Virus record (IMG/VR): IMGVR_UViG_3300042878_000903
Location: 32,001-96,000 of that record
DNA: 64,000 bases
Source: a virus
Reading direction: 5' to 3' (one strand)
Translations under genes and position numbers: made by a program
Notes under the pieces: generated by a model
Told to the model about the DNA's origin: nothing
Seen by the model: the letters and a program-made list of their open reading frames with translations, nothing else
Databases searched by the model: none
Shown: piece by piece, positions 1 to 64,000 of the stretch
Position numbering within the stretch: the stretch's first letter is position 1
Layout: every line of letters starts with the position of its first letter

Positions 1-499
1 CAATGGTTGGGTCATACATGTCTGAGTCCATGTGAATTAAATCTATTCCTTCTTTAAAATTATTGTTTTTAAAAAATTCTGGGACAGTATCTTTGTATAA
101 GCCATTGTAAATAGTAACATTTTTTTTAACCGATGGACTTTTTCCATTTAAATTAAACATACCTTTAGCCAAATTCCAGCCAGACCAATCTTTGTCAAGT
201 CCTAGGAAAGAATCGAAACCAAACACGGAAGCTTTAGGTAACTCCTTTGCAAAATAATTAATTGAATTACCAGACCAAACTCCAAATTCTACTACAACCG
301 CTTCGCTTTTGTTTTTTATTAAATTACAACAATATTTTCTTAAGTGTTCTCTATTCGAAAACATCATTGCTTCTTGCATTTTTTCTATAGCATAATTCGC
401 CGAGTCTTTAGCTGCATGATGCAGTATTTGATACATTACTCCAGGGAAATTTTGTATCCCAAATTCATCTGCAGCTACAATATCTCTTTGAAATTCCAT
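1..499 (-). CDS. Class I SAM-dependent methyltransferase, TylF/MycF (Methyltransf_24)-like; runs off the window edge
   Basis: Not in ORF track. Hand translation from ATG at 499 gives MEFQRD...VVVEFGVWSGNS...VFGFDSFLGL...LIHMDSDMYDPT, matching the EFGVxxG, FDSFxGL and hHhDxDxY motifs of TylF-like O-methyltransferases. Confidence 0.8.
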   Translation of the reverse strand, partial: MEFQRDIVAADEFGIQNFPGVMYQILHHAAKDSANYAIEKMQEAMMFSNREHLRKYCCNLIKNKSEAVVVEFGVWSGNSINYFAKELPKASVFGFDSFLGLDKDWSGWNLAKGMFNLNGKSPSVKKNVTIYNGLYKDTVPEFFKNNNFKEGIDLIHMDSDMYDPTI

Positions 500-510
500 A
501 GAATATTACG

Positions 511-981
511 TTAGTCCTTTAATGATTTCCATGGATTTGGCGGCAACTTAAGGCTTGATTCTAAGAACCAATTCCATTCCATATGTTTTTTAGTTGCTAA
601 ATTTAAATGTTCAAGCAATGAGAATTGTTTTTGTATCATAGCAAGTTCTGATAAAACCTTTAACTCTTCAATGACTTTTTTATTAATTGGAACCAAATGC
701 GTTGCCATTTCAACCCCACAGTACGTATCTGGCTTCACATTGCCAAGAGTTTGGTGATATGAAAATTCTTCTAATGTATATGGTGCTTCCGCTCCAAGCC
801 TTCTTAACCATAATGATGTTTCCATCAAAATTTCGTCGGCAGTGAGATACATTTCTTTGTAGACAATTTGTGATTGTCTCATCAGTACAGATTCTGTATT
901 AAGATAAAAACCTTTTACCAAATTCATAAATACTACAGAATTAGATTGGAATGATTGTAAAGATTTAATTAATTGTTTCAT
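511..981 (-). CDS. Dps/ferritin-like protein with degenerate ferroxidase centre
   Basis: 156 aa with Dps-like pattern KGFYLN...Y...LRRLGAEAP..L..F...EM...L...N...KKHMEWNWFL; the canonical His ligands appear substituted. Confidence 0.6.
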   Translation of the reverse strand: MKQLIKSLQSFQSNSVVFMNLVKGFYLNTESVLMRQSQIVYKEMYLTADEILMETSLWLRRLGAEAPYTLEEFSYHQTLGNVKPDTYCGVEMATHLVPINKKVIEELKVLSELAMIQKQFSLLEHLNLATKKHMEWNWFLESSLKLPPNPWKSLKD

Positions 982-987
982 AATATC

Positions 988-996
988 AGTATACCA
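988..996 (-). promoter_or_regulatory. Extended -10 promoter TGGTATACT, leaderless start at 981
   Basis: TG-n-TATACT; hexamer ends 7 nt before the ATG. Confidence 0.6.
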
Positions 997-1030
997 TTTT
1001 CTGTTATAAAATTGCTAGTGTTAGCAAATT

Positions 1031-1105
1031 TGGAGCCCCCCGTCAGGATTGAACTGACGACCTACGCATTACAAGTGCGTTGCTCTACCACTGAGCTAGA
1101 GAGGC
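1031..1105 (-). tRNA. tRNA-Thr(TGT)
   Basis: GCCTCTC acceptor, D arm AGCTCAGTGGTAGAGC, anticodon arm ACGCA-CTTGTAA-TGCGT, GTTCAATC T loop, encoded CCA. Confidence 0.95.
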
Positions 1106-1110
1106 TTTTG

Positions 1111-1184
1111 TGCGACAGGTAGGACTCGAACCTACGATTACCGAATTATGAGTTCGGGGCTTTAACCAACTAAGCTACTGGCGC
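1111..1184 (-). tRNA. tRNA with CAT anticodon (Ile2 or elongator Met); no encoded CCA
   Basis: Cloverleaf GCGCCAG...CCGAA-CTCATAA-TTCGG...GGTTCGAGTCC...CTGTCGC-A; one acceptor-stem mismatch; lacks initiator features. Confidence 0.9.
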
Positions 1185-1204
1185 CTTAATTCAATTGTAC
1201 TATA

Positions 1205-1441
1205 TTAATGCTGGCTGTCAATAACAGACTCTACTATTTGCTGTACATATTCAGAAAAATGTTTTCTTATATTGCCAGCTGGCCTCGAACCGTATGACTC
1301 CCATATTCTTTTATATTCAATTACATTATCGTATGTTGTTGGACATAAAATAACTTTATTATATTTTTTTAGTGTTGTAGGAAGTGGTACGTGCTTTGTG
1401 CAACATTTACATTCCTTGGCTCTTTCTTGGTACTCGCTCAT
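1205..1441 (-). CDS. Hypothetical protein, Cys-containing (CKCC...CP)
   Basis: 78-aa ORF overlapping the terminase stop (ATGA coupling). Confidence 0.7.
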   Translation of the reverse strand: MSEYQERAKECKCCTKHVPLPTTLKKYNKVILCPTTYDNVIEYKRIWESYGSRPAGNIRKHFSEYVQQIVESVIDSQH

Positions 1442-3240
1442 ATTATCTCCATATTTTCTATTGATCTTGCTAAACTTTCAGGCATCCTTGGTGCCCTAAT
1501 CATGTTGTATACGTTTTCAACTTCGCCATCACTGACTCCAAAGTCATTGTCGTAACTCATAGAATCATAGTCATGAATTTTTATTTCTTCGTCTCTACGC
1601 ATTCTAGTTCTACTAATTGAATTATATACTGCTCCGCATACAGCATCTGCCAAATCCTTTGATCCTTTTCTTGGGTGGTCAACTTTATCTCTCATAATTC
1701 TTAATTGAAGTAATTCGTCTATTAGTAGTGGTATATGTGGGCCAGATAATCTTTCTTCTAAAACAACCATTGCCATATCGTCATAGTGTTTTTTAGATAC
1801 TGAAAGAATTTCGGTATTAATACCGTATTTTTTTAATTGTTGCATCATGTCGTGGGAATTCCATCTATCAAATGTGCAAGTTTTTATATTAAACCCTCTT
1901 GTTCTTAAAGACAATATGTAGTCTTTTACTTCTGTAAAATCTACTGATTTGTCTGGAGTTGGAGTCCAAAATCTAACCGCATCAATGTTTACAATTGGAG
2001 CTGGTTGGGAGTATGTATCTGTTACCTTTATGTCAACCCATTTACTTACATGGCCCATTGCAACCGCACAATGATCGTGCTTTTGAGCTAAGTCTACGTG
2101 TATAAAATAATCTTTTTCTAGGTCTGGCTTAAACCAATCTTCAAGTCTTCCAAATTTATCTACGGCTAGACCTGCTTGGTTAAAAGCCTTTTCAATTTTT
2201 TCTCTAGATTTAAAAAATGCATCTACGGCGTCTGATGGCATACAGGCAAATCTGCCAAGTGCATCTGGTGCATTTTTATGAAAAGCAACAGTAAAGTCTG
2301 TTATTTTTTTTGTTGGATTTACTTCCCATGTTGGTCTTTTGAGTGCAAATACTCTGGGGTAAACATAAGAAACTATATGATCTTCCTCCCAGGCTACCTC
2401 AAACTCATTGCCTTCTGTGCCGTTTGGCAAGTCTTGATCTAATTTTAATATCTCTGTCCTAACAATTGTTTCTTTTTCCGCTATGACTGATTCATAAAAT
2501 TTTTGTATTGGATCATTTTTAAATCTAGGAAAAGAAAGCAGGATCACCTTGCCCACATCTGGAAAACGTGAGTCAACTGATGCTCTATACATGTCATATA
2601 TTGCATCGGCTGTTTTAGCCTGATCATGACCGCTAGTATTTTCTGTTGCAAATCCAGATATTTCGTCTAGAATTACTACCATAACGTTATATCCTTCCCA
2701 GGCTTCTCTTTCTGAGTGTCCAGAATGAACTGTTATAGATTTATCAAATTTAATTTCTGAAGCTTTGTCTGTATATTTACCAGCAAACCAAGGAGAGTTT
2801 TCAATTCTCATTTTAAATCCTTTAAAAAAAACATTATTAGCCTGCTGTGCGTTAATAGCAATATTTAATATGTCTATGGCATCTTTTGGCGGCTTTCCAT
2901 AATATGCCGCTGGATCTTTAAGACACAATAACAAATAAACAATGTAAGCTACAGAAATTGTTGACGAGTAATCTTTTCCAGAGCCTTTACCCAACTGAGC
3001 AATAACCTCAACACATGTTTGATTAAACACATGTTTGCCTAATTCTTCTCCATAAAGCTTAATGAGAGTAGACTCTTTGTATATTTGAGAACTTTTTTCA
3101 ATAAGCGTATATTGATTTTCTGAAAGTGGTGGTAGTCCCAAGTAATCTGGGCTTGTTACAAAAGTCCGTAGGTCTACTGGCTTTTGCTCAAACTCGTCTC
3201 CATCTAATATGTCTATGAACTCTGAAAAATCAAATGACAT
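1438..3240 (-). CDS. terL: Terminase large subunit
   Basis: Walker A-like GKGSGKD, Walker B VVILDE, C-terminal RNase H-like nuclease motifs HVDLA and KDLADA; 600 aa. Confidence 0.92.
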   Translation of the reverse strand: MSFDFSEFIDILDGDEFEQKPVDLRTFVTSPDYLGLPPLSENQYTLIEKSSQIYKESTLIKLYGEELGKHVFNQTCVEVIAQLGKGSGKDYSSTISVAYIVYLLLCLKDPAAYYGKPPKDAIDILNIAINAQQANNVFFKGFKMRIENSPWFAGKYTDKASEIKFDKSITVHSGHSEREAWEGYNVMVVILDEISGFATENTSGHDQAKTADAIYDMYRASVDSRFPDVGKVILLSFPRFKNDPIQKFYESVIAEKETIVRTEILKLDQDLPNGTEGNEFEVAWEEDHIVSYVYPRVFALKRPTWEVNPTKKITDFTVAFHKNAPDALGRFACMPSDAVDAFFKSREKIEKAFNQAGLAVDKFGRLEDWFKPDLEKDYFIHVDLAQKHDHCAVAMGHVSKWVDIKVTDTYSQPAPIVNIDAVRFWTPTPDKSVDFTEVKDYILSLRTRGFNIKTCTFDRWNSHDMMQQLKKYGINTEILSVSKKHYDDMAMVVLEERLSGPHIPLLIDELLQLRIMRDKVDHPRKGSKDLADAVCGAVYNSISRTRMRRDEEIKIHDYDSMSYDNDFGVSDGEVENVYNMIRAPRMPESLARSIENMEII

Positions 3241-3771
3241 TTAAGCCTCTTGAGATATTATAATAGGCTCTACGATTCCAGTAATCTGAGACAATCTTTT
3301 AGCAACTTCTACTTTACAGTGATTGCAGCTAGATGTAACTTCTTTTAATATGCCAACTAGCATATCTTGCTTTTTTTCATTTTCTAATATTTGCGATGCA
3401 ATTTCATTATTTTCAAGAACTCCTACTGACTGCAACATTGCGATTCTTTTGCCTTCTATGTCTGCAATTAGTTTTAATGTTCCAGACTTTACGTTAAGTT
3501 GGCCTTGAGTGTCTGCATCCTCTACTGTTTTCCATGCCTCTTTAATTAATATATCATAGTGTTGGTCTGCTCCAAGAAGGGCTTCTCTAGCACGTTCTCT
3601 AACATTAGTATCATTGTGGACCACAGACTTCCACTCATCAATATACTCTAAAACATCTTTTCTGTTCATACCAGTTATGGTGGCAATTTGTGTAGCTGAA
3701 TTACCCTTTAACAACTCTGAAACAACTTTATTCATTTTGTCAAAGTGGATGGATGGCTCTATTTCTGTCAT
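3241..3771 (-). CDS. Putative terminase small subunit (N-terminal HTH, helical)
   Basis: Immediately upstream of terL; HTH-like SATQIATITGMNRKDV. Confidence 0.6.
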   Translation of the reverse strand: MTEIEPSIHFDKMNKVVSELLKGNSATQIATITGMNRKDVLEYIDEWKSVVHNDTNVRERAREALLGADQHYDILIKEAWKTVEDADTQGQLNVKSGTLKLIADIEGKRIAMLQSVGVLENNEIASQILENEKKQDMLVGILKEVTSSCNHCKVEVAKRLSQITGIVEPIIISQEA

Positions 3772-3777
3772 TAAATG

Positions 3778-3806
3778 ATTATACTTCTAGTCAACCAAAA
3801 TGTCAA
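3778..3806 (-). promoter_or_regulatory. Consensus sigma70/HrdB promoter TTGACA-N17-TATAAT, leaderless start at 3771
   Basis: Perfect -35 (3801-3806) and -10 (3778-3783) with a 17-nt spacer; ATG 7 nt downstream. Confidence 0.85.
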
Positions 3807-3953
3807 TTAACGCCTAGGTTTTATACCAAATTTTTCTATATATCTCTGTATAGTCATGGCTGATACACCACATTCCCTAGATATTTCTACAATAGTCTTT
3901 TTCTGAATATTATATCTATTATAAAGCCAGTCTTTATTTTGATAAAGTTTCAT
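3807..3953 (-). CDS. Small HTH DNA-binding protein (48 aa)
   Basis: Not in track: MKLYQNKDWLYNRYNIQKKTIVEISRECGVSAMTIQRYIEKFGIKPRR; ATGA overlap with the RuvC-like gene. Confidence 0.75.
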   Translation of the reverse strand: MKLYQNKDWLYNRYNIQKKTIVEISRECGVSAMTIQRYIEKFGIKPRR

Positions 3954-4516
3954 CGTTGCGTCAGGACCTTATTAGCGTAATGGGCAATTCCAAATGAATC
4001 TGCTACATCAAAATCTGATATTGACAGGCTGTACTTATTATTAAAGTAATCCGCCGTTCTTTGCTTTCTCATATTCCTTAATTGATTTTTATACCATGAG
4101 TCTGCATATCCTGGATTAGATAATCTTATTGCCGATTTTTCTTCTTTAGTAGGATTCTTATTACCAATATAGGCCTGCCATGAAGTTGGAGCAATTGTTA
4201 TAACCTTAGCTCCAGTTGACATAAGCTCTGCAATAACAACCCCGTACACATAAGATAGTTTTATAACAGCATCTGCTGATCTAACTAAAACTGCTCCTTC
4301 AACTGCGATATAATCTGCTTGCAATTCATCTAACATTACACTCATCTTAATTTTTGCATCGTAAATTTTTTCATAAATATCATTTCCAGATAGGTTAATT
4401 TTGCCCCACTTTAATGGCACGTCATTTTCCATAAGGCAAAAAGCTATTGAGTTTGTAGATGCATCAATACCAAGCACTTTAGATGCTCTAGTCTTTACTA
4501 AACTAGCCAATGTCAT
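3950..4516 (-). CDS. ruvC: RuvC-like Holliday junction resolvase
   Basis: VLGIDAS, IAVE and DVADSFGIA acidic catalytic motifs. Confidence 0.85.
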   Translation of the reverse strand: MTLASLVKTRASKVLGIDASTNSIAFCLMENDVPLKWGKINLSGNDIYEKIYDAKIKMSVMLDELQADYIAVEGAVLVRSADAVIKLSYVYGVVIAELMSTGAKVITIAPTSWQAYIGNKNPTKEEKSAIRLSNPGYADSWYKNQLRNMRKQRTADYFNNKYSLSISDFDVADSFGIAHYANKVLTQR

Positions 4517-4781
4517 CTATTATACCCATTAAATATTTTTTATCTTTAAAGCGTTTAGATTTTATGCATTTCGAGCAATACATTTCTGTATTGTATCTGC
4601 TTAAAAATCCTGGACATCCCTTGCATTTTCTTGGAGCGCCATTCTTAATAGCTTTTTTTTCGTAATATTTTTGCATAATTCTTTTATTGGTTGCAACTCT
4701 GCAGCATTCGTCAGAACAATACTTTTGATTATGTGTCTTAGGGTTAAAATCTTTAGCACATTCAATACTAAAACATTTCAT
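4503..4781 (-). CDS. Cys-rich zinc-finger protein
   Basis: C-x4-C...YCSDEC...CKGC...YCSKC. Confidence 0.7.
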   Translation of the reverse strand: MKCFSIECAKDFNPKTHNQKYCSDECCRVATNKRIMQKYYEKKAIKNGAPRKCKGCPGFLSRYNTEMYCSKCIKSKRFKDKKYLMGIIDDIG

Positions 4782-5569
4782 TGTTTAGCAACTCTCATTA
4801 AATCAATTTCAACTGTTCCAGGATTAGATCCTTTTGCCCAGCATTCTTTCTTTACTGGACAATATGTGCAAGGAAGTTTATATTTGGTTGCGCCTTCAGG
4901 ACGTTTTGGCAAATCTCCTTCTTTAAAATTATCCCAAACATCTCTCATCCATTGAAATGCATCCTCAATTATTTTCTTGTTTTTATCATTCATAGAAATT
5001 GGGATTATTAATATCTCTTGAGTATTCTTATTTTCATACAAGAAGAAACCTTCTTTGGCATTCTTTAGCTTCATATATGTTAGTAGCTGAAGCATATGAT
5101 TAGGAGAAGATTTCATTTCAGCTTGCCTTGTATCCCAAACTTCTTGCTTGGCTGTTTTGATTTCACCGATAACCGTCTCGCCATCATACTCCATAATTAA
5201 ATCTATAAAGCCTCTAATAGGGGGATACTCATTTACGATCTCTTCTTCTTCCGCTTTCCACTCAGGCATAGTCTTAATAAGACTCTGTAGTCTTTCATGA
5301 GCCTGTGTGCCCTGGGCCATGTTTGCCACAGCAACAGCATCATTCTCATCAATAAAGACAGCCCCAGTAAATGCCATATACCAGTATCTTGGACATGTAC
5401 CATGCCCGTAACCTAGTAAGCTTGGGCTAAAAGACTTCTTTGTGGTGTCTCCATCTGGACGTTTTGTATTTCTATAAGATTCGTCAAGAAGCTGGGCAAA
5501 CTTTTCTGGGTCAAAGAAATTCCCAACATGCTTTTTAAATTTAAGGTTCTTTACTATATCTCTACCCAT
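4778..5569 (-). CDS. Cas4-like PD-(D/E)xK exonuclease with Fe-S cysteines
   Basis: TCPR...GFID...GEIKT...QLLTY...CTYCPVKKEC; start refined to MGRD at 5569. Confidence 0.85.
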   Translation of the reverse strand: MGRDIVKNLKFKKHVGNFFDPEKFAQLLDESYRNTKRPDGDTTKKSFSPSLLGYGHGTCPRYWYMAFTGAVFIDENDAVAVANMAQGTQAHERLQSLIKTMPEWKAEEEEIVNEYPPIRGFIDLIMEYDGETVIGEIKTAKQEVWDTRQAEMKSSPNHMLQLLTYMKLKNAKEGFFLYENKNTQEILIIPISMNDKNKKIIEDAFQWMRDVWDNFKEGDLPKRPEGATKYKLPCTYCPVKKECWAKGSNPGTVEIDLMRVAKQ

Positions 5570-6059
5570 TGTTTGGCACCCACATTTTTTCTTTTCCTTT
5601 GTTGTGATATCTAGCCATAACAAACAGTAGGTCTGATAGACGATTTAAATATTTAGCAATGTTTGGATTAATATTTTCTATTTTCCAAACTTCACGCTCT
5701 GCTCTTCTAACGATAGTTCTTGCATTATGCAATGCTCCAGTAGGCAAAACAAAAGATCTAAGTGGCTCTAGGTATTCATTATAGTCATCAATTACATTCT
5801 CTAAATATATAATCCTGTTTTCAGATATTTTTATTGTTTCGGCACCTGCAAGCTCTGCGCCAAGGTCAAATAGGTCGCTTTGAACTCTTTCGATAACGTC
5901 ATTATATTCATCGATTGCCATTCCAATAGCAGAGTTAGCCTCATCTACGGCGCCGATGGCTTCCATGATAGGGCTAGTCTTAGAAACTCTATCGTTGTTG
6001 GCATTAGACGTTTGGCCATCATCACCTGTTTTGGTATAAATCTTACTTAGTATTACCAT
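5562..6059 (-). CDS. pduO: PduO-type ATP:cob(I)alamin adenosyltransferase
   Basis: KIYTKTGDDGQT, GAVDEANSAIG, ARTIVRRAER and YLNRLSDLLF signature motifs; start refined to 6059. Confidence 0.92.
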   Translation of the reverse strand: MVILSKIYTKTGDDGQTSNANNDRVSKTSPIMEAIGAVDEANSAIGMAIDEYNDVIERVQSDLFDLGAELAGAETIKISENRIIYLENVIDDYNEYLEPLRSFVLPTGALHNARTIVRRAEREVWKIENINPNIAKYLNRLSDLLFVMARYHNKGKEKMWVPNNG

Positions 6060-6205
6060 CAGTGTCCCTTTATCGCTCTCCAAATATCAATTCCAATTTT
6101 ATTAACAATATACATTATGAATAACGTAACTGCTAGCTGAATTGCATACTCTATAGATATTTTGTTTTTTGTTTTATTTGGCTTATCCAATAAATTTAAG
6201 GCCAT
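6059..6205 (-). CDS. Small single-TM membrane protein (48 aa)
   Basis: Not in track: MALNLLDKPNKTKNKISIEYAIQLAVTLFIMYIVNKIGIDIWRAIKGH; overlaps both neighbours. Confidence 0.6.
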   Translation of the reverse strand: MALNLLDKPNKTKNKISIEYAIQLAVTLFIMYIVNKIGIDIWRAIKGH

Positions 6206-6645
6206 CTCAATTCCCCATCACTTGAAAAAACCAACCCTATACTGTCACCAGCGTACAAGGTTGTTTCATTAATTGCTTTTTCTGCCCAGCCCCACTCATT
6301 TCTTGGGAAAAGAAGAACCTGCTTCTTTTTTATAATTACTGCCCAGTATGCATCTTCAGGAGGCATCTCACTACAAGATTCCTCTTTGCTTGAAGGAAGA
6401 TTGTTTAACCTACATAATACTGCATCTCCGTATTTAACGGTTCCCTCTGTACTGTATCCAGATTGTTTTATAAAATCTAATGCATTTATATTGTCTTGCT
6501 CTATGCATTCGTTAAATTTATTTTGTTTGGTAAGAGATCCATAGTCTACATATAGATTTATGCAAGAAGGCTTTACTACAAACGCTTGTATCGTAAATGC
6601 AAAAGAAACTGCTACAAATAACGATATGATTATTCTGTTTTTCAT
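6196..6645 (-). CDS. Secreted/membrane-anchored protein, possibly DUF4430 (transcobalamin C-terminal-like) B12-binding family
   Basis: N-terminal signal/TM; CRLNNLP...C..MPP..AYW...WGWA......L..GDSIG pattern; four Cys. Confidence 0.45.
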   Translation of the reverse strand: MKNRIIISLFVAVSFAFTIQAFVVKPSCINLYVDYGSLTKQNKFNECIEQDNINALDFIKQSGYSTEGTVKYGDAVLCRLNNLPSSKEESCSEMPPEDAYWAVIIKKKQVLLFPRNEWGWAEKAINETTLYAGDSIGLVFSSDGELRWP

Positions 6646-6980
6646 GAGTTATATCTAACTACGTATTTAAGTGCATCTACAAGTTTGTCGATGGACTCTT
6701 TTACTGAATAGTAAATATTTTTCTTGTTGTTGTTTACTGTGCCAGCTTTGTCTTTAGCAATTGTTGAATATACTGAAGCAAGTACCGCAAATTTAGTAGA
6801 CATGGCCTGAAGCTCCATAATTAAATGCGGGGCTTTTGCAGAAGGAACATCTGGATTCAGCAAAAGCTTTACAACAATAGCCAGAGCCTTGTCTAAGTGC
6901 TCATCCTGCATAAACTCATGCAGATCATTAAACTCAGTTATATTACTAATGAGTTCAAGTGTATTCTTGTCCTCTGTCAT
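6642..6980 (-). CDS. Hypothetical helical protein
   Basis: 112-aa coupled ORF. Confidence 0.7.
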   Translation of the reverse strand: MTEDKNTLELISNITEFNDLHEFMQDEHLDKALAIVVKLLLNPDVPSAKAPHLIMELQAMSTKFAVLASVYSTIAKDKAGTVNNNKKNIYYSVKESIDKLVDALKYVVRYNS

Positions 6981-7075
6981 TTTTTAATCCTCTTATCTAA
7001 TTTGTCTATAAATAAACCTAATGGGTAGCCAACTAAAAATCCTATTGCTATACCGCTAAGCAAAAACATTTCCAT
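6977..7075 (-). CDS. 32-aa hydrophobic microprotein
   Basis: MEMFLLSGIAIGFLVGYPLGLFIDKLDKRIKK; exactly fills the gap with TAATG and ATGA overlaps. Confidence 0.6.
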   Translation of the reverse strand: MEMFLLSGIAIGFLVGYPLGLFIDKLDKRIKK

Positions 7076-7770
7076 TACTTATTATCCTTTTCATAGTTTA
7101 CGTTTAGCCTTATTTTATCTACTTCATGTTTTCCTATTGTTTTGCCTGTATGATCAATTCCCCTTTTATACATCCTGGGCCTAATACCTTCAGAATTTTT
7201 TTCTTTTAAATAACTCATATATTCTTCACTATCTTGAATTTTTTCAAATGGCCACTTAGAATTTTTAATATTAAAGCTTGAGCCCTGTATCGATCCAATT
7301 GATATTGGAAGTACGCATGCTATATTTGTTCCAGCTGGCACAAAATATTCTTTATTGGGAGTATCAAGTTTCCAAACAATAGTAAATGTACCAGTAAATA
7401 CTGATGTAGACAATATTGTACTTAAAACTTGTGCTCCGTCCAGATACTCATTTGGAACTGGCATTGTGAGCATACTAGTATTTTCATCGGTTTTAAATAT
7501 TAAATTGGTGGTAAAACTTACTGTTCCCTCTCCTCTACCGACCCAAATATTTTCTTTACCAATAATGCCAACTGCTCCGTCGTGTTTAGAGCCATCCCAA
7601 ATAAAAGATATGTCGTGTTCAAAATAAATACCGTATCCTAAAGTATTTGCCATTGCTATTGGATGGCAATTATAAACATATGAATGCATCCAGTCTCTTT
7701 GAAGCTCTAGTGGTCTAATTTTTGCTGTTGGGAAAGATGTGTCATCTATATAAACATCTACGCTATGCAT
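7075..7770 (-). CDS. DUF6065-like protein (paralog of 50351-51079)
   Basis: RDWM...YNCHPIAMANTLGYGI...DISFIWDG...MPVPN motifs shared with the 50.4-kb copy. Confidence 0.7.
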   Translation of the reverse strand: MHSVDVYIDDTSFPTAKIRPLELQRDWMHSYVYNCHPIAMANTLGYGIYFEHDISFIWDGSKHDGAVGIIGKENIWVGRGEGTVSFTTNLIFKTDENTSMLTMPVPNEYLDGAQVLSTILSTSVFTGTFTIVWKLDTPNKEYFVPAGTNIACVLPISIGSIQGSSFNIKNSKWPFEKIQDSEEYMSYLKEKNSEGIRPRMYKRGIDHTGKTIGKHEVDKIRLNVNYEKDNK

Positions 7771-8068
7771 TATTATCCTCCCAGCATTTAATTAATTCTT
7801 CTAAAATTGCCCACTCTATTATACCAAGTCGGACTTTGCTTTCTTTACCTATAATAATTTTTAAGGCTGGGTGCATATCTCTATTTACTTTAAATGTATC
7901 TGTACAGATCTTAGACCAAACTTCTTTATTCAATGTAAATGTAGATCCCGCCTCCTTATAATCAACTAAAAATTGATTCCACTGAGCATCACCTTTTTGG
8001 TAATCTCCTCGCCCGCTATTTTTTTGTGCTTTAGCACTATCTCTTTTTACTTCGGCTCTTTCAGACAT
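7763..8068 (-). CDS. Small PD-(D/E)xK nuclease, Hjc-type resolvase-like
   Basis: SE...KNSGRG...KGDA...FLVDYK motif. Confidence 0.55.
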   Translation of the reverse strand: MSERAEVKRDSAKAQKNSGRGDYQKGDAQWNQFLVDYKEAGSTFTLNKEVWSKICTDTFKVNRDMHPALKIIIGKESKVRLGIIEWAILEELIKCWEDNNA

Positions 8069-8071
8069 TTA

Positions 8072-8917
8072 CTAGCCTTTAACTTCTATAAGGTTAGATG
8101 GGATAGACAGCTTTATGGTTTGTAAATCTTTTTCTACATAAGATTCTTCTGTATTAACATTATTTAAATTGTCTTGTCCAAGTGTTATGTCGTATTGTTT
8201 TTTCCACTCGATTTCGTCTTTAACATCAGAATCAATAAACGCTCTTAAAAAATACCTATCTGATTTACTAAATGGTTTTACTCCGTGATAAAATGGTTCT
8301 GTTGACGGCATTATAACGGCATCTCCAGGCATAGGCTTATACATGTATGTGTTATTTGATATAGAATCGTATACACAAATTTCCCCTCCGTCATAATTAT
8401 TATTTAAATAAAAATTAACAGTAGCAACGTGCCTCTTTGTTTTTGTTTCCCCAGGTACTGGCAATTCGTCTACATGGTATTCCATGATTAATCCAGAAGG
8501 GTTTACCTTTCCTTGAAAACCTACGTCATATCTAAAAAAATCAATCCAGTATTTTTTGTTTGTATCTTTTAACAATTCCCAATCTTTTATAAATAAGGGC
8601 CATATTCCATTTTCTTTTCCAAACTCATTAAGATAGTCTTTTCTAATAAAATTCATACATTCATTTATTTCTAGTATGTATTCTTTTTCTAGATTGAGAA
8701 ATGTATTGGTTCCAGGATCTATAGTATCTAAAAGACTAAAGTCTGCGTCTCTTCTAAATCCTTGACCATACCAGCCTCTCCATTCATTAAAGAAAGAAAT
8801 TTCTCTACTGTCCTGCAACAAATCAATTATTTCTTTGCTGTTTTTAAATATGTTTTTATATATTACAATTTGTGGAGCCACTACAATTTTTTTTATAGAG
8901 CTGAAGTCCGTATTCAA
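8072..8917 (-). CDS. 2OG-Fe(II) oxygenase (prolyl-4-hydroxylase-like)
   Basis: YHVD...YLNNNYDGGE...PGDAVIMPS..PFYHGVK....RY; probable TTG start at 8917 just after the upstream stop. Confidence 0.85.
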   Translation of the reverse strand: MNTDFSSIKKIVVAPQIVIYKNIFKNSKEIIDLLQDSREISFFNEWRGWYGQGFRRDADFSLLDTIDPGTNTFLNLEKEYILEINECMNFIRKDYLNEFGKENGIWPLFIKDWELLKDTNKKYWIDFFRYDVGFQGKVNPSGLIMEYHVDELPVPGETKTKRHVATVNFYLNNNYDGGEICVYDSISNNTYMYKPMPGDAVIMPSTEPFYHGVKPFSKSDRYFLRAFIDSDVKDEIEWKKQYDITLGQDNLNNVNTEESYVEKDLQTIKLSIPSNLIEVKG

Positions 8918-8918
8918 T

Positions 8919-9107
8919 CTACCCCACCCTAACTTCGTTTTCATGTCCATCAGGACATTCCCATGCAAGGACCATAGAATCTGGATCCCAAAAAGATTCT
9001 TCTGCATTCTTATCACACTTAGAACATGGTTTTACTCCATGGATAGACTCTAAGTTTTGTTTAACAACTACCTGTGGTTTATTAATAAACTCGTTAAGAT
9101 TTGGCAT
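8919..9107 (-). CDS. Small zinc-ribbon protein
   Basis: CSKC...WECPDGH; start refined to MPNL. Confidence 0.7.
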   Translation of the reverse strand: MPNLNEFINKPQVVVKQNLESIHGVKPCSKCDKNAEESFWDPDSMVLAWECPDGHENEVRVG

Positions 9108-10098
9108 TAATTTCCTCAATCAAGGCGCCAGCAACTTTTGGGTTATCTCTAAGGTATGCTATTGCTTTAGCTCTGCCCTGAAAACGCTCTTTATTAATTG
9201 TGTACCATGCTCCGCCTTTTTCTACTAAACCGTACATTTCTGCAACATCTAGCGTTTCACCAATACGATCAACTCCTAAAGACTCTCCTTGGTAGTAAAA
9301 ATCGTATTGTCCTGAAAGGTTAGGGGGGCCGAGCTTGTTGTAATCAATAATCCAATTGACTGGTCTCCCGACACGCTGTTCAATAATTTTGTCCCCGACT
9401 TGAACGCCAGCTTTGATAGCATTAGCTTCAGCTTCTGAAGACCAGAGTTTGATAACGGTACTAGAGAAAAATTTAACTGCCATTCCTCCTGTTGGGATGT
9501 GTGAAGCATGCATTGACCCAAACTGATTTCTTTGTTGGGAGATAAGAACAAGTAGTGTGTTTTTGTTTGCATAATTTAACATTTTGACTGCGTGAGTCAT
9601 ATCCTTTGCTTCTGCGCCGATTTGCTTTGTGTCTTGCAAATCTTTCATTTCATTTCCATCTTTTTCAAAATATATACCAGGAAGCAAGGCAGAGATAGAG
9701 TCTACAACAATTACATCTACGCCAGCCTCCATTAGCTTTACACCAACGTCTACCATGTCATTTACTGTTTTAGCTTGAGAATAAATAAGGGAAGACGAAT
9801 CTACTCCCAGCTGCTCTGCCCAAGATTGGTCATAAGATGCTTCTGAATCAATCCATGCACAAGTTTTGCCTTCTTGTTGCGCTAGCGCTATCATTTGTAA
9901 ACAAAAAGAAGATTTGCCAGCAGACTTATTACCCCAAACTAATATTTGTCTTCCATATCCCAAGCCACCTTTTAAAGCAACATTTAATCCTATGCTGGGA
10001 GTCAATTGTTTATGAACTTGAACATTTTGTGCAGACTGGACTCTTGCACGTGTTTTGGGGTCTAACTTTGACATTATATCTTCTAGGGAAATAGTCAT
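9094..10098 (-). CDS. recA: RecA/UvsX-like recombinase
   Basis: Walker A GNKSAGKS, IVVDS, PTGGMAVKF, GAWY...QGR. Confidence 0.93.
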   Translation of the reverse strand: MTISLEDIMSKLDPKTRARVQSAQNVQVHKQLTPSIGLNVALKGGLGYGRQILVWGNKSAGKSSFCLQMIALAQQEGKTCAWIDSEASYDQSWAEQLGVDSSSLIYSQAKTVNDMVDVGVKLMEAGVDVIVVDSISALLPGIYFEKDGNEMKDLQDTKQIGAEAKDMTHAVKMLNYANKNTLLVLISQQRNQFGSMHASHIPTGGMAVKFFSSTVIKLWSSEAEANAIKAGVQVGDKIIEQRVGRPVNWIIDYNKLGPPNLSGQYDFYYQGESLGVDRIGETLDVAEMYGLVEKGGAWYTINKERFQGRAKAIAYLRDNPKVAGALIEEINAKS

Positions 10099-10121
10099 TT
10101 ATATTCTTTCTTCTCTCTACT

Positions 10122-10130
10122 AGTATACCA
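10122..10130 (-). promoter_or_regulatory. Extended -10 promoter TGGTATACT upstream of recA
   Basis: Same motif as 988-996; short purine-rich leader. Confidence 0.55.
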
Positions 10131-10161
10131 TTTAAATCAGGGTCTGTGAAGCCCGATAGAA

Positions 10162-10359
10162 TTAATCTTTTTGCTTAAGCTTAAATGTAAATGTCTGATC
10201 ATCTTCATTATAATCTACTTGTAACTCTTTGTCTTCATTAGCTGCCTTTAAAAATTTTTCAACTGGTAAAGAAAGTTCTCCAAGGCTTTCAATTGCGGCA
10301 ACAAGTATTTTAGTAATGTTTAGTTGTGCATAAACATCTTCTATTTTTATATCACTCAT
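10162..10359 (-). CDS. Hypothetical protein
   Basis: 65 aa, ATGA-coupled to dnaE. Confidence 0.7.
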   Translation of the reverse strand: MSDIKIEDVYAQLNITKILVAAIESLGELSLPVEKFLKAANEDKELQVDYNEDDQTFTFKLKQKD

Positions 10360-13300
10360 TTTATTTCCTTTACATTCATAGTTCCATCGTCTAGTTTTGA
10401 TAGAACAACCCTACATTTCATTCCCTCACGCATTTTTGCAAGGGTCATTTTATACATAGTTGGAAAAGCAATTGCTCTTGTCAACTCTTTATTTCTATTT
10501 GACAACACTATGTGGCTCATAGTTTTGCCTGCCTTTGTTACATATGGGGTAAAGTTTACAACTATATATTCGTCTTCTTCTAAGTCATATTCTTTACGAT
10601 ATAGGTAATCTACAAACATATCGTTTGATGAGGGGTCTATATCTGAAACCTTTATGTATCTTGCAATTCTATTATCTCCAACAAGAATAAAGTACATCTG
10701 GCCTACTTCAATTTGTGTTTGCTCATTATGAAAGAGCCCTATTGAACCAGTCTCATCTACAATCTCTACTCTTGCCCAACCTGTTCCACGTTTAATTCCC
10801 TTTACCATTCCAAACATAACAAACGATCCTAGGTCATCAAACTCTTCAATTGGTCTAGCCTGAGCTTTAACTCTTGGGGGAATACCTTCTAAATTAAATG
10901 TTGGTATACCCAGATACTCATAATAATTATCTTTTTCATTTCCACTTCTAGGATTATCTTTAAACGCTGCAGCACCAATTGCATTAAGTGAACTAATTGC
11001 TCTACTATTTATACCGCTTCCTTTAGCAGAAGAAATAGAAATAAAATGATTGTAGTCAATATAAGGTCTACTGTCAATAATTTTATTTGCGATGTTATCA
11101 GATATAAATTTAACTTCAGATAATCCAAATCGAATTGCATTTTCTTGAAGTGAAAAATCAAGACCTGATTCATTAATGTGAGGCAGCAGTACCTTTAATC
11201 CTAAGCGTTTAGCCTCAATTAAATATTCCGTCCTAGCATCTTTATCATTTTCGTTTTTAAGAATTGAAAACATGAACTCAAGCGGATAATAAAACTTAAG
11301 CCAAGCAGTATAATAACTAAGCATAGAGTAAGCAACGGCATGAGAACGATTAAAAGAATAACCAGCATGCGCTTCAAAATCGTGCCAGAGCGCCTCTGCC
11401 TTTTTCTTAGTAATGTGTTTTGAAGCCCCAATAACAAACCTATCTTTGAACTGGTCAAATTCTTTTGCATCTTTTTTCTTTCCAATAATCTTGCGGACCT
11501 TATCAGCCTCTGCCCAAGTCATACCGCCCAAGTGTACGCATGCCTGCATAACTTGTTCTTGATATATGATAACACCATAAGTGTTCTCGGTAAACGGCTT
11601 CATAATTGTATGCATATAATCTACAGCCTCATTGCCGTGTTTACGTTTAATATATGCAGCACCAACTGTATTCATGGCTCCTGGCCTTACAAGTGCATTA
11701 GATGCGACTAGGTCCTCAAACTTATCTGTTCCCATTTTAATAAGAAGATTAGTGTATGGTGTTGCTTCAGCTTGGAATACACCCTTAGTAAATCCTTCAC
11801 TAAGCATTTTATAAACTTCTGGATCATCAAGCGTCATGTTCGATAAAATGATATCTTTGCCTGTCCTAGATTTAATTGATTTAAGAGTATCAGAAATTAC
11901 AGACAAGGTCTTAAGTCCTAGTGCATCTAGTTTGATAAGACCTATATCTGCAACCGTATCCATATCGTATGCAACGACAGGAATTCTTCCTGATACTTTG
12001 TCTTGTGCGTCTTCTCTTGATTCAACAGGAGCATAATTTCTCAAATCATCTTTTGCCACTACAACACCTGCAGCGTGTACTCCAACGGATCTAATTCTTC
12101 CACGCAATCTGTCTGCAAGCCAAACTACTTCTGGGTATTTAACTCTAAATTCTTTTGTATTCGGGGAAGAAATAAAGTCTTCAAAAGTGTCAATTGATTT
12201 CATTGCACGATTAACTTCTTGAAGTGGGACCATAAAAATTCTTGCTGCGTCTCTAATTACACCCTTATCTTTAAAGTAAGTGTATGTAGAAATAGACGCA
12301 ACGTGTTTAAACTTTTTCTTTAAATAATCTTTAACCTCTTTACGACGACGGTCTTCAAAATCAGTATCAATATCTGGAAAGTCATTACGTTCTGGATTAA
12401 TAAAACGGAAGAACAATAAATCGTACTCTATTGGGTCCACATCAGTAATTCCTAATGTGTAACAAACTAAAGATCCAGCTGCTGAACCACGGCCAGGACC
12501 GACCATAATATTATTTTCTTTAGCCCAGTTAATCATATCTGCTACCACTAAAAAATATGATGCAAAAGATTTGTTTCTAATTACTTCTAATTCTTCCATT
12601 AATCTTTGCTCATACACATCATTGCCTAGCCAGCCGTCTGTTAAACGTAGCCTTTCTAGGCCCTGGAAGGCCATCTCAGCCAGTTTCTGGTCGGCATTGG
12701 TCTTGGGTACAGGGAGTAGGTCTAAACCACTGTTAAAATCGTATTCTTCAATTTTGTCAGATATCTCAATAGTATTATCATATATATCTGTACGAGTAAT
12801 ATCAGCCTTATTAAAATCTGCTTCAATCTCTTCTCTAGACTGAATAAACAAATTATAGTCTTGGAAAGAAATTCTACGGTCTGGGTATAGATAGTTAAAT
12901 CTTTCCATCATGTCTTTAATGTTGCGTGACATTTCAAAGTCTGAGTCTTTGTCAATTTTAGGAGATGTGGATAAGATAAGTAGTGCTTCTTCTAGTATTC
13001 TATCTTCTTCTTTGGCAAAGTGGGCATCTCCTGTTGCTACCGCCTTAATGCCAAGTTCATCTGCAAGATCTAGTAGCTTTGCATTTATTTCTGGCGGGTT
13101 GTGAGACTGTACCTCAACATAAAAGTCTTCAGAAAAAGTTTTCTTAAAATTTTGTAAAAGAAGTTTGGCCTCTCCAAATTCTCCTTTTTCAATAGCCTTA
13201 GACATAAGACCATTGAGACATCCAGAAAGTACAATGATACCTTCACTATATTCATTTAATATCTCCCTATCAATACGTGGTTTATGATAGAAACCTTCGT

Positions 13301-13637
13301 TCCAAGCAAGCTCCTGCAATATATTAATATTCTCCAGCCCCTTTTTATTTTTCGCTAGCAAAATAATATGGTTATAGGCCTGAATAGATTTATCGGTTTT
13401 AGATGATCTATCAAATCTATCGGTTGGAGATATGTACGCCTCAACACCAAGAATTGGCTTAATGCCAGTTTCCTTTGCGGCAATTTGCATATCTCTATGT
13501 GAAGAGAGAGTGCCATGGTCTGTAATTGCAATCGCAGTTTGTCCAGCATCTAACGCCGCTTGACATAATTCTTTAGGTGAATTTAGTCCATCCATTAATG
13601 AATAGTATGAATGAACGTGGAGATGTGTAAAACTCAT
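10356..13637 (-). CDS. dnaE: DNA polymerase III alpha subunit (DnaE-like, family C)
   Basis: PHP domain HLHVHSYYSLMDG and AITDHG; GPGRGSAAGSL; PDIDTDF catalytic motif; YSFNRSHA; C-terminal OB fold. Confidence 0.96.
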   Translation of the reverse strand: MSFTHLHVHSYYSLMDGLNSPKELCQAALDAGQTAIAITDHGTLSSHRDMQIAAKETGIKPILGVEAYISPTDRFDRSSKTDKSIQAYNHIILLAKNKKGLENINILQELAWNEGFYHKPRIDREILNEYSEGIIVLSGCLNGLMSKAIEKGEFGEAKLLLQNFKKTFSEDFYVEVQSHNPPEINAKLLDLADELGIKAVATGDAHFAKEEDRILEEALLILSTSPKIDKDSDFEMSRNIKDMMERFNYLYPDRRISFQDYNLFIQSREEIEADFNKADITRTDIYDNTIEISDKIEEYDFNSGLDLLPVPKTNADQKLAEMAFQGLERLRLTDGWLGNDVYEQRLMEELEVIRNKSFASYFLVVADMINWAKENNIMVGPGRGSAAGSLVCYTLGITDVDPIEYDLLFFRFINPERNDFPDIDTDFEDRRRKEVKDYLKKKFKHVASISTYTYFKDKGVIRDAARIFMVPLQEVNRAMKSIDTFEDFISSPNTKEFRVKYPEVVWLADRLRGRIRSVGVHAAGVVVAKDDLRNYAPVESREDAQDKVSGRIPVVAYDMDTVADIGLIKLDALGLKTLSVISDTLKSIKSRTGKDIILSNMTLDDPEVYKMLSEGFTKGVFQAEATPYTNLLIKMGTDKFEDLVASNALVRPGAMNTVGAAYIKRKHGNEAVDYMHTIMKPFTENTYGVIIYQEQVMQACVHLGGMTWAEADKVRKIIGKKKDAKEFDQFKDRFVIGASKHITKKKAEALWHDFEAHAGYSFNRSHAVAYSMLSYYTAWLKFYYPLEFMFSILKNENDKDARTEYLIEAKRLGLKVLLPHINESGLDFSLQENAIRFGLSEVKFISDNIANKIIDSRPYIDYNHFISISSAKGSGINSRAISSLNAIGAAAFKDNPRSGNEKDNYYEYLGIPTFNLEGIPPRVKAQARPIEEFDDLGSFVMFGMVKGIKRGTGWARVEIVDETGSIGLFHNEQTQIEVGQMYFILVGDNRIARYIKVSDIDPSSNDMFVDYLYRKEYDLEEDEYIVVNFTPYVTKAGKTMSHIVLSNRNKELTRAIAFPTMYKMTLAKMREGMKCRVVLSKLDDGTMNVKEIK

Positions 13638-13843
13638 TAATATCCGCCCATGCATTCGTTTCTTGTATGATAAAGTCTTATCTTAATCATAGTTTTTTTG
13701 TTTGGTGCGTAAAGCTTTTCTCCGCAACATGCAGTTTTTAAATACCATTCTTTTGTAAAGAAATCGTACAGCATGCCTTTATAGTGTTTATATTTATTAG
13801 CAACAAATGTCTCAAATGGGTCTGGGATTTCATATGTTAGCAT
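13637..13843 (-). CDS. Hypothetical protein
   Basis: 68 aa; leaderless promoter directly upstream; TAATG coupling to dnaE. Confidence 0.7.
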   Translation of the reverse strand: MLTYEIPDPFETFVANKYKHYKGMLYDFFTKEWYLKTACCGEKLYAPNKKTMIKIRLYHTRNECMGGY

Positions 13844-13849
13844 AATGTT

Positions 13850-13878
13850 ATTCTACTAAATAAAGCAGGGGCAGTCAA
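13850..13878 (-). promoter_or_regulatory. Promoter TTGACT-N17-TAGAAT, leaderless start at 13843
   Basis: -35 at 13873-13878 lies inside the terminator hairpin; ATG 7 nt after the -10. Confidence 0.7.
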
Positions 13879-13891
13879 TAGACTGCCCCTG
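13857..13891 (-). terminator. Rho-independent terminator-like hairpin after the ssb-like gene
   Basis: 11-bp stem CAGGGGCAGTC/GACTGCCCCTG with 4-nt loop, followed by CTTTATTTA. Confidence 0.7.
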
Positions 13892-13902
13892 ACTATAAAT
13901 AG

Positions 13903-14574
13903 TTACCAGACTAAATTGCTGTCTGAAGCAGAAGACTCTTCTTGATTTCCACCTTCGCCCATGTAGAAAGATTCTTGCTCTGCATAGGTAACGTGACGAA
14001 CTGCAGTCTTTTCTAGGTCATATAATTCTAAACTAGAAAAATCAAATGGAGCTTCATCCTTACCTAATGGAATAATCGTGTAGCTTGTGTCTGTCTTTGA
14101 ACCGTTACGCTTAATTCTCCACATCAAGTTTGTGATGCTTCCCATTTCGCCAGCATATTCAATTAAGGTAGGTGTGATTGTCTTGCCACTTGTTCCTTGT
14201 GAAAGAATTGCTACATAAGGCTCTTCTTTGCCATCGTCTACCAAGACGTTAATGTACAAACGAGTTCTGGCTTTCCAGCCAGCTTTTGGATCCTTGCGAT
14301 GTTGTTCATTTGCCCAGTCACGTCCTTCTGTCTCCATTGTATCTAGAGCCTTGCGACGGTAATCTTTTGGATTTGTGTGCTCTAATGCAATAAACCCACA
14401 ACCAAGCTTGTCATCATATGTTGGTGAATCAGGATCTAGTTCTTGCAAGAAACGAACTTTTACGCTTTCTCCATCCTCAATCTTTAACCAACGGCCTTTA
14501 TTTTCATCCCCACCACTGTAGGTAGGCTTATCTAGTGCTTTGTTTAAGTCTTTTAGACCTTTTACGATACTCAT
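13903..14574 (-). CDS. Single-stranded DNA-binding protein (gp32-like)
   Basis: KVRFL...RLYINVL...WRIKRNG..TDTSY pattern, acidic tail ending in W; lies between primase and polymerase; AAGGAG RBS. Confidence 0.7.
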   Translation of the reverse strand: MSIVKGLKDLNKALDKPTYSGGDENKGRWLKIEDGESVKVRFLQELDPDSPTYDDKLGCGFIALEHTNPKDYRRKALDTMETEGRDWANEQHRKDPKAGWKARTRLYINVLVDDGKEEPYVAILSQGTSGKTITPTLIEYAGEMGSITNLMWRIKRNGSKTDTSYTIIPLGKDEAPFDFSSLELYDLEKTAVRHVTYAEQESFYMGEGGNQEESSASDSNLVW

Positions 14575-14628
14575 TGTATCTCCTTTTTATATAGTTGACG
14601 GTATAAATCCATCTGTTGTTTTAGTATA

Positions 14629-15624
14629 TCATATCCATGAGCGATATTCAATATCTGATACGGATTTTTTTATGCATGTTTTTATTTCTTCTTCGGTTAA
14701 ATCTCCAGCATCCTTAGCCTTATTTGGGTATATTTCACGATATCCAAAAGAAGCCCAAGAAATATCTTTGTTGCGTAGCTTACTAGAAATAGATTTACCT
14801 AACTCTCTGCCAGCTTCATCAGCATCAGTCATAATAATTATCTTATTAAAATGTCTGTTTAATAAAGACTGCTGTTCATTAGATAAAAATCCTCCCAGTG
14901 TAGCAACAACATTTGGAAAGCCCGCTTGGTGAATTCTTATTGCATCAAAATTAGATTCGCAAACTATTACTTGGTCACCAATTTTCTTAGCCCTGTGAAT
15001 ATTAAATAGAGTTTTGCTCTTAGGCAAGTTTGTGCTATTTTTAAAAGACTTGCCCTCAATAGACCTTCCGACTATTCCAATTGGAATTCCATCTGGGCTA
15101 TGAACTGGAGTAACAACCATATTCATTGATGGCGAATAGCCAAGACCAAAGTGTTTCATAGACTCTACGCTAATACCTCTAGACTCTAAATAGGTTCTGG
15201 CATTACCGTTACCAGCAAGATCGGAATGAAGTCTATCTAATGTTTCTTGTGAAAATTTATCAAAAGATGGTTTTTCTGAAAGCATTTCTTCCATTAGGCT
15301 ATCAAAATTATTTAACGATTCAGTTTCTTTAGCCGCAATTAATCTTAACGCTTGAAAGTCATTCTTATCCATAGTACGTTTAATTAAATCAATTAAAGTT
15401 CCAGTTTCCCCACATGCAGGATTAAAGCATATAAATGCCCCAGATGTTTGGCTTACGCTAAAACTAGACGTATGCCTATTAGAATGAAATGGACAGTAGC
15501 ATAGGAAATCATTGCCTGTTGCGCCAACAATATTAAGTCCTATTTCAGCTAAGACTGATTTAATATGGCTTGGGGCGTAGTCCTTGGTATCAATTTGTTT
15601 TGAGTTATACCCTCGAATTGCCAT
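14629..15624 (-). CDS. dnaG: DNA primase (CHC2 zinc finger + TOPRIM)
   Basis: CPFH...CFNPAC zinc finger; VCES.FD and TDAD TOPRIM motifs; start refined to MAIRG. Confidence 0.9.
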   Translation of the reverse strand: MAIRGYNSKQIDTKDYAPSHIKSVLAEIGLNIVGATGNDFLCYCPFHSNRHTSSFSVSQTSGAFICFNPACGETGTLIDLIKRTMDKNDFQALRLIAAKETESLNNFDSLMEEMLSEKPSFDKFSQETLDRLHSDLAGNGNARTYLESRGISVESMKHFGLGYSPSMNMVVTPVHSPDGIPIGIVGRSIEGKSFKNSTNLPKSKTLFNIHRAKKIGDQVIVCESNFDAIRIHQAGFPNVVATLGGFLSNEQQSLLNRHFNKIIIMTDADEAGRELGKSISSKLRNKDISWASFGYREIYPNKAKDAGDLTEEEIKTCIKKSVSDIEYRSWI

Positions 15625-15851
15625 GCTTTCTTCCTTCCCACATATATCCCGTGAAGAGTCATTAAGAATCTCCATGTTGCTCCAGTAAACTCTATTGAAA
15701 AAGCTGGATCAATATCTAATACTCTTACGTATCCTTTACCACGCATATCTTGTATTAATAAGTTTTCGTACTGAGGTCTTAAGCTTATAATCTGACTATC
15801 GTCATTAAACTCTACCTCAATTTGAAACCTTTTAATTCTTTTGTGCGTCAT
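15549..15851 (-). CDS. Hypothetical protein
   Basis: ORF between helicase and primase; start refined to MTHKR. Confidence 0.7.
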   Translation of the reverse strand: MTHKRIKRFQIEVEFNDDSQIISLRPQYENLLIQDMRGKGYVRVLDIDPAFSIEFTGATWRFLMTLHGIYVGRKKAWQFEGITQNKLIPRTTPQAILNQS

Positions 15852-17079
15852 TTGCAAACGGATTTTCGTAAATCTCTTTGACAATACCCCTGTTAATATC
15901 CCAATCTAGGAATACACCGAAGTCGTGTCCGTGTCTATTTTTTCTAGAAACAATTTCGATCATGTCTGTGCCCTTGTACTTATGAATAGCCATAGCCATG
16001 TCTGCATCGTATTCAATTGCTTTTGACCAAGCAACTTGACTCATCATAGGAGGGTTATCTTGGTCTGTAATATCGTCTGCTGTAGCAGCAGTAATATCAA
16101 TAATAGGAATATTATTCCTTACTGCTAAATTTTTAAATTCACGAGAAATATTCATATTGCGCTCTGTAGGAGCCTTTGAATTATTATTATCAGTAAACAA
16201 CTGATGATAATCAAGAATAACAATGTCTGGCTTGTGTTGATCTATCTTAGCCTGAATAGCATTTGGAGTTACATTACCAGAGCCTTCATTTGATACTAAA
16301 ATAAACTTATTCTTGTCTACAAATTTTTTCCCCGACCAGGTTCTAAAATCGTCAATATTAATATCACCCTTTGCAAAATCGCTAGCCTTAAATAAACCTG
16401 AGCCAAGCATTGTATAAATTCTGTCACGCATATTTTCTGGTGTCATTTCAAGAGAAACAATCATAGGCTTAAATCCCTGCTCCCATGCCTTGCAGGCAAG
16501 GTAGGATGTAAACCATGTCTTTCCTTTCCCTGGCCAGCCAATAGCCACTATAAGGTGTCCTGGAGCCATTCCAGTGGGGTATGCAAGGTCAATTGACTGG
16601 AACCCAGTCTTAATGCCTGGAGAACCTCCCATCTCGGCTGTACGGGCCTTTAGAGCCTCTAAATGCTTAATTGCTTTATCTGCATCAGTTATATCTAGGT
16701 CACGGACATTATTCGTATATTTATTTAAGCTAGAAAGCTGGGACTGAAGTTCGGCAATAACCCTAGAAGCGACATCTTCTTTAAGCATTGATCCGCCACG
16801 AATTAAAATACTTTTTAGTCTGCTAGATAAGAATTCATTCTTTAGGTTATCTAGGTAATATGCAGTCTCTGCAGTTGCATTTAGGTCTGGCTCAAAGTCT
16901 TTAAACTTTTCTTGTAGGATTCCAATTTCTGGTATAGCCTTAAACTTATTATAATAAGACTTTAGACCATCCCAAACATCTCCGTGAGAGGTAAATAGCT
17001 CATCAACATTTTCTGCCATAACAGTGCTTATATCTTTATTCTTGCATATAGCAGAAATTAGTGTTGCTTCTGTATTCAT
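15832..17079 (-). CDS. dnaB: DnaB-like replicative helicase
   Basis: GWPGKGKT, VSLEM, VILDY, AIEYDAD, KNRHG. Confidence 0.92.
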   Translation of the reverse strand: MNTEATLISAICKNKDISTVMAENVDELFTSHGDVWDGLKSYYNKFKAIPEIGILQEKFKDFEPDLNATAETAYYLDNLKNEFLSSRLKSILIRGGSMLKEDVASRVIAELQSQLSSLNKYTNNVRDLDITDADKAIKHLEALKARTAEMGGSPGIKTGFQSIDLAYPTGMAPGHLIVAIGWPGKGKTWFTSYLACKAWEQGFKPMIVSLEMTPENMRDRIYTMLGSGLFKASDFAKGDINIDDFRTWSGKKFVDKNKFILVSNEGSGNVTPNAIQAKIDQHKPDIVILDYHQLFTDNNNSKAPTERNMNISREFKNLAVRNNIPIIDITAATADDITDQDNPPMMSQVAWSKAIEYDADMAMAIHKYKGTDMIEIVSRKNRHGHDFGVFLDWDINRGIVKEIYENPFANDAQKN

Positions 17080-17396
17080 AGCCCGCCCTCTTCCACCATC
17101 TTTTTAGTAGACTCTCGCAGTAGTCGGCGTGTCTCAATATCCTTTTGTAACTCTATTCTAGCATTTTCCATTTTATCAAAGTTATAATAAAAGAATTGTA
17201 GTGGGTGCCCTGTTTTTTCTAGGCTAAAATAATAATTCAACAAGTCATTTGCCTTATGAAATCCTACGCTATCAATTACATCCTGCATGGCCCATTTTTC
17301 TCTAAATTTATTTAATACAGGAAGCCTGCCATATCTTTCTTTATAAAGATTTTGGTAATTTGTCATAAGGATATATGGCTCTCTGTTATTTGCCAC
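17076..17396 (-). CDS. Hypothetical protein upstream of helicase
   Basis: 106 aa, coupled to dnaB. Confidence 0.65.
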   Translation of the reverse strand: MANNREPYILMTNYQNLYKERYGRLPVLNKFREKWAMQDVIDSVGFHKANDLLNYYFSLEKTGHPLQFFYYNFDKMENARIELQKDIETRRLLRESTKKMVEEGGL

Positions 17397-17589
17397 TTTT
17401 CAGCTCTTTCTCTATTTCACCAATTTTTTCAATTAGCTTTTTTTCTACAAATTGGTAAACTCTTTCCGTAGCAATATCAACTGTTTCTCCAGAACGGGCA
17501 TCATCTTCTATGCCAACATTTATCCTGATGCTTTCATAATTACCAAGATTTCTGGTAAAAGAAAGATCAACCTTTACTCTTGTTGTCAT
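17386..17589 (-). CDS. Hypothetical phage protein
   Basis: 67 aa, TRNLGNYES motif. Confidence 0.7.
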   Translation of the reverse strand: MTTRVKVDLSFTRNLGNYESIRINVGIEDDARSGETVDIATERVYQFVEKKLIEKIGEIEKELKSGK

Positions 17590-17699
17590 TTATGCTCCGC
17601 CTTCTTATGTCTAGTTAATGTATCGCTGGCAAATATTCCCCAGCGAACTTCTATATCCCGTTTACAAATATCACAGGTAGCTAACCTACTTTTTTCCAT
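17586..17699 (-). CDS. 37-aa C2H2 zinc-finger-like microprotein
   Basis: Not in track: MEKSRLATCDICKRDIEVRWGIFASDTLTRHKKAEHK; ATGA overlap. Confidence 0.6.
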   Translation of the reverse strand: MEKSRLATCDICKRDIEVRWGIFASDTLTRHKKAEHK

Positions 17700-17817
17700 C
17701 TTCTACCTTCTTTATTATAACGGGGCCGTTCTTAGAATTCCACTCCTCAACTTCTTTTTCTCTTTTACGTTTTTTAGAAGCACCAGTCTCAAGTGTATAT
17801 ATTGCGTTGTAACTCAT
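17686..17817 (-). CDS. 43-aa charged microprotein
   Basis: Not in track: MSYNAIYTLETGASKKRKREKEVEEWNSKNGPVIIKKVEDGKK. Confidence 0.55.
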   Translation of the reverse strand: MSYNAIYTLETGASKKRKREKEVEEWNSKNGPVIIKKVEDGKK

Positions 17818-17819
17818 TA

Positions 17820-17957
17820 TTACGCCTTCCATACTGCAGTAAACTCAAACTTACTAATACATTTAACGCAAATGGCAAAAATATCTGGCTGCATAATAAC
17901 TGGATACACCTTAGCTTTTGCACCTAAATTCCTACCGCATTCTTCACAAGAATTCAT
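17820..17957 (-). CDS. 45-aa CxxC...CxxC zinc-binding microprotein
   Basis: Not in track: MNSCEECGRNLGAKAKVYPVIMQPDIFAICVKCISKFEFTAVWKA; TAATG coupling. Confidence 0.6.
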   Translation of the reverse strand: MNSCEECGRNLGAKAKVYPVIMQPDIFAICVKCISKFEFTAVWKA

Positions 17958-18439
17958 TACTCCGCCTTCCATACTGGTACAAAGCCATCAACGGTCTTAG
18001 TATACAATATAAAGCTGTGTTTGAGAAGGGCCAATAATTCTGCCTTAGACGGAACATTTTTAGAATGCCCTGCCTCTAATATATATTGATGTAAATCTAA
18101 TATATCTTTATCGCTAAACATATACTTATACCAAACATCTTCTGAAGCACTACCTATAGGATAAATTTTTTGTGGAGATTTAATTTTTCCTTCTAGAATA
18201 TATTCTTGTATCGTAACCCTATGTTTATTTAACATTGAGGCAACCTGAACAATACTATACGCACTGCCCATATTTTTATCTACTTCTGAATATGGGTAAA
18301 GCATTCTTTTCTTATCTAAATACGACCAAGCAATTAGTTGATCTTTAGCTCTAGATAAGCTAAGAGTCTTGTGTATTTTTTCGTTTAAGAAGAAATACCG
18401 TACTTCTTTGAGTGATTTTCTTCTAGTGTCTCTAGCCAT
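17957..18439 (-). CDS. Winged HTH (MerR/excisionase-like) DNA-binding protein
   Basis: YSIVQVASMLNKHRVTIQEYILEGKI.P...Y.FS..DI pattern. Confidence 0.65.
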   Translation of the reverse strand: MARDTRRKSLKEVRYFFLNEKIHKTLSLSRAKDQLIAWSYLDKKRMLYPYSEVDKNMGSAYSIVQVASMLNKHRVTIQEYILEGKIKSPQKIYPIGSASEDVWYKYMFSDKDILDLHQYILEAGHSKNVPSKAELLALLKHSFILYTKTVDGFVPVWKAE

Positions 18440-18573
18440 TTGCCCATCTTATTTGTACTTTTATTCATCATCCAGCGCTTGCCGCACATGATGCAAAACA
18501 ATTCCATATGCATTTTTTGAGAAAATACTCTGTCTACAAATACTCTCCCACCGCATTTATTGCATTTAATCAT
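18385..18573 (-). CDS. Zinc-ribbon protein
   Basis: CNKCGG...FCIMCG; start refined to MIKC. Confidence 0.75.
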   Translation of the reverse strand: MIKCNKCGGRVFVDRVFSQKMHMELFCIMCGKRWMMNKSTNKMGKWLETLEENHSKKYGISS

Positions 18574-19385
18574 ACCTGAAATAACTTTCCATCTACTACA
18601 CAAGTATAATCTGGAGATACGTGTATCATATTAACGTGTGGATACTTTCCATTTTCAATATGAGCTATTGCAAATCCTTTTTGCCAGTCATGATGCTGTG
18701 TATATTTCATACCTGGACCCTTTTCATCACACATGTGGCCAATCTCATACCCACGTAAAGTTTCTCCTTTGCCTTTATTTCTAAGCTCGTAAGTAACCAT
18801 GTGTGAAGCAATCCTATGAGAATGACCTCTAATTAAAGACACCTGCATATCTTCCATATCTTTTCTAACAGATCCAGTTGCTGCAATAGACATTCCATGA
18901 TGAACATGTATATCTCCAAAACGGCGCTCTGGCAATTCGTTATAATAAATATAATCGTAGCCCAATGAATCTAAACTCCATAGAGCTTCTGGTGTTACAT
19001 GCTTTGCATATTCAGGTATTTTTTTATCTAGATAATCAAAAATTCTAATATCATGGTTTCCTAGTGCTGAGAACAGCTGGGAGTCTGGAAGCATTTTTCT
19101 TGTTCTTTCATAAAATTCTCTAGCGCCGCTTGCTTCAATCTTCATATCTTTTAGCATTAGCTCTAAATCATTTGTCACGTCATCATTCTTATATGCCTTT
19201 AAAAATTCTGTCGGTTTGCCATCTGTATATTTACTATAACAGGCTTGATCGTCTGTGTCACCAAGGTAATCGACAACGTCTGGCTTAAACCATTTCATAA
19301 CTTTAAACCAAAGCTCGATCATCTTGTCGTCCTGATATGGAAATTGCTGATCTGAGGACAGCATCCATTTTAAGTCGTTAGTCAT
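18570..19385 (-). CDS. Calcineurin-like metallophosphoesterase
   Basis: SDQQ, GDTDD, GNHD, HHG and GHSH motifs. Confidence 0.85.
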   Translation of the reverse strand: MTNDLKWMLSSDQQFPYQDDKMIELWFKVMKWFKPDVVDYLGDTDDQACYSKYTDGKPTEFLKAYKNDDVTNDLELMLKDMKIEASGAREFYERTRKMLPDSQLFSALGNHDIRIFDYLDKKIPEYAKHVTPEALWSLDSLGYDYIYYNELPERRFGDIHVHHGMSIAATGSVRKDMEDMQVSLIRGHSHRIASHMVTYELRNKGKGETLRGYEIGHMCDEKGPGMKYTQHHDWQKGFAIAHIENGKYPHVNMIHVSPDYTCVVDGKLFQV

Positions 19386-19403
19386 TGTTTACCTTAATGT
19401 CAG

Positions 19404-19427
19404 TAGGCCATGAATATTCATGGCCTA
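19404..19427. repeat. Perfect 24-bp palindrome in the leader of the replication operon
   Basis: TAGGCCATGAAT|ATTCATGGCCTA is its own reverse complement. Confidence 0.9.
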
Positions 19428-19440
19428 TAGTCTAAATCAA

Positions 19441-19468
19441 ATTGTAGCATAGTGCTACATATTGTCAA
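19441..19468 (-). promoter_or_regulatory. Promoter TTGACA-N16-TACAAT (extended -10) overlapped by inverted repeat TGTAGCA-N3-TGCTACA
   Basis: Read directly; sits at the structural/replication module boundary. Confidence 0.7.
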
Positions 19469-19471
19469 TAC

Positions 19472-19897
19472 CTAAGTCGTGCTACAAGCAATCCAATTTA
19501 CGTAAAGACTTCCGCTAGCACTGGCGCCTACATTCTGCATTTGTATTGAAAACCCTGTAGTGGATGCAGCAGTCACTATTGGCTGAAACTTATTAACTAA
19601 TATTGCACTAGCTGAAGGTTGCCAAATCGTACACACGATATTTGGCTGAGCATCAAAATCCCTTTTAAATTTTACTGCGGTAACTGTCTTTCCGTCTTTA
19701 TTGGCAGTAATTTTCAGTCTGCCAGACTCAATTTGTGTTTGAACACTCGACCCAGGAGGTGGTGTTGAGCTGCCACTATCGTTAATAGAATTTGATAAAC
19801 TATTTATTATATTTATATTAGACACAATGTTGGACAATAACTCTGATGTTATTGGATCCCCTGGATTTACAGGCATTGGTTGCAATTGTTCAGCCAT
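19472..19897 (-). CDS. Tail-associated protein with H-type-lectin/gp53-like beta domain
   Basis: VKFKRDF...PNIV...TTGFSI...VNWIA pattern; last gene of the tail module. Confidence 0.55.
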   Translation of the reverse strand: MAEQLQPMPVNPGDPITSELLSNIVSNINIINSLSNSINDSGSSTPPPGSSVQTQIESGRLKITANKDGKTVTAVKFKRDFDAQPNIVCTIWQPSASAILVNKFQPIVTAASTTGFSIQMQNVGASASGSLYVNWIACSTT

Positions 19898-19899
19898 TT

Positions 19900-20061
19900 T
19901 TACTCCTTTGGTTTTTCCTTTGGTGCCTCTAGTTCTTGAATTTTTAATGACAACTGAGTAATCTCGGCACGAAGAACAGCAATACTTGTCTCATATTGTG
20001 AGACAATTTCTCCAATACGTTGCTGTAATGCTGTTACAATTAATTCTAATCTATTATCCAT
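19900..20061 (-). CDS. 53-aa coiled-coil protein after the tail fibre
   Basis: Not in track: MDNRLELIVTALQQRIGEIVSQYETSIAVLRAEITQLSLKIQELEAPKEKPKE. Confidence 0.7.
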   Translation of the reverse strand: MDNRLELIVTALQQRIGEIVSQYETSIAVLRAEITQLSLKIQELEAPKEKPKE

Positions 20062-22589
20062 TATATACCCTTCAGTGTATTTACTTCTTGTTGTAATGAT
20101 TCTACCATATTTGACAATTCTTGTATAGCTTTGGTTAGCGGTGAAATAAATTCTTCATAAACCAAAGCCTGGCTAGACTCTGGATCATCCTTGTCGGCTA
20201 GCGTCCAAAAAGCTGCTGAGTCATATATACCTGATTGGTCTAAAGCTTCTTTTACTTCTTGAGCTACAAACCCGTAATGATTTCTTAATCCTGGGTCATT
20301 CAAATTTGGCTCAGTTATTGGCTTATCAGAATTTTCATGTAATATTTGGTTACCGTCTTCATCTATAACTGGCTTAACGGATCTTGAATTCAGTTTGTAT
20401 TTTCTTGGATTCAATTTTTTAATAAAATCTAGGCCTAGATCTGAAACCTGTATGTTATTTTTATTTCTATTATCTGAGCTTACGTTTGGACTATTTATTA
20501 AAAATACGTTTCTCCATCTAAGGTTAAAAGGGGAGCTTACAAATCCGAGTGAAGCGTCGTCAGTATAATACGGATACCAATTTGAAAGAGTTCCAGCTGA
20601 TCCCGCAGACATCATGTTTATAGCATTTACTGCTAAAGCCTCAATCGAGGTACCAGTTCGTATAGACTTTGTTTTAAAATAATAAGAATTAGTCAATGAT
20701 CCAACTGTAATGGTTGGGGTTGTAATAGCTACACTTGCACCAATTGTTCCAGCAGTAATTTTATCTGCGTTGATATTAAATGCTGAAATAAAAGTTGAAA
20801 CAACTGCATCTGAAGATATTGTTCCAGCTGTTATTTTACCTCCGCTAATTGTAGTTGTTGTAGTAGAACTGTTAATGCTATTAACAATTGCATCCCTGTT
20901 AAAACTACTAGATGGTAAAGCGGCATCTGCCGTTGCTTTTGCAGCCTGAGCAGCAATTTTTGCGGTATTGGCATCTGATGCAGCAGTTGTTGCGGTGGTA
21001 GAAACAGTAGTTAACTGTGTAGATGTTGCGTACCCAGAAATACTTGAGCCCGCTCCAAAAACTGCACCTGTCGCATAAAGAGTTCCATCAGATTTAATTT
21101 TAAACTTTGCGTTTGCATCTGGTGTATTGTTGCCAGCCCACATAAGAAATGTGTCGCTACCAGAAACTTCTGTTCCTAAATAAATACTATTTTGTGCACT
21201 TGCCCCAACTTGTATTTTGCCATTACCAGTGCTATCTAATATAATATTGTTTTTAGAAAAAGTATTATCTCCCAATGCCCAACCAGCAATACTTCCACCA
21301 TTTGCGGTTATAGTTCCTGTTGCAGCAGATATAGTTACAGACTTTGTGCCATTAGCAACTTTAAGTCCTGTTGAGTTTAATGCAAATCCATTGCCTGTTA
21401 AGTTTCCAGTTGTAGCATCAATTGTTCCGCTATATATAGATGCTCCAGTTGTAGACATAAATATATTACCGCTAAACTGCCCACCTCTAGCTGTTATGTT
21501 ACCATCTACAGCAAATGTAGAGCCGTCCCACAAAAGGTAGTTTGAGGTTGACCCTCCAACTTTAAGTCTGGCACTGTTTGCTGCATTAATATACCAATAG
21601 TTGCTGGCATCAAAATATAAACCTTTATTTGTTGCAACTGATCCCACCCCTACTCCAAATTCAAAATCTCCGCCCTTAATAAAATTTGTTACTGATGGAG
21701 TTCCAGTAACCGTAACATCTGGTCCAGATGTATACAAAGAAGATGTATTATTATATTCATCATATGTAGCAACTGCTATTTTATAGGTTGAGCCAATTAC
21801 TAATCCAGCAAGTTTATATGTTGTTCCAGTTCCTGGAGAATCGACATAAGAATAAGTGGCTCCGCTATCATTACTAAATCTAATTCTATATCCTCTTATG
21901 CCACCTCCCGTTACTGCTGGCCAAGATATGTTTGCGTAAGCATTGAATCCCAAGTATCCAGATGTATCAATTCCACTTTCAGTAGTCACGGAAGTTACGT
22001 TTGCTGGTCCAGTTGTATCTACAACAATTGGGTCTATTGCTTTGAATGGGCCAAAAGAAACACTTTTCTTTCTATAATCTTGATCTCGTGTGTCAACTCT
22101 TATCCACCTGTTTGCCGTATTTGAAACAAGTATGGTTGCAGAATTTCCGTTCCCATTCCAAACTAAATATTCTTCTCCTGCAAATGCTCCAGTTAAACTT
22201 TCGTATATTTGTATATCAATAAGCCATTTGTTTGCAACCAAAGCTTTATCTATTAAAGTCCAGTTTACTCCATAAGAAAGAAGTGAAGGTGTTACAACAA
22301 GGTTGGTAACTGGCTGAGTTAAATCAGGAGTTTGTAGCGTAAATACAAAGTTTGGGGACCTAGTTCCAGGAATAAGGTTTGAAGCATTATTTGGATCAGA
22401 GTATAAATACGAAAATGAGAATTGATATTTACCATTCATTACAACATTTAATCCTGATTTTTTAACAGTAAAGGAATCTGCGCTTTTTGTATTGGCCGCT
22501 GTAGCCGCTTCTGCATTTGTTTTGCTTAAGTCTGCTGGTATATATCTTCCACTTACTGGATCATATCTGCCTGGGGAATATTTATCCAT
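20061..22589 (-). CDS. Tail fibre/central spike with FN3 domain and C-terminal peptidase S74 intramolecular chaperone
   Basis: FN3 (ISWP..GYRIRF...Y.IAVAT); SSDNRNK...GFVAQEV S74 motif; terminal coiled coil. Confidence 0.85.
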   Translation of the reverse strand: MDKYSPGRYDPVSGRYIPADLSKTNAEAATAANTKSADSFTVKKSGLNVVMNGKYQFSFSYLYSDPNNASNLIPGTRSPNFVFTLQTPDLTQPVTNLVVTPSLLSYGVNWTLIDKALVANKWLIDIQIYESLTGAFAGEEYLVWNGNGNSATILVSNTANRWIRVDTRDQDYRKKSVSFGPFKAIDPIVVDTTGPANVTSVTTESGIDTSGYLGFNAYANISWPAVTGGGIRGYRIRFSNDSGATYSYVDSPGTGTTYKLAGLVIGSTYKIAVATYDEYNNTSSLYTSGPDVTVTGTPSVTNFIKGGDFEFGVGVGSVATNKGLYFDASNYWYINAANSARLKVGGSTSNYLLWDGSTFAVDGNITARGGQFSGNIFMSTTGASIYSGTIDATTGNLTGNGFALNSTGLKVANGTKSVTISAATGTITANGGSIAGWALGDNTFSKNNIILDSTGNGKIQVGASAQNSIYLGTEVSGSDTFLMWAGNNTPDANAKFKIKSDGTLYATGAVFGAGSSISGYATSTQLTTVSTTATTAASDANTAKIAAQAAKATADAALPSSSFNRDAIVNSINSSTTTTTISGGKITAGTISSDAVVSTFISAFNINADKITAGTIGASVAITTPTITVGSLTNSYYFKTKSIRTGTSIEALAVNAINMMSAGSAGTLSNWYPYYTDDASLGFVSSPFNLRWRNVFLINSPNVSSDNRNKNNIQVSDLGLDFIKKLNPRKYKLNSRSVKPVIDEDGNQILHENSDKPITEPNLNDPGLRNHYGFVAQEVKEALDQSGIYDSAAFWTLADKDDPESSQALVYEEFISPLTKAIQELSNMVESLQQEVNTLKGI

Positions 22590-23476
22590 TATAAAAATCC
22601 TAAGTCTATCTTATATTCAATGTCCATTTCTATTCCAAGTGTTTTAACTAATGGGGTAGACAAGACTGATCTACTAATTAAACCATATTGGCTATTATAT
22701 CTGTCTTCATCATTTAATCTTAGCCCGTCTAATAAAACATTTGTAGCCCCTGAAACCTTAGCCTTAGCCCCTATTTCTATTATAGTAATTTGAGAAAAGT
22801 CTGTTGCTCCAGCGGATGAAAATGTAGAGTTAAATAGGCTAGATAACTTAAGTGATAAAATTTTATGTCCTATAGACGTTGTTGCTGCAAATCTTATTTC
22901 TTTATAATTGGTTGGTGAGCTATAAAATCTAACATAAATATAATCTAGGTTTAAATCTGTTTGATAAAAAGCAAGGGAAATTGAATCATCCACTCCGTAT
23001 CCAGCAAGATCAAAAACGGTGTCTAGGCTGTATGATTTTGATTGATTGCTTGCTGCGGTAATAGAAAAATATGAAGAGCCTATTCTGGGAGTTGGAGTTG
23101 AAACTGATATTGGCTGTTCACCATTTGAATCTTTCCAGCTTGTTGTGTTTTCAAAAGAAGATATGTATTTAGATGAATAGTCTGTATTTTGCAAAAACCC
23201 AGTAGGGAAAATTCCAATTTCTGATATTATTCCTTCAACATCTGTTGGTAGGGTGGTCTTATAAACTACGGAATATGTTGTTACTCCATTTGTTGTATTT
23301 GTTTGTATGTCAGAACTTCCAAGGAAAACTCCTGATCGATAAAATTCAAATTGCATGTCTGAGTCATTTACAGTTGGGGCTTGAGACCCTATTCCTACTG
23401 CAATGTCTTTTTGATTAAAATTAAGTCCGCTTGCCAAATAAGATGTTATAAACCTTTTACCAAATTTTGTTATCAT
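22589..23476 (-). CDS. Minor tail/baseplate protein
   Basis: MITKFG...IAVGIG...EIGIF pattern; tail-module position. Confidence 0.65.
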   Translation of the reverse strand: MITKFGKRFITSYLASGLNFNQKDIAVGIGSQAPTVNDSDMQFEFYRSGVFLGSSDIQTNTTNGVTTYSVVYKTTLPTDVEGIISEIGIFPTGFLQNTDYSSKYISSFENTTSWKDSNGEQPISVSTPTPRIGSSYFSITAASNQSKSYSLDTVFDLAGYGVDDSISLAFYQTDLNLDYIYVRFYSSPTNYKEIRFAATTSIGHKILSLKLSSLFNSTFSSAGATDFSQITIIEIGAKAKVSGATNVLLDGLRLNDEDRYNSQYGLISRSVLSTPLVKTLGIEMDIEYKIDLGFL

Positions 23477-23883
23477 ATTATCATTACTCCCTTTACAATC
23501 TCTCCAACACTATTTTTAACTTCAAAAGTAACTCTAAGCAGCCTATTATTATTCCCATCGTAATATATTTCTGGATCGGTTATTGTTTGGCCAGAAGAAT
23601 ATCTTTTTCCAGTTGTTCCAATTAAAACTATGTCCTCTAAATTTGGGGCATCCGAAGTATCTATTGGTTCATCTGGTGCGGTATCATCATCGTCATCTTC
23701 AACGTCTCCATTATCACCTGGAGATGAAGCAACATATGTTTTATCTACTTTATTAGTGTATATATTTACAATATCATATTGATCGCTTTTTAATACGTCA
23801 ATTAGGGGTGAGTCTTGGGGTAGCTGGACTTTAACTCCACCAGCAATTTGCGACTTTCCTATTCTTGGTTTTTTTGTAGCCAT
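23473..23883 (-). CDS. Hypothetical tail-module protein (acidic tract)
   Basis: 136 aa; leaderless promoter TGGTAGAAT at 23890-23898. Confidence 0.65.
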   Translation of the reverse strand: MATKKPRIGKSQIAGGVKVQLPQDSPLIDVLKSDQYDIVNIYTNKVDKTYVASSPGDNGDVEDDDDDTAPDEPIDTSDAPNLEDIVLIGTTGKRYSSGQTITDPEIYYDGNNNRLLRVTFEVKNSVGEIVKGVMII

Positions 23884-23903
23884 ATTAAGATTCTACCATT
23901 TCA

Positions 23904-26900
23904 TTAAACATAAATCGACCTACAAGTAAGTTTTGTAGACGGGGCTTGGCTATAACCCTGCTCAATATCCAAAACAATATATTTACCAGCCGTTTGCCCA
24001 GTATCTTCAGTTGAATAAATCATATTATTTGGATATGATATTTCAACTACATCTCCCGTTTCAATAATAGGGTTTGGGAAAACGTCTATTTGAATAACTG
24101 TTTGTTGCTTAGACCATTGAGTTCTCATCCATTTAGAAAGCTCTTTAGCTTCAGATTCTTTTTGTATCCACATAGATTCAAATGCTACTTGCTCATCATT
24201 TTTAGTTGCAGATAAATCTGGATCAAGATACTCGAACGGGTCTAGGGGAGCTACTGTTTCTCCTACTACGATAAAGCTTTTTTGACCACCGTCTGCTAAA
24301 TCAACAAATGCTCCTGTGTTATTTAAAATATAAGCATCAATTCCAAATGAGTTTGCATCGTACCCAAGTAGAGTTACGTTGGGGTTTAATATTATTTGAG
24401 GGTATTTAACAAAACCTGGTCTTGTTGCATACCTGGTTGATATTTTTTTAATTTCTCTGGCTACTGGCCCAAATTCTTTTATCCATGGACTCGATAAAGT
24501 AGAGGCAGATCCAATAGCAATAAAGTCGCCAAACACATTTTTTAGTTCCGTGGCAGAACCAACGTATGAGCCGTAATTGTCATAAGAATAAGATCCAGTA
24601 AAATCTTCTTTCTTTAATGAAGCTATATATGCATAGTCAAATGCTGATTCACCTTGTATGCCAATTAATGCAATTTTGTTGCCCATTGTTGTGGCTGCAG
24701 AATCAGTTGCTGTTATTACGGCATTGTTAAATTTAATTTTAAATATTCTTTGACCTGTTGTTGCTTGAGAAACTCTTACGTCTACTCTATAAAATTCTCC
24801 TCCAGATACTCCAGTAATTGATGCCTCTTCTGTCTTTTGAGTATCAGAAACTGGTGTCTCTACTCCGTTAACTATTTTAAATAGTTGTACATCTCTATAA
24901 TTCAATCCTTTGTTTGCTACGTTTTGAGAAGTTCCAATTTTTAAAATATAGCCGTTTAAATTATTGGCGTCAAGACCAATGCCTAGTCCAGCAGAAACAA
25001 ACTGTTCCCCAGTAACTCTTCCATTGCTACCTTTAGCAAGCTTAAAGAATAAAGCTGTTCCAATTGAAAAATATTTTTGTGATGTAAAATTAACATCTGG
25101 ATTAATTGAAGCGCAATAGTATTCTTTAGATGCCGTGGGTGCAACTATTGTAAGCAAGGATCTAGATATTAAAGAACCTGATCCATCTGTTTGTCTTAAT
25201 GAAAATACTGATTGATCTTCAACATTTGTTTTTGCAGACAAGTTTAGTTTAGATCCTGTCCATTGATTTTTTAATTCGTCAATATTTACTGAGTGGCTAT
25301 CGCCTACACCGATGCCTTTACCAGTTGCATTAAATGCATTTCTTTCTTTAATTCTATATCTTAGGGTAGGCTTAAAAGAATTTATCTTGCTTTCCCCAAG
25401 AAATTTAGCAATGTCTGAGTCTGACGTTATCCATTTCTTTATAACTGTATTTGGTGCAGATAGAGGTTCATATTGAAATTCAATTGCATCATATTCAATT
25501 ATTTCATTGTTTATTAAAAAATACCCAGCTTTATTATAAAAAGATGTATCTGCTAAGTCGCTGTAAATACTAATTGGAGACAAGGATACAACTCCTTTGT
25601 CGGCATTTGTTTCGGCTGGTGCCGTTGCCAATAAAGTAGTTTGTAACGCAGCTGCACCAATTGCGGCTGGCGGAGAAACATAAAGGTTGTCTGATGAGCC
25701 CTGATAGTTTGTGCTAATAATCGGAGTGTAAATTACTTTTACTGCCTTAACAGAAGGAACTGTTTCTTTGGTTAAAGATATTATGTTAGGAATATTAACC
25801 CCCTTAGATTCACTTCTAAACTTAAATCCAGATGTCCTTGTTGGATCAAACAAATAATCTCTAGGATAAAACTGCAGAATATCATTATTATCAAATGTTG
25901 CTATCATCTGTGTGTCTCTACATAGATCTTGAATGTGTTGCCATACAGTTTTTGTGTCTTCTGTAAACCAGTACAAAGGGACTATGGTGGCGGAGTCAAC
26001 TTTATTTGCATCCCCCTTGCCATAAGTATTAAAGTTGTACCCAGTAAATCCTACGCTATCTAAAAGCCTTCTTATGATTGCTTGTGATGGAGCATTTTGA
26101 ATTACAATATCTGGAGCTAGTATTTCTTGTAGAAATTTTGCTCCGTCTAATCCCTGTATGTCGATGTCTCCAAATTCAGACAAAGTGAATGAGTCTATGT
26201 AAAATACACCCTGTGGAATAACATCATCTCCTATTTTATTAAATGGAGAAACTTTTACATTCTTATATAGGTTAATGTTGTCTTTGTTAAATGGCATTGT
26301 TTTATCATACTCAATACCCCTTTTATCGTAGCCCTCAAGCGACATAGATAAGGCATTTGAAGTTACAGATCCAACTGGAACAATACCAGATGAGTCATCG
26401 GATGAGGTTTTTGAAACTTGAAAAGAAACTATTCTATTTGACACATCTTGTATATATCTGGCTCCGACCTCTATTATTCCAAGATACGAGTTGGCAACAC
26501 TGATTGTATTAACAGTGACAATAATCTTTTTAATATTTACTGGGGCCGACGGAGTTGTAAATTTTGTCGTTGACCATGAGGATCCATTCCAATATAATTG
26601 AAACACTCCATTGTCTGGAACAACTCCATTTGTAGATATTGTTGTTTCTGTACCAGCGTGATCTTGTATTTTAATAGACCATGTAGATGGCTTAGAGTAA
26701 GAAGTTTCAAATTTAACAAGTATGGTATTAGTAACAGCAGTTTTTGATATTGGATAATCTACAGTAAAACTAAAATTACTTAATGTTGTGCCGCCAGATT
26801 TAGGTGAAACCCAAAACTTGTATTGATTTTTAGGACTAGAAAAATAAGTTCTTACTGGAAGATCTGAAGAAACGTTATATTTTGGTATGCTATTTGTAAC

Positions 26901-27167
26901 ATTTGGGTTTAATATAAAATAATTAATTCCTGCTGCCGAAGGTCTTCTTGGGTCTATTATGCTGGTTAATGGAAATAATTTTTTAAATGGCTGATATGTT
27001 TTACCAGTAATTGGGTCTGTTTGAGTTGCAGTTTCAGCTGGTGTAGCCGTAACAGATGCATTTAAAATTAAATCGTTCATATTATATTCTAGCCAGCATC
27101 CGCCTGACATTGAATATGAAGCAGATGTATTTAGTTTATCTAGAGTTGTTTGGCTTACTGATTGCAT
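23904..27167 (-). CDS. Large minor tail (tail tip/hub) protein
   Basis: 1087 aa two genes after the TMP; C-terminal P.IETGDVVEI hub motif; start refined to MQSV. Confidence 0.75.
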   Translation of the reverse strand: MQSVSQTTLDKLNTSASYSMSGGCWLEYNMNDLILNASVTATPAETATQTDPITGKTYQPFKKLFPLTSIIDPRRPSAAGINYFILNPNVTNSIPKYNVSSDLPVRTYFSSPKNQYKFWVSPKSGGTTLSNFSFTVDYPISKTAVTNTILVKFETSYSKPSTWSIKIQDHAGTETTISTNGVVPDNGVFQLYWNGSSWSTTKFTTPSAPVNIKKIIVTVNTISVANSYLGIIEVGARYIQDVSNRIVSFQVSKTSSDDSSGIVPVGSVTSNALSMSLEGYDKRGIEYDKTMPFNKDNINLYKNVKVSPFNKIGDDVIPQGVFYIDSFTLSEFGDIDIQGLDGAKFLQEILAPDIVIQNAPSQAIIRRLLDSVGFTGYNFNTYGKGDANKVDSATIVPLYWFTEDTKTVWQHIQDLCRDTQMIATFDNNDILQFYPRDYLFDPTRTSGFKFRSESKGVNIPNIISLTKETVPSVKAVKVIYTPIISTNYQGSSDNLYVSPPAAIGAAALQTTLLATAPAETNADKGVVSLSPISIYSDLADTSFYNKAGYFLINNEIIEYDAIEFQYEPLSAPNTVIKKWITSDSDIAKFLGESKINSFKPTLRYRIKERNAFNATGKGIGVGDSHSVNIDELKNQWTGSKLNLSAKTNVEDQSVFSLRQTDGSGSLISRSLLTIVAPTASKEYYCASINPDVNFTSQKYFSIGTALFFKLAKGSNGRVTGEQFVSAGLGIGLDANNLNGYILKIGTSQNVANKGLNYRDVQLFKIVNGVETPVSDTQKTEEASITGVSGGEFYRVDVRVSQATTGQRIFKIKFNNAVITATDSAATTMGNKIALIGIQGESAFDYAYIASLKKEDFTGSYSYDNYGSYVGSATELKNVFGDFIAIGSASTLSSPWIKEFGPVAREIKKISTRYATRPGFVKYPQIILNPNVTLLGYDANSFGIDAYILNNTGAFVDLADGGQKSFIVVGETVAPLDPFEYLDPDLSATKNDEQVAFESMWIQKESEAKELSKWMRTQWSKQQTVIQIDVFPNPIIETGDVVEISYPNNMIYSTEDTGQTAGKYIVLDIEQGYSQAPSTKLTCRSIYV

Positions 27168-27616
27168 TATACTTCTTCCAGCGAAATACTTACATCCCAA
27201 AATGCCTGTGCTGCATCCGCCGTTTTTTCCTTTACATTTCTTTTGATCATATTAAATGAGCATGAAGTAAAGCTTGCGGCAAAATCTTCGGTTCTGGCTG
27301 AGTTATAGGCTATTCTTACATTAAATGTTCCTTGGCCCTTAGCACTTAAATAAAATGCTTTTATATCTTCTGCTCCCCAGCCTGCATCTACGGTCATGGT
27401 GGAATATGACGGAACCATGCTCCAGGAGGTGGATATGTTCTTCTTATCGGCTATAAACAGCTTTCTAAGGCTTCCATTGGCCATCCTAGAGGTCTGCTCA
27501 AAGCGTTGTACATCTACGGATATTGGGGACCTATTATGTTCAGTTAATTTTTGCCATACGCTATTAGCATCTTGTATAAACAATGCTGAGCCGACTGGTA
27601 ATACTAAAGCTGCCAT
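27167..27616 (-). CDS. Distal tail (Dit-like) minor tail protein
   Basis: Directly after the TMP; RMANG.LR and terminal SISLEEV. Confidence 0.65.
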   Translation of the reverse strand: MAALVLPVGSALFIQDANSVWQKLTEHNRSPISVDVQRFEQTSRMANGSLRKLFIADKKNISTSWSMVPSYSTMTVDAGWGAEDIKAFYLSAKGQGTFNVRIAYNSARTEDFAASFTSCSFNMIKRNVKEKTADAAQAFWDVSISLEEV

Positions 27617-30600
27617 TATATATTCTTCCCTTGTCCAACCATTTTAACATTAACTTTAGCCTTTTGTCCAATAACAACTTCTGCTTTTTTAATAATCATA
27701 TTTGATAATGCCTCAACATCCATTCCATCAGATGCGTATATGTTTTGATTTACAACATATGATGCTCCAATTGCTCCATCGCCTTTTACATTATATGACC
27801 TCTTGTCAAAGCTATATCTTGGAGATGCGGCAGCCAATGTATTCATAACATCGTTTGGCATAATATTGGCACGATTTTTTAAGTGAACAAACTCTGGTCC
27901 CTTTTCTCCAACAAGATACATTCCGCTAGCGCCACCCTGTACGCCAGCAGCAGCTTTACCCATGAAAACAATATTTCCATTTGTTTTGCTCTTGCCATAC
28001 CTTTGACCATTCCAAATAAAGGTCTCACCTATTTGTAGGTCTTGGTTATTTGCAATTGATCTTCTAGCCTGTGCATTTAAAACCTTTGTCTTAACTCCAT
28101 TAAATTCTTTTTCTTCCATTGCATTTGAATAATTTCCTGAAACAGCAATATCTTTTCTTAATGCTGGCTTGCCATTTACACCCTTTACCGCATCTACAAC
28201 ATCTTTAAGAGATGCTCCGCCTTTAATGCTATTTGCAAGTGCTTCATTTACAGCAGATCCCGCTCCCGATTTTGCCAATATGCTTAGTGCATTTGCTTGT
28301 GGAGAAACTGGAATTTTATTAGTTACTACTTTTCCACCTTCATAATTTGAATACTCGGTGTATCTTGGCATTTTTTCGCCAGTAGCAGCTTCTACTGCAG
28401 CTACTAATCCTGCTGCTGCTTCTTTATTTGTTTTAACATAATCTTCTACAGATTTACCAGCAGCTTGTGCATTACCATAAAGCGCAGTCATGGAGTTATT
28501 AACTTTGTCTATTGCTGCAATTGCTTCAGCTTGTTTTTTGCGGTACGAATCTAGACTTTCTCCAGCAAGTGCTGCGCTATCTGCAAGGTCCTGTTGTTTA
28601 TTTCCAAGAGCTTCGATGGCGGCCTTAAGAGGTGCATTTGCTGCTTCAGTTGCCTTATCAATAGCTTTTGATTGCGACTCTGTTTGTTGTTGACTTGTTA
28701 ATGATTCTAAATCAAGTCTAAGCTCTTGAGACTTTTGAGTATCTCCAGTTGCTTCAGCATTTTGCATTGCAAGTCTAGTCTTTTCAATTTGTCTGCCAAG
28801 ATCCGCATCTGCTTGTGCGGCAGATAATGCTTTCTTTCTAGCTTCTGCCAGTTTATTATTTGCTTCAATTTGCTTGTTAAGTGAAGACAACTTATCTCTA
28901 TCAGATATTTGCTGTGAAACTGTTTGTCCCTTTAGTGCTTTTGTATAAGACTTAATCTTATCTTCTAGCTTAGCAAGTGCACTATATTGTTTCGATAGAA
29001 GCCCGTCTTTGCTTGAATTTGTTGCCACTACAGATGTATTTATAGCTGCAAATGAATCGGCAATTAATTTTGTTTGTGCAGCATTTAATTGAGAAAGATC
29101 TCCAGTAAATCCTTGCGCCTGCAGCCTAATCTTTTCCCACACACTTACAACCGTATCAGATCCATTAATCATTTTCTTAACCTCTGGATTTGTTTTGGCC
29201 ATTTCATCAACTGTTCCCTGAGTAATTACTGCCCCAGCTTCTTTTGATTTATTTATTTGATCAAGCATTATTTTTTCAGCTTCTGCATAACTGAGAGACT
29301 TTGTTTTTCCAGTTAAATCTTTTGCTACTAGTCTTTCTCTCTTTGCGATTAAATCATTAATTCCAGTCTCGGTAGCCATAAGAGCTGTGTTTAATGATGC
29401 TGCTTTTTCTTTATTTCCTTGGTCTTTTGTATCAGCCCCAAAACTTGTAACTGCAGAAACTGCAGCAGTTTGAGGATCTGTAATTGCTTTAAATGCTGCA
29501 TTGCCAAGTGTTGCAGTAATTGATTGGTCTTTCTTATTTGAAAGCTGAAGCATTGTATATACTTTCTTGGTTGCTTCTTCTGCAGACATCCCAGCAGCAA
29601 TTAACTGCTCTTTAATTCTTCGAACTGCATCTGGAACCTTATTAGATGGCTGTCTATCTAGTGCCTTAATCTGTTCACCAAATGTTTCTTTTACTTCAAT
29701 CTTTAATTTTTTGTATTCTGCAATAGTCATTTGGAATGGAGTTCCGCCATCCTTCATGCTTTCGTAAATTAATTTATTTGCATCAGCTAAATCTTTTGCG
29801 TCTTGTATAGTATCTTTAATTTTTAAACCAAAGTCTGTGAATCTAAGTCCAGCTTTTTTAGCTGCTTCTGCGGTTAAACCAAATGTAGCTATATTAAGAG
29901 TTTGTCCTTCTTTATAATTTTTCCATGCTTTGTAACCAGCAATTACTGCTACTGTTACCGCTGCTAATGGTGCAACTAGTCCTGCTGCTGCTGCTGCAGT
30001 TGCGCCAAATCCTGCAGAAGCTAATCCTGCTGTTGCTGCGCTGGCCGCTGCACGTTTTGTGATCATTCCACCAATTTTTGGAAGAAGCATTTGGCCACCC
30101 ATCATTCCAGCCATGCTACCCATCATTGCGCCATTTTGACCACCAAGTTTTCCACCTATTGCTCCACCTGCTGCCATTCCGCCCATCATACCAACCATGT
30201 TTGCGCCAGCACCTTGACCAAACTCTGGATTTAATCCTTTTGTCTTTAAGTATTGTATTGGGTGCATAATTGCTGCTGTTGAGTATGCGGCATTAGTTTT
30301 AAATGAACTAGCCATTCTTGCAGCACGATCTTCTTTTCCACCTGGGAATGCTCCTGGTACTCCAGCAACTAATATTTCAGAACCACCACGTTTGTAAGAC
30401 GAACCAATGGATTTAGCTGCTGATGTTATAGAGTTTGCATATAATTTTGATCCGTCTACAAGTGATCTTATTGAATAAGATACCTGATCATTAATCATTC
30501 TTGTGCTTGTTATTAATTTATTTGAGCCTGCTTTAAGAGAAGAAGCTATTGATGAGAAAGCAGAGTCTATAGATGAGCCTGCTCCTGATAAGGGAAGTTT

Positions 30601-33600
30601 TAATCCTGGTGCATAAGGGAAAGATCTTTGGCCCCCGTAAGATTTAGCTGCTTCAGCACGTGCTGCTTTTTCTGCAAGTTGTTCTGCACGTTTTGCTGGA
30701 TTTCCACTAAGCCCATATGAGTCTTTATCATTCCTAATAACTCCGCCAATTTCATATCCTGGAATAATTTTTCCACTTTGAAGTGGTCTAAATATTTCTG
30801 GTCCTTTTTCTCCAACAACATAATTTTGTCCTGGAGATACTGGCCCACCCATTTCTCTATTTCCTCTAATATCAAATATTTTCTTTTTAAGCTCTTCTGT
30901 CATTGGGGTATTTTGTTTTGAATCCCAAGTTAAATATTTATTTTTTAATATGTCTTTATCTATTGGAGAAAGCTGTCTTATAATATTTCTGTCAGCAATT
31001 AAATCATTAGCAGCCTGTCTAATAATTGAATCTAGTACGTCTGGCTCAAGACCATGCTTTAAAGCACCAGTCTTTGGATCTTTAACATATCCGTACGGCT
31101 TTTCTTTTGCCATAGCCGCTGCAAACTTGTCATAGAATAATTTTTGTGTATTTTTTCTTAAGCCAGAATTTGCAAATAATGTTTCTGCCATTCCTATTGA
31201 AAGTGAGTTAACTCCCCATGGCGCTGACTCATACATACTAGGCTTAGGAGCTCCAGTTGGTCCAAATCCTGCACCAATTCTTCTCATAGCTAAGCCCTTT
31301 AAAACATTGCCAATTATTCCTCCGTTATTAAACTTAGGCATCATGTGTGCCAGTGCGGTAGGTTCTCCATTAATTTTTTCTATTCCATAATTACGATATG
31401 ATCCCATGTACCGTGTACCATTGGCATCATTTGCTTCCATAAGTTTTGCTAAATCTGTTTTACCATATGGGTTTAAAGCAGTCTCTGCTTGAATTCCCCT
31501 AGCAACTGGGTCAGTTGAATGTGCTCTTCTTTGTCCTGGTACATTTAAGCTTTCTAAATATTCTTTTCTTAAACGAAGTTCTTTGGCTATTGAAAGGTAT
31601 TCTTTGTGTTGAAGCCTTGACCATTCTGCTTCTCCAATTTTTCCAGTACCAGATAAACCAGAAACTATGTTTGTTCTAGCACGATCAGTTAATAGTGCTA
31701 TTTTATCTGGAGGTACTTTGTTTACCTGTAAGAATCTGGTAAGTGAAGGTAAAGCCTGTTGAGATGAGCCATGCATTAAATCGCTTACAATGTCAGCTTT
31801 TTTAGCAGCACCATGAGAAAGAGCTGTATTAACACTTGCTCTTAATCTTCCGCCCCAATTTCCTACGAAATAATATTGCCTACTTAATTCTTTGGATGAC
31901 GATCTAAGCGCAGTTCCAAAAACACTGTCTTGGTATGCTCTAGCTTCTGCACCAGACAAAGACATATCTCTGCCTCGAAGCATTTCTCTTGAAAGCTTTG
32001 GATTACGCTTAAATAATTGTGCTAAAATTTTGCCCATTACTGCTGGGTTTATTGCTCCATAATTAGAGGTTGAAAGACTAATCTTTCCGCCACCCATATT
32101 TCCTGGAAGTGGTCTTCCGTTATTTGCTGCATCTACTGCTGCAAATAGTTCTGGATTGTCTTGAATTCCTGGACCAAATACTGTTTCTTGCGGTGTAAGA
32201 AGAGCAGTAATATTACCACTAGATTTTTTATGTGTTGAAGGAGCGGCTGCAACAAGTGCTGCATTTTTTGGATCTAAAGATGCTTCTTGATTTAATACAT
32301 ATCCGCCCAATGGAACGCTACCCATTCTATCATCATACGAAATAGATGCAGGTCCGCTTACCCGAGTTTTATTTTGACCAAAGTCTTCAATTTTTCCGCC
32401 AGCATTAAATCTAGGTTTTGTTGTTTGAATACTATATCCTGCTCCAGAAGTTCTAACACCAAGACCACGGGCAATAGAATCTACAAGCTTAGAAGTGTCT
32501 GACTTATGGAAAAGCTCTTTCATATTTGACTTGCCAGCTGCGCTTACTACTGGCTGAGATGTGAGCGGTACCATCCCTAAGTTTATGCTTCTTGCTTGAG
32601 CCGTAGCTACACCCTGTGCTGTTTGAGCTAGCATAACTTCTACTTGTCGATTTAATGCAAATATCTTGGCTCTAGCTGCCTCTACTGTAATTTTACCAGC
32701 CTGTAATTGTTTAACAATTAATGCTGTTTCGTCTGCTGCCAAAGAAGTTATCTTTGTCATTTGTGGAAGTAATGCTTGATATGAATCTGATAGTGATGCT
32801 GTTACTGTTCCAGTAGCAGCAATTTCAGTTTTAAGTAATGCTATTTCCGCCTTGGACTGCATTGCTAATGCTGCAGTCATAGAATGCCACTTAGCTGCTT
32901 CTGCTGCAACTATTCCATTTGAAACTCCATTAACTGAAGTAACTCCAGGAATCCTTGGAAGGTCATCACTCATGTATGTCTGTGGTGAATTTGAAAGTCT
33001 TAGGTTTACTGGCTTAGGCCCAGGAACAGTAGAGAATATTGTTTCGCCTGCCCTTTGTTCTGCAGTCTTTGATCCAGTTGGAATAACATGGGACATGTCT
33101 CTTGAATAAGATTTACCGACAAGTGGATTGTCTTTGTCTACAATTCTTCCTCCGCCTCGCATAACTGGATTACCAGCTATTGTAGACATGCTGTTGCTAG
33201 TTGCAACGGTAGATGACATTGCGCTCTGTTTTAATTTTTCAAATGATGCTGCTAATGTTAAAACTGCATCAGAAAATGTAGCTGCTGCCTTTGTGTCACT
33301 GTAGAATGATTGCTCTACATTTTTTGCAGCAGATGATGCTGCCATTAATTCTGGAGTTAATAACTTAAATCCTGTCCCGCCCTTGCCAATGTTTTTAAGA
33401 GCAAGTATTCCTTTAATAATGTATCCAAAGAAGTTGGCAAGTACACCAGTTAACATAATAATAGGACCAGCAACTGCTGTAAGGCTTCCAATAAATCCTA
33501 ATACTGCTTTAATTGGGCCAGGAAGGTTTCCAATAAACTTTACAATGCCGTCAATTGCATTTAATACAAATGTTCCAACTTTTAGGAACTGCTCTCCAAT

Positions 33601-35115
33601 TACTGCTAAATCTGCCTTTACTGACTCTAATGCTCTTCTGTATTTACCAGATGCAGACTCAGTCATTGTTTTTAATTCTCGCTCAGATATGCTAGCAAGA
33701 TCTTTTGTGCTGGCCTTCATCAAATCTAGTACCTGTAGTGTCTGGCTTCCTTCTTTTCCAAGGTTCTCAAATAGTGCGTTTATTCTTGCAAATTGAAACT
33801 TACCAAATAGTTGTTCAATTGCTCTTGCTCTTTGTAATGGCTCAAGAGAATCTAATGAATCTTTCAGTGCCATAACTGTTCCAGTTAGATTGCCAGCATT
33901 CTTTTCAACTATTCCGCCTAGATCAATGCCAAATCCCATGAACTGCTCTTTGGCAACCTTTGTTGGATTAATTATAGATGCTAATGCAGACTTTAATGCG
34001 TTTGCTCCTTCTGAAGCATTAATACCACCTTCACGCATTGCAGTTAAATAAAGTGCAAGATCTTGTATGTCTCCGCCCAATGCTTTTACAACTGGACCAG
34101 CTTTAGGAATTGCTTCTACTAAATCTGCAAGGCTTGTTGAAGTTTGGTTTTCTACTGAGTTTAAAAAGTCAATTGATTCTGCAAGCTCTTGTGAGTTTTG
34201 GCTAAATGCTGTTTGAATTGCAAGAGTAGCTTTCATTGCTTCTTGTCTATCAACTTCACCAAGTACTGCAAGTCTGGTTGTTTGTCTAGTAGATTCTAGA
34301 AGGTCTGCTCCTTCTTTTCCAGTTGCGGCAATGTCCGCAGCTAAACCAATCGTTTCTGTAAAGTTTGCGCCTAGGGTGGAAGCTAGCTCTCTAGACAATG
34401 AAGAAACATCTTTTCTTACCTTTAATAAATCAGCAGCTGATGTTGCTGTTAATCCGCCATAAACCTTTGTAAGTCTTACAAGACCTTCGTCTGCTTCTTT
34501 AAATGCTTTTGCAGCAGCCATTCCAAACGCTGCTAGCGGTACAGTAAGTCCTACTGTAAGCTGTCTACCCGCCCATTGTGTATTTTTACCCCAGTTAATA
34601 AGTTGGTTTGATCCATCCATCATTACCTTATTCATGATAGATAGTTCTTGTCTTAATAATGCAGACTTATTCTTGGTTACGTCTAGTCCAGATTGAACCA
34701 TTACGTTATATTGCATTAACCCTTGAGCATTTTTGCCTAGTGGTTGTATGATTGAGTTTTCAAGCATTACTTGCTGTTTAGCTAAGTCTCTAACTAATGA
34801 GCTAGTTTTTTGTGTATGTCCTTGCCAGGTTCTAAAATATTGTCCTAGCTTCATTCTTCCGCTATCTAGGTTCTGTCCGAACTTAGATACGTCTGAGGTT
34901 AGTGTTACGAAGTGTCTGGCAAACTGGCCAGTGGAGCGCATGGTTTCGTCAAACTGACGATTCATTACTCCAACTTGGCTAGTTAAATTTTTATTTAAAC
35001 CAATTGTTGTAGCTTGAAGTTTTAGAAGTTGGGAGGTCACCGCTTGTAACTGCGCTGTTAGGCTACTAAAATTAGCCGTCGCAGTTATGTTGGTAACTAT
35101 ATTTTGATCTGCCAA
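27616..35115 (-). CDS. Tape measure protein (TP901-type), 2499 aa
   Basis: Very long Ala-rich helical ORF after the tail chaperones; TP901-like core (REGGINASEGANALKS); TTG start. Confidence 0.93.
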   Translation of the reverse strand: MADQNIVTNITATANFSSLTAQLQAVTSQLLKLQATTIGLNKNLTSQVGVMNRQFDETMRSTGQFARHFVTLTSDVSKFGQNLDSGRMKLGQYFRTWQGHTQKTSSLVRDLAKQQVMLENSIIQPLGKNAQGLMQYNVMVQSGLDVTKNKSALLRQELSIMNKVMMDGSNQLINWGKNTQWAGRQLTVGLTVPLAAFGMAAAKAFKEADEGLVRLTKVYGGLTATSAADLLKVRKDVSSLSRELASTLGANFTETIGLAADIAATGKEGADLLESTRQTTRLAVLGEVDRQEAMKATLAIQTAFSQNSQELAESIDFLNSVENQTSTSLADLVEAIPKAGPVVKALGGDIQDLALYLTAMREGGINASEGANALKSALASIINPTKVAKEQFMGFGIDLGGIVEKNAGNLTGTVMALKDSLDSLEPLQRARAIEQLFGKFQFARINALFENLGKEGSQTLQVLDLMKASTKDLASISERELKTMTESASGKYRRALESVKADLAVIGEQFLKVGTFVLNAIDGIVKFIGNLPGPIKAVLGFIGSLTAVAGPIIMLTGVLANFFGYIIKGILALKNIGKGGTGFKLLTPELMAASSAAKNVEQSFYSDTKAAATFSDAVLTLAASFEKLKQSAMSSTVATSNSMSTIAGNPVMRGGGRIVDKDNPLVGKSYSRDMSHVIPTGSKTAEQRAGETIFSTVPGPKPVNLRLSNSPQTYMSDDLPRIPGVTSVNGVSNGIVAAEAAKWHSMTAALAMQSKAEIALLKTEIAATGTVTASLSDSYQALLPQMTKITSLAADETALIVKQLQAGKITVEAARAKIFALNRQVEVMLAQTAQGVATAQARSINLGMVPLTSQPVVSAAGKSNMKELFHKSDTSKLVDSIARGLGVRTSGAGYSIQTTKPRFNAGGKIEDFGQNKTRVSGPASISYDDRMGSVPLGGYVLNQEASLDPKNAALVAAAPSTHKKSSGNITALLTPQETVFGPGIQDNPELFAAVDAANNGRPLPGNMGGGKISLSTSNYGAINPAVMGKILAQLFKRNPKLSREMLRGRDMSLSGAEARAYQDSVFGTALRSSSKELSRQYYFVGNWGGRLRASVNTALSHGAAKKADIVSDLMHGSSQQALPSLTRFLQVNKVPPDKIALLTDRARTNIVSGLSGTGKIGEAEWSRLQHKEYLSIAKELRLRKEYLESLNVPGQRRAHSTDPVARGIQAETALNPYGKTDLAKLMEANDANGTRYMGSYRNYGIEKINGEPTALAHMMPKFNNGGIIGNVLKGLAMRRIGAGFGPTGAPKPSMYESAPWGVNSLSIGMAETLFANSGLRKNTQKLFYDKFAAAMAKEKPYGYVKDPKTGALKHGLEPDVLDSIIRQAANDLIADRNIIRQLSPIDKDILKNKYLTWDSKQNTPMTEELKKKIFDIRGNREMGGPVSPGQNYVVGEKGPEIFRPLQSGKIIPGYEIGGVIRNDKDSYGLSGNPAKRAEQLAEKAARAEAAKSYGGQRSFPYAPGLKLPLSGAGSSIDSAFSSIASSLKAGSNKLITSTRMINDQVSYSIRSLVDGSKLYANSITSAAKSIGSSYKRGGSEILVAGVPGAFPGGKEDRAARMASSFKTNAAYSTAAIMHPIQYLKTKGLNPEFGQGAGANMVGMMGGMAAGGAIGGKLGGQNGAMMGSMAGMMGGQMLLPKIGGMITKRAAASAATAGLASAGFGATAAAAAGLVAPLAAVTVAVIAGYKAWKNYKEGQTLNIATFGLTAEAAKKAGLRFTDFGLKIKDTIQDAKDLADANKLIYESMKDGGTPFQMTIAEYKKLKIEVKETFGEQIKALDRQPSNKVPDAVRRIKEQLIAAGMSAEEATKKVYTMLQLSNKKDQSITATLGNAAFKAITDPQTAAVSAVTSFGADTKDQGNKEKAASLNTALMATETGINDLIAKRERLVAKDLTGKTKSLSYAEAEKIMLDQINKSKEAGAVITQGTVDEMAKTNPEVKKMINGSDTVVSVWEKIRLQAQGFTGDLSQLNAAQTKLIADSFAAINTSVVATNSSKDGLLSKQYSALAKLEDKIKSYTKALKGQTVSQQISDRDKLSSLNKQIEANNKLAEARKKALSAAQADADLGRQIEKTRLAMQNAEATGDTQKSQELRLDLESLTSQQQTESQSKAIDKATEAANAPLKAAIEALGNKQQDLADSAALAGESLDSYRKKQAEAIAAIDKVNNSMTALYGNAQAAGKSVEDYVKTNKEAAAGLVAAVEAATGEKMPRYTEYSNYEGGKVVTNKIPVSPQANALSILAKSGAGSAVNEALANSIKGGASLKDVVDAVKGVNGKPALRKDIAVSGNYSNAMEEKEFNGVKTKVLNAQARRSIANNQDLQIGETFIWNGQRYGKSKTNGNIVFMGKAAAGVQGGASGMYLVGEKGPEFVHLKNRANIMPNDVMNTLAAASPRYSFDKRSYNVKGDGAIGASYVVNQNIYASDGMDVEALSNMIIKKAEVVIGQKAKVNVKMVGQGKNI

Positions 35116-35119
35116 CTAC

Positions 35120-35488
35120 CTACTCCTTTTTGTATCCGAGTCCCGCTCCGATACCAAACCCTGCTTCTGAAGCAAACTGACCTTGTAGTGAAACAACATC
35201 GGATGCATCTGCAGTTATTCCAAGAGCCTTTCTTCTTACATCTTCAAAGCTCTTGCTTTCTTCTTGTTCTTCGGCGCCATCAAGTTCTACGCCTTGTATT
35301 GCGGCCAAAAACTTTCTTTTTTCTGATTCAGACTTTTGCATAGATTTAAAAGTTTGAATCAATTCTGGCATTGAAAGGTTGTCTTCCAATTCCTCGTAAT
35401 TCTTATAGTTTCCTATTAGAAATACTTCTCCTTCTAATGCAGCTAGATCTAGTTCTGACCAGCTAGAACCGCTGCTGCTAGCAAATTT
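35120..35488 (-). CDS. Tail assembly chaperone, -1 frameshift extension (gpT-like part)
   Basis: The -1 frame is open from the end of the TAC gene through WSELDLAALEGEVFLIG into the listed 35120-35389 ORF. Confidence 0.75.
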   Translation of the reverse strand, partial: KFASSSGSSWSELDLAALEGEVFLIGNYKNYEELEDNLSMPELIQTFKSMQKSESEKRKFLAAIQGVELDGAEEQEESKSFEDVRRKALGITADASDVVSLQGQFASEAGFGIGAGLGYKKE

Positions 35489-35781
35489 GGATCGTCCATC
35501 TTAATGCCACCGCAAACTTCAAGGATGCGATTAATTGTTGGAACATCAAGAGTATCCTCAAATGCGTCTCTATTTTTTACCAAATCTGGAAGCTGCTTCT
35601 CTAGTGCTACTGCACAAGCATCGATTAGGATGGTTAGCGTCTCATCTTCTGTAGTTACTTCTGCTGTCTTTGCAATAGCTGCCATAAACTTTCTAAGCTC
35701 TTTAATTGTTAAAGGCTTTAACTTTACGGTTGCGCCATTTTGTAGTTGAATCTCTTCTACATCATATACTGTTGTTGCCAA
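35449..35781 (-). CDS. Tail assembly chaperone (gpG-like)
   Basis: Between major tail gene and TMP; AGGAGG RBS with TTG start. Confidence 0.85.
   Translation of the reverse strand: MATTVYDVEEIQLQNGATVKLKPLTIKELRKFMAAIAKTAEVTTEDETLTILIDACAVALEKQLPDLVKNRDAFEDTLDVPTINRILEVCGGIKMDDPNLLAAAVLAGQN
35482..35488 (-). other. Programmed -1 frameshift slippery heptamer A AAT TTG
   Basis: X XXY YYZ in the correct frame (codons 99-100 of the TAC). Confidence 0.65.
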
Positions 35782-35811
35782 TTTAAATCCTCCTAGGATC
35801 TCGTCTTAATT

Positions 35812-35840
35812 ATTGTATCATATCAGAATTACCAATACAA
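35812..35840 (-). promoter_or_regulatory. Promoter TTGTAT-N17-TACAAT (extended -10) for TAC/TMP
   Basis: Same -35 and extended -10 as 51792-51820; follows a terminator. Confidence 0.6.
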
Positions 35841-35844
35841 TGAT

Positions 35845-35874
35845 AAAACCCCCCTAATTTCTTAGGGGGGTTTT
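35845..35874. terminator. Intrinsic terminator after the major tail gene
   Basis: AAAACCCCCCTAA-tttc-TTAGGGGGGTTTT. Confidence 0.85.
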
Positions 35875-35896
35875 ACTAATTAATAAGAATTAATTA

Positions 35897-36631
35897 TTAT
35901 GCGTGGGTTGAAATGATACGGTCAATAATTAGTCCGTATTCCTGACCTACCTTGATGCCGTCTGGAAGCAAACGGAATGTTACTGGGAATGTTGATGCTG
36001 CGTTACGAGCCAAAGAGAACTGTGACTGTTGTACAGAAAGAACACGACGTGCATAATATACACGCTCAGCAATCAAACCTAGTGTACCGTCAGATGCTGC
36101 TGTACCACCTTGTGGTGCTGCACCGACTGCAACTAATTGACGCTCATTTGGAGCTGCTCCTAGAGCACCTGCCTCAAGACCAAGTGTGCTCTTTGCAGCA
36201 GCAGCTGTTCCTGAATTTGATAAAGTTGATGTTCCTTGACCAAATACGGCTAGAATGTTCTCAAGAGTACCTTCTGCCATTTCTGTTGCGATCATAACTT
36301 CCATTGACTCCTTGAAAAGCTTTGCTGTATCAAGAAGCTGATCTACTGTTACTGAACCGTATGATGGGTTGTAAGTAATTTGAAGACCGTTGTTTGTGTA
36401 ACCTACGTTACGGAATTTGTTTGTTGCATCTGCATTTAGAGTTTCTGTATAAGACTTTCCTGCTGTCTTAACTGCTGGGGTTCCAGTTGAAGTTTCGTTT
36501 TCGAAAGCTACACCTGCTGCTGAACCTGGCTCCATGTTTTCTACATATCCTGATGTTGTGATGTCTTTAGTAGACAAAAAGAGCGGTGAAGCTCCAACAA
36601 GAATATTTTTAGCATTGTTATACTTTGCCAT
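35897..36631 (-). CDS. Major tail (tube) protein
   Basis: NILVGA...VGYTNNGL..TY...VTVDQ...FPVTFRLLP; strong RBS; position before the TAC. Confidence 0.85.
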   Translation of the reverse strand: MAKYNNAKNILVGASPLFLSTKDITTSGYVENMEPGSAAGVAFENETSTGTPAVKTAGKSYTETLNADATNKFRNVGYTNNGLQITYNPSYGSVTVDQLLDTAKLFKESMEVMIATEMAEGTLENILAVFGQGTSTLSNSGTAAAAKSTLGLEAGALGAAPNERQLVAVGAAPQGGTAASDGTLGLIAERVYYARRVLSVQQSQFSLARNAASTFPVTFRLLPDGIKVGQEYGLIIDRIISTHA

Positions 36632-36724
36632 GCTGTACTACCTCCTGTTAAATAAATATATATATATATTGACTTACTGTAAATCTTTAAATCAAGCTGG
36701 CTAGGCTCATTTCCTCTTGGTATA

Positions 36725-36753
36725 ATTTTATCTTACAATCAACTAAAAGGCAA
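36725..36753 (-). promoter_or_regulatory. Promoter TTGCCT-N17-TAAAAT upstream of the major tail gene
   Basis: Read directly; implies an approximately 85-nt leader. Confidence 0.5.
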
Positions 36754-36754
36754 A

Positions 36755-37261
36755 CTAATCAAATCTACCGTTTGGACCTACTGTTCTGGAGTATTTGACT
36801 TCTAGTATTACGTCGGCGGCTAGAAAGCCTGCAAGCTCCTCAGATGGCTCTGTAGGAGACATGTCTACAATTAAGGTATTGTGAAATATTATTTTGTCTG
36901 TAGATCTTGACCTGTTTAGGTCTCTGGCAGAATCGTCCATTCTCCTGAATACGTCCATCATCATATTTCTAATGGCATTTATTTCGGCGTGGTCTACTGA
37001 GTAGATTGTAAATGATATCTTTTCGCAACATATCATCCAGTTCTCTTCGTATGTGCTACCTATCTTGTCATAAACAATATGGGTCTTACCGCTTAAAAAT
37101 TGGCTCATTTCTGGAGCTTGCTGAACTGGAATAATTGGAATTATTGATTCGCCTAAATTGTCGCTATAATATGAGTTAGGATCTACTAGGCTATTGAGTA
37201 TAAGTTCTTGCCATAAGTGTTTTCTAATTTCATACATTGCATCTATATTATAATTTACCAT
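36755..37261 (-). CDS. Tail terminator/completion protein
   Basis: Position immediately before the major tail gene; 168 aa. Confidence 0.6.
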   Translation of the reverse strand: MVNYNIDAMYEIRKHLWQELILNSLVDPNSYYSDNLGESIIPIIPVQQAPEMSQFLSGKTHIVYDKIGSTYEENWMICCEKISFTIYSVDHAEINAIRNMMMDVFRRMDDSARDLNRSRSTDKIIFHNTLIVDMSPTEPSEELAGFLAADVILEVKYSRTVGPNGRFD

Positions 37262-38055
37262 TATGCTGCTCCTCCAAATTGTTCAGTTAATGCTGAGTCC
37301 GCCTGTAGTCTAATTGTACCTGGACTAAAAGAATAACGCACCTTGGATATAGAAGAAGGAACCCTCATTGCTTTTTCAAATTTGGATCCGAATATATTTT
37401 GAAATCCAGACGCTTTTATAGAATGAGATACCATAGGTCCACTAAAATATCTGCTATATGCAAGATTGAATTGATTAGTAGATGCTCTACCGCCTGGGCT
37501 TCTTACTGTAACTGACTTACCCTTTGGCATAAATACAACTTCTCCATCAATTTCAAATACCAGCCTTTCAGCTGATTTTGGTCTGATTGTAATTGGCATA
37601 CCTTTTTCCATTACCGCAGCTTTATTTGCAAAAACGTATCTGCTCTTCTGTTTTCTATTTTTTGTAGGCACGGAAGATTTAGATAATTTTAAATCATAAT
37701 TAATTTTAAATGAAAGTCCAACTGAATCCATTCTATTTAGTTTAAATAATCTACCAGCAGTTTGCCCAGTTTTATTCCATTCATATACATGGTGTAATGA
37801 TTTTGGCTTTGTACGAGCTTGTGAGTCTATGAATAAACCAAAGTCCTGATCTATCTGGTTAAATATTGTAGTTTTAAAAAGTCTTTGAAAGGACTTATTT
37901 GCCGTAAGCTTTGCTGCTACATTTGCCTGGTAATATAAAAATGCAGATATCTGTGCTACGTTACTATCTTTAACAACTCCAGCAGCAGATGAACCGACCA
38001 TTAATCTTTCTAGGCCAGACGCCGCTTGTAGTAGTGCTACTCCGTTAGTCTCCAA
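37261..38055 (-). CDS. Neck/tail completion protein
   Basis: Basic protein with LHHVYEW motif in the head-tail joining block. Confidence 0.55.
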   Translation of the reverse strand: METNGVALLQAASGLERLMVGSSAAGVVKDSNVAQISAFLYYQANVAAKLTANKSFQRLFKTTIFNQIDQDFGLFIDSQARTKPKSLHHVYEWNKTGQTAGRLFKLNRMDSVGLSFKINYDLKLSKSSVPTKNRKQKSRYVFANKAAVMEKGMPITIRPKSAERLVFEIDGEVVFMPKGKSVTVRSPGGRASTNQFNLAYSRYFSGPMVSHSIKASGFQNIFGSKFEKAMRVPSSISKVRYSFSPGTIRLQADSALTEQFGGAA

Positions 38056-38473
38056 TTATCTGGTTCTCCGACCTTTTGGCAATTGAGTTATATGCCATAA
38101 GTGTTCCAAACGGATCTGTAATTGGTGTTGAGCTTACTATCTCAAAAACTGTGGGTGTATCATTTGGGTAATTCAATTCATACCATATTACATTATTAGA
38201 TGAATCTTTAATGTTAGTTATCTTTTGTCTATATGTAATTGGTGTTTGTGTTCTAATTTCTATAGTTTGAGTGTTTTCATATTTAATTGATATAGACCTA
38301 TTGTCTCCGCTTCTTGCAGAAGATGAGTTAGATATAATTCCTTTTGCAAAACAAGGGAGTGTCTTTTCATATATCCAAGACTTTTTAATGGCACCAGTAT
38401 TTGGGTCCTGATAATCTTCTTGCATATATATATCTACTTTCATATTGAAAATAGAATCGACCAGATTGTTCAT
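38045..38473 (-). CDS. Head-to-tail stopper (head closure)
   Basis: QD..TG...KSW pattern; position. Confidence 0.65.
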   Translation of the reverse strand: MNNLVDSIFNMKVDIYMQEDYQDPNTGAIKKSWIYEKTLPCFAKGIISNSSSARSGDNRSISIKYENTQTIEIRTQTPITYRQKITNIKDSSNNVIWYELNYPNDTPTVFEIVSSTPITDPFGTLMAYNSIAKRSENQIIGD

Positions 38474-38474
38474 G

Positions 38475-39455
38475 TTAAATAACTACCATCTTATTTGTAA
38501 CGTATGGCAGCAATAGCTGGTCTGCATAGTTATTTCCTGTGCCGCTAAATGCTGATGTGTCGTATTGGAACTGCCAGTCAAATGTTTGTATGCTCTTTAT
38601 GTATTTATTGCGCCACTCTTTGTCTTTAGAAAAAAAGTCTCTCATTAATTCTATACATGCAAGCTCTACTTCGTCTGGAACATTATCCCAGCCATATCTA
38701 CCAGCAACTCTGTATGTTCCGCCATTTACAAATATACCTCTTCCGCTATCATTAATGCTTGGAGGAATCATGCCATTTGCGTAATACACTACATTGTCTA
38801 AAGCGTTTGATCTATCCACTCTTAACCCAAATCCACTTTCAGATATGGAAACTGGCATGTTTAAATTATTAATACTGTTAATGGTGTCAACCAAAAGCAT
38901 GTCATTTAAATAAAGCTCGTGTAACTGGTTAATTTTTTGAGGCAATGGCAGGACGTCTGCTCCAGTTGAATAAACAATATTTACATCATCATATAAATGG
39001 AACTGCTGTCCAGTATAATTTTCAATTAATTTTCTAGCATATCGCTCTGCAGCAACTAGGTCAGCAAATGTTTTATAATTTGGGTCAGACTGATCAAATC
39101 CAAACCCTAATGCATCTGCTGCCTGAGTTAAATCTGCGTATGGAGTTACAACAAAAATCTTATGCTCTTTTGTTACTAACTGTCCGTCAACCTGATATTC
39201 CCATACTAGCTTTAATGATCTAGGTCTGTTTGTAAGAGTCAGTGGCGGGTATACGCTGTATACTCCAAAGTCTGTGTCTACTTCTTCTGCTGTTTGTGTG
39301 TGTAGAATAGTGACTGGATTAATAGATGGAGCAACTGCTGGGTCTTCAGTTATGTCATAAAACTTAACTGTTGGAAGTGAATCTGCTCTAGATATGCCGC
39401 CTTTCCAAAAGACTCTTTGCTTTACTGGAGCATTTGTTCCTACTATAATTTCCAT
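38475..39455 (-). CDS. Head-to-tail adaptor
   Basis: ARKLIENYTG, GWDNVPDEVELA and D.LL.PY motifs. Confidence 0.75.
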   Translation of the reverse strand: MEIIVGTNAPVKQRVFWKGGISRADSLPTVKFYDITEDPAVAPSINPVTILHTQTAEEVDTDFGVYSVYPPLTLTNRPRSLKLVWEYQVDGQLVTKEHKIFVVTPYADLTQAADALGFGFDQSDPNYKTFADLVAAERYARKLIENYTGQQFHLYDDVNIVYSTGADVLPLPQKINQLHELYLNDMLLVDTINSINNLNMPVSISESGFGLRVDRSNALDNVVYYANGMIPPSINDSGRGIFVNGGTYRVAGRYGWDNVPDEVELACIELMRDFFSKDKEWRNKYIKSIQTFDWQFQYDTSAFSGTGNNYADQLLLPYVTNKMVVI

Positions 39456-39470
39456 TTTGTGTTGTTAAGA

Positions 39471-39866
39471 TTAGCCGTAATAATCCTGTACTTCTTTTGG
39501 TGTGGCTAAACGAAACCCCTCCTCTATATCAAAAATTTCTTGAGCAGAATCTTTGTGCATTGCTACAAATGGGTGTTCTTGTGTAAAAGTGTGGCCCAAA
39601 ATATCATACCTAAAGTTTGCTCTTGTCATTCTAACTAGTACAGTATCTTCTGTACGCTCTGCCTTTGGATCAAATACTGGAAGGACTTCAATTTCCTCTT
39701 TTGCATCTTCTATATCTTTTAGTGTCTTGGCATACAGTTCGTATGTAACACCCTCTTCTGATAATGCTGCGATTATGTCTTGCTTATTCTTAAGTCCTTC
39801 TGTTTCAACTGCAAAATCTTCTGCAATTGCTTTTAGTTCTCCGACCTTTAATGTGTCAAAAGACAT
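39471..39866 (-). CDS. Hypothetical protein with HeH/Rho-N-like N-terminus
   Basis: LKVGELKAIA...KQDIIAAL. Confidence 0.6.
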   Translation of the reverse strand: MSFDTLKVGELKAIAEDFAVETEGLKNKQDIIAALSEEGVTYELYAKTLKDIEDAKEEIEVLPVFDPKAERTEDTVLVRMTRANFRYDILGHTFTQEHPFVAMHKDSAQEIFDIEEGFRLATPKEVQDYYG

Positions 39867-39913
39867 TTATTACTCCTTTTTCTAGGTAAATCCATTATAG
39901 CATTGTATAATTA

Positions 39914-39944
39914 AAATGAAAAGCCCCCAAAATTAATTGGGGGC
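39914..39944 (-). terminator. Intrinsic terminator after the major capsid gene
   Basis: GCCCCCAA-ttaatt-TTGGGGGC followed by TTTTCATTTT. Confidence 0.85.
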
Positions 39945-39965
39945 CTCTCTGAGATTAATTCCTAA

Positions 39966-41018
39966 TTAGGAAGCAACCTTAACGTTCTTTACAACTACCC
40001 AAGCGTCTGCCTGCTCGATTTGAACGCCAACACGAGTATACATTGTGTACTCGATTGAGTCCTTACGTGGCCAGAAGAAGCGGTAAACTGTTACGTCACG
40101 CTTTACACCAATTACCACGTTGTTAGGGAATGTCAAGTGGACATCTCCGTGTGATCCTGATGGACTTGCGTATGTACCAGTTTGTGTCTCTGGAAGAAGT
40201 GGAACTTCAACGATTGGAATACCAAATGCGTATGGAGCTACATATCCTGCAGGACCTCCTAGAACAGGAACATCACCACGGATAATGCCAGAGGCAATAT
40301 CTTGTGGAGTAACGTTCTGAACGTTCTGTGAGTTAGAGTATAAGTAATCTTGGATCAAGTTTGATCCTGCAAGGAAGCGAAGGTCTGTACGACGTTGCTT
40401 GTACTTACGTGGAAGAGCCTTAAGTGCTGAGTTGAATACTGCACGGGAGATATTAGCTCCTGCTGCATCTACTACACGACCAGAGGTCTTAGCTTTCTTT
40501 ACAACACCATTAAATGACTTGTAAAGAGCATCGGTTGTTAGAGATTCGTCACCGTTAAGAATAACATCTTCGATGTCATTTCCTGCTTGTGTCGCCATCA
40601 AACGTGCAATGTGATCTTCTAGATCTGCACCCTCGATGTTATCTTCTAGTGATTCTGTTGAAAGCTCCCAGTCCATGCGTAGCTTCTTTGTTGTTAAAGA
40701 GATCTTTGAGAAAGTTACAGCTGAGTTAACACCTGTATTGTCTCCTTCGGATGCAAGCTTAACAAGCTTCTCTCCTACTGACATACGATCAATTTCTGTT
40801 GTGTCTGACTTCATTCGAACTGTACGTGCGACTTTTCCAATTACGGTTGAATCGAACATATAGTCTAGGAAGCGAGCTGATTGTTCTGGATTAAGAAGAC
40901 CACCGTTGCCAGCCTCAGCTGCTACGTGTGTTCCACTTGTTGCTCCAGTTGATGATGCGAATCCAGCTGTAGCTGTTGTGCCTGCTGCGATTGCTTTTTC
41001 TAATGTTTCATTACTCAT
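39966..41018 (-). CDS. Major capsid protein (HK97 fold)
   Basis: GGLLNPEQ, LSTESLEDN, ILNGD and FGIPIV motifs; follows the protease; own terminator. Confidence 0.92.
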   Translation of the reverse strand: MSNETLEKAIAAGTTATAGFASSTGATSGTHVAAEAGNGGLLNPEQSARFLDYMFDSTVIGKVARTVRMKSDTTEIDRMSVGEKLVKLASEGDNTGVNSAVTFSKISLTTKKLRMDWELSTESLEDNIEGADLEDHIARLMATQAGNDIEDVILNGDESLTTDALYKSFNGVVKKAKTSGRVVDAAGANISRAVFNSALKALPRKYKQRRTDLRFLAGSNLIQDYLYSNSQNVQNVTPQDIASGIIRGDVPVLGGPAGYVAPYAFGIPIVEVPLLPETQTGTYASPSGSHGDVHLTFPNNVVIGVKRDVTVYRFFWPRKDSIEYTMYTRVGVQIEQADAWVVVKNVKVAS

Positions 41019-41034
41019 TTTTATTTCACCTACC

Positions 41035-42378
41035 CTAGTTAAATATTTCGTTTACGGAACCGAGGAAAGAACCGTTCCATTTTGATTTGTTTACTGCTGG
41101 TACAACAGACCCGCCAAGGTCTGAGGACTTTTTAATTGCTGTATCGCCTTCTACGGCATCTACACGCTTTTGAACACCATCAATGGTGCCCTTTATTTCT
41201 GTGACAGCGGCACTAAGTGCACTGTGCTTTTCTGCTAACTCTGTAATTTGAGCATTTACGCCCTTGCTAAAAGTCTCTACAGTTTCTTTGATTTCTGAAA
41301 CCTGTGCTGCATTTGCCTCTGTAGCCTTGCTAAGAGTATCTGCAAAGAATCCCTTTAGGTCTACTAACATTTTTGCAAAATCAGGTTCTTCAACTGCAGC
41401 TTCTGCTTGAGGAGCATCAACTGACTTAAAGACATCTACAGAAGCAGAGCCTGCATCTTCCACTGAGTTATCAGCGTTTGGTGCATCTTCGACTGCAGGT
41501 GCATCAGATGCCACTACGGTCTCTTCAACGATTGCTGTTTCTGCAGTTACTACTGTTGAATCTTCAGCTGTTACGTTTAGTTTTTCCACTTCATTACCTC
41601 CTTGTACGTTAACCTGTTTTGCTATTGTTTGTATTCCAGGTAACGGAACTCTTGACTTCTTAAATGAAGCAAGAATCTTATCTATCTCTTTTGATTTGTT
41701 TATGTCTGAGCTTTCGACCCATCCAATTAGCGTAGCTTCTTTTCCAGTAACTGGAGAAGAATACGTTTTGTCTGTCGAGATAAAAACAGAATCGCTTTCT
41801 TCGCAATAAAAAATATTTTCTGTAACTACATCTGCTGCCATACCTTTAAATACAAGTTGGCCGTTCATTTTTTCTATTGAAATAATATTGCACATTTCGT
41901 TTGCTGGAGAATCAACAATTGATAATTCAATTAAATCGTAATCTTTAATAAATCTTACAGTTTCTCCTGTTGCTTTATTCATTTCATTATCTGACTCTTT
42001 AATTTTTCCGCCAATTGAAAAACCTGAAAGTGTTCCGTCAAGAACTTTCTCCCATGTATCTTGTGCACCTTTAGAGATATATGATGTTACATAAACTCCA
42101 TTATAAAATTCTTTTGATTTTTGATCGTAATATGTTTCTGGTTTAAAAGAAACTACTTTGCCTACAGCTAGTGGCTGATGCATCTCTCTAAGATTGCCTC
42201 TAAAACTTTCAAATGCTTTCAGGCTTGCTTCTGCTGTTACAACATCACCTGTTTGATCTACATTGTCTAATGTAGCAAATCCAGAAACAGTTCTATTCTC
42301 CCTATTCACTTTTGTGAACGGGACAGCTAAATGAATGTTTTGGCCGTCGGTGGACCACTGGGCTTTTTCAATGTTCAT
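41035..42378 (-). CDS. Prohead maturation protease fused to acidic/coiled-coil scaffold
   Basis: REMH, GFSIGG and ELSIVDSPAN motifs; C-terminal acidic and heptad region. Confidence 0.88.
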   Translation of the reverse strand: MNIEKAQWSTDGQNIHLAVPFTKVNRENRTVSGFATLDNVDQTGDVVTAEASLKAFESFRGNLREMHQPLAVGKVVSFKPETYYDQKSKEFYNGVYVTSYISKGAQDTWEKVLDGTLSGFSIGGKIKESDNEMNKATGETVRFIKDYDLIELSIVDSPANEMCNIISIEKMNGQLVFKGMAADVVTENIFYCEESDSVFISTDKTYSSPVTGKEATLIGWVESSDINKSKEIDKILASFKKSRVPLPGIQTIAKQVNVQGGNEVEKLNVTAEDSTVVTAETAIVEETVVASDAPAVEDAPNADNSVEDAGSASVDVFKSVDAPQAEAAVEEPDFAKMLVDLKGFFADTLSKATEANAAQVSEIKETVETFSKGVNAQITELAEKHSALSAAVTEIKGTIDGVQKRVDAVEGDTAIKKSSDLGGSVVPAVNKSKWNGSFLGSVNEIFN

Positions 42379-42385
42379 ATGCTTA

Positions 42386-42414
42386 ATTTTAATGGTTTAT
42401 CTACTATAAAGCAA
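42386..42414 (-). promoter_or_regulatory. Promoter TTGCTT-N17-TAAAAT, near-leaderless (ATG 8 nt downstream)
   Basis: Read directly. Confidence 0.5.
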
Positions 42415-42431
42415 ATAGCAGTTGATTAGGG

Positions 42432-44015
42432 TTAGTCAACCCTTTTTCCGTCACCCTTTGCATTTCTGCCTTCTCCGACTTTATCGGAAGATGCGGCAGA
42501 TCTTTCTGAATCCCTAGCCCTAGTTTTGCCAGCAGTTGCTTTTTGATCAGCTGCTTGCTGTGGCTTTAATTCAACCATTTCATCTCCACCGTCAACAGGA
42601 ATCATTCCTTTTCTAATTCTAACTTCATTAGGCGTAATTACCTGCATTCTTAAATATCTTTCGTCTATTTGAGACTGAGTATCTTCGTCAGTTAAGGTCA
42701 ACTCTTCAAATTTAATTTTTAATGCATCTGTTTTTTCTTCAATTATTGAATTAATTCTTTTTTCAAGTCTCATTTGAGCTGGACGGCAAACCTGCTCTTT
42801 AAATGTTTTATCTGCATCCCTGGCATTTGCCAAAGACACGCCTTCTGGAACACCAATTTTATTAATTGGAACTCTGTGTGCCAATAGAATTTCATCTCTA
42901 TTTGATTGTCTATAAATATTAAATGAGGACTCTTGGGCACCAGCTTCAACTGGCTCCATTTTAAATTCAACTTTATTGTCTTGAGTGTCGGCTGGCAGAG
43001 GGATATATAGTGATCTATGGTTTTTACCCTTTAGTCCAACCTGGAAAAATTCAAGCAATTTTCTTTCTGACTCTGGAGAAAGCTTTGCTCCCTTTACGGT
43101 AATAATATATCTTGGGACAGCTTTGTTTTCAAAATAGTCTAAGTTATATCTTCCAGCAAATTCATTTCCAGCAAGCGACATCTGGGCTGCCACAATATCT
43201 GGGATTCCGTAATAGTTATTCATTGGAGTGTATTTCTTTAAATGAATAATTTCGTTTGGCCTATCTTCTGAATCACCAATTGGATTAATGGTTTCTGTGT
43301 CTCCAAAATTTCTAAAGAATACAGCCTTTCCATAAAGCAATTGCATAAATCCATCTCTAAGTCTTCTTACACGCATGGTTTTTGATGGTATATGTCCAAT
43401 ATACCCAATGTCTCCACCTGTGGTTCTACCAATTTCAAGGTACCCGTTGCCAGTTGCCTCTAAGTCTGTATAAGCCTTTATTAATGTTTCGGTAAACGTA
43501 TCTTCTTGATTTGTTGCATCTAGCCAGTCTTGAAGATCTTGCTTTAATTTATTTAATTTTCTACGAGCTCTATCTAGTTGCTTATCATCTGTTATTGCAT
43601 CAATTGCATCATTTGTTTTTCTTGTTTCCATAAAAGAATATCCGAGACCAACAATGTTTGCTACCTTAGCATTAATGGCTGCGTAGTTGTATGTTGAAAC
43701 TTCATATATTTGAGAAAGGTATTCTAAATTATATACTGGCTGTACAAGGTCAAACATTGCATATCCAGTAACTGCTGATTGTAATAGATTTTGCTGTGTC
43801 GCTGCACCATCTTTACCAGTAAATGATTTTGAAAAATCTCTATTTACTTTTCTTTTAAAATTTGTTCCAAGGCCTCTTACTTTTTTAAGGTCATCAATAC
43901 CAATTGCAAATGGGTCTACGTGTTCTTTTTCTTTCTTAAATGAGAATAAGTCTGAGCTATTTTTAACAGATACTTCGTATGCATCTTCTGGTCCGTCTTC
44001 TAAAAATTGTGTCAT
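42432..44015 (-). CDS. Portal protein
   Basis: TGNGYLE, EIIH, YYGIP, YFENKAVP, HRVP and TPNEVR motifs. Confidence 0.93.
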   Translation of the reverse strand: MTQFLEDGPEDAYEVSVKNSSDLFSFKKEKEHVDPFAIGIDDLKKVRGLGTNFKRKVNRDFSKSFTGKDGAATQQNLLQSAVTGYAMFDLVQPVYNLEYLSQIYEVSTYNYAAINAKVANIVGLGYSFMETRKTNDAIDAITDDKQLDRARRKLNKLKQDLQDWLDATNQEDTFTETLIKAYTDLEATGNGYLEIGRTTGGDIGYIGHIPSKTMRVRRLRDGFMQLLYGKAVFFRNFGDTETINPIGDSEDRPNEIIHLKKYTPMNNYYGIPDIVAAQMSLAGNEFAGRYNLDYFENKAVPRYIITVKGAKLSPESERKLLEFFQVGLKGKNHRSLYIPLPADTQDNKVEFKMEPVEAGAQESSFNIYRQSNRDEILLAHRVPINKIGVPEGVSLANARDADKTFKEQVCRPAQMRLEKRINSIIEEKTDALKIKFEELTLTDEDTQSQIDERYLRMQVITPNEVRIRKGMIPVDGGDEMVELKPQQAADQKATAGKTRARDSERSAASSDKVGEGRNAKGDGKRVD

Positions 44016-44350
44016 TTTACAGCTCCCCCTCTTAACATTGAATCTTTATACTCTCCAATATCTAATGGATCTGGAGTAAGACCCCATTTAAGCCTTTCGT
44101 TTTGATGCTCAAACTCTTCGTCATCAATTTTTCTTCTACCTGAAAGAAACTTAGGTTGACCTTCGTTAATTCCATAATGTCTAACAGAATCTGCGAGTGC
44201 GGCGATTTTAGATCTGTTACCTTTAGTTGATGTTATAGAAAGGAAATTGCCATCATCGTCGCCGATCCATCGGCCATCTGGCATTTCCCATACGTATATG
44301 CCTAGACGTGTCTCTTCAATAACTTGACTTTTTTGATTTAAGATTTCCAT
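44012..44350 (-). CDS. Hypothetical protein coupled to portal
   Basis: 112 aa; TGGTAAACT extended -10 at 44360-44368. Confidence 0.7.
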   Translation of the reverse strand: MEILNQKSQVIEETRLGIYVWEMPDGRWIGDDDGNFLSITSTKGNRSKIAALADSVRHYGINEGQPKFLSGRRKIDDEEFEHQNERLKWGLTPDPLDIGEYKDSMLRGGAVK

Positions 44351-44431
44351 ATGTTAACCAGTTTACCATTATTCTCAACAAAAGTCCATCTTCTGTACCA
44401 GTCTATGACAATATTTTAAAAATATTGCAGG

Positions 44432-46237
44432 CTAGACGTCAAAAGATCTTGTGAAGTAGGCTGTGTTGTCTAGGCCAGTAGCACTTTCTGAGAAAGTTAT
44501 ACCTGGGTCTTGTACGGTAAATGAATTTTCTGAGCAATACAGCTTATAATTCTTTAGAGCCTCTGGGGCCGTAAATGGGGTTTCATAAAATGCTAAATTG
44601 CTATAGGTATTAGATCCACCATATTCCGACCCGCTCTGGTTCTGATTTAATTTAATATTTGTAGCGCCTGCGTTTAGTACTATTAAAATGTGATGAGATA
44701 CTCCGCTTAATAAAAATTGGGATACGTTGGTGGATGTAGTTCTATTTACTCCATTTACATATATTGCACTAATTCCATTTTTTGTTATTACTCCGCTATT
44801 TGTCCAGCTTAGAGAAGCTGAGGCTGATGAGAATAAAATATTTTTTCCTTCTCTTGGAGTAAAAAACATCTCTATTGTTCTTGGATGTATTGGGAGGTCT
44901 ACTGAAAAGCCGTAACCAGATTGCATAGTCAATCCATTATATTTATTTTGCATTCTTACTGGGTAGTTATAATAACCCAATGAATAGTCGTAGTCTGAAT
45001 ATATTTTGCCTCCACCATTATCAGAATAAAAATCTTTATTTGAATATAAGTCAATTTCTAATTTATCAAAGAAAGGGAGGTCAAAAGATGAATCTAGGGT
45101 AGTCATTGTTACACGAATGTCTAGTATTGGACCAGATAGGTCTTCATTTTTATTATAATATGGAAGAGCAGAATTGTTTTTACATACTACCCATGGCTGC
45201 CCTGGAACTTTAGCTTCTACTAAAATATTTTGTACATCTTGGCCATAAGATATTCTAGAAGAAACAATGTTTTCTGGGTTTGGCACATAAAGTCTTTCTT
45301 CAAATACAAAGGTTTTTGTTTCTACTAATTCTGTTTGGGCAAATTCTATTCTTTTATAAGTTGGATTATAATATGCATCTCCCGAAACTATAGAATCTAA
45401 AGATTTAGATCCAGGATATCTATATGAGACTGCTGGTTTTAAAAATACAGAATTTAATGAAAATAATATACCGTTTTTAGAATAAACAATTTGTGAATAT
45501 TTAGTCTCTTTATACCCAGCTAAATAATGTGCTAAAATTTTTGTGTCTTCTATTTCATAATTATATACTGCTGCTGAATCTACTAAAAATCTTTTACCAG
45601 TATTTGCTGGACCAATTTTAGGAGTCATAACTGCATTTGTAAATTTAAAGCCTGCCGTAATAAATTTTTCAGAAGCCAGAGATCCGTTTATGTACAAAGA
45701 TATTTTATCTTTAGAAAATATTCCCACTATATGCATTACTTTGGTCTTGGCCACTTTAGACCATACCTTTTCTTGATTTGTGCACTTAAATATTACATTT
45801 TCATTTTTATAAAATAGGCCTATATTATTTGTTGCATCTCCAATGATTAAGTATTCTGATAGGTCAGAAGGATCTGGACTAAACCATATTTCAAATGCGA
45901 ATGGATTGTCTGGGCTTTTAGAATTAGCAATCCCTAAAGCTTTTAAAGATAGATCAACGTTTTCATTAATTTCAGTTCCTCTAATACCAGATCCTACTAT
46001 TGGAATAACTTCCATATCCGAAGCATCTATCGCATAGCCTTCCATAGAATTTCCAGAATAGTCTACAATTGGAAGTCCGCTAACTGCTGCATATGAAATT
46101 CCATTATCTTTTAAATCCTGATAGGTAGAATATAATGAAGTTAAGTTACTATATAGACCAGTCTCTCCAGAACGAACCTCATCTAACAAAAAAAATGCAA
46201 GTGGGTTATCTTTTAAGACAGTATATTTATATGACAT
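44432..46237 (-). CDS. LamG/ConA-like domain virion protein
   Basis: SY...VLKDNPLAFF.LDE start; FEIWF...HIVG...LYING...AVYN LamG pattern. Confidence 0.7.
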   Translation of the reverse strand: MSYKYTVLKDNPLAFFLLDEVRSGETGLYSNLTSLYSTYQDLKDNGISYAAVSGLPIVDYSGNSMEGYAIDASDMEVIPIVGSGIRGTEINENVDLSLKALGIANSKSPDNPFAFEIWFSPDPSDLSEYLIIGDATNNIGLFYKNENVIFKCTNQEKVWSKVAKTKVMHIVGIFSKDKISLYINGSLASEKFITAGFKFTNAVMTPKIGPANTGKRFLVDSAAVYNYEIEDTKILAHYLAGYKETKYSQIVYSKNGILFSLNSVFLKPAVSYRYPGSKSLDSIVSGDAYYNPTYKRIEFAQTELVETKTFVFEERLYVPNPENIVSSRISYGQDVQNILVEAKVPGQPWVVCKNNSALPYYNKNEDLSGPILDIRVTMTTLDSSFDLPFFDKLEIDLYSNKDFYSDNGGGKIYSDYDYSLGYYNYPVRMQNKYNGLTMQSGYGFSVDLPIHPRTIEMFFTPREGKNILFSSASASLSWTNSGVITKNGISAIYVNGVNRTTSTNVSQFLLSGVSHHILIVLNAGATNIKLNQNQSGSEYGGSNTYSNLAFYETPFTAPEALKNYKLYCSENSFTVQDPGITFSESATGLDNTAYFTRSFDV

Positions 46238-46240
46238 GTC

Positions 46241-47353
46241 TTACTTCTCTTCTAGGGCTTTGACTCTCGCTGTAAGCTCTTGTACTGCTTTAATTAATGG
46301 TGATATAAATTGATCGTACCTAAGTCCTTGCATAGAATCTTCTTGTGACATATCCATTTTTACCCAACCAGCAAAATCCCCGACACCAGATTCATCTAAG
46401 GCTTGTTTTACTTCTTGGGCAATAAGTCCATAATGTGTTCTTGATCCAGGAATAGAAACTATGTCTCCTTCGACAACTTCTTTGCCGCCTTCAACGAACT
46501 TATATTTTACGGGATTTAAATTATTTATAAAGTCAAGACCAAGCGGGGATGTAGCAATATCAGTTTTTAATCTTTCATCTGAAGTATTAATGGTTCCAGT
46601 ATTAGAGTATATTGTTTTCCAAAATCTATTTGATGAAACTCCATTTGGTACATCTGTTGGCTGACCTATTGAATAAAGATTGTTTGCAAAAGGATACCAG
46701 TTAGAATTTACTCCGTATCCAGAAGATGTTGGTATGTTTAAACTTATTGTTGTTGGAATTGGGTCAATTGTTGCGCTCTCTCCAGGAATACCTTGAGGTC
46801 CAGTTGCGCCAGTTGCGCCAGTTGCGCCTCTTGGTATTGTAAATGAAAAAATAGCATTTGCTGTTGTTCCAGTATTTGTTACCGAAGCATTTGTTCCAGC
46901 ATTGCCAGTTGTGGTTGTTCCAACAGCTATTGTTGCTGGGCCTTGTGGACCTACTGGTCCTTGTATGCCTTGTGGACCTTGAGGGAGAACTAAATTTAAT
47001 GTTTGTGAAGGGCTGGTTCCAGTTATTGTTGCACTAGCAGAACCTCCCTCAACAACCGTTCCAATATTTAAAACATTGGATGGGCCAGGGCCACCAATAA
47101 TTCCATCAACACCTCTTGGTAATGTTAAATTTAATATAGCATTAGATGCAGTTCCTACATTAACAACTGATGCTGGTGTAGCCGCACTAACAGTAGTTAC
47201 TGTACCCACCGCTAACGTGCCTGAAGGGCCCTGTGGGCCTGGATTAGCGGCTATAAAGGTTGCAATGTCGGCACCAAGGTTTCCAAGGTCTCTAGGGACG
47301 TCTGGGGTGTCTGTATAGTCTGGAAATCTCCAGCCATTTACTCCTGTACTCAT
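46241..47353 (-). CDS. Collagen-like fibre protein with C-terminal peptidase S74 chaperone
   Basis: GXY runs (GPQGIQGPVGPQGP; GATGATGATGPQGIPG); TSDERLK...GLIAQEV; leaderless promoter TGGTATAAT at 47360-47368. Confidence 0.85.
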   Translation of the reverse strand: MSTGVNGWRFPDYTDTPDVPRDLGNLGADIATFIAANPGPQGPSGTLAVGTVTTVSAATPASVVNVGTASNAILNLTLPRGVDGIIGGPGPSNVLNIGTVVEGGSASATITGTSPSQTLNLVLPQGPQGIQGPVGPQGPATIAVGTTTTGNAGTNASVTNTGTTANAIFSFTIPRGATGATGATGPQGIPGESATIDPIPTTISLNIPTSSGYGVNSNWYPFANNLYSIGQPTDVPNGVSSNRFWKTIYSNTGTINTSDERLKTDIATSPLGLDFINNLNPVKYKFVEGGKEVVEGDIVSIPGSRTHYGLIAQEVKQALDESGVGDFAGWVKMDMSQEDSMQGLRYDQFISPLIKAVQELTARVKALEEK

Positions 47354-47373
47354 TTTTTTATTATACCACCTAT

Positions 47374-48024
47374 CTATTTAATATATATGTGTGCTGGGCT
47401 CATGTATCTAATGCCAGACACAATAGGCTTTACTTCGTGAATATATGGCTCTTGTGATGGGAACATTATTAGGCTTCCAGCTTTTGGTTTTATAGTAACA
47501 TTGTGATTTGGGAAACTAATTTCTCCACCCTCATAATCATCATTAACATATGCCACTAAAGAAAATGCTAAATCCTTGTTGCCATCCTGTCCATCAAAAT
47601 GTGGGCCCATTGATTGTCCTTCATTCCAGGCTTTTATTGGTATGCGATCAAGACTTAAATTATATTTATTTCTATCTAATTTTCTAGCGTCTAAATATCT
47701 ATCAGTACACATTTGAAAGGCCATCAAAAAACTATTGGCAATATAAAGAGTTTTTTTATCTACTATATCTGATCCAGTAGTTGTTTTTAACGCAGATCTA
47801 TTTATTGTTTTTGTTTTACCATATACCAGACTAGAATCATTGCTTGCCGTCCAATTTTCCCATTTGGATATCCTGGAATACGACTCTGGCTCTTCGTCTA
47901 TTTTGTCTATAAAATCTTTTAAATGTTCTGGAAAGCTTAATGCATTTTCCCAGTACCAGATATCTGTTCCCAAAATTTTAAGATCAAACATTATAAACTG
48001 CTTAAACTCTACATTATTTTGCAT
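47374..48024 (-). CDS. 2OG-Fe(II) oxygenase (P4H-like) #5
   Basis: HFD...YVNDDYEGGE...HEV......RY. Confidence 0.9.
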   Translation of the reverse strand: MQNNVEFKQFIMFDLKILGTDIWYWENALSFPEHLKDFIDKIDEEPESYSRISKWENWTASNDSSLVYGKTKTINRSALKTTTGSDIVDKKTLYIANSFLMAFQMCTDRYLDARKLDRNKYNLSLDRIPIKAWNEGQSMGPHFDGQDGNKDLAFSLVAYVNDDYEGGEISFPNHNVTIKPKAGSLIMFPSQEPYIHEVKPIVSGIRYMSPAHIYIK

Positions 48025-48025
48025 G

Positions 48026-48778
48026 TTAGCCCTCTACTTCTGATGCTGGATACACTTCTCCACGGGGGGTTATTCTTAATCCTTTATTTCTATAGTCTTC
48101 CCACTCAATAGCCTCATCTGCTTGCATTGCTCTAACCTCAGCAAGCTCTGCCGCCCAAGCATCTCTAACTTCTTGCGGGTAATCACTTTCTTCTCTATCG
48201 TCCCAGAATGATCCTAGAGTATATCTAATAGATTTTTTAACTGTGGTAACTTCGTGCATGTTATGGAATCCTCCAGCAAATGTTACTAGAGTTCCAGTTT
48301 TTGGAACAATTGTTAATCCATGCTTAAAGTTTAAAATACCATCTTCAAAGTCATCGTTTAAATAAAGAAAGGTTGCATATCTACTTCTAGTAAATGCTCC
48401 TGAAACTCCATCATTAGAAGTATTGTCTGAGTGCATATTTGCAAAAGCTCCTGGTGCCCATCTTTGAGAGTGCCAGCTTATCTGCGACATTTGTGCTGAA
48501 TCTTTTCCAGCCATATCTGCAGTAGCATCTATAACTCTTTGTCTAAGATCTACAAAAAAATCTCCTGGTAAGCCACAGGCAATTGTGTCTGGGTCATTTA
48601 GCTCTGGAGTGCCTGATGAGTATGACTCATAAAATGAAATTGGCATCCACTTTAATTGTTCTTTTTCCATCTTAATAGCTAGAACATCAATAATTGATTT
48701 ACATTCATCTGGGGTTAAAAAATTGTCATATTGCACAATATCTGGCTTGTGTCTAGTTATAACCATATCTCTTTCCAT
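48026..48778 (-). CDS. 2OG-Fe(II) oxygenase (P4H-like) #4
   Basis: DNFLTPDEC, HSD, YLNDDFEDG, HEV......RY. Confidence 0.9.
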   Translation of the reverse strand: MERDMVITRHKPDIVQYDNFLTPDECKSIIDVLAIKMEKEQLKWMPISFYESYSSGTPELNDPDTIACGLPGDFFVDLRQRVIDATADMAGKDSAQMSQISWHSQRWAPGAFANMHSDNTSNDGVSGAFTRSRYATFLYLNDDFEDGILNFKHGLTIVPKTGTLVTFAGGFHNMHEVTTVKKSIRYTLGSFWDDREESDYPQEVRDAWAAELAEVRAMQADEAIEWEDYRNKGLRITPRGEVYPASEVEG

Positions 48779-48780
48779 AA

Positions 48781-49680
48781 TTACATCATTCCTTTTTCTG
48801 CTTTAGCATCAGATGGGACACCAAATTCTTTAGCATCAAATGGGACACCAAATTGTTTTTCATCATATGGGACACCAAATTGTTTTTCAACATGTTCCTC
48901 ATATGTAACTGGAACTCCGTCATTAAAATAAACCATGTTTCTTTTATCATCGTATTCAATTCTTTGTTGCTCCATTTTTGCCCACTTGTAAGCACCAAAT
49001 TTTCTTTGGTTTGCAAGCCATTCTTCTGTGCCATTATGAGGAGTCATTATAAAGTTTCTAACAAAAAATTTCTCATTGCTGTTAATTGTTTTTACCCCAT
49101 GATAGTATGGCTCTGTTGATGGAAATACTAAAATATCTCCAGCCTTTGGCTTATGATTAATAAATTGCCCATCAATATAAAACTCTATATCTCCGCCATC
49201 GTAATCATCATTAATATACATTGTGCAGGTAATTGAAAATTTCTCCCCAGGCATATCTTTTTGTGATGTTATGTGATCTGTATGATATTGCATTGTAAGC
49301 TTACTTTTAAGATTATCAACTCCTGCATGATATTTAGAATAAGATGATCCGCTAAAACGCCAGCCTTCTGGCAATTTTATATTGTGTCTTTCTATGTAGT
49401 CCGCTATAACCTTACTATATGCCGATTCAACTTCTTCAACGAATGCCTTTTCTTTAATAAACATTTCTGTAGATTGAATTTCTGCAGAAACTTCTCTCAT
49501 ATCTTTTTTCTGAGTATACGTTCCAAAATGGGCCCAAGGATCCCAGGTCTTTAAAAAATACTTTCCTTCTGAAGTTTTTTCTGAAGAATTCATGACTTCA
49601 TATAGTTGTGCTGGATCTTTTAAAACATTTCTATAAACATCAACTTTTGGGTACAGTTCTATATAGTCTAATTGGCTCAT
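48781..49680 (-). CDS. 2OG-Fe(II) oxygenase (P4H-like) #3 with C-terminal 9-aa repeats
   Basis: HTD, YINDDYDGG, HGV......KF; start refined to MSQL. Confidence 0.9.
   Translation of the reverse strand: MSQLDYIELYPKVDVYRNVLKDPAQLYEVMNSSEKTSEGKYFLKTWDPWAHFGTYTQKKDMREVSAEIQSTEMFIKEKAFVEEVESAYSKVIADYIERHNIKLPEGWRFSGSSYSKYHAGVDNLKSKLTMQYHTDHITSQKDMPGEKFSITCTMYINDDYDGGDIEFYIDGQFINHKPKAGDILVFPSTEPYYHGVKTINSNEKFFVRNFIMTPHNGTEEWLANQRKFGAYKWAKMEQQRIEYDDKRNMVYFNDGVPVTYEEHVEKQFGVPYDEKQFGVPFDAKEFGVPSDAKAEKGMM
48802..48889. repeat. 27-bp tandem repeat x3 encoding K(Q/E)FGVP(Y/F/S)D(E/A)
   Basis: Units start at 48802, 48829 and 48856. Confidence 0.9.
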
Positions 49681-50354
49681 GGTTGTTTTTCTCCCGTATG
49701 TTTTTGTATCGTCCAAAAGAATGGAGATGTAAATCTATTTCCAGAGATTACTGGACGTACTCCATGTGTATAATTCATATCACCTGGAAAAAAATATGCT
49801 GCTCCTGCAACTGGCTGAAATTCAATTCCGTGCTGTGGGAAATATAATTCTCCGCCTTCATAGTCATCGTTAAAATAAAATAAGCCAGCCAAATCATACC
49901 AAGGAAAATCATTTGCTCTTCCTTTTTCTGGGCCAGAATGAAATTCTTTATCTGCATGCGGCTCTTGTCTGGCACCAACAGGCCATCTAACAATTGCTGG
50001 ACCAGTTTCTTTTGCATCAACATTAAAAAATGCATCTACTTCTATTTTAAGTCTTGCTATCATGCTATAAATTAATTCTAATATCGATGGGTCTGACGCC
50101 ATTAAAGAATTGTAGGTGCAAACTCTATTTTCCCAAACTGTGTGGTCATATAAAACTAGGCCATCGGCATCTCTATGGGTTTCTGTTATGTCCCAAATTT
50201 TATTATTAAGGGAAAAGTCCATCAATCTTTTACGCTCTTCTATTGTAAGGAAATCTTTTATTTCTACTATGTTATTTATGGAATTACCAAAAAATCCAGA
50301 CGGAGTAATAGATTTTGGCTTTTGATCTTCTGTCCATTGGTTTGCTAGCTTCAT
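49677..50354 (-). CDS. 2OG-Fe(II) oxygenase (P4H-like) #2
   Basis: HAD, YFNDDYEGGE, HGV......RF; leaderless promoter TGATATAAT at 50361-50369. Confidence 0.9.
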   Translation of the reverse strand: MKLANQWTEDQKPKSITPSGFFGNSINNIVEIKDFLTIEERKRLMDFSLNNKIWDITETHRDADGLVLYDHTVWENRVCTYNSLMASDPSILELIYSMIARLKIEVDAFFNVDAKETGPAIVRWPVGARQEPHADKEFHSGPEKGRANDFPWYDLAGLFYFNDDYEGGELYFPQHGIEFQPVAGAAYFFPGDMNYTHGVRPVISGNRFTSPFFWTIQKHTGEKQP

Positions 50355-51079
50355 TTATCTATTATATCATTTCCCTTGTTTAATTCATGATTGACTTTAA
50401 GCCTAATAGCTTTTACTTGATGACCGCCTAGGACATTTTTAAGGTGATCTACAGCATCTCTATAAAAATTAGACCAAATTGCTTTTCTGTTTAAATCGTA
50501 AATAACATTAGAATACTCGTTAGAGTCAAATTTAGGGTCTGGCAAAGACTCTACTTTATCAAAATTTATTTCTGAGTTTTGTAAAGCCTCTAAATCTATT
50601 GGTAGTATAGCAATTATTGGTGTTCCTGCTTTTATGGTAATAACTTCGTTTGGTTTAGTTATCATCCAGGCACATGGCAATTCTCCTCTAAAAAATGATG
50701 TACTCATTAAGGTTGTAAAAGGAACGGCACCGTCAATGAATAAATTTGGAACTGGCATAGATAGAAGACTTAAATTTTCTTCAGTAGAAAACATTAGGCC
50801 CGTATTAAAACTTACTGTTCCATTAGCTCTACCAGAATAAGCATACTTTTCACCAGACAAAATTTTAACGTGATCTGGAGTGCTGTCTGTTACGCCATCC
50901 CATATAAAAGATATATCTTCTGGAAAAGATATTCCCCAGCCAAGCTGGTTAGTGAGTCCTACTGGAAAACATTTATATGCATGAGATTCCCAAGTATTAT
51001 CCATCCAATCTCTTTTAATTGAAAGAGGAAAAACTTCTCCGTAACCATTTCTTATTGTATAGGCTTTAATTTTATGCAT
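50351..51079 (-). CDS. DUF6065-like protein
   Basis: RDWMD...HAYKCFP...NQLGWGI; start refined to MHKI. Confidence 0.7.
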   Translation of the reverse strand: MHKIKAYTIRNGYGEVFPLSIKRDWMDNTWESHAYKCFPVGLTNQLGWGISFPEDISFIWDGVTDSTPDHVKILSGEKYAYSGRANGTVSFNTGLMFSTEENLSLLSMPVPNLFIDGAVPFTTLMSTSFFRGELPCAWMITKPNEVITIKAGTPIIAILPIDLEALQNSEINFDKVESLPDPKFDSNEYSNVIYDLNRKAIWSNFYRDAVDHLKNVLGGHQVKAIRLKVNHELNKGNDIIDK

Positions 51080-51785
51080 ACGAGTTTTTGCCAGTTTTTT
51101 CATCTTCTACTAACCATCTGGCTCGTGCTTCAAAAAATTCTTGTCTGTGAGCATGATCATTATAATCAAGCATTGTTACAATAGAAAACTTCATGCCATC
51201 TTCTACTGGCATTGCTCTATGCGAAAATAGATAGGTAGATGGGAAAATATATAAATCGCCAGCTCTTGGCTTAATGTTTAGACCTAATTTAGGAAAAAAT
51301 AAATTGCCTCCTGCATAATCGTCATTTACATAAGCAACTAATGATACTGTGGCACTATATGAAAATCCGTGGTCGGCATGCTCTTGGAAGTGTTGTCCTT
51401 TGCCGTATCTAATACAGTTCATAACTTCCCAATAATTCATCTTTACACTATATTTAGTACAATAATCTTGAACTGCTACATCCTGTGCTTTTTTTAAATC
51501 AGACCATAAATCTGCAACTAGTTTCTGGGTTTCATTGACTGGATTAATTATCTCTCCAATTTTAATATCTTCACAGTCTCTATATGATGGTCTTTTTTCA
51601 CTATACCCAACAAAACCAAATGTCCAACTGTATCTGGAATCTGCCTCTTTATCAGCAGAATTTCCTATTGCGTTTAATCTATTAATAACGTCTAAATCTT
51701 TTTTAATTACATCTCTGTATACCCACACGCCTGGGAAAAGCTCTTCCTTTGAAGAAAATCCATATTGGTCATTTATAGTAGTCAT
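51072..51785 (-). CDS. 2OG-Fe(II) oxygenase (P4H-like) #1
   Basis: RY..GQHF..HAD, YVNDDYAGG, H...PV..G.KF. Confidence 0.9.
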   Translation of the reverse strand: MTTINDQYGFSSKEELFPGVWVYRDVIKKDLDVINRLNAIGNSADKEADSRYSWTFGFVGYSEKRPSYRDCEDIKIGEIINPVNETQKLVADLWSDLKKAQDVAVQDYCTKYSVKMNYWEVMNCIRYGKGQHFQEHADHGFSYSATVSLVAYVNDDYAGGNLFFPKLGLNIKPRAGDLYIFPSTYLFSHRAMPVEDGMKFSIVTMLDYNDHAHRQEFFEARARWLVEDEKTGKNSYA

Positions 51786-51791
51786 GCCTTT

Positions 51792-51820
51792 ATTGTATCA
51801 TTTTGAATTTACAAATACAA
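51792..51820 (-). promoter_or_regulatory. Promoter TTGTAT-N17-TACAAT, leaderless start of the oxygenase cluster at 51785
   Basis: ATG 7 nt after the -10. Confidence 0.7.
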
Positions 51821-51824
51821 TAGC

Positions 51825-51859
51825 AAAAAGAGGGGGGCATTGTGTGCCACCCCTCTTTT
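51825..51859. terminator. Intrinsic terminator between the FN3-Hint gene and the oxygenase cluster
   Basis: AAAAGAGGGG-GGCA loop TGCC-A-CCCCTCTTTT. Confidence 0.8.
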
Positions 51860-51867
51860 ATAGATAT

Positions 51868-53073
51868 TTAAGCTATTACTAGGAAGGAATTAACGATAAA
51901 CCATGGATTTGGAGATGTTCTAACATCGTACACGGTAGATTCTGTTTCACTCTTTTCAACTGAGGTTACTGGAGTTCCTTGGACTAGTCCATTTGAATCT
52001 ACTCCTATGATTATTTCTCCTATCTCAATTTCTCCTGCATTCTTATAGGTAATACCATTTGAGGTTTTTACAAATAACGGCTGGGTTTCTGAGTAGTCTT
52101 TACCTCTGTAATTAAATCCAATTAGCTTTCCAGTTTTTTCTGTTATTGAAATAACTTCTGAATTTGTAAGCTTAACTGTTGATTCTAAATGTCCAGATGT
52201 TTTATTTGCGGTTATAGATTCAAGATTAATATTAGAGTTATCAACTGTTATTACTTGATCTCCAATTTTAATATCTTTAGCTTTTACCCATCCAGTATTG
52301 GTGAAAATAACTGATTCTGGTGATAAACACTTACCCTTAAATCCTGGTGGGGAAAAGAACCCTGGTGGGGCAAAGAACCCTGGTGGGGCAAAGAACCCTG
52401 GTGGGGCAAAGAACCCTGGTGGGGCAAAGAACCCTGGTGGAAAGAACGGTGGAAAGAACGGTGGAAAGAACGGTGCTTGAGTTGTAATTTCCGCTGTATT
52501 TGCTGAAGCTGCTGACCGACCATTAGCATTATCTGCATAAACATTATAATACTGAGATGTATTAGCAGTATCATTGATGGTTATACTTAGGGATGCTGTA
52601 TTTCCATTTGTTCCATCATTACCTGCAACATAGTAGTTAGTTATTGCGGATCCACCATTTGCTGGCTCTGTCCAAGTAATTGTGTTTTGGTTAACTCCTG
52701 CAGTTGCGATTGGGCTTTGTGGAGCTTGAGGTACGGTTGTTGCAGTAATGCTATTTGAGGCAGCAGATGCTGCACCAGTTCCTACTGCATTTGTTCCCGT
52801 TACCGTAAATGTATATGCTGTATTTGATTGTAAACCAGTTACAGATATTGGAGAAGATGCTCCTGAAGCAGTATACGATCCTGGAGAGGATGTTACTGTA
52901 AAGGATGTAGCAGCAGGTGAATTTGCTGGCAAAGAGAACGTTACGTCGGCCCGTCCATTGTTATATGCACGACCAGATGGTACGTTTGTTGCTGTTACTG
53001 ACTCTGGTGCCCGTGGCTCCAAAAAGTCATTTGATGCCTGTGCCTTTTTACCGAATTTCTTACCTACTGCCAT
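51868..53073 (-). CDS. 2x fibronectin type III + PP(G)FF repeat tract + C-terminal Hint domain protein
   Basis: FN3 motifs (VTGL...YTFTVTGTNAVG; W..P.NGGS.IT.Y); repeat tract; Hint starts CLSPES...KDIKIGD and ends VYDV...FIVN. Confidence 0.85.
   Translation of the reverse strand: MAVGKKFGKKAQASNDFLEPRAPESVTATNVPSGRAYNNGRADVTFSLPANSPAATSFTVTSSPGSYTASGASSPISVTGLQSNTAYTFTVTGTNAVGTGAASAASNSITATTVPQAPQSPIATAGVNQNTITWTEPANGGSAITNYYVAGNDGTNGNTASLSITINDTANTSQYYNVYADNANGRSAASANTAEITTQAPFFPPFFPPFFPPGFFAPPGFFAPPGFFAPPGFFAPPGFFSPPGFKGKCLSPESVIFTNTGWVKAKDIKIGDQVITVDNSNINLESITANKTSGHLESTVKLTNSEVISITEKTGKLIGFNYRGKDYSETQPLFVKTSNGITYKNAGEIEIGEIIIGVDSNGLVQGTPVTSVEKSETESTVYDVRTSPNPWFIVNSFLVIA
52339..52476. repeat. 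18-bp (FFAPPG) x5 plus 12-bp (FFPP) tandem repeats
   Basis: cctggtggggcaaagaac units at 52343 (variant), 52361, 52379, 52397 and 52415; ggtggaaagaac units at 52448 and 52460. Confidence 0.95.
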
Positions 53074-53106
53074 TTTGAATCTCCTTTTTAACTATTTAAA
53101 TTTGTA

Positions 53107-54942
53107 TTACGCCATCAAGTCGCCGTAGACAACCCATGTATTTGCTGCTCTCTTAAAGAGAGTACAAGATGACCAGGTTGTACGAAGCTTTAGGCCAGGT
53201 GTTGCGTTAACTGTAACTGTTCCTGATACTGGGGCAATTGTTACTTGTCCAGCTCCAGTTTGAAGAATATCAATAGATGTTCCGATTGGGAAGTCTAGAG
53301 TTGCGTCTTCTGGTATTGTTAAGGTTAGAGGTGATCCTGATCCCATTTCGATTAGATCATCTCTTTCAGTTAGTGATGAAAGTGTATATGATGCTGTTTT
53401 TGCAACGATTGGTGTTAAAGAATCTACCTTTAATCCAAGGCTGGTTGTTACTGATGCTGCAAAGTTTGCGTCATCTCCAAGTGCTTGAGCAAGTTCATCA
53501 AGTGTATTCATTGCTGCTGGTGCACCAGATATAAGTGCGCTTACCTGTGATGTTGCGTCTGCAATTGCTTCAGATTTTGCTGTTGCGATTGCTGAAGACT
53601 GTGCTGTTGATACTGGCTTATTAGCATCAGAAGTATTGTCAACATTTCCAAGTCCAAGTGTTGCTGGTGTTACTGCTGCAACCTCTGACTTAAGTGCTAG
53701 AAGTGCTGTATCTGCAATTCCATGAACATTTGTAGTGTCTGCTTCATGGGCTGAAAGAGCGGTAGCTGCTGCTGTAATTTGTGTTTGAACTGATGATGTA
53801 ACTCCATCTAGGTATCCAATTTCTGTTGAAGAAACTGTACCAATTGATGTTGTACTTGGAAGAGTTACTGTACCAGTAAATGTTGGTGAGGCCAAATCTG
53901 ATTTAGCTGCAAGAGATGCACCTAGTCCAGAAATTTTGTCTTGGTGAATTGCTGCAGTAGCACTTACATGATCATTTGTAATTTGAAGATCTGCAATTTT
54001 TTCTGCAGTTATTGCATCAACTGCAATTTTATCTGCAGTTACTGCACCATTTAGAATTTTTACTGTAGATATTGCATCGGTTGCTAAATCTGCTGTTTCT
54101 ACAGAGCCTGCAGGAAGTGTTACTGATCCTGTTACTGTTAAGTTAGTTAAGCCGATATCTGTTGCTGTAAGGTTTCTAAGCTCAAGATCATCTAGGCCTC
54201 CTTGGCTAAAATTAATTGTAGTGGTTGGTGCATCGGTTACTCCTGTAAAGAGTTTCCATTTATTAGCAGATGCATCTCTTGCAAATCCTGTGTGATTAGC
54301 AACTCCATCATTGTGTTTAGCTACAAATCCTAGATCTAAAGCATTTCCTGCGTTGGTTGATGCTAATGCAATTAGTGGATCTTCTGTTGTAAAGTTAGCT
54401 GTATCTAATGTTACAGTTGTTCCATTAACAAAAAGATTTCCAGCTAATGTTAAATTTTCTCCTGATATGCTTCCACTTGTTGAAATATCTGTTGCTAGTC
54501 CTGTTAGCTTTAATTGTGCCTCTGGAACCTTAATGTTTCCATCAAGTGAAGCAACACCATTTGCTGATCCACGATCTGAATTCTCTAAGTATGTGCTTGC
54601 TGTTGAATTTGTAAGTCCAGTTACTGCTGCATCAACATAGGCTACTGTTGCTACTACTGCTGAATCTACAGAAATTGTAATTGTATTTGCGCCATCATTA
54701 TAAGTCTTTGTTAAACCTGCACCCATTGTAAGTGCTGTATTGATTGCGTCTTGTGAAATTTCTCCAATTTCAGGTGCATCTGCTGCTACGTAAGAAAGGG
54801 AATTCCATGCGGTGGATCCATCTCCAACTTTAATTTTTCTAGTGTTTGTTTCAACGCCTAGCTCTCCTGCTGCAAGTATTGGATTTACTCCAGACCAGTC
54901 TGTTGCTGATCCTCTTCGAACTTGAATTCTTACTGTTGACAT
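53107..54942 (-). CDS. Fibre protein with Mtd/hyaluronidase-like N-terminal anchor
   Basis: RIQVRRG....W...NPILAAGELGVETNT.K.K.GDG...W..L; fibre repeats; ends W.VYGDL. Confidence 0.8.
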   Translation of the reverse strand: MSTVRIQVRRGSATDWSGVNPILAAGELGVETNTRKIKVGDGSTAWNSLSYVAADAPEIGEISQDAINTALTMGAGLTKTYNDGANTITISVDSAVVATVAYVDAAVTGLTNSTASTYLENSDRGSANGVASLDGNIKVPEAQLKLTGLATDISTSGSISGENLTLAGNLFVNGTTVTLDTANFTTEDPLIALASTNAGNALDLGFVAKHNDGVANHTGFARDASANKWKLFTGVTDAPTTTINFSQGGLDDLELRNLTATDIGLTNLTVTGSVTLPAGSVETADLATDAISTVKILNGAVTADKIAVDAITAEKIADLQITNDHVSATAAIHQDKISGLGASLAAKSDLASPTFTGTVTLPSTTSIGTVSSTEIGYLDGVTSSVQTQITAAATALSAHEADTTNVHGIADTALLALKSEVAAVTPATLGLGNVDNTSDANKPVSTAQSSAIATAKSEAIADATSQVSALISGAPAAMNTLDELAQALGDDANFAASVTTSLGLKVDSLTPIVAKTASYTLSSLTERDDLIEMGSGSPLTLTIPEDATLDFPIGTSIDILQTGAGQVTIAPVSGTVTVNATPGLKLRTTWSSCTLFKRAANTWVVYGDLMA

Positions 54943-54990
54943 TTTTTCTCCCTTTGTTACTTTATATTAGATTATTATACCATTATTTAT

Positions 54991-55524
54991 TTATACTAAA
55001 GTGCCTGAATCAAAAGTTAATTCGTACACTAAAGTGTCTGGGTATCCACCATTTGCATATTTATTTGCCGATGTTGAAACCCCGTTGCCTTGAACTGTAT
55101 ATACTGGTTGACCATTGTAATCAATTGCAAGACCTATATCCATGAAGCTTATATCTGGGGTTGCTTCCCAGTCTACGTTTCCAGAATCAAAAACCATTCC
55201 ATAAGTTGGAGTTGATGGGCTTCCGCCATCAGCAAATTTAGTTGCTGTTGTAGATACCCCATTAGCTTGAATTGTATAGATTGGCTCACCATTGTAATCA
55301 ATTGCAAGACCTACGTCCATTAAATTGATCATTGTGTTTTCGTCTGGAACTTCTGAATTTAAAGCTATTGGCATCCATTGGCCATTTAGCTGAATTTGTA
55401 ATTTGTTTGTTACGGTATCAAATCTTAAGGGAGTAGACCCTAATACAACATTAGACTCAAACGTAGCAGTGCCTGCGACATTTAGTCCATTCTTAACTCT
55501 AAAATTCTTATTTACTGTTGCCAT
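54991..55524 (-). CDS. Virion protein with internal 59-aa duplication
   Basis: KNFRVKNGL N-terminus; two MD(V/I)GLAIDYNG...FDSG units. Confidence 0.7.
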   Translation of the reverse strand: MATVNKNFRVKNGLNVAGTATFESNVVLGSTPLRFDTVTNKLQIQLNGQWMPIALNSEVPDENTMINLMDVGLAIDYNGEPIYTIQANGVSTTATKFADGGSPSTPTYGMVFDSGNVDWEATPDISFMDIGLAIDYNGQPVYTVQGNGVSTSANKYANGGYPDTLVYELTFDSGTLV

Positions 55525-55593
55525 TTAAGTTCACATATCCCCTAAGTGTTTTTTGTGGGGAGATTTCAGGCTCTCCCCAGGCCGTTTATTTAA

Positions 55594-56748
55594 TTATTTA
55601 AGAAGTGTTCCAGATACTTTAACTGTTGAGTTATCTACTGGAGTTACTCTTATTCGTACATTTGAACCTGATACGTCTGCTGTGATAGTTCCTCTTGATC
55701 CATTAGTTCCGACAATTGCATATTCTGTAACTGCTACATTGTCTGACGAGTCTAGTGTTATTAGAACCTCTGATACTTCATTGTGTGTTGCGTTGTCAAT
55801 TTTAACAAGAACTTTGGCTGAGCGGTAGTCTGCCTTTGCCCACTCATAAGCTGTTCCAGCAACTGATGCTGTTCCAGATGATGAAGCTGCAAATTGCTTA
55901 GCTTGATCATTTACGTTTAATGCTGTAAATGCTGTTGTTCCGTTTTGCTGTGCTGTATTAGCGGCTGCTGCTGTTGCTTCTGCTGCTGCTTGCGCTGCGT
56001 TGGCCTTAGTTGTTGCGTCTGCTGCTGCAGTTGATACTGAAGCTGCGTCGCCTGATACTCTAAGTGCTGCTTCTGCTGCTATGTCTGTAGCAACTTGGGC
56101 TGAGGTAGCTTTTGTTGCAAGAGCTGTTGTAATAGTTGTTGTGTAATTAGCATCATCATTAATTGCTGCTGCTAATTCATTTAATGTATTAAGAAGGTCT
56201 GGTGCGCCATCTACTAATGTGCTTACTGCGCCAGAAATTGCTGTGTTACGATTTGAAACCTCTGTTGATATTGCAGATGAAAGAGCGGCTGCTGCTGTTG
56301 CTTCTGCTGCTGCTTGCGCTGCGTTAGCCTTTGTAGTTGCGTCTGCTGCTGCTGTAGCTACTGAAGCTGCGTCTCCTGATACTCTAAGTGCTGCTTCTGC
56401 TGCTACCTTAGTAGTTGCATCTGTTGCTGCAGCTGTAATTGCTGCAGATTGCGCTGCGTTAGCCTTTGTAGTTGCATCTGATGATGCTGCAGAAATTGCT
56501 GCAGACTGAGCAGATGAAGCTGATCCATAAGCGTCAAATACGTTAGCCTTTACTGTAAGATTGCCTGCACCATCGACTGCAAATGTTCCTGCGTCTACGG
56601 ATTTTACAAGAGTAGCACCGCCAACAAGGTTGAGGATGTAAGCATTTCCGCCTGTTTCTGTAAGTATATTTTGACCATTGATTGTACCTGTAGCACCCTC
56701 AACTATAAGGCCTGATTTAATTCTAAAGTTTTTTACTACTGTTGCCAT
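55594..56748 (-). CDS. Ala-rich coiled-coil fibre protein
   Basis: KNFRIKSGL N-terminus; DATTKANAAQ repeats; C-terminal YRSAK...SEVL beta domain. Confidence 0.75.
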   Translation of the reverse strand: MATVVKNFRIKSGLIVEGATGTINGQNILTETGGNAYILNLVGGATLVKSVDAGTFAVDGAGNLTVKANVFDAYGSASSAQSAAISAASSDATTKANAAQSAAITAAATDATTKVAAEAALRVSGDAASVATAAADATTKANAAQAAAEATAAAALSSAISTEVSNRNTAISGAVSTLVDGAPDLLNTLNELAAAINDDANYTTTITTALATKATSAQVATDIAAEAALRVSGDAASVSTAAADATTKANAAQAAAEATAAAANTAQQNGTTAFTALNVNDQAKQFAASSSGTASVAGTAYEWAKADYRSAKVLVKIDNATHNEVSEVLITLDSSDNVAVTEYAIVGTNGSRGTITADVSGSNVRIRVTPVDNSTVKVSGTLLK

Positions 56749-56778
56749 TTTATATGACTCCTCTTATTGCTTTTTTTG

Positions 56779-57336
56779 TTATGCTTTAAGCGTTGTTCTG
56801 ATATATCTTACTGAGATAGAACCAGAAACAGGGGTGACTCTTAAACTAATTATACCTGAGTTTTCTTCAAAGGTATAAGAAAATAAACTAGTGTTTGTGT
56901 TTGAGATAATGTTTGATTCTGAAACCATTATGTCTGTTCCGTTATGAGAAACAAGAATTTCTGATGTATAAACATCGGAATTTTTTGTCACCTGAATGTT
57001 ATATTTAGCTGTTCTCCATACGCTCTTTGAAAAAGAGTCTACGTTTGTAGCGTTTTCAATACCATAGACTGCAAGGTCATTGTTGCCTTCTAATCCAAGA
57101 AGCTCTATAACGTTGTCTGTGCTATTGTCTAAATTGATTAACGTAGTTTCAATAGTAGATACTTTGTACGTCAGTGATGCAGGATCTGTTGAACCGTTTA
57201 CACCAACTTTTGTTTCTAATGCTTCAATGGCATCATTTGCATTTATATGTTGCTGCGAATGAGATGGTGATGATAGCTCGTCGGAAGAATTAGGATTAAC
57301 TAATTGATCTAAGCTAGATGGATAATTGGTGGCCAA
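56779..57336 (-). CDS. Virion fibre/adaptor protein
   Basis: ATNYPSSLD...H...H...NDAIEALETKVG; C-terminal domain similar to that of 55594-56748. Confidence 0.7.
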   Translation of the reverse strand: MATNYPSSLDQLVNPNSSDELSSPSHSQQHINANDAIEALETKVGVNGSTDPASLTYKVSTIETTLINLDNSTDNVIELLGLEGNNDLAVYGIENATNVDSFSKSVWRTAKYNIQVTKNSDVYTSEILVSHNGTDIMVSESNIISNTNTSLFSYTFEENSGIISLRVTPVSGSISVRYIRTTLKA

Positions 57337-57409
57337 TTGACTACCCCCTATGTGTAATTATGTTGCTTAGATAATTATACCTTATTATTTTTTACAAAGA
57401 AGGTTTATT

Positions 57410-57649
57410 TTACCATTTTGACAATGGGCAGGTTGCTGCTTCCATTGCTGTCTTCATTTTCATTAGACAGCCACATTGTTTACATTGTGTAGTTAATGAT
57501 ATGAACTCAGGACATCCCCTGCAAATATTTAGTCTTTGTTCTTTTTTTTCATCAGTAGTCCATACGGTATTTGGATTTAGCATATCCCATGGCTTGACGG
57601 TATTTGGATCAACTAGGTTTGCTTTTATTGTTTTCCACCTTGAAGTCAT
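57410..57649 (-). CDS. Small six-Cys protein (DUF6171-like)
   Basis: R..IC..C...QC..CGC.M..KT......CP..KW. Confidence 0.7.
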   Translation of the reverse strand: MTSRWKTIKANLVDPNTVKPWDMLNPNTVWTTDEKKEQRLNICRGCPEFISLTTQCKQCGCLMKMKTAMEAATCPLSKW

Positions 57650-57651
57650 AA

Positions 57652-57882
57652 TTAATCCTTGTTAAATGATGTGCCGTTCCATTTCCATCCAGATGCTGGG
57701 GTTGGAAGTTGTGATATTTCTATAGGCAAATCTGTAAAATTTATTATTTTAGGGTTACTTGATAGTCCTGATCTTAATATTTCTGTTTGAAAGTCTCCTG
57801 TTGGTATAGCAAACCATCCAGCAAACTCATTATCAACAAGAACAAAAAATACTTCTCCGTCAATATCTCTTTTTATAGACAC
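57652..57882 (-). CDS. Small hypothetical protein ending GWKWNGTSF
   Basis: GTG start with AAGGAG RBS; TGCTATAAT promoter at 57903-57911. Confidence 0.7.
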   Translation of the reverse strand: MSIKRDIDGEVFFVLVDNEFAGWFAIPTGDFQTEILRSGLSSNPKIINFTDLPIEISQLPTPASGWKWNGTSFNKD

Positions 57883-57917
57883 GGTAAATCTCCTTTTTTA
57901 AAATTATAGCATAAAAA

Positions 57918-60110
57918 TTATGCTATGGCTATAGTAGAATTAACAATAAACCAAGGTTCTGGGGAAGTTCTAATATCATAAACCTTTGAATCAAAATCAT
58001 CTACTTCAATTGATTCTACTACAATATTTGAGACTGACCCGCTTGAATCTACATTTATAATTACATCCCCAATATTAATATCTCCAGCATTTCTATATTC
58101 TATTCCTTCTGAATTTTTAATAAATATAGGCTGATTAATAGAATAGTTTTTACCAATTTTATTAAATCCAATTAATGTTGAAGTTTTTTCTGTTATAGAA
58201 ACAACCTTTACATTTGAAAATTCAATAACGGATGGTAATTCCTGTGATGTCTTATTTTGAGATACAGAATTAAGGTTTATGTTTGAACGGCTAATCGATA
58301 TAAGGTCATCTCCAACAAAAATATCTTTTGCTTTTACTAAACCATTTTTAGTAAAGACAAGTCCGTCTGGTGATATACAGGCTTTACCTCCCTTAAATGA
58401 TGGTGGGAAGAACGGTGGAACGTTTGGTTCAAAAATTGGTGGGAAGAACGGTGGTATGCCACCATCGACTCCAAAACTTGGTGGGAAGAACGGTGGGAAG
58501 AACGGTGGGAAGAACGGTGGTGCAAAAACTGGTGCTGGGTCAGTTGATTGACATGCTGGATAACTTGTCCCAAACGAACACTGACGAGAGTAGCCGCTAC
58601 CAGATGCGGACGTGTCGGAACCAGGTTTTGTGTAGCTGCAATTACCTACGCCAGCTCCAGGACTAGAGGTTGTACAATGCCATTCGCTTTGTATGCCTAT
58701 TGGTGCGGGATCTGTTGATTGGCATGCTGGATATGTTCCAGTGTTGTTGTATATACACTGACGAGAGTAGCCGCTACCAGATCCTGAATTATCAAAACCA
58801 GGGGCTGTGTAACTACAGTTACCTACGCCAGCACCTGGAGAAGAGGTTGTGCAATACCATTGAGAAGCTGGTGCTGGGTTAGTTGATTGACATGCTGGAT
58901 AAGTTGTTCCAAATGTGCACTGACGAGAGTAGCCGCTACCAGATGCGGAGTTATCAAAACCAGGGTCAGTATAACTACAGTTGCCTACGCCACCGCCGTT
59001 GGTAGAGGTTGTGCATTTCCATGTGTTTGGTGCTGGAGGATATGTTATGGTTACGGCTGGAGAAGAAAGCCAGGCGGTCTCTGTAAATCTTGGAGATGTT
59101 CCTATAATTAATACTACAAAAGATCCAAATGTATCTGGAGAAGCACCAGGTCGATCTATGTCTAAGAAATTAGTGCTAGGACTTGAAGATGCAGAGCTTG
59201 CATATACTGAACCATCATTGTACACTGTCCAACTAGTTACAGTTATGTTTGTAGCAGACCAAACCAATTTTCCTCCGTAACTGTAAGAAAGCATTCCTGC
59301 TGCAACTGAAGGTTTGTTTGGCTTTAAATCGGTAACCGATGCATTTTTGCCGTATCCGCTTAATGACGTTCCAGAAACATTGGATGTATTCAATGGATTA
59401 ATTAATATTCCTAAAGTTCCTGAAGCGGATCCTGTGTCAATTGTAAATTTACATGTAGTACCTGATGTAGAATATACACCTTTTGCAGAATCTGTATTAT
59501 TTACCATACTAGTAACTTCTGTAAATGCTACTTCTGGTCCTTGGTATTGTATATAATAATCATTAGCGCCTTTTACTTTTTCCCATGTAAACTCTACTAC
59601 GCCATTTGACACAACATTAACAGTTATATCTCCTAAATTAGCGGGAGCAATTACTGGACTTGATAAGGTATATATATCTCCTGAATTTTTACCATCTGCA
59701 TTAGTAGCCGAAACTTTACACCTAACCGCATAGCCAACATATTTTAATGTTTGTTGAGAATCCCATTCGTCTTCAGATAATGCCAAAGAGCTTGTTGTTT
59801 TATCAAGTATGTTAGACCAATTAGATGTAGGATATGGAGCTTTTTGCCATTGATATTCAAATGTTGTTGGTGAATTTTCCCAAGTACCATTTGTTGTTAA
59901 AACTGTTTGTTCTGCAGCATAAAGAAATGATGAACCTTGCAAAGAAAGAGTTGGCAAAACTGTATTGACTGGAACTATTCCTAGTAGATTTTTCCACTCA
60001 GACCCATTCCAAACATAAGCCGCCTTAGAATCGTTCCAAGATGTTCCATCATGGATTTGAATCTTTTTTAAAGGATTCCAACTGGAACCATCAAAAATGT
60101 TTAGCGGCAT
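57918..60110 (-). CDS. Virion protein: Ig/FN3-like domains + three Cys-rich repeats + PPFF tract + C-terminal Hint domain
   Basis: DG.SW N-terminus; P.NT..P...GTW..P..F.YQW Ig-like domain; repeats; Hint CISPDG...VYDI...FIVN. Confidence 0.85.
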   Translation of the reverse strand: MPLNIFDGSSWNPLKKIQIHDGTSWNDSKAAYVWNGSEWKNLLGIVPVNTVLPTLSLQGSSFLYAAEQTVLTTNGTWENSPTTFEYQWQKAPYPTSNWSNILDKTTSSLALSEDEWDSQQTLKYVGYAVRCKVSATNADGKNSGDIYTLSSPVIAPANLGDITVNVVSNGVVEFTWEKVKGANDYYIQYQGPEVAFTEVTSMVNNTDSAKGVYSTSGTTCKFTIDTGSASGTLGILINPLNTSNVSGTSLSGYGKNASVTDLKPNKPSVAAGMLSYSYGGKLVWSATNITVTSWTVYNDGSVYASSASSSPSTNFLDIDRPGASPDTFGSFVVLIIGTSPRFTETAWLSSPAVTITYPPAPNTWKCTTSTNGGGVGNCSYTDPGFDNSASGSGYSRQCTFGTTYPACQSTNPAPASQWYCTTSSPGAGVGNCSYTAPGFDNSGSGSGYSRQCIYNNTGTYPACQSTDPAPIGIQSEWHCTTSSPGAGVGNCSYTKPGSDTSASGSGYSRQCSFGTSYPACQSTDPAPVFAPPFFPPFFPPFFPPSFGVDGGIPPFFPPIFEPNVPPFFPPSFKGGKACISPDGLVFTKNGLVKAKDIFVGDDLISISRSNINLNSVSQNKTSQELPSVIEFSNVKVVSITEKTSTLIGFNKIGKNYSINQPIFIKNSEGIEYRNAGDINIGDVIINVDSSGSVSNIVVESIEVDDFDSKVYDIRTSPEPWFIVNSTIAIA
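58530..59021. repeat. Three roughly 54-59-aa four-cysteine repeats
   Basis: Exact 27-mer cactgacgagagtagccgctaccagat at 58579, 58756 and 58918. Confidence 0.9.
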
Positions 60111-60120
60111 TTCAGGCTCC

Positions 60121-61614
60121 TTAGTATTGTATGTAAATATCTCCAGCAGAATTACCGCTTGCAGGTGGTGTTAAGCTTGTGCTATATGTAATTTTATTTA
60201 TGTTAGCAGAAGAGCTTCCGTTAGTATATGTTCCGTTAATATTATTAGATGCAGCAGTGGTGGCAGCTGTAATAGATGATGTGATGGCTGATGGAATTGC
60301 AGACTCTAGTATTTTACCGTTTGAATCTAGCCCAGCATATCCATTATTTTCATTTCTTTCAGATTCTGGCTGGTACCCGCCTAATGAGTTATCAATACTA
60401 TTTTTGGCTGTATCAGTATATGCTTTTGCTTCGGTTAAAGCGGCTGTAAGATTGGCAGAAGTTGCATATCCAGGAATTACTGGAGTTCCAGTAAATGTCG
60501 GCGAAGCAATTGGAGCATAAGTTGTTGCTGCCAAGTCAGAAGACAATTTTGTTCCAACCAAAGTTGTTAATGTTGATGCACCAGTTTGATCTGATGCAAT
60601 ATAATCTGCAATTTCTTTAAGTGTATCAAATGAAGCTGGTGCCGCATTTACAACATTTGCTATTGCTGCAGAAATATCTGATGTTCTTGCTATGGAAGAT
60701 GGAATCAGTGATAGTGGTATTAAAGCAGAAGCATCTAGTCCAGCTACGCCATTTAACATATTCCTATCTGACACTGGAATATATGCGCTAGAAATTTCTG
60801 TTCTTAAATCATCTACAGCTGAAAGAGCAGCATTTAAAGAAGCAGTACGTGCAGCATTTGTTGCTGTAACAGCTCTTGCATTTGTAAAGTATAAATTAGT
60901 TCCTTCTGGTAATTGAGTTGTTGATGTAATTGGAGAAGGTACTGTAAAATTAGCTAATGAAGAGTCAACATAACTTCTGGTAGTAGTAATTAATGGGTCT
61001 ACTATTGCTGATACTCTATTTGTTGTAAAATATAGGTTTGTTCCTTCTTCTATGTCTGAAGTAGTAATAAGATTAATTGCCGTGTTTATTTTTGTATCTG
61101 CAATTTGTCCCGCTAAAGTTACTGCGTTTGTAGATTTTGTTGTTGCATCTGCCGCTGCGGTAGTAATTGCTTCTTGGAATTTTGATGTTGTGTGTAAATT
61201 AGCTGAACTTAAAGCTTGTGCTGCAGATCCGTAAACATCAAAATATCCGTCTCCTGCAGTCCTTGCTCTTGCATTAGTAAAAAATAAATTTGTTCCTTCT
61301 AAAAGACTTGATGTTGTAAATGGACCAGAATTATTTATAGCATTTTGAATTGCCGTAGCGGCTTCTGTGTCTAAAGAAATTTGATCTGGTAATTGTGATA
61401 AAGGTATTTTGCCGTCAGAATTTAATGTAGCAATTCCATTTGCTTGTCCTGGTTTAAATGCATAGTTTGTAAGAAGATTCCATCTTTGGGTTCCGTTACC
61501 TATTTTAAATTTAAGAGTATCAGTTTCTATTCCTATTTCACCGTTTAAAAGAAGTGGATTGTTCGCTGTCCAATTTGCTGCGGTGTCTCTTCTTAATTGA
61601 ATTTTAAATGCCAT
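60121..61614 (-). CDS. Fibre protein with Mtd/hyaluronidase-like N-terminus
   Basis: KIQLRRDTAANW...NPLL..GEIGIETDT; EGTNL(Y/F)FT x3; NG.A.L...K/LI repeats; ends GDIYIQY. Confidence 0.8.
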   Translation of the reverse strand: MAFKIQLRRDTAANWTANNPLLLNGEIGIETDTLKFKIGNGTQRWNLLTNYAFKPGQANGIATLNSDGKIPLSQLPDQISLDTEAATAIQNAINNSGPFTTSSLLEGTNLFFTNARARTAGDGYFDVYGSAAQALSSANLHTTSKFQEAITTAAADATTKSTNAVTLAGQIADTKINTAINLITTSDIEEGTNLYFTTNRVSAIVDPLITTTRSYVDSSLANFTVPSPITSTTQLPEGTNLYFTNARAVTATNAARTASLNAALSAVDDLRTEISSAYIPVSDRNMLNGVAGLDASALIPLSLIPSSIARTSDISAAIANVVNAAPASFDTLKEIADYIASDQTGASTLTTLVGTKLSSDLAATTYAPIASPTFTGTPVIPGYATSANLTAALTEAKAYTDTAKNSIDNSLGGYQPESERNENNGYAGLDSNGKILESAIPSAITSSITAATTAASNNINGTYTNGSSSANINKITYSTSLTPPASGNSAGDIYIQY

Positions 61615-62069
61615 TATGAATTACCTCCATCTAGTGATGGTGCGGCAAAGTCTTCTGACCCACCGCCACCTAAAGTTTCTTCTTCTGTTACTGCTGTTCC
61701 ATCAAATAATCCTGCGTCAAATAATGTTTCATCAACAAATGAAGGCTCATTTAAATTACTCATTGGGTTTCCTCCATCGTATCCTATAATTTGTGGTAAA
61801 ACTGTTGCTGGTGTATCGGGATTAGATAATGATTTAAAATCAACTTGATTTTGAATATCAATCGTATGCACATCTCCATCAAACGTGTGTGTATGCATAT
61901 AAAATGGAGTTGGATCTGTACTTGGTGGTGTTAATTCTATCCATGTAGTTCCATTGTGAACACGTAAATTTTTAGTTACGGTATTAATGTATATTTCGCC
62001 GACTTGTCCAAATACTGGGTCTGCTGACAGGGCCAGAAGTTTAAGTGGTACCAGCATCTGTCTTGACAT
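61614..62069 (-). CDS. Virion structural protein (DGG motifs)
   Basis: GEIYINT....LRV.NG..W; acidic DGG-containing tail. Confidence 0.65.
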   Translation of the reverse strand: MSRQMLVPLKLLALSADPVFGQVGEIYINTVTKNLRVHNGTTWIELTPPSTDPTPFYMHTHTFDGDVHTIDIQNQVDFKSLSNPDTPATVLPQIIGYDGGNPMSNLNEPSFVDETLFDAGLFDGTAVTEEETLGGGGSEDFAAPSLDGGNS

Positions 62070-62071
62070 TA

Positions 62072-63043
62072 TTAACCTACTACAACTACTCTATATTCTC
62101 CAGCAGTTGGTGCGGAAGCAAAGTTAACAACTACAGCATTTGCATTTGATCTTTGAACATCTGCTTCTACCTGAGCAAACGGTGTGGCCGCTTCAAATAT
62201 TTGAACGGTTACGTCTGTTGTTCCAAGATTGTGTGTTATTGTATAAGACGTTGCTGATGCGCCAAGTGTTTCTGAATATTTTCTAGCAATTGCATGATAA
62301 TTTGTGCCGTTATTTGTTAATGTCCATGTATCAGATATTTCATTCCATAGAATTTCTGTATCTATTGAAGTTCCACGTTCTACAACAATTCCTGCATCTG
62401 TTGTAGGTGTTCCAGTAAATCCGCTATTAAGTTTTACTTTATTATCTTCAATGTTAATCTGTGTAGTGTTTACAGAGTTAACAGTTCCAATAACATTTAA
62501 GTTTCCGCCAACTTGTAAGTTACCAGTAATTTCGACATTGTCTGGTAAACCAATTGTTACTGCAGCATTATGTCCACTATTTGGAGAAACTGTAACTTCA
62601 TTTGCTGTTCCAACAATAGTTGCTACATAGTCACCTGTTGTTTGCGTATCTAATGGTATAACTAGATTTGTATCGCTTGCTGATGTTAAACGACCCTGTT
62701 GATCTACCGTAAATGTTGGTACTTTTGTAATTGATCCATATGTTCCAGCTGTTACTGCAGTATCATCTAAATCTATTGTTGTTATATTTGTTGTGTCGTT
62801 AAATGATTTTGTTAAGCCAACTCCGCCTTCTACGTAAGACCCTATTGCATCGGTAATTACTTCTAGCGAACCAGAAGCTGGGATCCAAGAAGATCCATTA
62901 TAGAAGTATAATGTGTTGTCTGCTGTATTAAAATAAATTTGACCTGATACTGGGTTGCTTGGTGCTGCGCCTAAGTTTTGAATTCTAGCATTGAGCAACT
63001 CATTTTTGTTGAGATCAATACTAACTAAAAATTTTCTTGCCAT
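62072..63043 (-). CDS. Virion fibre/collar-like protein
   Basis: NELLNARIQNL..AP..P..GQIYFNT; TVDQQGRLT; ITHNLGT. Confidence 0.7.
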   Translation of the reverse strand: MARKFLVSIDLNKNELLNARIQNLGAAPSNPVSGQIYFNTADNTLYFYNGSSWIPASGSLEVITDAIGSYVEGGVGLTKSFNDTTNITTIDLDDTAVTAGTYGSITKVPTFTVDQQGRLTSASDTNLVIPLDTQTTGDYVATIVGTANEVTVSPNSGHNAAVTIGLPDNVEITGNLQVGGNLNVIGTVNSVNTTQINIEDNKVKLNSGFTGTPTTDAGIVVERGTSIDTEILWNEISDTWTLTNNGTNYHAIARKYSETLGASATSYTITHNLGTTDVTVQIFEAATPFAQVEADVQRSNANAVVVNFASAPTAGEYRVVVVG

Positions 63044-63059
63044 TTTTTTTATCTCCTTT

Positions 63060-63497
63060 TTAGGACAGGTATGCTGTCCCCGAAAATGGCTGGGCCATTG
63101 TCAATGTTAGTCTACTAGTACTATTATAGTCTATACCTGTTTCCAGTATATCACCTGAGCTTGATTTAACAGATACGTTTGGGTGGAAAAGCAAATTGTG
63201 GTTTATTACTACTGAATACACCCCATTTACTGGCCCAGTTAATTGGGCTAGCTCCCAAGAATACATGAAAGATACCTGTTTATCTAAAACAAAGCTTTTT
63301 TCTACATTCCAGGTATTTGATGTAGGGGATTTTGGTCCCCAAAATCTTGTTGTTAAGGTATCAAAATAAAAATCTCCAGGTACGCCTAAAGAATTGGCTG
63401 GATTACCTTCTCCACTAATTATTGTTCTTCCAGGAGAGCCTGAAGCTCTTACTACTACTAAGGGGTTATTTTCGGTAACAATTAGGCGGGTTGCCAT
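63060..63497 (-). CDS. Virion structural protein
   Basis: G..GDFYFD......WGPK; HNL..P.V...FSGTAYLS. Confidence 0.65.
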   Translation of the reverse strand: MATRLIVTENNPLVVVRASGSPGRTIISGEGNPANSLGVPGDFYFDTLTTRFWGPKSPTSNTWNVEKSFVLDKQVSFMYSWELAQLTGPVNGVYSVVINHNLLFHPNVSVKSSSGDILETGIDYNSTSRLTLTMAQPFSGTAYLS

Positions 63498-63841
63498 TAT
63501 AGTGTTACCGCCCTATTTAATGTTAAATATCCTTCTAATAATCTTGTTACATTTACACTAGGGTCAACTAAAACTAAATCATAAGCAGATTTTGGATAAA
63601 AAAGTTTTTTTGTTCTATCTGCTGAAATAGAAACTGAAAGTTTTCCAAGTGAGGGTGTTATTGTTATTCCATCTATTTCTGAAAGACTAAAGGCTAATTT
63701 TTTTCCACCTTGGGTATCTCTTACTTGCATTTTTGCTGTGTGGTGATTTAATTGTATGGGCTGATTATCTTCGTCAAGATATTGCAACTCAAAAGTAAAC
63801 GTTGCGTTTTCGTCTACCTGAAAATTTTTTTGAGCTGCCAT
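63497..63841 (-). CDS. BppU-like/adaptor virion protein
   Basis: ATF...AKMQVR...YDL...RLLEG pattern. Confidence 0.6.
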   Translation of the reverse strand: MAAQKNFQVDENATFTFELQYLDEDNQPIQLNHHTAKMQVRDTQGGKKLAFSLSEIDGITITPSLGKLSVSISADRTKKLFYPKSAYDLVLVDPSVNVTRLLEGYLTLNRAVTL

Positions 63842-63852
63842 TTTTTACCCCT

Positions 63853-63892
63853 AAAAAGAAAATACCCTTACACTATTTTAGCATAAGGGCAT
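63853..63892 (-). terminator. Terminator hairpin after the holin-like gene, with extended -10 TGCTAAAAT in its apex
   Basis: ATGCCCTTATGCTA-AAA-TAGTGTAAGGGTAT followed by TTTCTTTTT. Confidence 0.65.
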
Positions 63893-63909
63893 TCCCAATT
63901 GACTAATAA

Positions 63910-64000
63910 TTATTTAGCCACAAATCCGAATTCTTTGTTGCTTGGGCTTAGGGCCTTTAAAATTACTGGGGCAACTGCTGCTGCTCCAGCTGCAATTAAA
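63910..64000 (-). CDS. 3' end of a holin-like membrane protein (partial)
   Basis: LIAAGAAAVAPVILKALSPSNKEFGFVAK*; resembles actinophage holin C-termini. Confidence 0.5.
   Translation of the reverse strand, partial: LIAAGAAAVAPVILKALSPSNKEFGFVAK

Follow-up and report, generated by a model that had tools for sequence, protein, structure and literature searches.

Few unexplained genes of aquatic phages are commoner than multi-copy 2OG-Fe(II) oxygenases, and published ideas for their role invoke DNA repair or 2OG balance (PMC3037559). Five such genes, lying between the gene for a surface protein with a Pro/Phe-rich tail and that for a collagen-like fibre, raise the question of whether these enzymes act on virion proteins encoded at their side. 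The locus belongs to the complete genome (~110 kb) of an uncultured lake phage, which probably infects freshwater Actinobacteria, and was analyzed within a window of 64,000 nucleotides (positions 32,001 to 96,000 of record IMGVR_UViG_3300042878_000903). The ORFs of the locus are on the minus strand at the coordinates in Table 1. It was concluded that the module of tract, Hint domain and oxygenases is real and undescribed, and that the link between substrate and enzymes is plausible, positional and unproven.

Table 1. Features of the locus (window coordinates; short and long Hint genes encode the 401-aa and 730-aa proteins, respectively)
Feature	Position	Strand	Basis or remark
Collagen-like fibre, C-terminal S74 intramolecular chaperone	46241..47353	-	Peptidase_S74 E 8.5e-14; short G-X-Y runs
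2OG-Fe(II) oxygenase 5	47374..48024	-	PF13640 E 2e-11
2OG-Fe(II) oxygenase 4	48026..48778	-	PF13640 E 3e-7
2OG-Fe(II) oxygenase 3; C-terminal extension with (E/D)KQFGVP repeats	48781..49716	-	PF13640 E 8e-9
2OG-Fe(II) oxygenase 2	49677..50354	-	PF13640 E 2e-7
DUF6065 protein	50351..51103	-	PF19541 E 5e-29, 101.9 bits (curated cut-off 26.6)
2OG-Fe(II) oxygenase 1 (P4H-like); orthologue usually abuts short Hint genes	51072..51785	-	PF13640 E 7e-13; tree
Terminator-like hairpin and T-run, just past Hint gene stop, before oxygenase 1	51834..51853	-	
401-aa Hint-module protein: two FN3-like domains, tract, FKGK, Cys249, Hint	51868..53073	-	ORF, Pfam, alignment, repeats, AF2, Foldseek
Hint domain of 401-aa protein, to last residue (...LVIA)	51871-52329	-	AF2, Foldseek
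(PPFF)3(GFFAPP)5 tract of 401-aa protein	52330-52476	-	Sequence
Mtd_N fibre protein, directly upstream of short Hint gene	53107..54942	-	Pfam Mtd_N E 1e-14
79-aa Cys-rich protein	57410..57649	-	Conserved downstream of long Hint genes
730-aa Hint-module protein: N-terminal Ig/FN3-like part, 4-Cys modules, tract, FKGGKA, Cys, Hint	57918..60110	-	
Hint domain of 730-aa protein	57921-58379	-	Part of alignment behind AF2 model
Pro/Phe tract of 730-aa protein	about 58380-58529	-	
Three 4-Cys modules of 730-aa protein	about 58529-59022	-	
Mtd_N fibre protein, directly upstream of long Hint gene	60121..61614	-	Pfam Mtd_N E 3.9e-13

A common terminal cassette on two surface proteins

Within the fibre block, a pair of genes for an Mtd_N fibre and then a surface protein occurs twice. 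In almost every related locus a homologue of the Mtd_N fibre at 53107..54942 comes before the Hint gene, and for the long Hint gene, too, the order of fibre and then Hint gene recurs in related loci. Two observations make it likely that the cassette proteins are virion proteins: their genes lie among fibre genes, immediately upstream of those for portal, prohead protease and capsid, and FN3 domains are present.

An earlier note on this DNA had claimed that two unrelated proteins end in the same cassette, and this was borne out: the 401-aa and 730-aa proteins share an alignable region only in the final 167 residues (56% identity, E 1e-56), while comparison of their N-terminal parts found no significant similarity. 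In both, a Pro/Phe tract leads through FKG(G)K(A) into a 153-aa Hint domain that starts with Cys. The 401-aa protein matches Pfam fn3 (E 1.7e-8), with Intein_splicing and Hint_2 below threshold, and the 730-aa protein contains a stretch with a weak match to a phrog major tail protein. The tracts are encoded by near-perfect tandem arrays (18-bp x5.4 plus 12-bp x3.3 at 52343-52475 in the shorter gene; 12-bp x3.4 at 58480-58520 in the longer), and the tract was found in no other ORF of the 110-kb genome.

Throughout the family a Pro/aromatic tract precedes the Hint domain, and the pair is attached to various scaffolds in related proteins, FN3, PASTA and Cys-rich ones included, as expected for the portable module that had been proposed. 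The accompanying argument, that X-Pro-Gly sequences mark a prolyl hydroxylase substrate, fails: the third position of PPG varies between G, S, A, E, T and Y among related tracts, so that Gly is not conserved, and whole lineages have PFFPPFF, PHFPPHF, FTPFGAFG or PPAT as tract. The description of the system as RiPP-like also had to be abandoned, since the tract-bearing proteins are not short leader-core precursors of a small modified peptide but 400-1100 aa long, contain FN3, PASTA or Cys-rich folded domains and lie within the fibre gene block, and no leader peptidase or exporter was seen.

The Hint domain as a terminal cap

Searches of the PDB with the family profile gave the bacterial intein-like (BIL) domain 2LWY as best match (E 2e-10), and the AF2 model of the domain from the 401-aa protein (pLDDT 91.2) retrieved inteins, Hedgehog HhC (1AT0) and BIL domains in Foldseek (TM about 0.77, E down to 1e-7), a CDC21-1 type intein being the top structural match. 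As modelled, the terminal domain of the cassette thus has the HINT fold and is nearest to bacterial intein-like domains; its identification as a Hint domain with a Cys1 nucleophile held, as this residue is invariant in 77/77 distinct domains. The family is small and almost virus-only, tblastn of 50,697 isolated phage records found no Hint-module homologue, and in every member the domain is the extreme C-terminus of the protein.

A splicing intein was rejected, as there is no terminal Asn leading into a C-extein whose +1 residue is Cys/Ser/Thr. The terminal His-Asn has been lost in the phage's own lineage, where both proteins end ...(V/A)IA with no C-extein, and in distant relatives HN is followed by nothing more than K/LKI; N-terminal cleavage or ligation is therefore the sole chemistry possible. 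A Hedgehog-type autoprocessing domain was likewise rejected: the Hedgehog C-terminal domain (TM about 0.77) is similarly a C-terminal Hint domain whose Cys thioester cleaves off an N-terminal signalling or binding part, but the phage domain lacks the sterol-recognition region, differs in block B and runs as Hint fold to its last residue, and an adduct is not in evidence. Closer are the BIL domains, such as Clostridium thermocellum BIL4 (2LWY), which share the fold, the Cys1 nucleophile, a setting in variable surface proteins rather than a selfish insert, and an expectation of cleavage rather than splicing. The phage domains differ from these in being virus-encoded and always last in the protein, in the Pro/aromatic repeat before them, in the loss of the terminal His-Asn in the phage lineage and in block B, whose His is replaced by an invariant Gln.

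This replacement means that Hint activity is not assured: the T-x-x-H of 2LWY aligns to S-x-x-Q, Gln83 occupies the block-B His position in all 77 distinct domains, and a few distant members keep the His. Together with the lost His-Asn, it might indicate a catalytically dead domain that is never cleaved and persists as a structural or binding knob terminating a spacer. That reading appears unlikely, because joint invariance of Cys1 and Gln83 suggests constraint on the active site, not decay, distant members retain the His-Asn, and some inteins, for example of the CDC21-1 type, function without a block-B His. Self-cleavage of the domain at its N-terminal junction is somewhat more likely than not.

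The surface proteins follow a plan of binding domains (FN3 or Cys-rich), a Pro/aromatic low-complexity tail and a BIL-type Hint domain; in the proposed course, a thioester would form at the invariant Cys1 and, during maturation, the domain would remove itself through N-terminal cleavage, leaving the Pro/Phe tail ending ...FKGK as the new C-terminus. The logic would be that of the Peptidase_S74 chaperone on the neighbouring fibre, also a C-terminal self-cleaving domain, although the folds are unrelated and a Ser-Lys dyad takes the place of the Cys thioester.

Prolyl-hydroxylase-like oxygenases and DUF6065

All five oxygenases pass the curated cut-off of Pfam 2OG-FeII_Oxy_3 (PF13640; 31.9-49.7 bits against 27), and in their alignment H-x-D and the distal H are invariant and a K or R lies some 10 residues beyond the latter, so that the intact motifs reported by the earlier note stand, as does its comparison with prolyl hydroxylases. 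Their profile is nearest the B. anthracis collagen P4H (E 8e-13), followed by P3H1, PiuC, lysyl hydroxylases and PBCV-1 P4H; by sequence, the enzymes are prolyl/lysyl-hydroxylase-like and closest to collagen-type prolyl hydroxylases. The PBCV-1 (5C5T) and B. anthracis (3ITQ) enzymes resemble them as small P4H-type 2OG oxygenases encoded by a virus and a bacterium. PBCV-1 P4H hydroxylates Pro-rich repeat peptides resembling virus-encoded ones. The phage group differs in having 5-11 diverged paralogues together with DUF6065, and in a candidate substrate that is Pro/aromatic rather than PAPK or G-P-P.

The DUF6065 gene and the collagen-like fibre were confirmed beside the oxygenases (Table 1). 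A part for DUF6065 in a modification system is weakened by the gene's second copy (7075-7770; 78.3 bits to PF19541), far from any tract gene, and by its predicted structure. The AF2 model (pLDDT 81.5) matched dUTPases in Foldseek (E 1.6e-4, TM about 0.65 on target), and the dUTPase-like beta-barrel that it predicts hints at nucleotides rather than proteins. Four or five further PF13640 genes lie elsewhere in the genome, far from any tract gene, amid speD and other metabolic genes (for a sulfotransferase, peroxidases and a dNMP kinase) or, in one case, beside RecA and the second DUF6065 in the replication module. One oxygenase from this metabolic setting has an orthologue adjoining a long Hint gene in a relative, indicating that oxygenase genes move.

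Neighbourhood and candidate substrates

In about 90 related lake-phage contigs, oxygenases usually abut Hint genes, in several arrangements, and 43 of 50 related viral records have 1-15 PF13640 genes. Most lineages place 5-11 oxygenases and DUF6065 within 100 bp after the short Hint gene. Long Hint genes of other lineages have a small oxygenase of their own 0-10 bp downstream, and three distinct paralogue clades occur beside long Hint genes; oxygenases are also inserted in other lineages just before or after the gene for the 79-aa Cys-rich protein, and one lineage has the cluster upstream of the Hint gene instead. The predicted neighbouring of tract genes with oxygenases and DUF6065 was found in related phages. 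All Hint loci come from one syntenic phage group, so most of the adjacency is inherited, and a naive correlation between tract Pro fraction and the number of nearby oxygenases (rho 0.43, p 0.001) was lost under phylogenetic control, with 3 supported independent pairs, too few, and a sign test median p = 1. A terminator and new promoter had been thought to separate the Hint gene from the oxygenases; the terminator-like hairpin is present, the interval from there to oxygenase 1 yielded no promoter-like site, and the gap shrinks to 0-12 bp in several lineages.

The five oxygenases, lying between Hint gene and fibre, would in our tentative model hydroxylate prolines of the flanking Pro-rich virion proteins, with the Pro/Phe tail as prime candidate. 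On the other flank of the cluster, the collagen-like S74 fibre gene is the second structural gene whose product contains Pro. Action on Pro-rich virion proteins is a reasonable possibility, somewhat short of an even chance, as is the whole model in which such hydroxylation accompanies Hint self-removal; action on the tract specifically is rather unlikely.

The same arrangement might reflect an accessory (auxiliary-metabolic) island at a permissive boundary between fibre and head blocks, whose products have host proteins, nucleotides/DNA or small molecules as substrates or merely consume 2OG, with no functional tie to the Hint proteins and the tract a spacer. We regard this as possible but somewhat doubtful. 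In L106 and the lineages with FTPFG tracts, the position downstream of the Hint gene is taken by genes for class II RNR, methyltransferase, radical-SAM/SPASM, sulfotransferase, ferritin and GMP reductase and by unknown genes, which identifies it as an accessory-gene island; dispersal of oxygenases among metabolic genes and beside RecA, relocation of paralogues, the dUTPase-like DUF6065 model and the tblastn result, with no Hint-module homologue among the isolated phage records, agree. Marine T4-like cyanophages, moreover, encode multiple PF13640-type paralogues per genome, for which roles in DNA repair or 2OG balance were proposed (PMC3037559); the present phages differ in having a fixed oxygenase set inside a structural block, and cyanophages lack the tract-Hint module at tblastn sensitivity. 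Unlike a fluid island, however, the five paralogues form an ancient orthologous series whose order beside the Hint gene is kept even though Hint domains are ~25-35% identical. Furthermore, the second site, after long Hint genes, takes only oxygenases among the loci examined, from three paralogue clades at differing positions, and the nearest solved relatives hydroxylate proteins, not nucleic acids.

Alternatively, the hydroxylases might serve only the collagen-like fibre or fibres, the classical P4H substrate type, the tract being unmodified and the Hint gene merely the other neighbour. Collagen-like genes follow the cluster closely in several lineages (after 0-20 bp or about 450 bp), one having 185 G-X-Y triplets, and among solved relatives a bacterial collagen P4H matches best. 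In mimivirus, too, a hydroxylase is paired with collagen genes. This alternative is nevertheless improbable, as the fibre here has 11 G-X-Y triplets in two runs (5 and 6) with very few Y-position prolines, little work for five enzymes, and loci in which a small oxygenase overlaps the long Hint gene have their nearest collagen-like ORF 2-5 kb away.

A far-reaching version of our model, which we consider speculative and very unlikely, would make the hydroxylase-decorated tail an extensin- or mussel-adhesive-like polymer and have the Hint thioester resolved not by water but by a partner nucleophile, supplied by the adjacent Mtd_N fibre, by a different virion protein or by the host envelope, in a covalent Hedgehog/BUBL-like ligation of a tailored adhesive tether to fibres or host.

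Capping the end of phage surface proteins is an undescribed use of a Hint domain, here one in which an invariant Gln stands at the catalytic His of inteins. The locus also offers a candidate substrate for orphan phage oxygenases, in the form of short, synthesizable Pro/Phe repeat peptides encoded beside the enzymes. If the link between them is true, it would mean post-translational hydroxylation of bacteriophage virion proteins and a function for a large family of orphan enzymes; should it prove wrong, the Hint cap would still constitute a new, predicted autoprocessing module of phage fibres.

The terminal Hint cassette and its family

The short (401-aa) and long (730-aa) Hint proteins of the window are alike only over the C-terminal 167 residues (56% identity, E 1e-56), which agrees with the earlier note's account of two otherwise unrelated proteins carrying the same cassette. 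This common part opens with a Pro/Phe tract; a basic junction, FKGK or FKGGKA, links the tract to a Cys and a 153-aa domain that reaches the stop codon. The tract is encoded by a near-perfect tandem array and is absent from every other gene of the genome. Just N-terminal of the tract, the long protein contains three tandem modules, each ~55 aa long and with four Cys, which recur in the DNA with a period of 162-177, and its relatives contain more copies of this module, parted by (PPAT)n linkers.

Comparison of the family profile with structures gave the bacterial intein-like domain 2LWY as the best match (E 2e-10), followed by archaeal mini-inteins. An AF2 model (pLDDT 91) aligns structurally with inteins, with BIL domains and with the Hedgehog autoprocessing domain. 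The first residue of the Hint domain (Cys1) and the FN and P..WF motifs are invariant across 77 distinct domains, as is a Gln that stands where inteins have the block-B His (Thr-x-x-His). Proteins of the window's lineage end in ...IA, while more distant relatives end in ...LVHNK, retaining the intein His-Asn, which is followed by one to three residues at most. This rules out splicing, and N-terminal thioester chemistry (cleavage or transfer) is the only chemistry left possible. As Cys1 and Gln are so strictly conserved, the active site is presumably not dead but functional in a different way. One degenerate family member, in locus L114, combines a long run of (AFG)n units with a Hint-like domain in which Cys1 and the usual terminus are missing.

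HMMER, run exhaustively over 1.84 billion representatives, returned only 75 proteins at E <= 1e-3, nearly all with the Hint domain at the extreme C-terminus. Their N-terminal parts contain FN3, PASTA, Cys-rich modules or beta-rich regions without assignment, and in each full-length member examined a Pro/aromatic low-complexity tract precedes the Cys. The tract units include PPFF, APPxFF (x = G, S, A, E, T or Y), PFFPPFF, PYFPFF, PWFPPWF, PHFPPHF, PPDFTPA, FTPFGAFG and poly-Pro, and in one long-protein orthologue the tract is (PPAT)n. The Gly of PPG, from which the earlier note had argued for an X-Pro-Gly type of P4H site, is ruled out as a mark of such sites, as the position after PP varies freely across the family. 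The X-Pro-Gly argument should be dropped; going by the tracts compared, the conserved feature is "aromatic plus Pro/Gly". The description "RiPP-like" was also judged not apt.

Among isolated phages, megablast of the 13.9-kb region found no match, and tblastn of the 401-aa protein found an FN3 match only and no homologue of the module. In 185,579 scanned prokaryote genomes, the module turned up on just two small, phage-fragment-like MAG contigs, and no cellular home for it was evident among them. Related loci were gathered with an alignment of one subgroup (A2) and with a degenerate pattern at the DNA level, alignments A1 and A3 being too diverse for such use; the phage group was met repeatedly among the related freshwater contigs obtained. 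Both in the window and in distant loci, the gene immediately upstream of each Hint gene encodes a fibre with the N-terminal domain Mtd_N; this pair, a fibre gene followed by a Hint-module gene, is the unit that is conserved. In a tree, the short- and long-protein Hint domains and their junction motifs (FKGK|C, IPWFGPP|C, RFHAW|C) group by phage lineage, not by protein type (window and loci L015, L030, L043, L059, L073 and L094). This clustering indicates that the cassette was exchanged or homogenised (concerted evolution) within genomes.

Genome context, oxygenases and DUF6065

The source record (109,968 bp, rated complete), of which the window covers bases 32001-96000, has a GC content of about 36%, and the genes of the window lie on the minus strand throughout. 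The portal shares about 56-59% identity with those of large Streptomyces phages and a WhiB-like gene (E 3.8e-13) lies outside the window; because of these two features an actinobacterial host is suggested, and for a phage of this GC content we infer low-GC freshwater Actinobacteria. In the tail region lies a second fibre, which combines FN3 with an S74 chaperone at the C-terminus, beside very large ORFs of 1098 and 2499 aa.

Features of the window and of related loci, in window coordinates unless prefixed
Feature	Position	Strand	Remark
Fibre-like gene block	63043-53107	-	first in transcription direction
730-aa (long) Hint protein	60110-57918	-	
Three four-Cys modules	59022-58529	-	in long Hint protein
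401-aa (short) Hint protein	53073-51868	-	after fibre-like block
Five PF13640 oxygenases (ox1-ox5) and DUF6065	51785-47374	-	after 401-aa Hint gene
DUF6065	51103-50351	-	within oxygenase cluster
Oxygenase 3	49716-48781	-	
Collagen-like fibre with S74 chaperone	47353-46241	-	after oxygenase cluster
LamG-like protein		-	next after collagen-like fibre
Portal, prohead protease, capsid genes		-	beyond LamG-like gene
ORF, 2499 aa	27616-35115	-	beside second fibre
ORF, 1098 aa	23904-27200	-	beside second fibre
Second fibre (FN3, S74)	20061-22589	-	tail region
DNA pol III alpha	10356-13655	-	replication module
RecA	9094-10098	-	replication module
Second PF13640 oxygenase	8072-9016	-	pair spans 7075-9016
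Second DUF6065	7075-7770	-	pair spans 7075-9016
Metabolic island (L110)	G000:C1:3153-13630		outside window
WhiB-like gene (L112)	G000:C1:22052-22225		outside window
Enzymes after PFF-tract Hint gene	L106:2871-4512, 4866-5441		
Degenerate family member	L114:5995-7635		

As the earlier note had stated, all five clustered oxygenases have intact motifs, with the H-x-D...H triad and a basic residue (K or R) in the 2OG position. Their paralogue profile is closest to the collagen P4H of B. anthracis (E 8e-13), followed by prolyl-3-hydroxylase 1, PiuC-type hydroxylases, lysyl hydroxylases, PBCV-1 P4H and PHD2; from these profile matches, the oxygenases are predicted to be protein-hydroxylase-like, not TET/JBP- or AlkB-like. 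The C-terminal 60 residues of oxygenase 3 contain three (E/D)KQFGVP(Y/F/S)D repeats. By sequence, the sole PDB match of DUF6065 was a weak one to dUTPase (E 0.03), and a model of moderate confidence (pLDDT 81.5) folds as a barrel like that of dUTPases (Foldseek E about 1e-4). Weak evidence though it is, such a fold would not be expected of a protein-tailoring factor.

A second oxygenase/DUF6065 pair adjoins RecA and DNA pol III alpha in the replication module, 43 kb away from any tract gene, which makes oxygenase plus DUF6065 a unit of its own. Three more PF13640 oxygenases in the metabolic island are interleaved with AdoMet decarboxylase (speD), sulfotransferase, glutathione peroxidase, dNMP kinase, a 687-aa haem peroxidase and a Cys/Met PLP enzyme. 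These settings, beside speD, sulfotransferase and dNMP kinase and beside RecA, favour the main rival explanation, possible though somewhat doubtful, that the cluster next to the Hint gene is an unrelated accessory island. An orthologue of the speD-adjacent oxygenase adjoins a long Hint gene in a relative.

Association of Hint genes with oxygenases

Of 50 related viral records, 43 contain between 1 and 15 PF13640 genes. Downstream of the short Hint gene, most lineages have 5-11 oxygenases and DUF6065, beginning within 100 bp and often after 0-12 bp; in one lineage the cluster lies upstream of the Hint gene. Against an accessory island, ox1 to ox5 represent old orthologous series whose order is kept. 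In other lineages the long Hint gene is followed after 0-10 bp by a 160-aa oxygenase of its own, and further long Hint genes are followed, after a few hundred bases, by oxygenases of two more paralogue clades; a single paralogue always copied along with the cassette was ruled out, three unrelated clades being involved. In several lineages collagen-like genes come immediately after the oxygenases, and the cluster is thus bracketed by Pro-containing structural genes.

Because these phages have a common gene order, the recurrence of this neighbourhood mostly represents one or a few events. The naive correlation between tract Pro content and nearby oxygenase number (rho 0.43, p 0.001) was reduced by phylogenetic pairing to three supported independent pairs, for which a sign test has no power. 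In favour of an accessory island, the slot after the Hint gene in FTPFG-tract lineages and in locus L106 is filled by genes without assignment, class II RNR, methyltransferase, radical-SAM/SPASM enzyme, sulfotransferase, ferritin and GMP reductase. The L106 set, from a distant relative, in which a TylF-like methyltransferase, the radical-SAM/SPASM enzyme and the sulfotransferase follow a PFF-tract Hint gene, could be a different tailoring set or simply accessory genes. A terminator-like hairpin follows the 401-aa Hint gene, as the earlier note had proposed, while the new promoter that it placed before the oxygenases was not recovered by a scan.

Hint autoprocessing and viral P4H-type enzymes are known kinds of component. 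Literature searches on DUF6065, Hint domains on phage fibres and hydroxyproline in phage virions returned nothing relevant, only terminase inteins or unrelated topics. Not described in the searchable literature are a Hint cap at the terminus of phage fibre-region proteins, with Gln in block B, the obligate Pro/aromatic tract before it, and the recurrent pairing of Hint-cap proteins with an oxygenase battery. A joint model of self-cleavage and hydroxylation is put forward tentatively, at a little short of even probability: the Hint cap would cut itself off fibre-associated surface proteins, and the adjoining hydroxylases would modify Pro-rich virion proteins, of which the Pro/Phe tail would be the best candidate substrate.

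Follow-up and report, generated by a model that had tools for sequence, protein, structure and literature searches.

The protein P0001, encoded in the window (the whole stretch of 64,000 nucleotides of viral DNA that was analysed), ends in a domain of 153 residues which, according to its predicted structure, is a genuine Hint-fold domain. It belongs to a large and purely viral Hint family that is fixed at the C-terminus of fibre-region proteins. Hint domains are known from inteins, Hedgehog processing domains, BIL domains and pretoxin modules. The reading preferred here, to which a probability of about 60% is given, is that a single-turnover N–S acyl shift at Lys248–Cys249 would either release the Hint domain or activate the C-terminus of the tract protein that precedes it.

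In P0001, an N-terminal motif (...NDFLEP...), conserved and common to orthologues, precedes the FN3 region, and this is followed by a tract of proline and phenylalanine (residues 201–248) that comprises three PFFP units, five GFFAPP units and then SPPGFKGK. The PPGFF core is matched five times in this tract, against 0.02 matches expected by chance. An earlier note on this DNA had described the last 153 residues as a domain that starts with CLSPES, contains SETQP and VYDV and ends in FIVNSFLVIA before the stop codon (TAA), and all of these elements are present and in place. Intein splicing requires a terminal Asn and a nucleophile at position +1. P0001 ends in Ile-Ala-stop and has no terminal Asn, and the terminator-like hairpin right behind the stop codon (51853–51834) leaves it without a C-extein; splicing is therefore impossible, as the note maintained, and chemistry at the N-terminal junction is the only option that remains.

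A second gene, P0002, shares the tract-Hint cassette with P0001 (56% identity across the last 167 residues) behind an N-terminal part that is unrelated, and its SINQP confirms that the substitution of the block-B His is common to both copies. No further copies of the Hint are found in the 109,968-bp IMG/VR virus record of this uncultured phage, to which the window belongs. Phage genes are present (portal, prohead protease, HK97-type capsid protein, DnaE-type polymerase, DnaB and RecA), and fibre genes with Mtd_N, Peptidase_S74 and laminin-G domains surround both Hint genes. The synteny of the oxygenase and DUF6065 genes downstream of P0001 (Table 1) is kept in related loci. Among GenBank phages (50,697 records) there is no match to positions 51000–54000 by megablast, nor to the Hint domain and the DUF6065 protein by tblastn, a result of little weight because close relatives may be missing from this set. 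A scan of 185,579 cellular species genomes with P0021 revealed no prophage and no firm host; it returned only two short MAG contigs (Actinomycetota and Beijerinckiaceae), both of which match the N-terminal FN3 part alone.

Table 1. Positions in the window of the two tract-Hint genes, their domains and motifs, and neighbouring genes.
Feature	Position	Strand	Description and basis
Tract-Hint gene (P0001)	51868–53073	minus	401 aa: FN3 / Pro-Phe tract / Hint; ORF list and translation
N-terminal region, two FN3-type domains	52489–53001	minus	Pfam fn3 E 1.7e-8, two stretches, the best being residues 42–107
Pro/Phe tract and FKGK junction	52330–52473	minus	End is Lys248 (position −1); sequence and motif search
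Hint domain	51871–52329	minus	153 aa, Cys249–Ala401; AF2 model, Foldseek, VIA-align, profile match to 2lwy
Cys1 codon (tgt)	52327–52329	minus	Presumed nucleophile; family conservation, model residue 1 on intein residue 1 (VIA-align)
Asn73, motif (G)FN	52111–52113	minus	Family-specific; 112/112 sequences, absent from the 2lwy alignment
Block B equivalent, S80-E-T-Q83-P84 (SETQP)	52078–52092	minus	On TFDHP of 2lwy and T-P-E-H-L of canonical mini-intein
Block F equivalent, V-Y-D135-V	51922–51933	minus	Motif search
Ile152-Ala153-stop	51868–51876	minus	At the place of intein His-Asn-(+1 nucleophile); hhalign, ...LVIA on ...cvhn(c)
Terminator-like hairpin	51834–51853	minus	Directly past the stop codon; sequence
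Five 2OG-Fe(II) oxygenase genes and one DUF6065 gene	47374–51785	minus	Directly downstream of the P0001 gene; Pfam 2OG-FeII_Oxy_3 ×5, DUF6065 E 5e-29
Second tract-Hint gene (P0002)	57918–60110	minus	730 aa; three Cys-rich repeats in the N-terminal part, then tract / FKGGKA / Hint
Second Hint domain	57921–58379	minus	153 aa after Cys; SINQP at 58128–58142; end ...IAIA-stop
Two Peptidase_S74 domains	46241–47353 and 20061–22589		Pfam

Fold and closest relatives

The AlphaFold2 model of the Hint domain, built on a family alignment of 56 members, has a mean pLDDT of 97.7 and bears out the fold that the earlier note had proposed. Foldseek relates it to inteins, Hedgehog (1at0) and BIL domains at probability 1.0 with TM scores of 0.65–0.74, the top match being 6rpq (CDC21-1 intein), and VIA-align superposes model residues 1–153 on more than 80 intein, Hedgehog and BIL chains with Z scores of 14–17. 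Scores of 16–17 are reached with the Mtu RecA mini-intein (Z 17.4, rmsd 2.0 Å, 129 residues aligned), Hedgehog 1at0 (Z 16.6, 2.2 Å, 132 residues), BIL2 (Z 16.2, 2.0 Å, 129 residues) and CthBIL, 2lwy (Z 16.2, 1.9 Å, 128 residues). As in the Hint superfamily at large, the N- and C-termini of the fold lie together and a nucleophile stands as residue 1. A split intein was considered and rejected, since VIA-align finds all strands of the complete Hint fold in the domain; a Pfam match to PDZ (25.3 bits) was read as a beta-strand artefact, because the Hint fold explains the whole domain.

Sequence profiles lead to the same relatives. The profile of the 56 sequences matches the C. thermocellum BIL domain 2lwy over its full length (E 2.8e-11) and, more weakly, about a dozen inteins, and hhalign pairs the family at 95.5% probability with a canonical mini-intein (P0067, ending ...VHN/C) that came from the same HMMER search as the family members. 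In the hhalign alignment Ser80 corresponds to the block-B Thr, Gln83 to the block-B His, VYD to the block-F VYD and Ile152-Ala153-stop to His-Asn-Cys; in the HMMER alignment to 2lwy, S-x-x-Q-P falls on T-F-D-H-P. Both support the note in equating SETQP with the T-x-x-H-P of inteins. All four Pfam models score below their gathering cut-offs, with 19.9 bits against 28.4 for Hint_2 (PF13403), 13.0 against 27.7 for PT-HINT (PF07591), 25.7 against 35.8 for Intein_splicing (PF14890) and 12.0 against 29.7 for Hint (PF01079). Among the 56 members, no more than 20 match any single Pfam model at E ≤0.01 (best, 8e-8), and NCBIfam holds no model that matches the Hint domain at E 0.01 or better. In these respects the notion of a distinct subfamily stands, but the Gln on which the note had founded it is not peculiar to the two copies, as it is the residue of the family majority.

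The best structural matches in BFVD (TM 0.83–0.87) are uncharacterised proteins of uncultured Caudovirales that carry the automatic labels ‘Hint domain containing’, ‘Fibronectin type III’ and ‘PASTA_pknB’. The fold assignment itself is unsurprising, given that some relatives are already auto-labelled ‘Hint domain containing protein’. In the literature on phage Hint domains, BIL domains, pretoxin-HINT domains and phage prolyl hydroxylases, nothing beyond ordinary inteins of terminase and RNR genes came to light, and no description of the present family was found.

Of the domains of solved structure, those of the bacterial intein-like (BIL) type and mini-inteins stand closest to the phage family, and the nearest characterised relative of the window's domain is the A-type BIL, represented by that of C. 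thermocellum (2lwy), which gives the best sequence-profile match among solved structures. Both have Cys1, are part of variable and non-essential proteins and lack a +1 nucleophile, and a phage sister clade shares the ending of His-Asn plus Lys. The window's domain differs in having Gln for the block-B His, Ile-Ala for His-Asn with nothing after it, and an inserted loop with the invariant Asn73. The His-Asn that defines an A-type BIL is absent from the window's clade (85 sequences) and present in the sister clade (28 sequences).

The Hog-Hint domain of Hedgehog (1at0), like the phage domain, is C-terminal to its cargo, has no His-Asn and is confined to chemistry at the N-terminal junction. However, the phage domain has no sterol- or adduct-recognition region, has Gln in place of the block-B His, and has Lys or Ala at position −1, where Hedgehog has Gly; the tree makes it sister to the phage His-Asn clade and not to Hedgehog. 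BIL2 of the Tetrahymena BUBL locus (6y75, 6tmm) shares the Hint fold and moves its N-terminal cargo onto a lysine (PMC8616854), but the phage domain lacks the block-B His (H69 in BIL2), the terminal Asn and the C-terminal flank, and the cargo of BIL2 is a ubiquitin-like domain instead of a fibre-region protein. The CDC21-1 inteins (6rpq, 6rpp) activate the N-terminal junction without a block-B His (PMC6333167); unlike the phage domain, they genuinely splice, have both the terminal Asn and a C-extein, and are inserted in a conserved replication protein. Where class 1 inteins have T-x-x-H and end in His-Asn followed by Cys, Ser or Thr, the phage domain has S-E-T-Q and Ile-Ala-stop, and instead of interrupting a conserved host protein that splicing makes whole again it is at the extreme C-terminus in all family members. 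A pretoxin-HINT has a toxin domain behind the Hint, and nothing follows here. The Peptidase_S74 intramolecular chaperone of endosialidase-type fibres, of which the window encodes two examples, offers a functional analogy only, as a C-terminal domain that removes itself, and is unrelated in fold and chemistry.

Conservation within the viral family

When 1.84 billion representative proteins were searched with HMMER, 67 matched, about 60 of them being true relatives, and in every true relative the Hint is at the extreme C-terminus, behind N-terminal parts that vary (FN3, PASTA, PKD and Ig). These protein matches were combined with 70 Hint ORFs from IMG/VR loci into a family set of 113 non-redundant viral domains, which are 25–55% identical. 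A search for related loci among viral contigs with P0032, a protein of the His-Asn clade, found nothing.

Several positions hardly vary within this set. Cys1 is present in all 86 family sequences that cover the position, and a divergent member (L086) has Ser in its place. Asn73 is invariant (112/112), position 80 is occupied by Ser (104) or Thr (8) in 112 of 112 sequences, and among the 113 domains Pro84 is found in 100 and Gly104 in 111. Position 83 accepts Gln (97 sequences), His (13) or Glu (3) and no other residue (n=113); it is limited to a polar, hydrogen-bonding side chain and is not degenerate. Position 152 divides the family into 85 sequences without His and 28 with His-Asn followed by one to about 15 more residues. 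The tails of the His-Asn clade consist of non-nucleophilic residues, mostly a single Lys (...VHNK), and, as His-Asn persists in front of such residues, the family descends from autoprocessing domains.

In a maximum-likelihood tree of 85 sequences with Cys1 and at least 135 aligned residues, one branch (99/85 support) parts the sequences with His-Asn from those that lack it, whereas at least five scattered lineages have His or Glu at position 83. The family thereby contains natural experiments, namely the alternation of Gln, His and Glu at block B, the clean His-Asn split and a new invariant Asn. The block-F Asp, which the earlier note had listed as kept, is indeed kept by most of the window's clade (68/85), but not by the sister clade (3/28). 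The two clades also differ at the junction: 62 of the 66 sequences in the clade that lacks His-Asn have an [FYW]K motif no more than eight residues upstream of Cys1, against 0 of 20 in the His-Asn clade. In the former the spacing from FK to Cys1 ranges from two to six residues, and position −1 holds Lys in 39 and a bulky residue in 54 of the 66 sequences. Measured against five orthologues, dN/dS is 0.16–0.43 for the Hint, 0.03–0.14 for the tract and 0.24–0.47 for the FN3 part. The Hint domain is under purifying selection, and the tract is the most constrained part of the P0001 gene.

Possible chemistry at the N-terminal junction

In this family an aromatic/proline tract precedes the Hint in every case, and batteries of collagen-type hydroxylase genes are usually its neighbours. 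Genes for 2OG-Fe(II) oxygenases are found within 10 kb in 45 of 46 Hint-bearing loci, which do not amount to 45 independent observations, since many of the phages are related. The usual gene order is an Mtd_N fibre, the tract-Hint protein, five to eight oxygenases with DUF6065, and an S74 fibre; for the more distant relatives, the gene context was drawn from IMG/VR loci. Many phages have two tract-Hint genes per locus, as in the window, and one locus (L025) has one Hint of each terminal type. Forty related loci encode a Hint-less orthologue of the FN3-tract protein, which shares its N-terminal motif and its place after the Mtd_N fibre, and 38 of these loci keep at least three oxygenases. The oxygenases therefore go with the tract and not with the Hint, and the enzymes do not need the Hint to dock, so that the docking role for modifying enzymes that the earlier note had entertained fails as a general rule.

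The Hint-less tract ORFs, 41 in number, end in two ways: 22 stop within 15 residues past the tract, and 19 continue into a tail of about 20 residues with at least four Cys. Related phages finish this protein in at least three alternative, interchangeable ways, of which the Hint is one. At the place of the Hint, 22 of 48 Hint-less loci have a separate gene of about 145 aa. On the question whether it encodes a detached Hint or a protease, the Hint HMM finds nothing in its product; Pfam gives no match at E ≤1 for one member and only chance-level matches for another. Its AF2 model (pLDDT 87) finds nothing in Foldseek at E 0.001 or better, and the best VIA-align scores, Z 5.1 for a cyanophage fibre and Z 3.9 for the Mu fibre/chaperone complex, are both within noise.

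In the preferred reading, Cys1, Ser80 and Gln83 would carry out the N–S acyl shift at Lys248–Cys249, the thioester would then be resolved, and the 153-aa Hint would be detached from the FN3/Pro-Phe-tract protein, leaving a product that ends in ...PPGFKGK. The Hint would thus cap a fibre-region protein at its C-terminus and could be removed. The retention of Cys1, of a hydroxyl residue (Ser or Thr) at position 80 and of a polar, hydrogen-bonding side chain at position 83 is the pattern predicted by an active N-terminal junction and not by an inert scaffold, and the 22 Hint-less orthologues that stop soon after the tract fit the look of a cleaved, mature product. Against self-removal, the acyl shift normally needs the block-B His, and Gln is no general acid or base. 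Inteins can form the thioester without this His if position −1 is bulky, and it is naturally missing from the CDC21-1 inteins (Friedel et al.; PMC6333167), so that its loss is not fatal in principle. Position −1 is Ala in the second copy and Gly in near-identical alleles, however, and compensation by a bulky residue is therefore not valid for all members. Should cleavage or ligation be shown, it would represent a new mode of virion protein maturation and could yield compact self-cleaving tags that work without a block-B His.

The His residues of block B, of block F and of the penultimate position are all absent, as is the terminal Asn, and this would also suit an inert attached domain, serving as a folding cap, a solubility aid or a binding module for the hydrophobic Pro/Phe tract. 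Cys1 would then be used for a disulfide or for metal binding, roles with which its invariance is also compatible. The Cys-rich tails of the 19 Hint-less orthologues hint that cysteine chemistry after the tract may matter, and the gene of about 145 aa, whose product has a weak and non-significant likeness to phage fibre and fibre-chaperone structures, is a further point on this side. An inert domain nevertheless appears rather unlikely in view of the boundary Cys1, present without exception, of the Ser/Thr at position 80 and the polar residue at position 83, which are never lost, and of the His-Asn cleavage motif still present in the sister clade.

A doubtful alternative is that the thioester is passed to a specific nucleophile, for which the amine of a Lys (yielding an isopeptide) and a hydroxyl introduced by the neighbouring oxygenases are candidates, so that the C-terminus of the tract protein becomes covalently linked to a virion protein or to a neighbouring subunit. 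The fold likeness to Hedgehog and BIL2 would agree with this, as would their precedents: Hedgehog hands its cargo to cholesterol, and BIL2 forms an isopeptide between a Lys and a C-terminus without ATP (PMC8616854). The aromatic-Lys motif near Cys1, specific to one clade, and the nearly constant presence of neighbouring hydroxylases make transfer worth testing, improbable as it is. On the other hand, the last Hint strand is the end of the protein, leaving no Hedgehog-like region for adduct recognition, the distance from FK to Cys1 is not fixed, and the Hint-less orthologues manage without such activation. More specifically, the cassette might be a portable, self-activating C-terminus, in which the Hint makes a thioester where a hydroxylated Pro/Phe fibre protein ends, and a lysine or an oxygenase-made hydroxyl on a partner captures this thioester, covalently welding accessory proteins onto the virion, with the invariant Asn73 and Gln83 replacing canonical His-based catalysis. 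This proposal is a long shot; if true, it would be the phage counterpart of Hedgehog cholesteroylation and BIL2 conjugation.

The loss of several canonical catalytic residues could finally point to a decaying, functionless remnant of an intein or BIL domain, but the conservation and a dN/dS well below 1 make this very unlikely, as do the size of the family (113 non-redundant members), the confident prediction of its fold and the two paralogues per genome that many phages retain.

Conserved and divergent positions of the Hint domain

The most conserved positions of the Hint domain, numbered from its first residue, Cys1, include one that lies outside the canonical intein blocks. Asn73 is unchanged in all family members (112/112), and in the family alignment its conservation surpasses that of every canonical intein block residue except Cys1. 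The loop that bears it has no equivalent in 2lwy, the BIL domain of Clostridium thermocellum. Cys1 itself is absent from a single member of the family, that of phage locus L086, where Ser takes its place; in this domain block B reads S-T-H-H, the Gly104-Asp105 pair is lost and a 6-residue tail is added. It may be either decaying or using Ser1.

The type of Hint domain that ends in His-Asn and the type that does not are found together on the L025 contig, which carries one of each (the former with Glu at position 83, equivalent to the block-B His), and the two types therefore coexist within a single genome. Two further loci, L031 and L032, show a tandem arrangement, in which a separate 179-aa ORF follows the gene of a tract protein whose divergent Hint domain ends ...IVLG. 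The ORF is formed by a 27-residue leader with FKAGKA and then a Hint domain, the tract being absent, and looks like a natural minimal precursor.

Features of the tract-Hint family in the window and in related phage loci
Feature	Coordinates	Remark
Asn73 codon	window 52111-52113; second copy 58161-58163
Tract differing in allele P0003	window 52339-52476
Hint domain lacking Cys1	L086:1754-3061
Both Hint types on one contig	L025:3201-5150 and L025:10001-11329
Tandem tract-Hint protein and separate Hint ORF	L031:10001-11966; L032:2-1217
Oxygenase gene(s) of second tract-Hint gene	L009:3954-4658; L010:3483-4184; L012:10977-11681; L015:1237-2591
FN3-tract orthologues with Cys-rich tail	L091:10001-10978; L063:9989-11050; L083:1537-2499	16 further loci
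~145-aa gene family	L047:10974-11417; L091:11055-11492; L063:11127-11573; others	directly after Hint-less tract gene

Gene neighbourhoods with and without Hint

In relatives of this phage, one or more oxygenase genes of its own lie approximately 0.5 kb downstream of the second (long) tract-Hint gene; unlike these, the window has no such gene after its corresponding long tract-Hint gene. In 19 loci, three of them listed above by position, the FN3-tract orthologue has a C-terminal tail in place of the Hint domain. This tail is about 20 residues long, contains four to nine cysteines, is of the type ...C-S-C-G-Y-C-W-R-C... and could be assigned to no known family. Directly 3' of the tract gene, 22 of 48 Hint-less loci harbour a gene of ~145 aa characterised by WNGxSF and WDGxxF motifs, as against 0 of 46 Hint loci. 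The AF2 model of its product (pLDDT 87) had no fold match, the top value (Z 5.1, a cyanophage fibre) being within noise.

Variation in tract and N-terminal cargo

A 379-aa database protein, P0003, is an allele of the window protein, 100% identical apart from the tract, from which one PFFP and three GFFAPP units are missing. The absence of these units from an otherwise identical allele indicates that tract repeat number varies between near-identical phages, unless assembly collapsed the repeats. The N-terminal cargo is not uniform across the family: in alignment A1, FN3 was present in 15 of the 56 members and PASTA in seven, while a small number had PKD- or Ig-like domains. The PASTA cargo suggests a Gram-positive, possibly actinobacterial, candidate host.
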